Assembly (NCBI GenBank): GCA_907165135.1 | Contig: CAJRAX010000008.1 | Coordinates: 1 to 64,000, forward strand | Direction of reading: 5' to 3' | DNA: 64,000 nt | Source: Oikopleura dioica | Taxonomy: Eukaryota > Animalia > Chordata | Notes under the pieces: model-generated | Databases searched by the model: none | Told to the model about the DNA's origin: nothing | What the model saw: the letters and a program-made list of their open reading frames with translations, nothing else | Program-made: the position numbers and the translations under genes | Shown: positions 1 to 64,000 of the stretch, in pieces | Position numbering within the stretch: position 1 is the stretch's first letter | How the letters are laid out: the number at the start of each line of letters is the position of its first letter

Positions 1-13759: not shown

Positions 13760-14358
13760 AAAACGACTCCAAAAACTTCACCAAAATACAGTCAGGAAAA
13801 GGGCCCAAAAGAATCAGAAATTTCCAAAGAAAAAGTGAAAAAAGAGACTCGGAGCCCTCGAAAAGACTCAAAAATCGCCCAAAAACCCCCTTTTCTGCCG
13901 CAAACAAGCTCAAGAATCTTCAACCTCAGGAAAAGACTCGCTAAATCTGATAAATTCTCACTCAAAAGAATCTACTTCACTTTCAATTAGCAAAAATCAC
14001 AGAAAAGAGTCTTACGAGAGAAAACACTTTTCCTCGAATTGCGCACCACCTCCACCACCAATCTCCACAAAAAGATCCGAAAGAGCACAAGAATCAGGAA
14101 ATGGTCTCAAGAATCTAAAGATTTGAATCAAAATAGCATAAAATCCAAATTGGAGACCGTGGGAAAGTTGCAAAGTTGACTCACGAAATAGAGCGCGCTG
14201 ATTGGCGGAGCACCAAAACGAGCCAGGATAAGCCAGGGCTCAAGCGAAAAATTGCCTAAATCAGCTTCATTTCTTCTCCAACAAAAAGAGAATCACCCAG
14301 AGCCCTTTATAAAGAGAAAAACCACTGGATTCCGCTAGAATCAGACGCGTCAAAACCA

Positions 14359-14525
14359 ACCGATTCCTGCGGGAACTGAGTCACCGGGTCCATCTTGATC
14401 GCCGATTTGATCTTCCTCCAGTAGTCTGGCTCGTCGATCGGGTTTTTGGTGATTCCGGCTTCCTCTCGGAGTCTTTCGAGCTCTTCAGCGTCGTGAATCT
14501 GTGCGTCTTGTGCGTCTCGGGTCAT
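14359..14525 (-). pseudogene. X ORF4 N-terminus (MTRDAQDAQIHDAEELERL...), truncated by the fold-back
   Basis: ATG 9 nt after a pyrimidine-rich TTTCTTCAG; frame open up to the palindrome junction; plus-strand copy at 7782-~7949. Confidence 0.5.
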
Positions 14526-14700
14526 TTCTAGAGTCTGAAGAAACGCCTTTGTTAGCAAAGAATCGAAATTTTGGTTTTGGCTAGTTTTGTTTGGAGGAGC
14601 GCAAGGAAAATTTGAAAAGAAAGAGCGAAATTTTAAAAAGAAGCACGAGAAAAAGAGTCTAAATTAAGATCCGGAAGGGAAGAATCTTTTTTTGATTCTC

Positions 14701-17700
14701 TGGTTTTGACGCGTCTGATTCTAGCGGAATCCAGTGGTTTTTCTCTTTATAAAGGGCTCTGGGTGATTCTCTTTTGTTGGAGAAGAAATGAAGCTGATTT
14801 AGGCAATTTTTCGCTTGAGCCCTGGCTTATCCTGGCTCGTTTTGGTGCTCCGCCAATCAGCGCGCTCTATTTCGTGAGTCAACTTTGCAACTTTCCCACG
14901 GTCTCCAATTTGGATTTTATGCTATTTTGATTCAAATCTTTAGATTCTTGAGACCATTTCCTGATTCTTGTGCTCTTTCGGATCTTTTTGTGGAGATTGG
15001 TGGTGGAGGTGGTGCGCAATTCGAGGAAAAAGTGTTTTTCTCTCGTAAGACTCTTTTTCTGTGATTTTTGCTAATTGAAAGTGAAGTAGATTCTTTTTGA
15101 GTGAGAATTTATCAGATTTAGCGAGTCTTTTCCTGAGGTTGAAGATTCTTGAGCTTGTTTGCGGCAGAAAAGGGGGGTTTTTGGGCGATTTTTGAGTCTT
15201 TTCGAGGGCTCCGAGTCTCTTTTTTTTCACTTTTTCTTTGGAAATTTCTGATTCTTTTGGGCCCTTTTCCTGACTGTATTTTGGTGAAGTTTTTGGAGTC
15301 GTTTTCTAGTCGCTTCCCGTGGCTTCAGCGACATTCAGACGAGCGAATCGTTCTTCGATGTTTTGGCGGTCTTGAGACCAGACGTTCGGGAAGAGATTCT
15401 CGACTTTGGCTTCCTCTCCGTGGTCTAGGTCAAGATTCTCCGCTGCCTTGATTCCGTCGAGGATTATGTCCCTGATGTGGGTCGTGAACGGTGCGTCTGG
15501 GGCTAGAATGTGGGTTTTGGCCGTCACATTCTCCCAGGTTGTTCGATTGGCTCTTATTTTGAGCTTGTCTATTTTCGAGACTGCTCGGTTTTTAGCGTCG
15601 AAGCCGTTGCAGCATCTGACCATGGTTTCCGCCACCCTGGGGTGTGCCCAACACGGGGTAAATGCAGATTCGTAGTCCCCATCGCAGGCCATTTGGAAGA
15701 TTTCCCAGAGTCCCGAGATTCTTGGGTTTTTGTCCCCTTGGAGTGTTCGATGAAGATTCTTCGTTGGGCCCTGGGTGACGAATTTAACGTAAGGTGCCGT
15801 CTTTTGTGAAGGGAGAATCAGCACTGTGTTTTTCTGGCATGTGAGTTCGCTGATAATTTTTGCCACTTCCATCCATTTGTCTCCAGATTTTTGGAGATAG
15901 AATCCGCCAGTCTCGGGAGATGTTGATTCTTTCTGGTTGAGGTGTTTCCAACTACGAAAGCGTCGAATTTTCCTCCGCATCTTTCTAGCCCTGCGTGGTA
16001 GATGACTATTCCAGCTGCTCCCGGATTCTCGAATCGTGGTCTTTTTAAGACTCTTCCGAACTTTCGGAGGCTTTCGCTGAGGTTCGCTGCTGTGTCGTTT
16101 TCTCCCTGAAAAAGGATTGCCGTGGATTTCCAAGCGTTTACGATAGAGTCGAATCCTTCGACTACGCTGGTCTGGATTCTCTGGATGAGGTCTTCGCCAG
16201 CGTCCTTTAGCATAGTCGTTTTGAAAGATTCGGAGAGTTTGTAGAAGGTTTCTTGCCATTCCTCGCTGTCAATGGACATTTTTGTGCCCTGGGGAGTCCT
16301 TTCTGTATGAAGCCGTTTGCGACTCGGCATTTCTCTGAGCAGTCTGGTTGGCGAGATTCTTTGAGTTCTTGGAATCCTTGATGTGTTTTACACCAAGTCG
16401 TGCTCGCTTCCGCTTCCCACACATTGGCCATTCGCACGATCTTTCTCTCTTTTCTGGTTGTTCTCGAAGGAATCTGAGTCTCGTGACTCCCGTGACTTCT
16501 TCTCTTTTCTGCATCCAGGTGTCGATGAAGTTGTCCAGAGTCTTGTTTGGGCTGAATCTTTTGCCATTTGCCCAGTTCCAGCCAGTTGATAAGATTCCGA
16601 GGTTATGCTCGAGTGAGCGCAAGTGAGAATGGGCTTTTGTGTCTCTTACAACCTTGGCGATGATTTCCAGGATGATCTTCTGAGTTCGAAAGGGGCGGTT
16701 GACTCCGACTAAGCAGGCTCCTGAGGCGTAGAAGTTTCTTGTTGGCTTCTGGAACGCCGAGATGCATTCTTTGACGTTTTGGGTGGTCCAAGGTTTGGAG
16801 GCTAGCTTCTCGAGCGCCTCTGATTCTAACGGCGTGAGCGCTGGGTGGGCTGCAAGGGAGAGGAGGGATTTCGCTTTGATAAAATCAGAGTCCTCGCCGT
16901 AGTTGAAAACCCATATTTGAGGTACGACTTTGTAAGGAATCCACAGGATCCAGTGGGAATCCCCTTTTCCAACTTCTTTGACTCTAACCGTGGTATTAAT
17001 CGGGTTAACTTTTTTCGCCGCTGACTCCAGCCACTTTTTGAGGGACCGGGAATCCTTGAGTTCGCTCCAGTCCACGTGCCATTGGGTGGGCATTTCCTTG
17101 CAGCTTCCGTCTTGACCAATGACTGAGTCTTGGATGAGCTGTTTTTGCACCAGGTGGAGCAGCAGTGGTGAGAGAATCTTTGTTAAGGGAGTCGGATTCG
17201 GAATGGGTGAGTCTTCCGATGCATATTCGCCGATTATGTCGATGATCCATGCGTTCACATTCGCCGGTTTTTTGTTCGCCCATTGGGTATCCTCGTTTGC
17301 TTTGAGTTCTAGCCAGGCATTTTTCTGATGGCAAATCTCATGCCAGTCGCTGTGGAGAGACTTCAGCATCTTGAGCGAGTCCAGTAGTTCTTCTGGCGTA
17401 ATAAAAGCGTCTGACCTTGGCATTGCGTCGAAAATCGTTTCAAGACCTTTCTTTATGAGTCTTCGGAGCCAATTGTCGTCCGTGAAGCTTGGGCGTTCGT
17501 AATTCGCCTGGGTCTTGATTTTGCTCTCACCGATTACTCGGAGGCAAACGAAATGCCAGAATCCCTCGTTCAGGATATCTTGATTTTCTAGGTCTTCCCA
17601 CTCGCGGAACCAGTCTTGGCTCTTGATTTTCGCCCATTTGTTGAGCTCCTCCGAGATGTTGTTCGGAAAGAGTCTGCTTTTCTCCATCGCGCTTTGGGAT

Positions 17701-18971
17701 TCCGAGTTACGCTGAGAGTCTAGCCTCCTGGCCACGATTCTTATTGGTCCTTTTTCTATTTTCAGGGCTTCGAGTAGATTGGAGATGGTTTCGCATTCGT
17801 CCAGCTTGACGCTTGGGTCCTCAGTCGTGCCCGCTGAGTCTGCTTTTAGAAGCTTCGTGGGCTCTCCATTGGCTTAAATGGATATGGCTTTGATTCGAGT
17901 TGCCAAGAATCCGCGAGGTCGGTTTCTGCTTCTGCAATTTCGTCTGCGATGATGGAGAGTATGAAACCAGGCTCGTTGCTCCTGTGAGCGACCCAGAGTG
18001 ATTCTTTTCCTGATGGCGCCGTGAAAATGATCTGGGCCCACGAGGAGAGCTCTGCGAAATTGAATCTCGCTTTTGAAGGAGTCTGCAGATCGAACATCAG
18101 CCTGTGATTCGAGAGAGGCTCGTTTGCATCCGAGGGGACATAAAGTCTGACGAGTCTCGTGGCAATCTTTTGCTCCGCCATTGCAGTGCGGGAAATTCTT
18201 CTCCAATTTATCTGACTCATTAAGAGCAGAGTGTTTCTTTAAGTGGATCAAAGCCTATCCTAAATTTGGAAGGTGTTCGGGGTAGCCCGTTCCTAAAAGA
18301 TTCTGAGGAGAAGAGATCCTTTCCTGGAGATTTCCTCATTGAGGGTTTGGAGTCTTCTTTGGGAGTTCTCGATTGGGCGTGTTGGATCCGAGTCCAAAGC
18401 CACTCCCCATTTGGGGCCGAATTCCAGAGCTGCCTTGACGAAGGCCTCCTCGATCATGTCTAAATGAGAGGGTCAGCAAGTCTAGGGCTTCGAGGAAGAA
18501 ACAGGAATTCCGAATTTCTAAGAAGAGGGTTTCTCTGAATCTAAGAAGCCTGAAGCTGATTGGCTCGGCTCGGCGCGCCGCTGCGGCCGCTTACTGAGTA
18601 AGAATCCCAGAGCCTTCGAGGCGTAATTGCCTGAGGCTGAATGATTTTATAGTCCGTGGACTTTTAGAGGTGAAATAAGCAGGTAGCATCGATTGATGGT
18701 CTACCTAGAGTCTTTTGATTCAGCTTGGAGTCTTATTGGTAATGCTTCTGCTGAGAAAAAGGCTCTATTTAAAATTCCTCGTTTTAGGTTTTAGCTGTAG
18801 GCTAAGAACCTTTCGAATGAACCTGCGTGATTCCGGGGCACCCGCTCGAAACCAGGTGCTCTCGGGCGCCTTTGACACCTTCCGCTGCCTCCTGGGAATC
18901 CCTGCCTCTGGTTACTAGGCTTCCTGCCGCGTTCTATTTCTAGCGGGCTGCTAATCCCTTGTCCTAGATTC
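14701..18971 (-). mobile_element. Element X, right arm copy (ORF3 15306-16279, ORF2 16269-17735, ORF1 17846-18220)
   Basis: Reverse complement of 10093-14358 apart from homopolymer indels. Confidence 0.6.
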
Positions 18972-21647
18972 ATCATGTAATCCCTGCCTTACTTCGTTAA
19001 AAAATTCTCGTTTTTGTTTTCCAAAATAATACCAATCTGGCAACCTTCAAAATCAAGCATTTCTGCTTCATTCATTAATTCGTTTGTTCTTGTTTTTGGA
19101 AGTCGAACAGAGCTTTGCGTTATTTCTGAGTCCATCAAAATAGTTTTATCAATTTGTTGTCGAATTTTTACTGTTTGACTCGGGGCATTGACTGGTTTTG
19201 AATGAGAAAAGGCTTTTTAGAAACTTGGTTATCCGACAATTCTCCAGAGCTTCCCCTTGCGCGTTTGGCGTTTCTATTTGCACTTATATCAAGTTTGTCA
19301 TATGATGTTAAGTCGCCCGAAAATTCAATCTGACGAACAGTTTGATTTCTAGAAGGTAAAATTGCTGACGAACCCGCTACGATATCGAGATCCTCTAATG
19401 AAGTTTCCTCAAAAATGTCATCTCTCTCATTGACCTCACTAACATTTTGAATATCCCCCTGATTACTTTGTGAGATTTCCTTCACCTCGAGATAAGCCTC
19501 TTTAAAAATCTCAATTATATTTAAGTTTATTAGATTTTCGTAATCCTTTAAAATGAGCGTGTTTTTGAATTCCTCGATGTCTAAACTATCAGAGCTTGAT
19601 TCTGTTGTTGATGATTCCGAGTCCGACATAGAATTTTTCGGAAATTCAAATTGCGATTGATGTTCTGCCGTGATGGAGAAAAACTCAACATATGTTAGCT
19701 CATTAATCGAATTTTTATTATCGAGACAGTCTCTTGTTTTCTTCTCACTATCATGATTGAAATTTAAGGGAATTGAATCTTTGCGCTCGTAAAATTTCCT
19801 TAAATCGTTTGCATGGCGAACAAGAATTTTGCCCGTCTCTAGATCTCGACAAGAATACACAGTGGGCGTTTTATTGACAATTATGTAAGGGCCAATAAAT
19901 GGAGGATTGTTTGATCGAAAATTTCTTATCAAGACTTTTTCATTCAGGGCGTATTCTTGGAATTTATCATTTTTTAGTCTTGCACATCTCCGAGATTTTT
20001 CTTCGTCGATATTATCTTTTATGGCTTGAAAATCAATATCAATTTTATCCCTATACTCTCTCCAGTTTGGGTCATTCAAAAAATGTGGAACCTCAATCCC
20101 TGTTTCTATTGAAAATGGAGAAAATTTTGTGACTGAATGCTTTGAACTATTAATTTCATGAAGGGTTTCAGAAAGACAATGATCCCAATTGATAAACTGA
20201 CATCGGGCTTTGAGCCGGCTCTTTAGCGTTCGATTGAAATTCTCGACACTGCCATTAGTTGCTGGATGTCTTGGTGGGCTTGTTTTTAGCTCGATGTTAT
20301 TTTCCGCACAAAATTCACGAATTTTGGAAAATTCAGGAGCGTTATCGAAAATTAACAATTTTGGAAAAATTGGGTTCGAAAAGAGAATAGACTTAAATTT
20401 ATTGAGAAGGTATTCTGATTTTTTTGGAATTTAATGGCAATCCATACGCTTTTTTACTAAAAAAATCAATAGCGGTGAAAATGTAAATATTTCCACTGTC
20501 CGTCGGCCGGAGAGGACCGATCATATCAAAACCCATTTGTTGATAAGGCCCTGTTGGAGATGGAAATGTTTTTGGGGCGGCTCTATTTGGATTACAATTT
20601 GGTTTACTCAATTGACAGTATTTGCATGATCTGATAAACTCGATTACATCTTGGCGCATTTTTTCCCAAAAATATTTCTGATTTAATTTTGAAAATGTTA
20701 TTTCTATTCCAGAATGACCACCTTTATGATATTCATGCATAAGATCGGAACGCAAAACTTCTGGTACGCAAAATTTGTCCAGATTTCCTTCTCTCAAAAT
20801 GAGCTCCCCTGATTCAAGAAAACATAATTTTTTCCGGTGCAATAGATAATATGAAATCTTTTCTGTCGGATTATTCGGCCATCTGTCGATTTTGACGTAT
20901 TCCCTTATAAGCCGTAAAATTGGGTCCAATTTTTGAAGCTCGATAAAATTTTTTGGATCGATTTTAAGGAGAGATATTGTGGTTTTTTCTGTTTTCCCGG
21001 GGTATCTTGATAGATAATCTGAAATCTTAAGAGCGCTTGATGGTTTCTGAAGAATTTTATAATCGAATGTCATAAGCTCAGCTATTCATCTTTGAATTCT
21101 TGAATTATTTGTTTTTAGCGAATTTAAATATTTCATATTTCCATTGTCTGTTATTAAATCAAATTTGGTGTATTTAAGGTAAACGCTCCACTTATTAATA
21201 CAAATTCTAGAGGCCAAAATTTCTTTTTCGAAAATCGTATACTTGATCTGCGTGTCAGAAAAATTACCGCTGTGATATGCGCATGGCCGTAAACAACCGG
21301 AATTATGAACATGGTTTTCTGAAAAAATCTTTTCCGAGCACAAATATAGAACTCCTCCAAAACTCCGGTCGCTTGCATCACACTCCACCACAAATTTTCC
21401 ACCAGAAACCGGCGGTATAAATAATTCAAGCGCTTTTTCCGAGATCAAATTTTTAAGAAAATTAAAAGCGTCTGATGCTTCTTGGGTCCACTTAAAATTA
21501 CCTCGATATGTTTCTGTTATAGGTTTTGCAATTGACGCGAAATTTGCAATATATTTCCGGTGAAAATTCAAGGCTCCGAAAACTGACTGAGCTTCGGCTT
21601 TTGAAGTAGGAAGGATAAGATTTTTAATAGCTCTTACTCTATCTTTC
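18972..21647 (-). pseudogene. pol: Gypsy-A pol fragment (end of RT, RNase H, integrase), inverted
   Basis: ORFs 21086-~21647, 20399-21073 and 19168-20358 match pol-A (VECDAS, HKGGH..CKYC, FDMIGP, DNAPEF). Confidence 0.95.
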
Positions 21648-22101
21648 ATTCTAAAAATGTCCGAATTGCCAAAAGAAACATTGATATCAATCCTCGCTGA
21701 TTTTGGCGAAACGCATTCTCCTACAGATAACAAATCAGAATTAGGTAATAAAGTGAAATTTTGGATCATCAAGAATCATAATAATTGGCAAAAATCAAGC
21801 TCGGGAGAGTTGCTTTTTCTAGCTATTTTGCAAATAAAAAGAGAAACACCTCTTTCGCAGTTTTCTTTATACGAACTCAAGTGTCTTTGTTCCTTTTATT
21901 CTCTTGAAAAAATTCCAAACACGTTTATTAACAAAAAATCAAACATTCGTGAATTTATTATCGCTCAATTTTCTTCTTTCTTTCCAAATCATCCGACAAA
22001 AAATGGTGAACTTGTTTTTTATCCAGACACTTGAGCTCGATATCGGGCTAAAAATATTCGAAGGCAAAAGATGCTCATTTAAGACCCTGGCGTGGCCATG
22101 G
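21645..22101 (+). mobile_element. 3' end of an upstream Gypsy-A copy sharing the next LTR (tandem arrangement)
   Basis: Matches 32299-32755; TTC microhomology at 21645-21647. Confidence 0.9.
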
Positions 22102-23268
22102 TGATACCTTCTGAATAAACAACAAAAAAAAATGAAAAAAAATATTGCTCACAAATAAGCCCGTAGTGCATGAAAAAAAATCAATAAGAGCCATATTGAT
22201 TTTCCCTTGAGCCCTTAACTAAGTGGGTAAAGTTTTTTCGTTAATTTAATCAGAGAAAAATTAAGGGTTCAAGGGCTTTCTCAAAAATAATAATTGGTTA
22301 GGGAGTTACTGCACGTACGCGTGTATCACAACTATAAATCATTGCATGAAAAGGATGATTGTTAAATCGCTTAGAATCACACATATCTATGCCTTTATTT
22401 ACAGTGTTGATTGTAAATAAAAGTATAAGAAGCTCTTAGGACAATTATTTCTGAAAAAATCTTTTCTTTCTGTTATAAAAAAAATTCTACGAACCGCTGA
22501 GGAACGACTGCTGCTTCTCTTCCTTGATTTTCTTCGACGTTGGGACTTATCATCCTTACATGCTTCGCTTCCACGAAAGTGGCTTTTCGCAAAGTAGCCT
22601 GGAGCAGAATATCTCAATATGGCAAACCGCGAATTTAAGCGCGACATGGTAATCAAAGCTTTCGAGCCCGTTACGGCTGCCTTTTTAGTTTTTCTGACCA
22701 AAAGACGAAGATTGCAACTACACAGCGTGCCGATTGTGGAGACAACAACGACTACTACTTCTACTACAACTTGGACAACGATTTAAACGCCTGGAACGAC
22801 TACGATTTGCTTAACGGCTTTGGAAACCTAGAAATACTCTATCAATTGGTGGGTCACATAGTGAGAAAACCGGTTGAAAGAGTCATTTCAAGAAAAATGC
22901 GCCAGCTGTGGCAAAGAAAAATACAGAAAAAATGAAATTTTAAAAGGACGAAAATTATGTAACCGCGATCATTGGGGTTACATAATGAAGATTATGAAAA
23001 TTATATAATGGCTATTTTGCCTTTGGAAAAATTAAAAATGAAAAATTTCATCAGAAAGTTACATAACGCGAGCAACAATGGACAAAAATGGCGCCATGAC
23101 TTCTTAACAATGGAAATCCAGCGCGAACCGGTTGGCAAAAACTTGACCTTTTCCATTTTCAAAATTTGCTCTTCATTCTTGATCTTTCAATAAATCACCA
23201 ACAGCAATTAAAATTTTTTAGTATTTATAGCAAGAATCGTTTTGAGAAAATTAGCAGGAATCGTATCA
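22102..23268 (+). repeat. LTR-A (5' LTR of the full copy and 3' LTR of the upstream fragment)
   Basis: TGATACC...CGTATCA termini; direct repeat of 32756-33920; TATAAA near 22333. Confidence 0.95.
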
Positions 23269-23269
23269 A

Positions 23270-23280
23270 TGGCGGCCACG
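23270..23280 (+). promoter_or_regulatory. Primer binding site of A, TGGCGGCCACG (tRNA-Arg-like)
   Basis: 1 nt after the LTR end; resembles the complement of metazoan tRNA-Arg(CCG/TCG) 3' ends as recalled; host tRNA not checked. Confidence 0.6.
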
Positions 23281-24220
23281 GAAGACTCAATCAACACAAA
23301 GCCTGATCTTGGGACACTTTCAAGTAAGATGTTAAAACTTCCGCAGGAAATTTTAATGGCCCATTTGCCGGTTAACTCTGATAATCAAAAATTTACGCCC
23401 AATATGCCTGATTATGAATTTTCACTTGCCAAAACCAATCTGGCAGACCGAATTAATCAATTTTCATCGTTATTTGACAAAAGCTTGGAATTTTTTTCCT
23501 TAGAATCCGATTCTGAGCTAAAAGCTCAATTCGAAAGAAAATGCATTGATTGTCTACGAAACTCCTGTAGCACAGAATTTTTGAGTCAGTTTGGAAGAGA
23601 ACTCGCGTCTTTTACCACATTTTCGGAGGCACTTGATTTTTTGGATGATATTTTCGGAGAACAGTCTGATGAGGACCGTAAAGAGAAAGCTTTTTGTGAG
23701 CTTGAAAATTTGACAAGACGGACTGATCAGAATGAAAAATATTCGAGTTTTTTGAAGCGAATTAAAACTTTAGCGGCACAAATCAATGAGAAGGCTGATG
23801 CTCAGTCTTTTATTGTTGAGCAAAAATTCAGAAAGAATTTGGAACCATCAAATTTGTCATTTTTAAAAGACCATTGTTTTCATAAAAAATCTTGCGAAGA
23901 AATTTCGGAATTTTTAGATTCTCGAGAGAGGCATTGCCTTGCTCAGATTTCTGCCGTTAATGGAGCAAAAATTGATTCATTTATGGGAGAAACAAAGGAA
24001 CTTTTAAATGAACAGCTTTCGGCGATTTATGCCAGTAATCGTAGAGTTCAGGAGGACCACGAGAAAAAATATGAGGAGTTTTCTGAGGCTATAAAAGAGC
24101 TGAAAGCTACTGTAGCAAAATGGGAAGTTTCTAAAACAAAACCCCAATCCAATAATACACCGCAAACGAAAAGGTTTCCGAGCCCCCAATTTTTTCAAGG
24201 CCCAAATTCCGGTATAATCC

Positions 24221-24757
24221 GGTTGTCACTTCCAACCTTTCGGGATCCCGAATGTTTCGGGATTTCCCGAATCTTTCGGGATTACTCCCGAATCTTTCAG
24301 GATTTCCCGAACCTTTCGGGATCGTCCAAATCTTTCGGGATTTTAAGTAAGGATAACATAAGAAAAAGTGGTATAAAAGCCGAATTAGGGCATTTCCCTA
24401 ATCAAAAATATAACTCTATCCGCCTTCGTTGAATTCGATGGTCTAAGAAGGCCAGAGCTTTTATAAATGTTGAATTTGTAGTCAAAGAAAATATATGCGC
24501 TCCGCGCCCGTCTTATAGAGAACCTTATGAGTTTTAGATCCACAATTCTTCGAGTAAAATATTTTTTTCCTTCGCGCCTTCATTTGCTTCAATAAAGATG
24601 TACTTCGACGTTACTGTTTGGGTTTAAATATTTTCTTTGACAGAAATTATTGAAAATTGATCCCGAAAGGTTCGAAGACAAAAAGGCCCTTTTTTGCTGC
24701 AAACGTTTCGGGAAATCCCGAAACATTCGGGATCCCGAAAGGTTGGAAGATTCAACC
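24221..24757. mobile_element. 537-bp non-autonomous TIR element (MITE; Mutator/Foldback-like)
   Basis: 9-bp TSD GTATAATCC at 24212-24220 and 24758-24766; ~50-bp TIRs (GGTTG..CTTCCAACCTTTCGGGATCCCGAA..) with subterminal TTCGGGAT repeats; no transposase ORF. Confidence 0.9.
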
Positions 24758-25028
24758 GTATAATCCCCCCTCAACAGTCATATTCATCACGGCAATTTAA
24801 CCCTCCAGCTTTTCCTCAGCGTCCGCGTTTTCAAGCTCCAAATTTTCAACAAATCGGCGCCCCTTTTTGTAATCTCTGCCAGCAGTTCGGTCACATTAAA
24901 CGACGCTGTAGTCAAATTATTTGCCATTTCTGCGGAGAACGCGGACATGTCCAGCGCGACTGTAGGCGCCAGCAATTTTTTCAAAATAATTCGCAAACCC
25001 AACCTTCTCAGAATAATCAACAGAATTC

Positions 25029-25077
25029 GGGAAACGCATAATCGGGTGGAGTTCTGGTCAAACGTCCAACCCGACTA
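25029..25077 (+). promoter_or_regulatory. -1 ribosomal frameshift signal of A: G GGA AAC plus hairpin
   Basis: Canonical X XXY YYZ heptamer at 25029-25035; pol lies in the -1 frame; TCGGGTGGA/TCCAACCCGA stem 6 nt downstream. Confidence 0.8.
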
Positions 25078-28000
25078 TTTTTATTAGTTCTGTAAATACA
25101 GTAGGTCGTCAACATTTTATACGTGCTCAACTTTTTAATAAAAACATAAAACTCATGATTGATACTGGTTCAATGATCAATATTCTCAATAAAGAACATG
25201 TGCCAGCTTCAGTCAAGATACAAAAAAATGATATAAAAATCTGTGCTTACAATAACACTGATGTTTCAGTTCTTGGCTTCATTGAAACAGATATTTTTCT
25301 TAATGGAACAAATTGGGGAAAAGCCCGATTTTATGTCGTTTCGGGAGGTCTTCAGTCAATTTTGGGTTCAGGAACAATCGAGGAATTAGAACTAAGTTTA
25401 AATTTAAAGCGAAGAAGAATAGTGAAAAGTGGCCCAATCGAGAGAATGGCTAAGATTTTTGAGCTTAAAACTAGTTTATTGAGCGATATTCCGGAGGAAG
25501 ATGATATTTTTGAAGAAATTGATCCTCGCAACGAAGAGGATAATTTTCAAGATGACAAAGTTCTCGAAGCCATATTTTCTGACACAATGACATTCAAGCC
25601 AAGAACAGAGACATTGGTGGATTTGTTTGTACCAAATATAAAAAGCAAAAAGTCATTTTTTTTTGAAAATTCGTTACTTGAATCGTGCCCACTTGAATTT
25701 ATTCCGAGTTTACAGGAAATAAGTGAAGACGATCCGATTTACCGGGTCCTTATTTTAAATAGATCGGACACTACTATAAAAATTAAAGGAGGAACAAAAG
25801 CCCTTAATCTTTGCGAAGCCGCTAAAATCGGTCAAATAAAGGATGACGTTTTACATTCAATTTTAGAAAAAATAAAAATTGGTAATATTTCAAAGAAAAA
25901 TGAGTTGATATTTTTCGACTTAATTCGTGAATTTGCATTTCTACTTTTAGAGGAAGGAGACGATCTCCCAGCGTGTTCGATTGCTGAATTTTCAATAGAT
26001 ACATTTTGTCCAGTCCCAATTTCTACTCCCCCTTATAGAACGCCTTTTGCATTGCGTAAAAAATACAAAGAAATTTTAGATTATTATTGCAATAAAAAAA
26101 TTATTGAACGTTGCGTTTCTCCTTGGTCGAGCCCGGCATTATTAGTAAAAAAGAAAAAACGGTAGTTGGCGGCTCGTTGTCGATTATAGAAAGCTTAACA
26201 AATTCACATATCAAATTCATTATCCCCTACCGAGTCTGGAAGACTCGCTAACATTTTTACAAGATAGTACATATTTTTCTAACGTTGATCTCTTTAAAGG
26301 TTTTCATCAGATTAAAAACACAGAAGAAACCGCAGATAAAACAGCATTTAGTTGCGAGTTTGGTCAATTTCGCTTTTACGAATGCCAATGGGAACAACCA
26401 ACTCACCGGGTTTTTTATGTTAATAATGGACCAAGCCCTCAAAGATATTCCAAAACCCAAGTCCTCGCTTATATGGACGATGTGGCAGTGCTCGGTAAAA
26501 CCGAAGAAGAACATTTAAAAAATCTAAGAAAATTTTTTGTCACGCTCTCGACCAATAATCTAAGATTGAATATAAATAAGTGCTCTTTTTCGATAAAGAA
26601 ATTGACTTTTGTGGATTTAACGTTAAAGATGGAAAAGTAAAACCATCGAAAGATAGAGTAAGAGCTGTTAAAAATCTTATCCTTCCTACTTCAAAAGCCG
26701 AAGCTCAGTCAGTTTTCGGAGCCTTGAATTTTCACCGGAAATATATTGCAAATTTCGCGTCAATTGCAAAACCTATAACAGAAACATATCGAGGTAATTT
26801 TAAGTGGACCCAAGAAGCATCAGACGCTTTTAATTTTCTTAAAAATTTGATCTCGGAAAAAGCGCTTGAATTATTTATACCGCCGGTTTCTGGTGGAAAA
26901 TTTGTGGTGGAGTGTGATGCAAGCGACCGGAGTTTTGGAGGAGTTCTATATTTGTGCTCGGAAAAGATTTTTCAGAAAACCATGTTCATAATTCCGGTTG
27001 TTTACGGCCATGCGCATATCACAGCGGTAATTTTTCTGACACGCAGATCAAGTATACGATTTTCGAAAAAGAAATTTTGGCCTCTAGAATTTGTATTAAT
27101 AAGTGGAGCGTTTACCTTAAATACACCAAATTTGATTTAATAACAGACAATGGAAATATGAAATATTTAAATTCGCTAAAAACAAATAATTCAAGAATTC
27201 AAAGATGGATAGCTGAGCTTATGACATTCGATTATAAAATTCTTCAGAAACCATCAAGCGCTCTTAAGATTTCAGATTATCTATCAAGATACCCCGGGAA
27301 AACAGAAAAACCACAATATCTCTCCTTAAAATCGATCCAAAAAATTTTATCGAGCTTCAAAAATTGGACCCAATTTTACGGCTTATAAGGGAATACGTCA
27401 AAATCGACAGATGGCCGAATAATCCGACAGAAAAGATTTCATATTATCTATTGCACCGGAAAAAATTATGTTTTCTTGAATCAGGGGAGCTCATTTTGAG
27501 AGAAGGAAATCTGGACAAATTTTGCGTACCAGAAGTTTTGCGTTCCGATCTTATGCATGAATATCATAAAGGTGGTCATTCTGGAATAGAAATAACATTT
27601 TCAAAATTAAATCAGAAATATTTTTGGGAAAAAATGCGCCAAGATGTAATCGAGTTTATCAGATCATGCAAATACTGTCAATTGAGTAAACCAAATTGTA
27701 ATCCAAATAGAGCCGCCCCAAAAACATTTCCATCTCCAACAGGGCCTTATCAACAAATGGGTTTTGATATGATCGGTCCTCTCCGGCCGACGGACAGTGG
27801 AAATATTTACATTTTCACCGCTATTGATTTTTTTAGTAAAAAAGCGTATGGATTGCCATTAAATTCCAAAAAATCAGAATACCTTCTCAATAAATTTAAG
27901 TCTATTCTCTTTTCGAACCCAATTTTTCCAAAATTGTTAATTTTCGATAACGCTCCTGAATTTTCCAAAATTCGTGAATTTTGTGCGGAAAATAACATCG

Positions 28001-28689
28001 AGCTAAAAACAAGCCCACCAAGACATCCAGCAACTAATGGCAGTGTCGAGAATTTCAATCGAACGCTAAAGAGCCGGCTCAAAGCCCGATGTCAGTTTAT
28101 CAATTGGGATCATTGTCTTTCTGAAACCCTTCATGAAATTAATAGTTCAAAGCATTCAGTCACAAAATTTTCTCCATTTTCAATAGAAACAGGGATTGAG
28201 GTTCCACATTTTTTGAATGACCCAAACTGGAGAGAGTATAGGGATAAAATTGATATTGATTTTCAAGCCATAAAAGATAATATCGACGAAGAAAAATCTC
28301 GGAGATGTGCAAGACTAAAAAATGATAAATTCCAAGAATACGCCCTGAATGAAAAAGTCTTGATAAGAAATTTTCGATCAAACAATCCTCCATTTATTGG
28401 CCCTTACATAATTGTCAATAAAACGCCCACTGTGTATTCTTGTCGAGATCTAGAGACGGGCAAAATTCTTGTTCGCCATGCAAACGATTTAAGGAAATTT
28501 TACGAGCGCAAAGATTCAATTCCCTTAAATTTCAATCATGATAGTGAGAAGAAAACAAGAGACTGTCTCGATAATAAAAATTCGATTAATGAGCTAACAT
28601 ATGTTGAGTTTTTCTCCATCACGGCAGAACATCAATCGCAATTTGAATTTCCGAAAAATTCTATGTCGGACTCGGAATCATCAACAACA
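25035..28689 (+). pseudogene. pol: Gypsy-A pol, first copy (PR-RT-RH-IN), several frameshifts, ends at the duplication junction
   Basis: ORF pieces 25155-26165, 26580-27140, 26954-27388 and 27364 onward; the breaks fall in homopolymers. Confidence 0.9.
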
Positions 28690-28690
28690 T

Positions 28691-31600
28691 TCCTTATTTT
28701 AAATAGATCGGACACTACTATAAAAATTAAAGGAGGAACAAAAGCCCTTAATCTTTGCGAAGCCGCTAAAATCGGTCAAATAAAGGATGACGTTTTACAT
28801 TCAATTTTAGAAAAAATAAAAATTGGTAATATTTCAAAGAAAAATGAGTTGATATTTTTCGACTTAATTCGTGAATTTGCATTTCTACTTTTAGAGGAAG
28901 GAGACGATCTCCCAGCGTGTTCGATTGCTGAATTTTCAATAGATACATTTTGTCCAGTCCCAATTTCTACTCCCCCCTTATAGAACGCCTTTTGCATTGC
29001 GTAAAAAATACAAAGAAATTTTAGATTATTATTGCAATAAAAAAATTATTGAACGTTGCGTTTCTCCTTGGTCGAGCCCGGCATTATTAGTAAAAAAGAA
29101 AAACGGTAGTTGGCGGCTCGTTGTCGATTATAGAAAGCTTAACAAATTCACATATCAAATTCATTATCCCCTACCGAGTCTGGAAGACTCGCTAACATTT
29201 TTACAAGATAGTACATATTTTTCTAACGTTGATCTCTTTAAAGGTTTTCATCAGATTAAAAACACAGAAGAAACCGCAGATAAAACAGCATTTAGTTGCG
29301 AGTTTGGTCAATTTCGCTTTTTACGAATGCCAATGGGAACAACCAACTCACCGGGTTTTTTTATGTTAATAATGGACCAAGCCCTCAAAGATATTCCAAA
29401 AACCCAAGTCCTCGCTTATATGGACGATGTGGCAGTGCTCGGTAAAACCGAAGAAGAACATTTAAAAAATCTAAGAAAATTTTTTGTCACGCTCTCGACC
29501 AATAATCTAAGATTGAATATAAATAAGTGCTCTTTTTTCGATAAAGAAATTGACTTTTGTGGATTTAACGTTAAAGATGGAAAAGTAAAACCATCGAAAG
29601 ATAGAGTAAGAGCTGTTAAAAATCTTATCCTTCCTACTTCAAAAGCCGAAGCTCAGTCAGTTTTCGGAGCCTTGAATTTTCACCGGAAATATATTGCAAA
29701 TTTCGCGTCAATTGCAAAACCTATAACAGAAACATATCGAGGTAATTTTAAGTGGACCCAAGAAGCATCAGACGCTTTTAATTTTCTTAAAAATTTGATC
29801 TCGGAAAAAGCGCTTGAATTATTTATACCGCCGGTTTCTGGTGGAAAATTTGTGGTGGAGTGTGATGCAAGCGACCGGAGTTTTGGAGGAGTTCTATATT
29901 TGTGCTCGGAAAAGATTTTTTCAGAAAACCATGTTCATAATTCCGGTTGTTTACGGCCATGCGCATATCACAGCGGTAATTTTTCTGACACGCAGATCAA
30001 GTATACGATTTTCGAAAAAGAAATTTTGGCCTCTAGAATTTGTATTAATAAGTGGAGCGTTTACCTTAAATACACCAAATTTGATTTAATAACAGACAAT
30101 GGAAATATGAAATATTTAAATTCGCTAAAAACAAATAATTCAAGAATTCAAAGATGGATAGCTGAGCTTATGACATTCGATTATAAAATTCTTCAGAAAC
30201 CATCAAGCGCTCTTAAGATTTCAGATTATCTATCAAGATACCCCGGGAAAACAGAAAAAACCACAATATCTCTCCTTAAAATCGATCCAAAAAATTTTAT
30301 CGAGCTTCAAAAATTGGACCCAATTTTACGGCTTATAAGGGAATACGTCAAAATCGACAGATGGCCGAATAATCCGACAGAAAAGATTTCATATTATCTA
30401 TTGCACCGGAAAAAATTATGTTTTCTTGAATCAGGGGAGCTCATTTTGAGAGAAGGAAATCTGGACAAATTTTGCGTACCAGAAGTTTTGCGTTCCGATC
30501 TTATGCATGAATATCATAAAGGTGGTCATTCTGGAATAGAAATAACATTTTCAAAATTAAATCAGAAATATTTTTGGGAAAAAATGCGCCAAGATGTAAT
30601 CGAGTTTATCAGATCATGCAAATACTGTCAATTGAGTAAACCAAATTGTAATCCAAATAGAGCCGCCCCAAAAACATTTCCATCTCCAACAGGGCCTTAT
30701 CAACAAATGGGTTTTGATATGATCGGTCCTCTCCGGCCGACGGACAGTGGAAATATTTACATTTTCACCGCTATTGATTTTTTTAGTAAAAAAGCGTATG
30801 GATTGCCATTAAATTCCAAAAAATCAGAATACCTTCTCAATAAATTTAAGTCTATTCTCTTTTCGAACCCAATTTTTCCAAAATTGTTAATTTTCGATAA
30901 CGCTCCTGAATTTTCCAAAATTCGTGAATTTTGTGCGGAAAATAACATCGAGCTAAAAACAAGCCCACCAAGACATCCAGCAACTAATGGCAGTGTCGAG
31001 AATTTCAATCGAACGCTAAAGAGCCGGCTCAAAGCCCGATGTCAGTTTATCAATTGGGATCATTGTCTTTCTGAAACCCTTCATGAAATTAATAGTTCAA
31101 AGCATTCAGTCACAAAATTTTCTCCATTTTCAATAGAAACAGGGATTGAGGTTCCACATTTTTTGAATGACCCAAACTGGAGAGAGTATAGGGATAAAAT
31201 TGATATTGATTTTCAAGCCATAAAAGATAATATCGACGAAGAAAATCTCGGAGATGTGCAAGACTAAAAATGATAAATTCCAAGAATACGCCCTGAATGA
31301 AAAAGTCTTGATAAGAAATTTTCGATCAAACAATCCTCCATTTATTGGCCCTTACATAATTGTCAATAAAACGCCCACTGTGTATTCTTGTCGAGATCTA
31401 GAGACGGGCAAAATTCTTGTTCGCCATGCAAACGATTTAAGGAAATTTTACGAGCGCAAAGATTCAATTCCCTTAAATTTCAATCATGATAGTGAGAAGA
31501 AAACAAGAGACTGTCTCGATAATAAAAATTCGATTAATGAGCTAACATATGTTGAGTTTTTCTCCATCACGGCAGAACATCAATCGCAATTTGAATTTCC

Positions 31601-32688
31601 GAAAAATTCTATGTCGGACTCGGAATCATCAACAACAGAATCAAGCTCTGATAGTTTAGACATCGAGGAATTCAAAAACACGCTCATTTTAAAGGATTAC
31701 GAAAATCTAATAAACTTAAATATAATTGAGATTTTTAAAGAGGCTTATCTCGAGGTGAAGGAAATCTCACAAAGTAATCAGGGGATATTCAAAATGTTAG
31801 TGAGGTCAATGAGAGAGATGACATTTTTGAGGAAACTTCATTAGAGGATCTCGATATCGTAGCGGGTTCGTCAGCAATTTTACCTTCTAGAAATCAAACT
31901 GTTCGTCAGATTGAATTTTCGGGCGACTTAACATCATATGACAAACTTGATATAAGTGCAAATAGAAACGCCAAACGCGCAAGGGGAAGCTCTGGAGAAT
32001 TGTCGGATAACCAAGTTTCTAAAAAGCCTTTTCTCATTCAAAACCAGTCAATGCCCCGAGTCAAACAGTAAAAATTCGACAACAAATTGATAAAACTATT
32101 TTGATGGACTCAGAAATAACGCAAAGCTCTGTTCGACTTCCAAAAACAAGAACAAACGAATTAATGAATGAAGCAGAAATGCTTGATTTTGAAGGTTGCC
32201 AGATTGGTATTATTTTGGAAAACAAAAACGAGAATTTTTTTAACGAAGTAAGGCAGGGATTACATGATTTTAAAAAGAATAGGAAAATCGGTAATGGGTT
32301 CATTCTAAAAATGTCCGAATTGCCAAAAGAAACATTGATATCAATCCTCGCTGATTTTGGCGAAACGCATTCTCCTACAGATAACAAATCAGAATTAGGT
32401 AATAAAGTGAAATTTTGGATCATCAAGAATCATAATAATTGGCAAAAATCAAGCTCGGGAGAGTTGCTTTTTCTAGCTATTTTGCAAATAAAAAGAGAAA
32501 CACCTCTTTCGCAGTTTTCTTTATACGAACTCAAGTGTCTTTGTTCCTTTTATTCTCTTGAAAAAATTCCAAACACGTTTATTAACAAAAAATCAAACAT
32601 TCGTGAATTTATTATCGCTCAATTTTCTTCTTTCTTTCCAAATCATCCGACAAAAAATGGTGAACTTGTTTTTTATCCAGACACTTGA
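28691..32688 (+). pseudogene. pol: Gypsy-A pol, duplicated second copy (RT-RH-IN plus C-terminal extension)
   Basis: ORF 28997-31267 (YMDD, CDAS, HHCC, DDE), then 31254-31844 and 32101-32688, separated by homopolymer frameshifts. Confidence 0.9.
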
Positions 32689-32755
32689 GCTCGATATCGG
32701 GCTAAAAATATTCGAAGGCAAAAGATGCTCATTTAAGACCCTGGCGTGGCCATGG

Positions 32756-33920
32756 TGATACCTTCTGAATAAACAACAAAAAAAAATGAAAAAAAATATT
32801 GCTCACAAATAAGCCCGTAGTGCATGAAAAAAAATCAATAAGAGCCATATTGATTTTCCCTTGAGCCCTTAACTAAGTGGGTAAAGTTTTTTCGTTAATT
32901 TAATCAGAGAAAAATTAAGGGTTCAAGGGCTTTCTCAAAAATAATAATTGGTTAGGGAGTTACTGCACGTACGCGTGTATCACAACTATAAATCATTGCA
33001 TGAAAAGGATGATTGTTAAATCGCTTAGAATCACACATATCTATGCCTTTATTTACAGTGTTGATTGTAAATAAAAGTATAAGAAGCTCTTAGGACAATT
33101 ATTTCTGAAAAAATCTTTTCTTTCTGTTATAAAAAAAATTCTACGAACCGCTGAGGAACGACTGCTGCTTCTCTTCCTTGATTTTCTTCGACGTTGGGAC
33201 TTATCATCCTTACATGCTTCGCTTCCACGAAAGTGGCTTTTCGCAAAGTAGCCTGGAGCAGAATATCTCAATATGGCAAACCGCGAATTTAAGCGCGACA
33301 TGGTAATCAAAGCTTTCGAGCCCGTTACGGCTGCCTTTTTAGTTTTTCTGACCAAAAGACGAAGATTGCAACTACACAGCGTGCCGATTGTGGAGACAAC
33401 AACGACTACTACTTCTACTACAACTTGGACAACGATTTAAACGCCTGGAACGACTACGATTTGCTTAACGGCTTTGGAAACCTAGAAATACTCTATCAAT
33501 TGGTGGGTCACATAGTGAGAAAACCGGTTGAAAGAGTCATTTCAAGAAAAATGCGCCAGCTGTGGCAAAGAAAAATACAGAAAAATGAAATTTTAAAGGA
33601 CGAAAATTATGTAACCGCGATCATTGGGGTTACATAATGAAGATTATGAAAATTATATAATGGCTATTTTGCCTTTGGAAAAATTAAAAATGAAAAATTT
33701 CATCAGAAAGTTACATAACGCGAGCAACAATGGACAAAAATGGCGCCATGACTTCTTAACAATGGAAATCCAGCGCGAACCGGTTGGCAAAAACTTGACC
33801 TTTTCCATTTTCAAAATTTGCTCTTCATTCTTGATCTTTCAATAAATCACCAACAGCAATTAAAATTTTTTAGTATTTATAGCAAGAATCGTTTTGAGAA
33901 AATTAGCAGGAATCGTATCA
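32756..33920 (+). repeat. LTR-A (3')
   Basis: Direct repeat of 22102-23268; followed by satellite. Confidence 0.95.
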
Positions 33921-36367
33921 ATGACCATCGAAATAAAATTTTTTTTTTGATTTATTTTCTGTTGGGTTTGAGAGGCTCAGAATCAACCAAAATGATACTC
34001 GGGAGACGGCAGAAACGCTGCAAATAAAAAAAGGGGAAAAAACGAAATTTCAAAATTTTGACCTCGTTTTTGGGCGATTAATGATAACGATGACCATCGA
34101 AAAAAAATTTTTTTTTTGAATTATTTTCTGTTGGGTTTGAGAGGCTCAGAATCAACCAAAATGACGCTCGGATGACGGCAGAAATGCTGCAAATAAAATT
34201 AGAGCAAAAACGAAATTTCAAAATTTTGACCTCGTTTTTGGGCGATTCATGATAACGATGACCATCGAAAAAAAAATTTTTTTTTTGAATTATTTTTTCT
34301 GTTGGGTTTGATAAGCTCAGAATCAACCAAAATGACGCTCGGAAGACGGCAGAAACGCTGCAAATAAAATTAGAGCAAAAAACGAATTTTCAAAACTTTG
34401 ACCTCGTTTTTGGGCGATTCATGATAACGATGACCATCGAAAAAAAAATTTTTTTTTGAATTTTTTTTCTGTTGGGTTTGAGAGGCTCAGAATCAACCAA
34501 AATGACGCTCGGAAGACAGCAGAAACGCTGCAAATAAAATTAGGGCAAAAAACGAAATTCCAAAATTTTGACCTCGTTTTTGGGCGATTCATGATAACGA
34601 TGACCATCGAAAAAAAATTTTTTTTTTGGTTTTTTTTCTGTTGGGTTTGAGAGGCTCATAATCAACCAAAATGATACTCGGGAGACGGCAGAAACGCTGC
34701 AAATAAAATTAGGGCAACAAACGTAATTTCAAAATTTTGACTTCGTTTTTGGGCGATTCATGTTAACGATGACCATCGAAAAAAAAATTTTTTTTTTGAA
34801 TTTTCCTTCTGTTGGGTTTGAGAGGCTCAGAATCAACCAGAATGACGCTCGGATGACGACAGAAACGCTGCAAATAAAAAAAGGGGAAAAAAAGAAATTT
34901 CAAAATTTTGACCTCGTTTTTGGGCGATTCATGATAACGATGACCATCGAAAAAAAATTTTTTTTTGAATTTTCCTTCTGTTGGGTTTGAGAGGCTCAGA
35001 ATCAACCAGAATGACGCTCGGATGACGGCAGAAACGCTGCAAATAAAAAAGGGGAAAAAAGAAATTTCAAAATTTTGACCTCGTTTTTGGGCGATATATG
35101 ATAACGATGACCATCGAAAAATTTTTTTGAATTTTTTTCTGTTGGGTTTGAGAGGCTCAGATTCAACCAAAATGACGCTCGGATGACGGCAGAAACGCTG
35201 CAAATAAAATAAGGGCAAAAACGAAATTTCAAAATTTTGACCTCGTTTTTGGGCGATTCATGATAACGATGACCATCGAAAAAAATTTTTTTGAATTTTT
35301 TTCTGTTGGGTTTGAGAGGCTCAGAATCAACCAAAATGACGCTTGGAAGACAGCAGAAACGCTGCAAATAAAATAAGGGAAAAACGAAATTTCAAAATTT
35401 GGACCTCGTTTTTGGGCGATTCATGATAACGATGACCATCGAAAAATTTTTTTGAATTATTTTCTGTTGGGTTTGAGAGGCTCAGAATCAACCAAAATGA
35501 CGCTTGGATGACTGCAGAAATGCTGCAAATATAATTAGAGCAAAAACGAATTTTCAAAATTTTTGTGTGAATTCGGGGAGTATTTTGAGGCTTAGTTTGA
35601 GCTCAATTTCGCCGGTGACACTTATCAAAATTTTTTTCTCTTTTTTCCGGTATTGTATCAGAATCAACCAAAATGACGCTCGGGAGACGGCAGAAACGCT
35701 GCAAATAAAATTAGAGCAAAAAACGAAATTTCAAAATTTTGACCTCGTTTTTGGGCGATTCATGATAACGATGACCATCGAAAAATAAATTTTTTTTTTG
35801 AATTTTTTTTCTGTTGGGTTTGAGAGGCTCAGAATCAACCAAAATGACGCTCGGATGACGGCAGAAAGGCTTTAAATAAAATTAGAGCAAAAAACGAATT
35901 TTCAAAATTTTGACCTCGTTTTTGGGCGATTCATGATAACGATGACCATCGAAAAAAAATTTTTTTTTTGAATTATTTTCTGTTGGGTTTGAGAGGCTCA
36001 GAATCAACCAAAATGACGCTCGGATGACGGCAGAAATGCTGCTAATAAAATTAGGGCAAAAAACGAAATTCCAAAATTTTGACCTCGTTTTTGGGCGATT
36101 CATGATAACGATGACCATCGAAAAAAAAATTTTTTTTTTGGTTTTTTTTTCTGTTGGGTTTGAGAGGCTCATAATCAACCAAAATGATACTCGGGAGACG
36201 GCAGAAACGCTGCAAATAAAATTAGGGCAAAAAACGAAATTCCAAAATTTTGACCTCGTTTTTGGGCGATTCATGATAACGATGACCATCGAAAAAAAAA
36301 ATTTTTTTTTTGAATTTTTTTTCTGTTGGGTTTGAGAGGCTCATAATAAACCAAAATGATACTCGGG
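33921..36367. repeat. ~170-bp AT-rich satellite, block 1
   Basis: Monomer TGATAACGATGACCATCG(A)n(T)n..CTGTTGGGTTTGAGAGGCTCAGAATCAACC..GGGCGATTCA; starts at 34082, 34250 and 34422 give periods of 168 and 172. Confidence 0.97.
35563..35660 (-). mobile_element. ~100-bp relic of an LTR-B-type terminus embedded in satellite (also 48039-48139 and 51944-52045)
   Basis: TTGTGTGAATTCGGGGAG...CCGGTATTGTATCA matches ~37815-37918 with a few shared substitutions. Confidence 0.9.
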
Positions 36368-37918
36368 TGATACAAACTCTAGTCCTGATTGCAATTAAAA
36401 TCTAATAATCAAATTTAATTTATGTTCTGCAAGAAAATCCAACAAAAAATTTTTTGCTTTCGCGGTTTTTTGTTTATTATGAGACTGATTTCATTTTTGG
36501 CGGTGAGCGAAATTGCAGGAAAGGCGCAGCTGCAAGTTCATAAATAAGAAAACAATAACAGCACGCTCACAAAGCGTGATCAAAACAAGGACAAGTTCAC
36601 CAAAGTTCTTCCGGTCGATCAATAAGAGATCCATTTCAGATCAAATTCTTGCGCTGGAGCCGGGTTCTCGCAGCATTTTTTGTTTCGTGTATGGCGAACA
36701 GGTGAAGGGTTGAACAATAATTCAGCAAACGGCGCGCCAAATTGTCGCAGAATAAAATAAGAAAGATTAAAACAAGCATAAAGAAAGATTATAATTTAAA
36801 TTGGCCAGTAATTAAAATTATAATTTTACGAAAGGGATGAAATATTTTTTTGATTTTTTGATTATTTTTTTAAAAAGGAATAACATAAATTACAGAAAAA
36901 GAGACATTAAAAATTACGATAAAATAAATTATATACAGAGTCAAAATAAACTCTGGCTCACCTTGCGATGCTTATTGACGCGGTTTGCTGTACGCGCTAC
37001 TTTGCGTCAAGCCCTATCGAAGACAGGGAATCGCAGGGTGCCCAAGTATCTGCAGCTTGAAGCTTGCCATCCGGCCCGCCCATGGGTGCCATTTGGAGTT
37101 AATTTTGAAGAGTTGGCGAGGCGGTAGAACTCGCATCCGCGTCGAGAGCAATCGTCGTTGATTTCCAAAGAGGAACAGAATAAAATAAAGCCGCAAGCTA
37201 GTTATTTAAGAAAATTAACCCTCGAACACTTGGGTCTAGTTGCTAATCAAGAATTTTAATTAAAATTAACCCTCGAACTCTCGGGCTATTTTTAAGGAGA
37301 GAAGAGAAGAATTCAGCAATTTTAAAGAAAATTAACCCTCGAACACTCGGGTTAAAAAAGTAATCAGGAATTTTCTATAAAATAAAGTTAACCCTCGAAC
37401 ACTCGGGTTTTCATGCCAAATTTTTAATCAATAATAACGAGCAATAAGTAAATGAGCATGCGCAATTTCGAACGTGCGGTAAGGACGATATTTCATTTTG
37501 GAATTTTGGGAACTAAGCGACAAAATTTTGAAGCCTTTTGGATGTGTAATAATAATTGTACAGTTATTTTATATGCACGCGTACGTGCTGTAAAATCCTA
37601 ATAGTTGCCGCTTAATCTTTATCCCTAACCGAAGCTTCAATGGGAAGCATTTTCAAAGAGTCGGCCGCTCGCTGGCTTTAGAGGTCTACTGAGGTTCTAG
37701 CTCCGTAGCAGACATAAAACCGCGAGAAGACCTTTTACCGTGGTGAGATGGAGTTTTTGGACCGTGAAGAGACGTTTTTGGGCGGAAATTTCGACGCCAT
37801 CTTTTAAAAATTTGTTGTGTGAATTTGGGGAGTATTTTGAGGCTTAGTTTGAGCTCAATTTCGCCGGTGACAGTTATCAAAGATTTTTTTTTCTCTCTTT
37901 TTTTCCGGTATTGTATCA
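36368..37918 (-). repeat. LTR-B (3')
   Basis: TGATACAA...TTGTATCA inverted termini; 1551 bp. Confidence 0.97.
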
Positions 37919-38061
37919 CTGTGACCACTCATGGGTCCGGAACTATTTTTCTTCCATTCTTTTTTGCCAGTGAATACAATCATTTTTTCCCGGAAAGATA
38001 CTGTTTAAAAAGCGTGGCTAATTGAGCTCAAGCCACAAAATACTTTTTGTAATTATCTAAT

Positions 38062-41000
38062 CTAAACAGCCGTTTCTGGACTAAAAATGAGTTCACCATT
38101 GGCGCGCTCATGATTTGGAAATTTATCGGAAAAAAATTGATCGATAAGCTCTCTCGCTTCGTATTTTCTGAGATGATAAACACCTTTTATATCGTGAAAA
38201 GCGGCGAGCGCTTTTAATTCTGGTTTACTAAACTCGCTTAATTTTGTTGGCTTAAGAACTAGAAAAACTCCGTAAAATAAAAACTCTCCGTTAGAAGCTT
38301 TTTTCCAAAATTTAAAATTTTGCTGAATATGATTTCTTACTCTTACTTTTAATTCGGAAAAATCGTCTCTATCCCAATGTTCTAATTCAAATTTATCAGC
38401 TATGTATTTGAGCATTAGAAATGATAGCTCACTGAGCTTGCAAAAAATGCCTTTATCGACAGACATATTTTGCTTGCACTGTTCATAAATTTGGTCAAAT
38501 TGTTCAAAAAGTTCCTGGTTTTCATTTTGTAATTTAAAATTTATCGAAAAATCCATTCTGTTAGTTTCTCCGCCTAGTGCTATTTCAAAATTGTCACTGT
38601 CTAGAATCTGACATTTTTTGCCAGAAGGCCCCGAAGAAGAGTCTTTAGAAGACTCTCTTTCGCGTTTTTTAGGGTTAGACGGATTATGACTTACATCTAA
38701 TTGATCAAAACTGGTAAGATTAGGGGGAATGATCTTGGTCTCTGTTTCGGTAATGCGCTCAAGGTTTTGATTATCTAAACTTGAGCTTTCGGATGTTTCA
38801 ACATAATTTTGGACTTGATCATTATTAACTATCGGGGAATCTACAGAAGTAGGGCTATTGTTATCGGATTTTTTGGGCGTATTGAGATCGGAAAATGAAA
38901 ATTTTTTATTGATATTTTGAGGTACCGGGCTATTTTGGTCGGAGTTTTCTGAAGAATCAAGGTCCGAAAAAGTAATTTTCTTGCGGATATTCTGGGGCTT
39001 TGGGGCTAAACTAGGGGTATTATGCGGAGGAACCGGCTCTCTCGTCTCGGGCGCAGCATTGCTCGGAATCGGCTCTGCCTGGGCTTCACAGCCGTCATCA
39101 GTTATTTTGGGCTGAAAACTGATTTTCTTAGGAAATTTTAGCATGACAATTGGGTCAATAAGAGCCTGATCCGGATTCTCATTTCCAAAATCACTATCTG
39201 AACTCGTCTTAAGGTCGTCAATCGAAGTCGTCATCTTTTCGGACTCTGTACTCCTTTGGTCGAATTCAGAGCAATTTTCAGAGACAGGGTCTGAAATTTC
39301 ATTCGGCGACTGTACAATCTTTTCATTGGAGCTTCTACTTTCGGACCTCTCACGATAATTTATTTCTTTCGATTCAAGTTCCTCGTTTATTTCTTTTTCA
39401 GAAATAAGTGTTGCCTCAGAAAATTCATTTGCTCTAGGAGCGCTCACAGCTACAGGGATAAACAAGTCCTCCTCATCTTCTGACTCAAATTCCAGTTGCG
39501 GTAACAAATTAGAACGCACAATCTCTGGCGCTAACTCAGCAGTTTCATCCGCATTTTCATCAACAATCTTCCCCCCTTTCGGCTCAATAAATTTCCTTAG
39601 ATCACAACCGTGTCTTTTATACTCATTGCCGGTTTTTGAATCCTTCAGAGTATACCAGGTTGATTTCGGAGATTTGTCAACGATCAGAAAGGGCCCGACA
39701 AATGGTGGAAAACGCAACTTCAGATTTTTCATTAAAACTTTCGAACCAATTTCATATTCGACGTAGTGAGAATTGCTATATTTTTCGACTCTCTTATTCT
39801 TTTCCATTTCAATCTTTTGCTGTATTTTCTCAAAATCAATGTCAATCCTTTCTCCGTACTTTCTAAAAAGCGGATCATTTGGATTGTGGACTTCAGCGAC
39901 GCCGGTTTCAATTTGAAAAGGGCTGAACTCAGAGACGGAATGGATACTTCCATTTATCGCATGAATAACTTCATAGATATGGCGATCCCAATTATTCATT
40001 TCACAACACGCGCGAAGACGAGCTTTTATAGTACGATTGACAACTTCGATACCACCGTTAGTTTGAGGATGATACGGCGGGCTCAATTTATGTTCGATTC
40101 CTTTTTCTTTCAAAAACTCAGCTACTCCGTAGAATTCAGTTCCGTTATCAGAAAGCACGCTTTTTGGAATGTGTGGAATAGCAAAAATAATCCTTTTGAA
40201 TTTTTCCAAGACTTCGATTTTATTTTTGGATGCAAGAGGCTCCGCGTAAACTTTTTTTGAGAAAAGATCAACTGCTGTCAAACAAAATTGCATATCATCG
40301 TCTGTCGGTCTCAAGGGCCCGATTAAGTCAATTGCAAGGCTCTGGAAGGGAGCAACAGGGGTCACACTTTTTCCGAGAGGTGGACGGTTCGGATGAGTAT
40401 TTGGCTTAGCCGCTTGGCAATGCGCGCATGATCGAATAAATTCCGCGACCGACTCGCGCATGCCGGGCCAAATATATTTTGCCGAGAGCTTTTTAAAACA
40501 AATATCGATACCTTCATGAGCTGGCTCATGGTAATTCTGGACAATCGAAAGAACGAGCTGATCTGGAACACACGTGCGAGTTTGACCGACAAAGTCGAGA
40601 AGCGCGAGGCGCCCATCTTCTTCGATTTTTAAATTATCTCGATGTAATTTATAGAAGACGATTTTCCTATCTGTAGTTAAATTTGGCCAACGATCAATTT
40701 TAACGAATTTTAAAACTTCAGCAAGAGTTGGATCAAGGAGCTGAAAATGAACGAAATCCCCTTCCGAAAAGTTTATTTCGCTGATAATAGCTTTTTCGGT
40801 TTTTTCTTTCGAGCGGCTAAGATAGTCGCTAATTTTCATGTCTCTCGATTTGCGCTGAATTGGATTAAATGAGAACCCTTGGATATTCATTATCCAGCGC
40901 TGGATCTTACGATTACTCGTTTTTAGAGAATTGATAAATCTTAAGCATGAATTATCCACCAACCAGTCAAATTGAGTAAACAATAAATAGGGCGCCCAGC

Positions 41001-43110
41001 GTTCCATACAAGTCATGCCACTAAATAGCTCTTTTTCGACCGTGACGTACCGAACTTGTGCCTCTGAAAAATTCCCAGAATGGTACGCGATCTGGCGTAG
41101 ACAACTTTCGTCGTGTTCATGTGAAAGATTAGGAAAACGGCAAAAGGAAAGACACCCGCCGTAGCCAGTTTCAGAAGCATCGGTTTCAAGGACAAATTTA
41201 CAATTTTTTGGAGGCAAGGACAGCTCTAAACAATTGCTCGTTATTATCTCTTTCAATTTTTTAAGTGCTACTGTAGCTTCCGAGGTCCAACAAAATTTCC
41301 CTCTGTAAGACTTAGTGATTGGAAGAGCTATCTCCGCAAATCCCTCAATAAAGCGTCTGTGGCTTGAAAGAGCCCCAAAGAGCGAAATTGCTTCGTCACG
41401 ATTCTTCGGAACGCCGCGTTCGCTTATCGCTTCTACTCTACTTTTCGATGGCCTTATACGTCCTTTTTCGATTTCATAACCGAGAAAATCAACTTTTTCA
41501 ACACAAAAAACCGCTTTTCGCGCATTTAGCCTCAAGGAGTTAACTGCAAGAATTTTGAAAAATTTTTCCAAATTTATCAAATGACTCTCAAAATCCGGAC
41601 TGTGAACAATCAAGTCATCAAGATACGCCGTAATTTCCGTGCGCGGAATATCCTCCAAACATTTATCGACAACTTTTGCAAAAAAAGATGGACTGTTCTT
41701 AGTGCCCATCGGCATCCGGCAAAATTGATATTGACCGAACTCGCTGCTGAATGCAGTTTTCTCTTTCGAGTCTGGACTCATCTCCAGCTGGTGGAAGCCT
41801 TTCATAAGGTCACACACACTGTACACTCTACTATCTGCTAACAAGTTTAGTGTGTCTTCAATATTCGGTAGCGGGTGATTTGCCTGAATTGTGACTGAAT
41901 TTAAGCGTCTAAAATCAATCACCAATCTAAAAGAACCGTTTCGTTTTCTAACCAGAAGCAGTGGTGAATTCCATGGACTATTCGCTTTTTCGATTATTCC
42001 GTGCCGCTCAAATTCGTCTAAAATTTCTCTGAGCGCCGGACGTAGACTGTACGGAGTGCGATAAGGAGGAGAACAAACTGGGGGATGATCACCGGTATCA
42101 ATTACAAACTGACCGATTTTTGAAGCAGGGAGACAATCTTCCTCGTCCAAGAAAAGAAACCAGTATTTTCTAATAAAATCATAAAATCGTTCTTTTAATT
42201 CCTCAGGTAACGGGCCAATTTTTATTTTACTCAGAATGCTCTCAAAAGTTTCTGAACTTTCCGTTTGAATATTTGAGATTTGTACCGCTGGAAAAAGCTT
42301 TGCAAAGACTGTGCCACGCGGAATTTTAATACTAGCATCAGTGGGATTTATAACTAAAATTCTGAACAATTTTTTGTCGCCCTCAACTGTCTGAATAGAT
42401 GGAATTAATTGTAATTTAGAGTTTTCAAGAGAAGACTTTTCGAAAAACAAATTCGACGTATTTTTCAATCCGACAACCTCACAGTCAAATATTGTTTCCG
42501 ACTTTCCTCTGAAAGTGCGACTTTCCAAAGATACCGCATCAAATCCTTCCTTGGCTTCAATAAAGGGATTTGCTTCTAAGTGATTTTTGCACTCAATAAA
42601 GGCCGACTCTTCAAACCCAGAATCAAATTTTTCTGGACCCTCTGATAACGCACTAACTCTCACATCACTATTTTTCTCACAAAGGTCTGCGTGCCTCGTT
42701 ATCGGTCCAGCTTGGATCATTTTACGTCGTTTGAGATTCAGAAGACAGTCATTTCCCTCTAAAAAATTACTACCTAAAATCGAAGAATATTCATCCGGAA
42801 CTACATAAAGTTTAGCTTTACCCCAACTGACTGAATCAATATTTATCGCCGCTTCGATGAATCCTTCAATTTTCATCGCACTATTATTAAACGAATTCAC
42901 TACTAGAGATGAGCTTTGAATTTTGCAGTTTTTCGGAACGAATTTTTTCTGAATTGTGCAAATTTGGCTACCTGTATCAACTAAAAAACGAACTAGAGAG
43001 TTCAACACAGATGCATTCACAAAATATTGTCCGCCAACTTGAGCTAGACTGTTCGCGAGAATACTAATTTCAGGAAGTCCGTTCTGGCCAAACGGGCTCC
43101 CATCCATTAG
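38062..43110 (-). CDS. pol: Gypsy-B pol (PR-RT-RH-IN, acidic linker, tandem C-terminal domain), intact 1681 aa
   Basis: LVDTGS, YLDD, ETDAS, HEPAH..CAHC, DLIGP, SDNGTEF, NGGIE, FPPFVGPF. Confidence 0.97.
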   Translation of the reverse strand, partial: LMDGSPFGQNGLPEISILANSLAQVGGQYFVNASVLNSLVRFLVDTGSQICTIQKKFVPKNCKIQSSSLVVNSFNNSAMKIEGFIEAAINIDSVSWGKAKLYVVPDEYSSILGSNFLEGNDCLLNLKRRKMIQAGPITRHADLCEKNSDVRVSALSEGPEKFDSGFEESAFIECKNHLEANPFIEAKEGFDAVSLESRTFRGKSETIFDCEVVGLKNTSNLFFEKSSLENSKLQLIPSIQTVEGDKKLFRILVINPTDASIKIPRGTVFAKLFPAVQISNIQTESSETFESILSKIKIGPLPEELKERFYDFIRKYWFLFLDEEDCLPASKIGQFVIDTGDHPPVCSPPYRTPYSLRPALREILDEFERHGIIEKANSPWNSPLLLVRKRNGSFRLVIDFRRLNSVTIQANHPLPNIEDTLNLLADSRVYSVCDLMKGFHQLEMSPDSKEKTAFSSEFGQYQFCRMPMGTKNSPSFFAKVVDKCLEDIPRTEITAYLDDLIVHSPDFESHLINLEKFFKILAVNSLRLNARKAVFCVEKVDFLGYEIEKGRIRPSKSRVEAISERGVPKNRDEAISLFGALSSHRRFIEGFAEIALPITKSYRGKFCWTSEATVALKKLKEIITSNCLELSLPPKNCKFVLETDASETGYGGCLSFCRFPNLSHEHDESCLRQIAYHSGNFSEAQVRYVTVEKELFSGMTCMERWAPYLLFTQFDWLVDNSCLRFINSLKTSNRKIQRWIMNIQGFSFNPIQRKSRDMKISDYLSRSKEKTEKAIISEINFSEGDFVHFQLLDPTLAEVLKFVKIDRWPNLTTDRKIVFYKLHRDNLKIEEDGRLALLDFVGQTRTCVPDQLVLSIVQNYHEPAHEGIDICFKKLSAKYIWPGMRESVAEFIRSCAHCQAAKPNTHPNRPPLGKSVTPVAPFQSLAIDLIGPLRPTDDDMQFCLTAVDLFSKKVYAEPLASKNKIEVLEKFKRIIFAIPHIPKSVLSDNGTEFYGVAEFLKEKGIEHKLSPPYHPQTNGGIEVVNRTIKARLRACCEMNNWDRHIYEVIHAINGSIHSVSEFSPFQIETGVAEVHNPNDPLFRKYGERIDIDFEKIQQKIEMEKNKRVEKYSNSHYVEYEIGSKVLMKNLKLRFPPFVGPFLIVDKSPKSTWYTLKDSKTGNEYKRHGCDLRKFIEPKGGKIVDENADETAELAPEIVRSNLLPQLEFESEDEEDLFIPVAVSAPRANEFSEATLISEKEINEELESKEINYRERSESRSSNEKIVQSPNEISDPVSENCSEFDQRSTESEKMTTSIDDLKTSSDSDFGNENPDQALIDPIVMLKFPKKISFQPKITDDGCEAQAEPIPSNAAPETREPVPPHNTPSLAPKPQNIRKKITFSDLDSSENSDQNSPVPQNINKKFSFSDLNTPKKSDNNSPTSVDSPIVNNDQVQNYVETSESSSLDNQNLERITETETKIIPPNLTSFDQLDVSHNPSNPKKRERESSKDSSSGPSGKKCQILDSDNFEIALGGETNRMDFSINFKLQNENQELFEQFDQIYEQCKQNMSVDKGIFCKLSELSFLMLKYIADKFELEHWDRDDFSELKVRVRNHIQQNFKFWKKASNGEFLFYGVFLVLKPTKLSEFSKPELKALAAFHDIKGVYHLRKYEARELIDQFFSDKFPNHERANGELIFSPETAV

Positions 43111-44242
43111 TTTAAAGATTTTGGGGGTTGAGCGCCTTCAGGAACTTTGCGCTTGTCACAATTCTTTGCCATGTGCCCAAGCTGGCCACAGACAAAACAG
43201 GTTATTTTAGGGCATTCTGATCGCCAATGCTCGTCTGTGTTGCAAGGTCGACAAAATCTGGTTCTAGCCCTCCACTGACCTTGGTTCGGGGCTGAAAATC
43301 CTTGGCGAGTTTCACCTAGGTTACTAGGCTGAAAGGGAAAGCGCGGGCCATAGGGGCGAGGGGGAATATCACGATTTCGATTATTTTCTAACGCGCTAAT
43401 TTTTGCCGTAAGAATTGAGATCTGATCAAGAAGCCGTCCATTCTGCTCCTCAGCTCTGGCCTGCGTAGCCGTAACTGTCTGTTCAAAATTTTTGGCTTGC
43501 TCAGCAAGCAAAACCGACTGCTTCTCCATCAAATCACTAATCTGTGACTGGAATTCTATTTTATTAATATGGGCTGAGGGGCTTGTTTTTAAGTGGCGCT
43601 TCCTTGCGTCAAGGTACTCCGCGATGTTCTCTACTGTCTCATCCCACTGCAAATTATCAAGCAAAAAGCTCCTGTTTGCCGGGCTTATTGATTTTTTGAA
43701 TTTTTCTGAAATAATAAAATTCTGATTAATTTTGTTCTCAGTAATCAGCCCGGCAACAGATTCGATTCGCTTTAAAAACCGAGCAAATGTCTCCGACCTA
43801 TCAACATTTCGAGCCAAAGATTCTAACGAATCTTTTGCTCGCTGAACTCTCTCCTCTGGCGATTCCTCTTGGAAAAGAGACGAAATGAGCTCAAGTTTTT
43901 CGTCCGCGTCCTCGATGCGAGCCAATTCCTCCCCATGTTCCCGAAAAATTCCGCTCCGCAGCAGTGCAGAACAAAGTCTCCCGCGAGCTCGTTGAACTGA
44001 GCCTCAAGTTCATTCTTGTTTGATGAAGGGTAAGCCTCTAGAGCTCTGTTCAAACTCCATTTTGCCCGGGCTATTTTGTTCCGCACGCTCTTAAGCAGTA
44101 ATTTCATCTCAAAAAATTTCATTCTAGAATTGAACCCTTGCCCAGGGGGTGATGAAAATAATGTGGCCGAATTTAAAATCTCTTCAGGCATCTTACTTTT
44201 GAGAAGTGTGGGTTCTGTCTTCGCACCTTCGTTCGTCTCCAT
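43107..44242 (-). CDS. gag: Gypsy-B gag (one apparent 1-nt frameshift near 43940)
   Basis: ORFs 43823-44242 and 43107-43925 join to a protein colinear with gag-A and gag-C; knuckles CRPCNTDEHWRSEC and CFVCGQLGHMAKNC. Confidence 0.88.
43110..43116 (-). promoter_or_regulatory. -1 frameshift slippery site of B: T TTA AAC
   Basis: Immediately before the gag stop; pol in the -1 frame; GGAGCCCGTT/AACGGACTTCC hairpin downstream. Confidence 0.8.
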
Positions 44243-45794
44243 GATACAAACTCTAGTCCTGATTGCAATTAAAATCTAATAATCAAATTTAATTTATGTT
44301 CTGCAAGAAAATCCAACAAAAAATTTTTTGCTTTCGCGGTTTTTTGTTTATTATGAGACTGATTTCATTTTTGGCGGTGAGCGAAATTGCAGGAAAGGCG
44401 CAGCTGCAAGTTCATAAATAAGAAAACAATAACAGCACGCTCACAAAGCGTGATCAAAACAAGGACAAGTTCACCAAAGTTCTTCCGGTCGATCAATAAG
44501 AGATCCATTTCAGATCAAATTCTTGCGCTGGAGCCGGGTTCTCGCAGCATTTTTTGTTTCGTGTATGGCGAACAGGTGAAGGGTTGAACAATAATTCAGC
44601 AAACGGCGCGCCAAATTGTCGCAGAATAAAATAAGAAAGATTAAAACAAGCATAAAAGAAAGATTATAATTTAAATTGGCCAGTAATTAAAATTATAATT
44701 TTACGAAAGGGATGAAATATTTTTTTTTGATTTTTTGATTATTTTTTTTTAAAAAGGAATAACATAAATTACAGAAAAAGAGACATTAAAAATTACGATA
44801 AAATAAATTATATACAGAGTCAAAATAAACTCTGGCTCACCTTGCGATGCTTATTGACGCGGTTTGCTGTACGCGCTACTTTGCGTCAAGCCCTATCGAA
44901 GACAGGGAATCGCAGGGTGCCCAAGTATCTGCAGCTTGAAGCTTGCCATCCGGCCCGCCCATGGGTGCCATTTGGAGTTAATTTTGAAGAGTTGGCGAGG
45001 CGGTAGAACTCGCATCCGCGTCGAGAGCAATCGTCGTTGATTTCCAAAGAGGAACAGAATAAAATAAAGCCGCAAGCTAGTTATTTAAGAAAATTAACCC
45101 TCGAACACTTGGGTCTAGTTGCTAATCAAGAATTTTAATTAAAATTAACCCTCGAACTCTCGGGCTATTTTTAAGGAGAGAAGAGAAGAATTCAGCAATT
45201 TTAAAGAAAATTAACCCTCGAACACTCGGGTTAAAAAAGTAATCAGGAATTTTCTATAAAATAAAGTTAACCCTCGAACACTCGGGTTTTCATGCCAAAT
45301 TTTTAATCAATAATAACGAGCAATAAGTAAATGAGCATGCGCAATTTCGAACGTGCGGTAAGGACGATATTTCATTTTGGAATTTTGGGAACTAAGCGAC
45401 AAAATTTTGAAGCCTTTTGGATGTGTAATAATAATTGTACAGTTATTTTATATGCACGCGTACGTGCTGTAAAATCCTAATAGTTGCCGCTTAATCTTTA
45501 TCCCTAACCGAAGCTTCAATGGGAAGCATTTTCAAAGAGTCGGCCGCTCGCTGGCTTTAGAGGTCTACTGAGGTTCTAGCTCCGTAGCAGACATAAAACC
45601 GCGAGAAGACCTTTTACCGTGGTGAGATGGAGTTTTTGGACCGTGAAGAGACGTTTTTGGGCGGAAATTTCGACGCCATCTTTTAAAAATTTGTTGTGTG
45701 AATTTGGGGAGTATTTTGAGGCTTAGTTTGAGCTCAATTTCGCCGGTGACAGTTATCAAAGATTTTTTTCTCTCTTTTTTCCGGTATTGTATCA
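44242..45794 (-). repeat. LTR-B (5')
   Basis: Direct repeat of 36368-37918; on minus it is followed directly by PBS-position TGGAGACGAACG. Confidence 0.97.
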
Positions 45795-48700
45795 TCGGGA
45801 GACGGCAGAAACGCTGCAAATAAAATTAGGGCAACAAACGTAATTTCAAAATTTTGACTTCGTTTTTGGGCGATTCATGATAACGATGACCATCGAAATA
45901 AAATTTTTTTTTTGAATTATTTTCTGTTGGGTTTGAGAGGCTCAGAATCAACCAAAATGATACTCGGGAGACGGCAGAAACGCTGCAAATAATAAAAGGG
46001 GAAAAAACGAAATTTCAAAATTTTGACCTCGTTTTTGGGCGATTAATGATAACGATGACCATCGAAAAAAAATTTTTTTTTTGAATTATTTTCTGTTGGG
46101 TTTGCGAGGCTCAGAATCAATCAAAATGACGCTCGGATGACGGCAGAAATGCTGCAAATAAAATTAGAGCAAAAACGAAATTTCAAAATTTTGACCTCGT
46201 TTTTGGGCGATTCATGATAACGATGACCATCGAAAAAAAAATTTTTTTTTTGAATTATTTTTTCTGTTGGGTTTGAGAAGCTCAGAATCAACCAAAATGA
46301 CGCTCGGAAGACGGCAGAAACGCTGCAAATAAAATTAGAGCAAAAACGAAATTTCAAAATTTTGACCTCGTTTTTGGGCGATTCATGATAACGATGACCA
46401 TCGAAAGAAAATTTTTTGAATTATCTTCTGTTGGCTTTGAGAGGCTCAGAATCAACCAAAATGACGCTCGGATGACGGCAGAAACGCTGCAAATATAATT
46501 AGAGCAAAAACGAATTTTCAAAATTTTGACCTCGTTTTTGGGCGATTCATGATAACGATAACCATCGAAAAAAATTTTTTTGAATTTTTTTCTGTTGGGT
46601 TTGAGAGGCTCAGAATCAACCAAAATGACGCTTGGATGACGGCAGAAACGCTTTAAATAAAATTAGAGCAAAAACGAATTTTCAAAATTTTGACCTCGTT
46701 TTTGGGCGATTCATGATAACGATGACCATCGAAAAAAATTTTTTTGAATTTTTTCTGTTGGGTTTGAGAGGCTCAGAATCAACCAAAATGACGCTCGGAT
46801 GACGGCAGAAAGGCTTTAAATAAAATTAGAGCAAAAACGAATTTTCAAAATTTTGACCTCGTTTTTGGGCGATTCATGATAACGATGACCATCGAAAAAA
46901 AAAATTTTTTTTATTGAATTTTTTTTCTGTTGGGTTTGAGAGGCTCAGAATCAAGCAAAATGACGCTCGGAAGACGGCAGAAACGCTGCAAATAAAATTA
47001 GGGCAAAAACGAAATTCCAAAATTTTGACCTCGTTTTTGGGCGATTCATGATAACGATGACCATCGAAAAAATTTTTTTTTTTTTTCTGTTGGGTTTGAG
47101 AGGCTCAGAATCAACAAAAATGATACTCGGGAGACGGCAGAAACGCTGCAAATAAAATAAGGGCAACAAACGTAATTTCAAAATTTTGACTTCGTTTTTG
47201 GGCGATTCATGTTAACGATGACCATCGAAAAAAAAATTTTTTTTTTGAATTTTCCTTCTGTTGGGTTTGAGAGGCTCAGAATCAACCAGAATGACGCTCG
47301 GATGACGGCAGAAACGCTGCAAATAAAAAAAGGGGAAAAAAAGAAATTTCAAAATTTTGACCTCGTTTTTGGGCGATTCATGATAACGATGACCATCGAA
47401 AAAAAATTTTTTTTTTTAATTTTCCTTCTGTTGGGTTTGAGAGGCTCAGAATCAACCAGAATGACGCTCGGATGACGGCAGAAACGCTGCAAATAAAAAA
47501 AGGGGAAAAAAAGAAATTTCAAAATTTTGACCTCGTTTTTGGGCGATATATGATAACGATGACCATCGAAAAAAAATTTTTTTTTTGAATTTTTTTTCTG
47601 TTGGGTTTGAGAGGCTCAGATTCAACCAAAATGACGCTCGGATGACGGCAGAAACGCTGCAAATAAAATAAGGGCAAAAAACGAAATTTCAAAATTTTGA
47701 CCTCGTTTTTGGGCGATTCATGATAACGATGACCATCGAAAAAAAAATTTTTTTTTGAATTTTTTTTTCTGTTGGAATTGAGAGGCTCAGAATCAACCAA
47801 AATGACGCTCGGAAGACAGCAGAAACGCTGCAAATAAAATAAGGGAATAAAACGAAATTTCAAAATTTGGACCTCGTTTTTGGGCGATTCATGATAACGA
47901 TGACCATCGAAAAAAAATTTTTTTTTTGAATTATTTTCTGTTGGGTTTGAGAGGCTCAGAATCAACCAAAATGACGCTTGGATGACTGCAGAAATGCTGC
48001 AAATATAATTAGAGCAAAAAACGAATTTTCAAAATTTTTTGTGTGAATTCGGGGAGTATTTTGAGGCTTAGTTTGAGCTCAATTTCGCCGGTGACACTTA
48101 TCAAAATTTTTTTTTCTCTTTTTTTCCGGTATTGTATCAGAATCAACCAAAATGACGCTCGGGAGACGGCAGAAACGCTGCAAATAAAATTAGAGCAAAA
48201 ACGAAATTTCAAAATTTCGACCTCGTTTTTGGGCGATTCATGATAACGATGACCATCGAAAAATTTTTTTGAATTTTTTTTCTGTTGGGTTTGAGAGGCT
48301 CAGAATCAACCAAAATGACGCTCGGATGACAGCAGAAAGGCTTTAAATAAAATTAGAGCAAAAAACGAATTTTCAAAATTTTGACCTCGTTTTTGGGCGA
48401 TTCATGATAACGATGACCATCGAAAAAAAAAATTTTTTTTTTGAATTTTTTTTCTGTTGGGTTTGAGAGGCTCAGAATCAAGCAAAATGACGCTCGGAAG
48501 ACGGCAGAAACGCTGCAAATAAAATTAGGGCAAAAAACGAAATTCCAAAATTTTGACCTCGTTTTTGGGCGATTCATGATAACGATGACCATCGAAAAAA
48601 AATTTTTTTTTTGAATTATTTTCTGTTGGGTTTGAGAGGCTCAGAATCAACCAAAATGACGCTCGGATGACGGCAGAAATGCTGCAAATAAAATTAGAGC

Positions 48701-51700
48701 AAAAAACGAAATTTCAAAATTTTGACCTCGTTTTTGGGCGATTCATGATAACGATGACCATCGAAAAAAAATTTTTTTTTTGAATTTTTTTTTCTAATTG
48801 GTTTGAGAAGCTCAGAATCAACCAAAATGACGCTCGGAAGACGGCAGAAACGCTGCAAATAAAATTAGAGCAAAAAACGAAATTTCAAAATTTTGACCTC
48901 GTTTTTGGGCGATTCATGATAACGATGACCATCGAAAAAAAAATTTTTTTTTTGAATTTTTTTTCTGTTGGGTTTGAGAGGCTCAGAATCAACCAAAATG
49001 ACGCTCGGAAGACAGCAGAAACGCTGCAAATAAAATAAGGGCAAAAAACGAAATATCAAAATTTTGACCTCGTTTTTGGGCGATTCATGATAACGATGAC
49101 CATCGAAAAAAAATTTTTTTTTGAATTATTTTCTGTTGGGTTTGAGAGGCTCAGAATCAACCAAAATGACGCTCGGATGACGGCAGAAACGCTGCAAATA
49201 AAATAAGGGGAAAAAACGAAATTTCAAAATTTTGACCTCGTTTTTGGACGATTCATGATAACGATGACCATCGAAAAAAAATTTTTTTTTTTTGGTTTTT
49301 TTTTCTGTTGGGTTTGAGAGGCTCAGAATCAACCAAAATGACGCTCGGATGACGGCAGAAATGCTGCAAATAAAATTAGAGCAAAAAACGAAATTTCAAA
49401 ATTTTGACCTCGTTTTTGGGCGATTCATGATAACGATGACCATCGAAATAAATTTTTTTTTTGAATTTTTTTTCTGTTGGGTTTGAGAGGCTCAGAATAA
49501 ACCAAAATGACGCTTGGATGACGGCAGAAACGCTTTAAATAAAATTAGAGCAAAAAACGAATTTTCAAAATTTTGACCTCGTTTTTGGGCGATTCATGAT
49601 AACGATGACCATCGAAAAAAATTTTTTTGAATTTTTTCTGTTCGGTTTGAGAGGCTCAGAATCAACCAAAATGACGCTCGGAAGACGGCAGAAACGCTGC
49701 AAATAAAATTAGGGCAAAAAACGAAATTCCAAAATTTTGACCTCGTTTTTGGGCGATTCATGATAACGATGACCATCGAAAAAAAAATTTTTTTTTTGGT
49801 TTTTTTTCTGTTGGGTTTGAGAGGCTCATAATAAACCAAAATGATACTCGGGAGACGGCAGAAACGCTGCAAATAAAATTAGGGCAACAAACGTAATTTC
49901 AAAATTTTGACTTCTTTTTTGGGCGATTCATGATAACGATGACCATCGAAATAAAATTTTTTTTTTGAATTATTTTCTGTTGGGTTTGAGAGGCTCAGAA
50001 TCAACCAAAATGATACTCGGGAGACGGCAGAAACGCTGCAAATAAAAAAAGGGGAAAAACGAAATTTCAAAATTTTGACCTCGTTTTTGGGCGATTAATG
50101 ATAACGATGACCATCGAAAAAAAATTTTTTTTTTGAATTATTTTCTGTTGGGTTTGAGAGGCTCAGAATCAACCAAAATGACGCTCGGATGACGGCAGAA
50201 ATGCTGCAAATAAAATTAGAGCAAAAACGAAATTTCAAAATTTTGACCTCGTTTTTGGGCGATTCATGATAACGATGACCATCGAAAAAATTTTTTTGAA
50301 TTATTTTTTCTGTTGGGTTTGAGAAGCTCAGAATCAACCAAAATGACGCTCGGAAGACGGCAGAAACGCTGCAAATAAAATTAGAGCAAAAAACGAAATT
50401 TCAAAATTTTGACCTCGTTTTTGGGCGATTCATGATAACGATGACCATCGAAAGAAAATTTTTTTTGAATTATCTTCTGTTGGCTTTGAGAGGCTCAGAA
50501 TCAACCAAAATGACGCTCGGATGACGGCAGAAATGCTGCAAATATAATTAGAGCAAAAAACGAATTTTCAAAATTTTGACCTCGTTTTTGGGCGATTCAT
50601 GATAACGATGACCATCGAAATAAAATTTTTTTTTTGAATTTTTTTTCTGTTGGGTTTGAGAGGCTCAGAATAAACCAAAATGACGCTTGGATGACGGCAG
50701 AAACGCTTTAAATAAAATTAGAGCAAAAAACGAATTTTCAAAATTTTGACCTCGTTTTTGGGCGATTCATGATAACGATGACCATCGAAAAAAAAAATTT
50801 TTTTTTTGAATTTTTTTTCTGTTGGGTTTGAGAGGCTCAGAATCAACCAAAATGACGCTCGGAAGACGGCAGAAAAGCTGCAAATAAAATTAGGGCAAAA
50901 AACGAAATTCCAAAATTTTGACCTCGTTTTTGGGCGATTCATGATAACGATGACCATCGAAAAAAAAATTTTTTTTTTGGTTTTTTTTCTGTTGGGTTTG
51001 AGAGGCTCATAATCAACCAAAATGATACTCGGGAGACGGCAGAAACGCTGCAAATAAAATTAGGGCAACAAACGTAATTTCAAAATTTTGACTTCGTTTT
51101 TGGGCGATTCATGTTAACGATGACCATCGAAAAAAAAATTTTTTTTTTGAATTTTCCTTCTGTTGGGTTTAAGAGGCTCAGAATCAACCAGAATGACGCT
51201 CGGATGACGGCAAAAACGCTGCAAATAAAAAAAGGGGAAAAAAAGAAATTTCAAAATTTTGACCTCGTTTTTGGGCGATTCATGATAACGATGACCATCG
51301 AAAAAAAATTTTTTTTTTGAATTTTCCTTCTGTTGGGTTTGAGAGGCTCAGAATCAACCAGAATGACGCTCGGATGACGGCAGAAACGCTGCAAATAAAA
51401 AAAGGGGAAAAAAAGAAATTTCAAAATTTTGACCTCGTTTTTGGGCGATATATGATAACGATGACCATCGAAAAAAAATTTTTTTTTTGAATTTTTTTTC
51501 TGTTGGGTTTGAGAGGCTCAGATTCAACCAATATGACGCTTGGATGACGGCAGAAACGCTGCAAATAAAATAAGGGCAAAAAACGAAATTTCAAAATTTT
51601 GACCTCGTTTTTGGGCGATTCATGATAACGATGACCATCGAAGAAAAAAATTTTTTTTTTGAATTTTTTTTTCTGTTGGGTTTGAGAGGCTCAGAATCAA

Positions 51701-52835
51701 CCAAAATGACGCTCGGAAGACAGCAGAAACGCTGCAAATAAAATAAGGGAAAAAAACGAAATTTCAAAATTTGGACCTCGTTTTTGGGCGATTCATGATA
51801 ACGATGACCATCGAAAAAAAAATTTTTTTTTTGAATTATTTTCTGTTGGGTTTAAGAGGCTCAGAATCAACCAAAATGACGCTTGGATGACTGCAGAAAT
51901 GCTGCAAATATAATTAGAGCAAAAAACGAATTTTCAAAATTTTTTGTGTGAATTCGGGGAGTATTTTGAGGCTTAGTTTGAGCTCAATTTCGCCGGTGAC
52001 ACTTATCAAAATTTTTTTTTTCTCTTTTTTTCCGGTATTGTATCAGAATCAACCAAAATGACGCTCGGGAGACGGCAGAAACGCTGCAAATAAAATTAGA
52101 GCAAAAAACGAAATTTCAAAATTTTGACCTCGTTTTTGGGCGATTCATGATAACGATGACCATCGAAAAAAAAATTTTTTTTTTGGTTTTTTCTTCTGTT
52201 GGGTTTGAGAGGCTCATAATCAACGAAAATGATACTCGGGAGACGGCAGAAACGCTGCAAATAAAATTAGGGCAACAAACGTAATTTCAAAATTTTGACT
52301 TCGTTTTTGGGCGATTCATGTTAACGATGACCATCGAAAAAAAAATTTTTTTTTTGAATTTTCCTTCTGTTGGGTTTGAGAGGCTCAGAATCAACCAGAA
52401 TGACGCTCGGATGACGGCAGAAACGCTGCAAATAAAAAAAGGGGAAAAAAAGAAATTTCAAAATTTTGACCTCGTTTTTGGGCGATTCATGATAACGATG
52501 ACCATCGAAAAAAAATTTTTTTTTGAATTTTTTTTCTGTTGGGTTTGAGAGGCTCAGAATCAACCAAAATGACGCTCGGAAGACAGCAGAAACGCTGCAA
52601 ATAAAATAAGGGCAAAAAACGAAATATCAAAATTTTGACCTCGTTTTTGGGCGATTCATGATAACGATGACCATCGAAAAAAAATTTTTTTTTTTGGTTT
52701 TTTTTTCTGTTGTGTTTGAGAGCCTCAGAATCAACCAAAATGACACTCGGGAGACAACAGAAACGCTGCAAATAAAATAAGGGCAAAAAAGAAATTTCAA
52801 AATTTTGACCTCGTTTTTGGGCGATTCATGATAAC
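45795..52835. repeat. ~170-bp satellite, block 2, with higher-order duplication
   Basis: Same monomer; variant markers recur about 3.9 kb apart (47209/51111; 48139/52045). Confidence 0.97.
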
Positions 52836-53884
52836 TAATATCGATCAAGGCAGGAACAGAAAAAATAAAAATTGAATATCTCTTTCACGGCCGACTTTCG
52901 TCAATTTGGATTGATTTTTGTAAAAATTCACAGATAAATTGCTGCTGTTTATTTTGCCTTGAACCCTTAACTAAGTGGGTAATTTATGAAAATTAATTTA
53001 AGTTAATTCTAGTTAATTAAGGGTTCAGGGATTAATTTTCAGTAGTGGTTTGGGAGTTTAGGTTTCTCTGGCGCTACGGTGCTTTCACAATTTCAATTGC
53101 ATGAAAAAGGATGATAGTTAAAACGCATCAACAATCACAATATCAATTTCTCTTATCTTTGGAAAAATAATACTCTTCCTTGATTTCAGTTTTATTTAAT
53201 ATTTACTGGTTATTATTTACTGCAACGATTCTCGCTGGATTTCTTCTTGATGGAACTTGCTGTATGTTTACATCCACTAGCTGAGTTCCGCATTGCGGCT
53301 TGACACTGTGACCCCGTGCGCCGCGGGATGGCGGTGTCTGTAAGTGCTCCTGGTAGGCGAAGGTTTTATGAATCCTTTTTCGGCTCGAATTTAGATCGAC
53401 TGGTCATCCTTCTACTTTAACGACGAAAATGCACTTTCTTCAACCTCGACGGCAACTGCTTCTACGACAACAACGACAAAACCGACAAATACAAGATGGA
53501 AATGGACAAACGCTCTGGACAGACGACGAAAATGGAACTGGACTTGCTTACGAATCTTTATCAAAGTGTGATATGGTCACATAGTGAGAAGTTGATCACT
53601 TTGATAAAATTGGAATGGAATTGCTGCTTATTATGGAAAATCAGATGAACTTGAATGGCGGAAGCGAAAGCGACTTGCCATATTTGGAAAGAAAAACAAC
53701 TGCGCGAAAGGCGCTTCACCATATTTGGAAACAAAAACATCTGCGCAAAAAGCGAAATTTGAAAATTTGAAAAATCGAAAATCAGTCTCTTTCATCAACC
53801 AAATAATATAGCAGCATTCCGAATTTTCTTGTGTTTTCTTTCGCAAGTCGCAGTTAGCTTAGAGATAAGGACCAGACGGTATCA
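52836..53884 (+). repeat. LTR-C (5'), termini TAATATC...GGTATCA
   Basis: Direct repeat of 59688-60736. Confidence 0.95.
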
Positions 53885-53892
53885 TAGTGACC

Positions 53893-55005
53893 ATGCCAAG
53901 CGACACGAATCTTCAATCAAAGGTACAAAAAATGCCGCAGGAACTTCTTTTTCAGCATTTTCCCTCTCTAAATCCGAGACAGTTTTTTCGACCCAATATG
54001 CTTCCGTTTGAATTTATAAATTCTAAAGATAGTTTGAGCGATAAGATTACTGCGATGCGTAAAATTTTTGAAAAATCGATTCAAGATCATGGACGGGAAA
54101 ATGAGAAATTGAGCCTGATCAAGCAGTTCGAGCGAGCTGCCGTTGATTGCATCCGTAATAATTGCTCTCACGATTTTTTGAACAATTATTCTAGAGAGAT
54201 GAGTAGCCTTGAAAATGTTGAGTCAACTTTTGAATTTCTCGAGTCTCTTTTCGGCTCTGAAACTGAGGAGGAAAAAAAGGAGCGCGCGTCGGTCGAGCTT
54301 GAAAAATTGACAAGACGAACAGATATGAATGAGAAATTTTCATCCTTTCTTCAAAGAATCAAAACTGTTGCTCAAATGATTTCGGACAAGCCCGATGCCA
54401 TTAATTTTATCGTAGATGATCATTTTTCGAAAAATCTTGAGCCCGCAAATCGTGCATTTCTTAGAGATCACGGTTACAGTAAAAAAGCAACTGCTGATAT
54501 TGTTTCATTTCTTGATTCCCGCGAGAGATACTTAAACGTAAATATTTCTGCAGTTCAGTCAAACGAACTGTCGCATTTTGTTGATAAAACAAGTGAATTG
54601 CTGGAGTCAAAATTGAACCAAATGGAAGCGGTTTATGAGAAACGAGCTGCTGATTTTAGTGCAAGTATTGATAAATTGACTGCGACAGTCGCAAAACTCG
54701 AACTTGAGAAAAATAACTTGCGCCAAAATTTTCAGGCCCCTATTCAAAACCAGAATCAAGCGAATTCGGCTCCAGGATTTCCTCCTCAGTTTGATAGCTT
54801 TTGGAATCCTCAATTTGGGAGTCAGAGTCAGATGGCGGGATTTGCCCCACGGCCAACAGCATTTTGTTTCAATTGTAGACAATACGGTCATTTTAAGTCC
54901 CGTTGCCCGAAAATCAAATGCTATGAATGTCAAAAACTTGGGCACATTGGCCGTTTTTGCCCGGAAAAATCTGCAAAAGAAGGAGTCAGCGACTCAAAAT
55001 ACTAG
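53893..55005 (+). CDS. gag: Gypsy-C gag
   Basis: Intact ORF; knuckles CFNCRQYGHFKSRC and CYECQKLGHIGRFC; colinear with gag-A and gag-B. Confidence 0.95.
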   Translation: MPSDTNLQSKVQKMPQELLFQHFPSLNPRQFFRPNMLPFEFINSKDSLSDKITAMRKIFEKSIQDHGRENEKLSLIKQFERAAVDCIRNNCSHDFLNNYSREMSSLENVESTFEFLESLFGSETEEEKKERASVELEKLTRRTDMNEKFSSFLQRIKTVAQMISDKPDAINFIVDDHFSKNLEPANRAFLRDHGYSKKATADIVSFLDSRERYLNVNISAVQSNELSHFVDKTSELLESKLNQMEAVYEKRAADFSASIDKLTATVAKLELEKNNLRQNFQAPIQNQNQANSAPGFPPQFDSFWNPQFGSQSQMAGFAPRPTAFCFNCRQYGHFKSRCPKIKCYECQKLGHIGRFCPEKSAKEGVSDSKY

Positions 55006-55038
55006 ATCGCGAGCCCAATTCTGACCAAATTTGGGTTC
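54996..55038 (+). promoter_or_regulatory. Probable -1 frameshift signal of C: imperfect A AAA TAC plus hairpin
   Basis: pol in the -1 frame; GAGCCCAA/TTGGGTTC stem downstream; the heptamer is non-canonical. Confidence 0.6.
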
Positions 55039-58000
55039 CTCAGATTTCTGTAAATAATGTAGGACAGCAATTTTTTGTTAATGTAAATATTTTTAACAGT
55101 CACGTGCGGTGTCTTGTAGACACAGGCGCCCAAATAAATATTATTTGTCACAAATACATCCCAAAAAACATAAAAATTGAAAAAACAAAAATAAATGTCG
55201 TTAACTATTCCGGTGGAAAAATTGATATTATCGGTAAGGTTGAAGCCGAGATAGTTATTGACGAAAAAATAAATGGTAAATCAACTTTTTACGTAGTTTC
55301 AAATGATTTTTGCCCGATTTTTGGTGTTCCAGCGCTTATTGATAATGAATTACTTATTAACCTCAAACGTAAACGCTTAATAAAAAACGGACCTGTGGAG
55401 AGATTTGCCTGTTTAAATGAAGTTACCGTTAATTCTTCAGTAAGTGACAATCATGAGGCGCAGATAAATTTAGAGGATGGGCCTTACAGTGCGTTATCAA
55501 GAGAAACATTTTCTTTCAGGCCGAAGTCAGAAACGATTATTGATCTTCATGTTCAAAATTTGGCATCACCAAAAAATCTTTTCTTTGAACATTCAAATTT
55601 AGGAGATTCAAAATTGCAATTGATTCCAAGTTTTCAGACCGTTGATAGTGATTCTCCAATTTTTCGATGTCTTGTTATAAATCCTACCGAGAGTAATATT
55701 AAAATTCACGCTGGTACAATTTACGTTAAGCTCGAGGAAGTTGTTGAGATTGCGAGAATAAGAAAAACGAGGAATAAAAATCTTGACAACCTCCAGGTCG
55801 GGCCAATTGATTCACACTCAGTCAAAAATAATTTTGATGCTCTTACTGATGAATTTTCATTTCTTTTTTTGGACAACGATGATCCACTTCCTGCGTGTAA
55901 TCTTGAAAAATTTTCGATTGAAACTGAGTCAAAACATCCCATTGCGGTTGCCCCGTACAGAACTCCATTCAGCCTTAGAAATGAAATGTGGTCGATGTTA
56001 AAACGAGACATGGAAAATGACATTATAGAACGATGTACCAGTCCATGGAATTCCCCTTGTTTGTTAGTTCGAAAAAAAGATGGCACATATCGGTTAGTGA
56101 TCGATTTTCGGCAATTGAATAATGTGACGTATCAACAGCATCATCCCTTGCCGAATCTCGAAGATAGTCTATCTTATCTGGAGAAAAGCAGAATTTTTAG
56201 CTCATTAGATTTGATAAAAGGATTTTACCAAATTTTAATCGAAGAAGATTCAAAGGATAAAACGGCTTTTAGTTGTGAATTTGGCCAATTTAGATTTAAG
56301 AGAATGCCGATGGGCGCGAAAAATAGCCCATCGCATTTTATGCGAATAATGGACAAGGTTTTAATGGGCACAGAGAAGACGCAAATCCTTGCGTACATGG
56401 ACGATCTTCTTTGCCATAGTGTAACCGAGGAGGATCATCTTCTCTGTCTCCGAAAATTTTTTACTATTTGCAGCGCTAATAATCTACGAATTCATTCACG
56501 AAAAGCACTATTTTTTCAAAAAACAGTTACTTTTTGTGGTTATGTTATAAGTAGCGGCAACGTTTACCCATCACGAGATAAGATTAAGGCAATCGAGAAA
56601 TTAGCTATTCCGAAGTCGAAAGAACAAGCTCAAAGTCTTTTTGGACTTTTAAATTTTCATAGACGATTTATCAAAAATTTTGCGGAAATTGCTTTGCCAA
56701 TAACGAAAACCTATAGAAATAATTTTTGCTGGACCGATGAAGCTACAGATGCACTCCACACACTCAAAAGATTAATTTGTGATAATTCGCTGAAATTGAA
56801 AATTGCCCCATCAGACGGCGGGATTTTTGTGCTCGAGACTGACGCAAGTAATTATGGATATGGCGGGGTTTTATATATTTGCGAGCAAAATAATAATCAA
56901 GAATCGCATTTTCATAATTCTGACTGTCTCTTACCGGTTATGTATAACAGTGGTAATTTTAATCAATCTCAAGTTAACTATACAATCATTGAAAAAGAGC
57001 TTCTTTCAGCAAAACTTTGCATGGAAAAATGGTCGGTTTATTTAGCATGTCGAGAATTTCACTGGATCACGGATAATAATAATATAAAATACATTAAAAC
57101 TCTTCGTACTTGTAACCAAAAATTAGCCAGATGGATAACTGATTTACAGTCGTTTTCATTTCGAGTGATTAGTAAATCATCAAGCAAAATGAAAATAAGT
57201 GATTATCTAAGCCGTCATTCAGCGTCTAATCTTACGGTCAATGCAATGAAACTGAATGAAAATCGTTTTCTCGAGCTCCAGAAACTTGATTCAACCCTTT
57301 CAGAAATACGAAAATTTTTAAACATCGATCGCTGGCCTAATAATCCTAAGAATGACATTGCGTTTTATCTTCTTCTTCGAGATAAGCTTGAAATATCAGA
57401 AACTGGTCTAATAGTGTATAAAGAAAGTAATAATATTTGTCGCGTTTGTGTTCCTCGAGAGCTTGAAATGGAGATTATCGAAAATTATCATAATTACTGT
57501 CATGCGGGAATAGACCAAATTTTTGCTAAAATCTCACTCAAATATATTTGGCCAAAGATGAAAATAGGAATAAGGGAGTTTATACGTAGTTGCTCATATT
57601 GTCAAAAAGACAAACCAAATTATCATCCAAATAGAGCCCCGACACTAACTTTTAAAACACCGACCGGCCCCTATCAAGTTTTTGGATTTGATTTAATTAC
57701 ATTGCCCCCAACTGATAGAGGAAATCGTTATGTTATGGTAATGGTAGATTTCTTCTCAAAATTTGGGTACTGTGAACCATTAACATCAAGAAATTCTCAT
57801 AATTTACTTTCGAAATTCAAAAATGTTATTTTCCGAAATCCATTTTTTCCGAAATATGTTGTTCTGGATAACGCCCGTGAACATTCTGAAATTGAAAATT
57901 TTATGATTCAAAATAATATTGAGCCACATTTTTCGCCTCCAAGACATCCACAAAGTAACGGGCAATGTGAAAATTTTAATAGAAATTTAAAAAGTCGATT

Positions 58001-59603
58001 GCGAGCTAAGTGTAATTATGAGAACTGGGATTTATGTCTTCAAGAGGTACTTCATGATATAAATAACTCTTCTCATTCTGTGACAGGTCTTTCGCCCTTT
58101 ACAATTCAAACAGGTTTTAGAAATCCCCATCATATTTTTGATAAGAATTTTCGAGAGTATAACGAAAGAGTAGAAATCAATTTTGAGTCAATTAAAAATC
58201 TTATCGACGAGGAAAAAAAAGCTAGACTTGGGAAATTTGCTAATCCATCATTTACCCCGTATAAAATTGGAGAAAAAGTTTTATTACGAAATTTTGATAA
58301 TAAAAAACCATCATTTTTCGGACCATTTGAGATCATTTCTGCTTCAAAAGAAGGAACATGGTACACTGTAAAATCAGGCAAACAGTCATTTAGGCGTCAC
58401 GCGGATGACCTTAAGAAATTTCATTCTCGTTTAGATAACCCTAGAATAAATAAAACCCTAGAACCAAAAATTCCTGAAATTGAACAAATTTTGCCAGACC
58501 CTATTTTTAGCAATGAGCCCCCGACTTTTTCTTATTTTTCTGCAGCATCATCCCGAGAAACCGATTCATTTGAGGCCAAAAAAGATATTGCCCTTGATAA
58601 ACTTTCATCGGCTTGCGTTGATAGAATTTTTGAAAATATTTTTTCTCAATTTATAGTCGATGCGCTTTCGGATAATGAAGAGGAGAGTTCTTCATCCTCA
58701 GAAGATGAAAGCTCTGTTATTTCTGTAATTGAAAACGAGGGTGAATTCGAGATTTTGGAACGAGATGAAATTGATAAGTTAAGCGGTATCTTGCCTAATC
58801 CAGTAAGGCAACTAGAATTTTCTACCGATTCAGAGTTTGAAATTGAAACAAACAGTGAGTTATGGGAAATAACCATCGATTCGGACCCTGAAACGGTAGA
58901 AAAGAGTCCTAAATTAATATCTTATGATAAACTACAATTGACGCAAAATGATCGGCTTGTCACTCCAAAAGACTCTGATATTGACCCAATAAGAAAACTT
59001 GCATATAAAGCCAAAAGAGAACGGGAATCTTCAAAAGACTCTGCCCCAAGCCCAAAAAAAGCAAATACAAATTTTGAATCAAATTTTTATGAAATTGAAA
59101 ACATGTCGATAGTGATTAAATTGGAAAATGAAAATATGGGATTTTTCGAAAAACTGGATCGGGAATATGAGGCCTTTGCCGCGGACATGATGGTCGAAAA
59201 TGGTTGTATTCTTAGGCTAAGTGAGCTTGCGAAAGATAATCTCATGTATATTTTATGGAAATTTGAAATTGAATTTTCGGAAACAGAAAATGTAGGAGAT
59301 TTAAGATTAAAAATTCGAGACTATATTCAATCAAATCATCCAAATTGGCGAAAAACGAATTCAGGAGACCTTCTCTTTTTTTCAATCTTGCATTTGAGAG
59401 AACGGAAGCGTCTCTCTGAATTAAACAAACCCGAGTTAAAAGTTTTGATAGCTCAATTTAATTTGTCTGAGAAGTGTATTCCTTCAAAACTGTCAAAAAA
59501 TGAATTATTAAGATTTATTGATGAAAAATTTCTCCTTCTTTTTCCAAATCATCCGCGAGAAAATAATGAGCTTATTTTTGAACCGAAAACAAATATTCAA
59601 TAG
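55002..59603 (+). CDS. pol: Gypsy-C pol (PR-RT-RH-IN, acidic linker, tandem C-terminal domain), intact
   Basis: LVDTGA, YMDD, ETDAS, HNYCH..CSYC, FDLI, LDNARE, NGQCE, KPSFFGPF. Confidence 0.97.
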   Translation, partial: LDREPNSDQIWVPQISVNNVGQQFFVNVNIFNSHVRCLVDTGAQINIICHKYIPKNIKIEKTKINVVNYSGGKIDIIGKVEAEIVIDEKINGKSTFYVVSNDFCPIFGVPALIDNELLINLKRKRLIKNGPVERFACLNEVTVNSSVSDNHEAQINLEDGPYSALSRETFSFRPKSETIIDLHVQNLASPKNLFFEHSNLGDSKLQLIPSFQTVDSDSPIFRCLVINPTESNIKIHAGTIYVKLEEVVEIARIRKTRNKNLDNLQVGPIDSHSVKNNFDALTDEFSFLFLDNDDPLPACNLEKFSIETESKHPIAVAPYRTPFSLRNEMWSMLKRDMENDIIERCTSPWNSPCLLVRKKDGTYRLVIDFRQLNNVTYQQHHPLPNLEDSLSYLEKSRIFSSLDLIKGFYQILIEEDSKDKTAFSCEFGQFRFKRMPMGAKNSPSHFMRIMDKVLMGTEKTQILAYMDDLLCHSVTEEDHLLCLRKFFTICSANNLRIHSRKALFFQKTVTFCGYVISSGNVYPSRDKIKAIEKLAIPKSKEQAQSLFGLLNFHRRFIKNFAEIALPITKTYRNNFCWTDEATDALHTLKRLICDNSLKLKIAPSDGGIFVLETDASNYGYGGVLYICEQNNNQESHFHNSDCLLPVMYNSGNFNQSQVNYTIIEKELLSAKLCMEKWSVYLACREFHWITDNNNIKYIKTLRTCNQKLARWITDLQSFSFRVISKSSSKMKISDYLSRHSASNLTVNAMKLNENRFLELQKLDSTLSEIRKFLNIDRWPNNPKNDIAFYLLLRDKLEISETGLIVYKESNNICRVCVPRELEMEIIENYHNYCHAGIDQIFAKISLKYIWPKMKIGIREFIRSCSYCQKDKPNYHPNRAPTLTFKTPTGPYQVFGFDLITLPPTDRGNRYVMVMVDFFSKFGYCEPLTSRNSHNLLSKFKNVIFRNPFFPKYVVLDNAREHSEIENFMIQNNIEPHFSPPRHPQSNGQCENFNRNLKSRLRAKCNYENWDLCLQEVLHDINNSSHSVTGLSPFTIQTGFRNPHHIFDKNFREYNERVEINFESIKNLIDEEKKARLGKFANPSFTPYKIGEKVLLRNFDNKKPSFFGPFEIISASKEGTWYTVKSGKQSFRRHADDLKKFHSRLDNPRINKTLEPKIPEIEQILPDPIFSNEPPTFSYFSAASSRETDSFEAKKDIALDKLSSACVDRIFENIFSQFIVDALSDNEEESSSSSEDESSVISVIENEGEFEILERDEIDKLSGILPNPVRQLEFSTDSEFEIETNSELWEITIDSDPETVEKSPKLISYDKLQLTQNDRLVTPKDSDIDPIRKLAYKAKRERESSKDSAPSPKKANTNFESNFYEIENMSIVIKLENENMGFFEKLDREYEAFAADMMVENGCILRLSELAKDNLMYILWKFEIEFSETENVGDLRLKIRDYIQSNHPNWRKTNSGDLLFFSILHLRERKRLSELNKPELKVLIAQFNLSEKCIPSKLSKNELLRFIDEKFLLLFPNHPRENNELIFEPKTNIQ

Positions 59604-59687
59604 TTCTTGATAAATCGATGAATACAAAAAAAAAAAATAATAGAAAAAAAAAAAATCAATAAAAAAAAATCCCTGGCGTGGCCATAC

Positions 59688-60736
59688 TAATATCGATCAA
59701 GGCAGGAACAGAAAAAATAAAAATTGAATATCTCTTTCACGGCCGACTTTCGTCAATTTGGATTGATTTTTGTAAAAATTCACAGATAAATTGCTGCTGT
59801 TTATTTTGCCTTGAACCCTTAACTAAGTGGGTAATTTATGAAAATTAATTTAAGTTAATTCTAGTTAATTAAGGGTTCAGGGATTAATTTTCAGTAGTGG
59901 TTTGGGAGTTTAGGTTTCTCTGGCGCTACGGTGCTTTCACAATTTCAATTGCATGAAAAAGGATGATAGTTAAAACGCATCAACAATCACAATATCAATT
60001 TCTCTTATCTTTGGAAAAATTATACTCTTCCTTGATTTCAGTTTTATTTAATATTTACTGGTTATTATTTACTGCAACGATTCTCGCTGGATTTCTTCTT
60101 GATGGAACTTGCTGTATGTTTACATCCACTAGCTGAGTTCCGCATTGCGGCTTGACACTGTGACTCCGTGCGCCGCGGGATGGCGGTGTCTGTAAGTGCT
60201 CCTGGTAGGCGAAGGTTTTATGAATCCTTTTTCGGCTCGAATTTAGATCGACTGGTCATCCTTCTACTTTAACGACGAAAATGCACTTTCTTCAACCTCG
60301 ACGGCAACTGCTTCTACGACAACAACGACAAAACCGACAAATACAAGATGGAAATGGACAAACGCTCTGGACAGACGACGAAAATGGAACTGGACTTGCT
60401 TACGAATCTTTATCAAAGTGTGATATGGTCACATAGTGAGAAGTTGATCACTTTGATAAAATTGGAATGGAATTGCTGCTTATTATGGAAAATCGGATGA
60501 ACTTGAATGGCGGTAGCGAAAGCGACTTGCCATATTTGGAAAGAAAAACAACTGCGCGAAAGGCGCTTCACCATATTTGGAAACAAAAACATCTGCGCAA
60601 AAAGCGAAATTTGAAAATTTGAAAAATCGAAAATCAGTCTCTTTCATCAACCAAATAATATAGCAGCATTCCGAATTTTCTTGTGTTTTCTTTCGCAAGT
60701 CGCAGTTAGCTTAGAGATAAGGACAAGACGGTATCA
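59688..60736 (+). repeat. LTR-C (3')
   Basis: Direct repeat of 52836-53884. Confidence 0.95.
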
Positions 60737-61759
60737 ATAACGATGACCATCGAAAAAAAAAATTTTTTTTTTGATTTTTTTTTCTGTTGTGTTTGAGAGC
60801 CTCAGAATCAACCAAAATGACACTCGGGAGACAACAGAAACGCTGCAAATAAAATAAGGGCAAAAAACGAAATTTCAAAATTTTGACCTCGTTTTTGGGC
60901 GATTTATCATAACGATGACCATCGAAAATAATTTTTTTTTTTTGGTTTTTTTTTCTGTTGGGTTTGAGAGGCTCAGAACTAACAAAAATGATACTCGGAG
61001 ACGGCAGAAACGCTGCAGATAAAATAAGGGCAAAAAACGAACTTTCAAAATTTTGTTCTCAATTTTGGGCGATTCATGATAACGATGACCATCGAAAAAA
61101 AATTTTTTTTTTTGAATTTTTTTTTCTGTTAGGTTTTAGAGGCTTAAAATCAACCAAAATGACGCTCGGGAGACGGCAGAAACGCTGCTAATAAAATTAG
61201 GGCAAAAAACGAAATTTCAAAATTTTGACCTCGTTTTTGGGCGATTCATTGTAACGATGACCATCGAAAAAAAAATTTTTTTTTGATTTTTTTTTCTGTT
61301 GGAATTAAGAGGCTCAGAATCAACCAAAATGACACTCGGAAGACGGCAGAAACGCTGCAAATAAAATAAGGGCAAAAAACGAAATTTCAAAATTTTGACC
61401 TCGTTTTTGGGCGATTCATGATAACGATGACCATCGAAAAAAAAAATTTTTTTTTTGATTTTTTTTTCTGTTGGGTTTGAGAGGCTCAGAATCAACCAAA
61501 ATGACGCTCGGGGGACGGCAGAAACGCTGCAAATAAAATTAGGGCAAAAAACGAAATTTCAAAATTTTGACCTCGTTTTTGGGCGATTCATGATAACGAT
61601 GACCATCGAAAAAAAATTTTTTTTTTGGTTTTTTTTTCTGTTGTGTTTGAGAGCCTCAGAATCAACCAAAATGACACTCGGGAGACAACAGAAACGCTGC
61701 AAATAAAATTAGGGCAAAAAAGAAATTTCAAAATTTTGACCTCGTTTTTGGGCGATTCA
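60737..61759. repeat. ~170-bp satellite, block 3
   Basis: About six copies of the same monomer. Confidence 0.96.
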
Positions 61760-64000
61760 TGATACAAACTCTAGTCCTGATTGCAATTAAAATCTAATAA
61801 TCAAATTTAATTTATGTTCTGCAAGAAAATCCAACAAAAAATTTTTTGCTTTCGCGGTTTTTTGTTTATTATGAGACTGATTTCATTTTTGGCGGTGAGC
61901 GAAATTGCAGGAAAGGCGCAGCTGCAAGTTCATAAATAAGAAAACAATAACAGCACGCTCACAAAGCGTGATCAAAACAAGGACAAGTTCACCAAAGTTC
62001 TTCCGGTCGATCAATAAGAGATCCATTTCAGATCAAATTCTTGCGCTGGAGCCGGGTTCTCGCAGCATTTTTTGTTTCGTGTATGGCGAACAGGTGAAGG
62101 GTTGAACAATAATTCAGCAAACGGCGCGCCAAATTGTCGCAGAATAAAATAAGAAAGATTAAAACAAGCATAAAGAAAGATTATAATTTAAATTGGCCAG
62201 TAATTAAAATTATAATTTTACGAAAGGGATGAAATATTTTTTTGATTTTTTGATTATTTTTTTAAAAAGGAATAACATAAATTACAGAAAAAGAGACATT
62301 AAAAATTACGATAAAATAAATTATATACAGAGTCAAAATAAACTCTGGCTCACCTTGCGATGCTTATTGACGCGGTTTGCTGTACGCGCTACTTTGCGTC
62401 AAGCCCTATCGAAGACAGGGAATCGCAGGGTGCCCAAGTATCTGCAGCTTGAAGCTTGCCATCCGGCCCGCCCATGGGTGCCATTTGGAGTTAATTTTGA
62501 AGAGTTGGCGAGGCGGTAGAACTCGCATCCGCGTCGAGAGCAATCGTCGTTGATTTCCAAAGAGGAACAGAATGAAATAAAGCCGCAAGCTAGTTATTTA
62601 AGAAAATTAACCCTCGAACACTTGGGTCTAGTTGCTAATCAAGAATTTTAATTAAAATTAACCCTCGAACTCTCGGGCTATTTTTAAGGAGAGAAGAGAA
62701 GAATTCAGCAATTTTAAAGAAAATTAACCCTCGAACACTCGGGTTAAAAAAGTAATCAGGAATTTTCTATAAAATAAAGTTAACCCTCGAACACTCGGGT
62801 TTTCATGCCAAATTTTTAATCAATAATAACGAGCAATAAGTAAATGAGCATGCGCAATTTCGAACGTGCGGTAAGGACGATATTTCATTTTGGAATTTTG
62901 GGAACTAAGCGACAAAATTTTGAAGCCTTTTGGATGTGTAATAATAATTGTACAGTTATTTTATATGCACGCGTACGTGCTGTAAAATCCTAATAGTTGC
63001 CGCTTAATCTTTATCCCTAACCGAAGCTTCAATGGGAAGCATTTTCAAAGAGTCGGCCGCTCGCTGGCTTTAGAGGTCTACTGAGGTTCTAGCTCCGTAG
63101 CAGACATAAAACCGCGAGAAGACCTTTTACCGTGGTGAGATGGAGTTTTTGGACCGTGAAGAGACGTTTTTGGGCGGAAATTTCGACGCCATCTTTTAAA
63201 AATTTGTTGTGTGAATTTGGGGAGTATTTTGAGGCTTAGTTTGAGCTCAATTTCGCCGGTGACAGTTATCAAAGATTTTTTTTTCTCTCTTTTTTTCCGG
63301 TATTGTATCACTGTGACCACTCATGGGTCCGGAACTATTTTTCTTCCATTCTTTTTTGCCAGTGAATACAATCATTTTTTCCCGGAAAGATACTGTTTAA
63401 AAAGCGTGGCTAATTGAGCTCAAGCCACAAAATACTTTTTGTAATTATCTAATCTAAACAGCCGTTTCTGGACTAAAAATGAGTTCACCATTGGCGCGCT
63501 CATGATTTGGAAATTTATCGGAAAAAAATTGATCGATAAGCTCTCTCGCTTCGTATTTTCTGAGATGATAAACACCTTTTATATCGTGAAAAGCGGCGAG
63601 CGCTTTTAATTCTGGTTTACTAAACTCGCTTAATTTTGTTGGCTTAAGAACTAGAAAAACTCCGTAAAATAAAAACTCTCCGTTAGAAGCTTTTTTCCAA
63701 AATTTAAAATTTTGCTGAATATGATTTCTTACTCTTACTTTTAATTCGGAAAAATCGTCTCTATCCCAATGTTCTAATTCAAATTTATCAGCTATGTATT
63801 TGAGCATTAGAAATGATAGCTCACTGAGCTTGCAAAAAATGCCTTTATCGACAGACATATTTTGCTTGCACTGTTCATAAATTTGGTCAAATTGTTCAAA
63901 AAGTTCCTGGTTTTCATTTTGTAATTTAAAATTTATCGAAAAATCCATTCTGTTAGTTTCTCCGCCTAGTGCTATTTCAAAATTGTCACTGTCTAGAATC
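61760..64000 (-). mobile_element. Second Gypsy-B copy (3' LTR 61760-63310 plus pol C-terminus 63454-64000), runs off the window
   Basis: Near-identical to 36368-38610; inserted in satellite after ATTCA. Confidence 0.97.

What the first reader, a model, noticed from the sequence alone, without database searches (positions are those of the whole stretch)
32739..32755. No polypurine tract: a conserved tRNA-end-like, PBS-complementary motif abuts each 3' LTR
Seen: A has CCCTGGCGTGGCCATGG|LTR; C has CCCTGGCGTGGCCATAC|LTR (59671-59687); B has CCCATGAGTGGTCACAG|LTR (37919-37935, minus). The consensus CCCnnGnGTGGYCAY is not purine-rich. Its complement matches the PBS of A (GGCCACG, 7 nt) and of C (9 of 11 nt); B's matches C's GTGACCA rather than its own PBS. 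Known: LTR elements normally prime plus-strand DNA from a PPT at this position. Inference: unconventional plus-strand priming (tRNA-derived or structured primer) or 5'-3' RNA circularisation.
Basis: partly seen in the sequence, partly recalled or inferred. Interest (0 to 1): 0.7.

Follow-up and report, generated by a model that had tools for sequence, protein, structure and literature searches.

The report
Primer mirror replaces retrotransposon polypurine tract
A clade of jumping genes, likely from the tunicate Oikopleura, lacks the purine-rich signal that normally starts the second DNA strand and carries in its place a conserved 17-base motif that mirrors its first-strand primer site and likely serves as the second-strand primer.

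Summary
Observation confirmed and extended. A, B and C are env-less Ty3/Gypsy elements in a 170-bp satellite near a chromosome end; their clade contains an Oikopleura dioica pol record (AAT48675). All 16 examinable 3' junctions (3 window, 13 metagenome loci) lack a polypurine tract (PPT) and share a 17-nt motif ending CA-NNN|LTR. It mirrors the PBS core exactly in register (5.1 of 8 against 0.8-3.2 when slid). The PBS fits published tRNA-Arg ends best of four tested. Own PBS and motif show no clear covariation (p 0.13-0.33 in register; free duplex p 0.02, 0.07 without A and C). The motif never has CCA where a tRNA would (0 of 16). Three sister-clade elements keep its LTR-anchored skeleton but lose the PBS match. 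Best reading: a non-purine plus-strand primer site cut from the element's own RNA (0.5). Second-tRNA priming, bipartite PBS and direct circularisation are weaker. No cDNA ends or host tRNAs were available, and Volff 2004 could not be read. The scan noted similar PPT-less, PBS-mirroring junctions on plant and fungal DNA (unchecked).

The parts
32739..32755 (+). 17-nt motif at the PPT position of element A (3' LTR)
22085..22101 (+). second copy of A's motif, before A's upstream LTR (tandem or rearranged copy)
22102..23268 (+). A upstream LTR, TGATAC...GTATCA, 1167 bp
   Evidence: 1165 identities, 2 gaps against the 3' LTR
23270..23281 (+). A PBS, 1 nt after the LTR, overlapping the gag ATG; pairs 12 of 12 (one G-U) with a published tRNA-Arg(UCG/UCU) end
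   Evidence: pairing read directly from the sequences
23212..32688 (+). A gag-like and pol ORFs, broken into several frames, with an internal 2.9-kb duplication
32756..33920 (+). A 3' LTR, followed by the 170-bp satellite
36368..37918 (-). B 3' LTR
37919..37935 (-). 17-nt motif of element B
38062..44003 (-). B gag (CCHC) and pol (PR-RT-RH-IN plus long C-terminal extension)
44230..44241 (-). B PBS, degenerate, directly after the 5' LTR
44242..45794 (-). B 5' LTR; target-site duplication CCCGA
52836..53884 (+). C 5' LTR, TAATAT...GTATCA; target-site duplication ATAAC
   Evidence: 1044 of 1049 identical to the 3' LTR
53885..53896 (+). C PBS, beginning TAG instead of TGG; no other letter listed there in contigs of 4 of 4 runs
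53869..59603 (+). C gag (CCHC) and pol (PR-RT-RH-IN plus C-terminal extension), open frames
59671..59687 (+). 17-nt motif of element C
59688..60736 (+). C 3' LTR
61760..63310 (-). 3' LTR of D, a B-family copy cut by the window end
63311..63327 (-). 17-nt motif of D, identical to B's

Best explanation
The motif is a conserved non-purine sequence that occupies the polypurine-tract position in this Gypsy clade and likely is the plus-strand primer site, a piece of the element's own RNA that RNase H would spare and cut at a fixed distance from the LTR. Shown: the position, the conservation, the absence of a PPT, and the mirror relation to the PBS core. Inferred: minus-strand DNA is primed by a tRNA-Arg(UCG/UCU)-type tRNA on a short, drifting PBS. 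Because the LTR has inverted ends (TGATAC...GTATCA), the tRNA-DNA junction and the motif-DNA junction read alike (acceptor-strand core, one base, three bases, then TGATAC). RT/RNase H would thus meet nearly the same substrate when it removes either primer. In this reading the motif imitates the primer end for the enzyme; it does not pair with the PBS.
For: 16 of 16 junctions lack an abutting purine run (purine fraction 0.47-0.67 in the last 15 nt) and keep C-16, G-8, C-5 and A-4 invariant. The 3 of 3 outgroup loci with a resolvable 3' LTR start show an ordinary purine-rich PPT (L001, L053, L066). The motif keeps a fixed LTR-anchored register, which a site defining the LTR's left end must do (established knowledge; Ty3 review PMC5371799, passages). 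The mirror match peaks at slide 0. In one subfamily the motif holds while the PBS drifts: L015 and L020 have the same motif, while L015 and L018 (near-identical to L020 in RT) have different PBSs. Sister-clade L026, L027 and L028 keep C-17, C-16, T-9, G-8 and A-4 but lose the PBS match. PPTs have no common consensus and are recognised by their cognate RT (PMC3185511 and PMC5371799, passages).
Against: No cDNA end, primer or RNase H cut was observed. The motif is about 45% pyrimidine, far beyond the single-pyrimidine exceptions in the review read, so its RNase H resistance is unexplained. The loci junctions were located with a motif-anchored pattern after the pol stop; only B and C have independent boundaries. 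All 16 share one ancestor, so the mirror may be a single accident (about 1% by the interior-window frequencies). The free-register duplex test gives a small own-pair advantage (p 0.02). L003 and L004 differ at two motif positions under an identical PBS, so the motif is not rigid. L011's LTR start is irregular. Host tRNAs were not available.
Confidence: 0.5

Rival explanations
1. Dual tRNA priming: after RNase H clears the RNA, a second tRNA-Arg, probably trimmed of CCA, anneals to the motif's complement on minus-strand DNA and primes the plus strand.
For: The motif lies in tRNA register (positions 60-73, CC at 60-61; numbering from established knowledge) and mirrors the PBS core. Earlier unchecked scan notes describe CCA-ending mimics at this place in plant elements.
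Against: The CCA position reads TAC 6, TAG 4, CAG 4, TTG 1, TGG 1. Position 73 is A in 16 of 16, while 11 of 27 PBSs imply G73. Position 65 is a purine in 16 of 16, while the PBSs imply a pyrimidine in 25 of 27. Identity to the published Arg ends is only 5.4 of 9. The sister clade loses the match.
Confidence: 0.13
2. Bipartite primer-binding site as in Ty3: the short 5' PBS takes the tRNA's 3' end, and the freed 5' acceptor strand and T-arm pair with the motif, bridging the RNA ends. This can coexist with the best explanation.
For: The PBS is strongly conserved over only about 6 nt, as in Ty3, whose PBS is split between the 5' and 3' ends (PMC5371799, passages). A tRNA-like sequence near the 3' end of HIV-1 promotes strand transfer (title in the reference list of PMC6468702; paper not read). 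A second box, AAAAGAYGCTC-like, lies 25-36 nt upstream in 9 of 16.
Against: It does not explain the exact LTR-anchored spacing or what primes the plus strand. It cannot be tested without host tRNA sequences. The invariant A-4 is not predicted by it.
Confidence: 0.14
3. Direct PBS-motif pairing circularises the RNA or self-primes it.
For: A and C form -17 kcal/mol duplexes. Mean own -10.9 against cross -9.7 (p 0.02), and with the LTR ends added -18.1 against -15.4 (p<0.001). C's family has TAG instead of TGG in 4 of 4 runs; L011 and L021 have TGA.
Against: Fixed-register tests are not significant (p 0.13-0.33 core and extended; 0.5-0.6 tail). The advantage drops to p 0.07 without A and C, and permutations ignore kinship. 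B's own duplex is -5.4. The motif's CC has no partner in the PBS. TGG is kept in 24 of 27.
Confidence: 0.1
4. The motif is simply a lineage-specific non-purine primer site, and the PBS resemblance is a coincidence with no role.
For: One ancestral origin; the core is only 6-8 nt; the sister clade works without the resemblance.
Against: The match peaks exactly at the mirror register and persists over a clade whose RTs are only about 49-68% identical.
Confidence: 0.1
5. An ordinary upstream A-rich run is the real PPT, and the motif does something else.
For: A-rich runs lie upstream in C, L005, L011 and B (10-27 nt).
Against: They sit 17-50 nt from the LTR at no fixed distance and are only 6-7 nt long in A, L039, L015, L017 and L023. 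Integrase trims only a few nucleotides (established knowledge).
Confidence: 0.03

Closest known systems
Tor (Ty3/gypsy Oikopleura retrotransposon) elements; pol record AAT48675.1 (Henriet et al. 2015, PMC4402516, passages; Volff et al. 2004 not held)
   Same: AAT48675.1 is 67% identical to C over RT-RH and nests inside the A/B/C clade (SH-aLRT 99, quick tree). Same gag-pol layout.
   Different: No env was found in A, B or C. The Henriet text has no occurrence of 'PPT' or 'polypurine'. Which Tor group this is (recalled: env-less Tor1 or Tor2) was not determined.
Yeast Ty3 (PMC5371799, passages)
   Same: Ty3/Gypsy; short 5' PBS; the PBS is not rewritten from the tRNA each cycle, which would allow the PBS drift seen here.
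   Different: Ty3 has an all-purine PPT upstream of U3; its 3' PBS half lies in U3, not at the PPT position.
Tf1 self-priming (PMC7175516, passage)
   Same: An element sequence is complementary to the PBS.
   Different: Tf1's primer is the first 11 nt of the transcript and serves the minus strand. Here the complement lies outside the LTR, at the PPT position; the best in-LTR match is 7-8 of 11.
Dictyostelium DGLT-A and Skipper (PMC5006619, passages)
   Same: DGLT-A has a TGGCGAC-type PBS with no matching host tRNA found; Skipper has non-canonical priming.
   Different: DGLT-A keeps a PPT; Skipper's oddity is at the minus-strand site.

Membership tests
Ty3/Gypsy LTR retrotransposon | pol order PR-RT-RH-IN; gag with CCHC knuckle | tested here: met
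   Pfam, (B and C complete; A in pieces)
Ty3/Gypsy LTR retrotransposon | Two LTRs with short inverted ends and a 4-6 bp target-site duplication | tested here: met
   B and C have 5-bp duplications; C's LTR starts TA rather than TG; A not checkable
Ty3/Gypsy LTR retrotransposon | tRNA-complementary PBS after the 5' LTR | tested here: inconclusive
   TGG in 24 of 27; mean 10.1-10.6 of 12 pairs with other animals' Arg(UCG/UCU) ends, 9.5 with Trp (4 of about 190 listed ends tested, chosen by eye); host tRNAs not available
Ty3/Gypsy LTR retrotransposon | Polypurine tract abutting the 3' LTR | tested here: not met
   0 of 16 junctions; 3 of 3 outgroup controls have one. This is the variant feature.
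Tor elements of Oikopleura | Pol falls among Tor sequences | tested here: met
   AAT48675.1 [Oikopleura dioica] lies inside the clade. That this record is a Tor pol is recalled; the record is named only 'pol protein'.
Tor elements of Oikopleura | Assignment to group Tor1, 2, 3a, 3b, 4a or 4b | not tested
   No named group references were available
Tf1-type self-priming elements | Transcript 5' end (inside the LTR) complementary to the PBS over 11 nt | tested here: not met
   Best in-LTR match 7, 7 and 8 of 11 for A, B, C; transcription start unknown
Ty3-type bipartite PBS | A 3' segment complementary to the primer tRNA's T or D arm | not testable with these tools
   No host genome or tRNA set

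The most novel reading that the evidence does not exclude
This clade primes both DNA strands from tRNA ends: a second, CCA-trimmed tRNA-Arg anneals at a mirror-image primer site on minus-strand DNA and starts the plus strand. The PPT is dispensed with, and both cDNA ends are made by one symmetric mechanism, perhaps shared with PPT-less Arg-primed Gypsy lineages of plants and fungi.
Probability: 0.13. Interest if true: 0.88.

Novelty: new variant of a known kind. Interest (0 to 1): 0.6.

Why it matters
The PPT is treated as a near-universal feature of LTR elements, and how RNase H selects it is described as largely unknown (PMC3185511 abstract). A recently active clade (LTR pairs over 99% identical) with a roughly 45%-pyrimidine site that mirrors its tRNA primer gives a natural test of whether RT recognises both primers by one rule. 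It also means PPT-based LTR annotation will misjudge such families. If a tRNA primes the plus strand, that would be a priming route I found no description of.

Tried and rejected
No host genome is held. ARAGORN found no tRNA in the window or in 45 loci. Rfam at E<=10 found no tRNA-like match over 32300-33000. Local hairpin: RNAalifold gave no consensus structure; the 5-pair hairpin was paired in 62.7% of cells against 60.6% shuffled, with one pair showing a double change in three related loci, so it was rejected as the main feature. LTR-end hexamers show no own-pair covariation (p 0.27). RNA runs: no RNA holder was listed; 12 and 2 partial reads were laid, which is no evidence on expression or transcript ends. 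The first relaxed pattern was one base too long and was redone; the relaxed form is unspecific. For 12 of 15 sister-group loci I could not locate a 3' junction. L039 and L043 were left out of the tree, which is the quick version (the careful search did not finish). The atlas search of the pol tail gave only leads of 0.82 or less. Literature: eight searches on priming and two on Tor listed no paper whose title, abstract start or passages read describe a PBS mirror in place of a PPT; two searches returned none at all. Volff 2004 is not held and may describe the Tor junctions.

Full report
Setting. The window is a chromosome end: 5.2 kb of TAACCC repeat, a rearranged region to about 32.3 kb, then a 170-bp satellite interrupted by LTR elements. 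A, B, C and a partial B-family copy D carry Gypsy-order pol domains. B and C have open gag and pol frames, LTR pairs over 99% identical, and 5-bp target-site duplications. A is broken and internally duplicated, and both of its LTRs are preceded by the same 457 bp of interior. No env was found. The cluster of a 67%-identical relative contains AAT48675.1, pol of Oikopleura dioica, which nests inside the A/B/C clade. The host is therefore likely Oikopleura and the family Tor; the group was not determined.

Observation.

Clade survey. A metagenome scan returned 79 loci (best 80 of 430 confirmed). A quick ML tree of RT-RH puts A, B, C, AAT48675 and 24 loci in one clade (SH-aLRT 99); L039 and L043 were left out of the tree and assigned by similarity. 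Thirteen of these 26 loci reach a 3' junction, and all 13 show the motif. These junctions were found with a motif-anchored pattern within 220 nt of the pol stop (for L031, at the contig start), and are supported by a TRATRN-like LTR start resembling the element's own LTR end; L011's start is irregular. Over 16 junctions the last 15 nt are 47-67% purine. C-16, G-8, C-5 and A-4 are invariant; C-17 and G-10 hold in 15 of 16. The longest purine run within 60 nt is 3-27 nt long and lies 17-50 nt from the LTR. Of the 18 loci with distant direct repeats, three outgroup loci gave an independent 3' LTR start, and all three have an ordinary PPT.

The PBS. The 27 PBSs begin 0-1 nt after the LTR and overlap the likely gag start codon. 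TGG is intact in 24; conservation is strong for about 6 nt and loose after that. They pair best with published tRNA-Arg(UCG/UCU) ends (10.1-10.6 of 12, G-U allowed) against 9.4-9.5 for a Trp end and an unassigned end. These four ends were picked by eye from the supplement of PMC13524379 and come from other animals. C's PBS starts TAG, and contigs from four runs in three studies list no other letter there, so it is a family trait. In Ty3 the PBS is not rewritten from the tRNA (PMC5371799, passages), which would permit such drift.

Relation of motif to PBS. The match to the PBS core peaks exactly in the mirror register, 5.09 of 8 against 0.81-3.15 for slides of 1-6 nt. But the two do not track each other. 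In 15 elements with both ends, own pairs beat cross pairs by only 0.2 base (p 0.13-0.33). Free duplex energy gives p 0.02, falling to 0.07 without A and C; adding the LTR ends gives p<0.001; these permutations ignore kinship. L015 and L020 share one motif while L015 and L018, which is near-identical to L020, differ in the PBS. L003 and L004 share one PBS and differ in the motif. The motif's CC has no partner in the PBS. Where a tRNA has CCA the motif has TAC, TAG, CAG, TTG or TGG. It has A at position 73 and a purine at 65, where the PBSs imply G (11 of 27) and a pyrimidine (25 of 27). No conserved fold was found.

Sister clade. Three of 15 sister-group loci have a candidate junction (L026, L027, L028); L028's is backed by a perfect inverted match to its own LTR end. 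They also lack a PPT and keep C-17, C-16, T-9, G-8 and A-4 relative to the LTR, but not the PBS complement, although L028's PBS is of the same type. What is oldest is therefore an LTR-anchored skeleton, as expected of a site that sets the left end of the cDNA.

Mechanism. Most likely (0.5) the motif is the plus-strand primer site, cut from the element's RNA. Because the LTR ends are inverted repeats, the tRNA-DNA and motif-DNA junctions read alike, and RT/RNase H may process both by one rule. Position, conservation and mirror relation are shown; priming, cleavage and the primer tRNA's identity are inferred. Rivals: bipartite PBS (0.14, compatible with the above), second tRNA (0.13), direct pairing (0.10), coincidental mirror (0.10), upstream purine run (0.03).

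What is known. Reviews describe the PPT as purine-rich, without a consensus and with single-pyrimidine exceptions (PMC3185511, passages). Tf1 self-priming and Skipper concern the minus strand. PMC2864245 and PMC6317226 (passages) mention no PPT-less lineage in the places searched. PMC11042837 (passages) shows tandem elements sharing one LTR, a possible origin of A's layout. PMC4402516 (passages) does not mention a PPT. Ten library searches found no description of this arrangement, but Volff 2004 could not be read, and subscription journals and Repbase are not covered. Earlier scan notes report similar PPT-less, PBS-mirroring junctions in plants and fungi. They are unchecked, I could not test kinship (one search found no look-alike), and they are not counted as support.

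Verdict. A real, clade-wide departure from the canonical LTR plan in a known element family: new variant of a known kind, interest 0.6.

Noticed in passing
window 33921-36367, 45795-52835, 60737-61759: B, C, D and A's right end all sit in the 170-bp satellite, at different positions of the unit. A contig of run X4 shows a C-family LTR end joined to the same satellite position as A. This suggests satellite (possibly centromere) targeting.
   Followed up: partly
window 54927-59603 (C pol residues about 1170-1558); B 38062-39500: Pol has a 400-500 residue extension after integrase, ending in a conserved domain of about 170 aa (35-44% identity between A's piece and relatives). No Pfam hit; weak HeH/SAP-like atlas leads at 0.80. 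Candidate targeting domain.
   Followed up: partly
window 5202-32299: A patchwork of over 99% identical inverted and direct copies of A fragments and of a 47-50% GC element whose ORFs (11191-12856, 15306-17873) have no Pfam hit. Either fold-back rearrangements at a chromosome end or amplification/assembly chimeras.
   Followed up: partly
window 23269-23330, 53884-53945, 44241-44180 (minus); L002-L007: The PBS overlaps the likely gag start codon, and a splice-donor-like AAGGTAA/AAGTAAG site followed by a second ATG lies 30-60 nt downstream.
   Followed up: no
window 53885-53887; L011 6751-6753; L021 395-397: The PBS starts TAG or TGA instead of TGG in elements with open pol frames; C's TAG is shared by contigs of four runs.
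   Followed up: partly
window 32719-32730; L003, L004, L006, L008, L015, L017, L020, L023: A second conserved box, AAAAGAYGCTC-like, lies 25-36 nt upstream of the 3' LTR in 9 of 16 elements; role unknown.
   Followed up: partly
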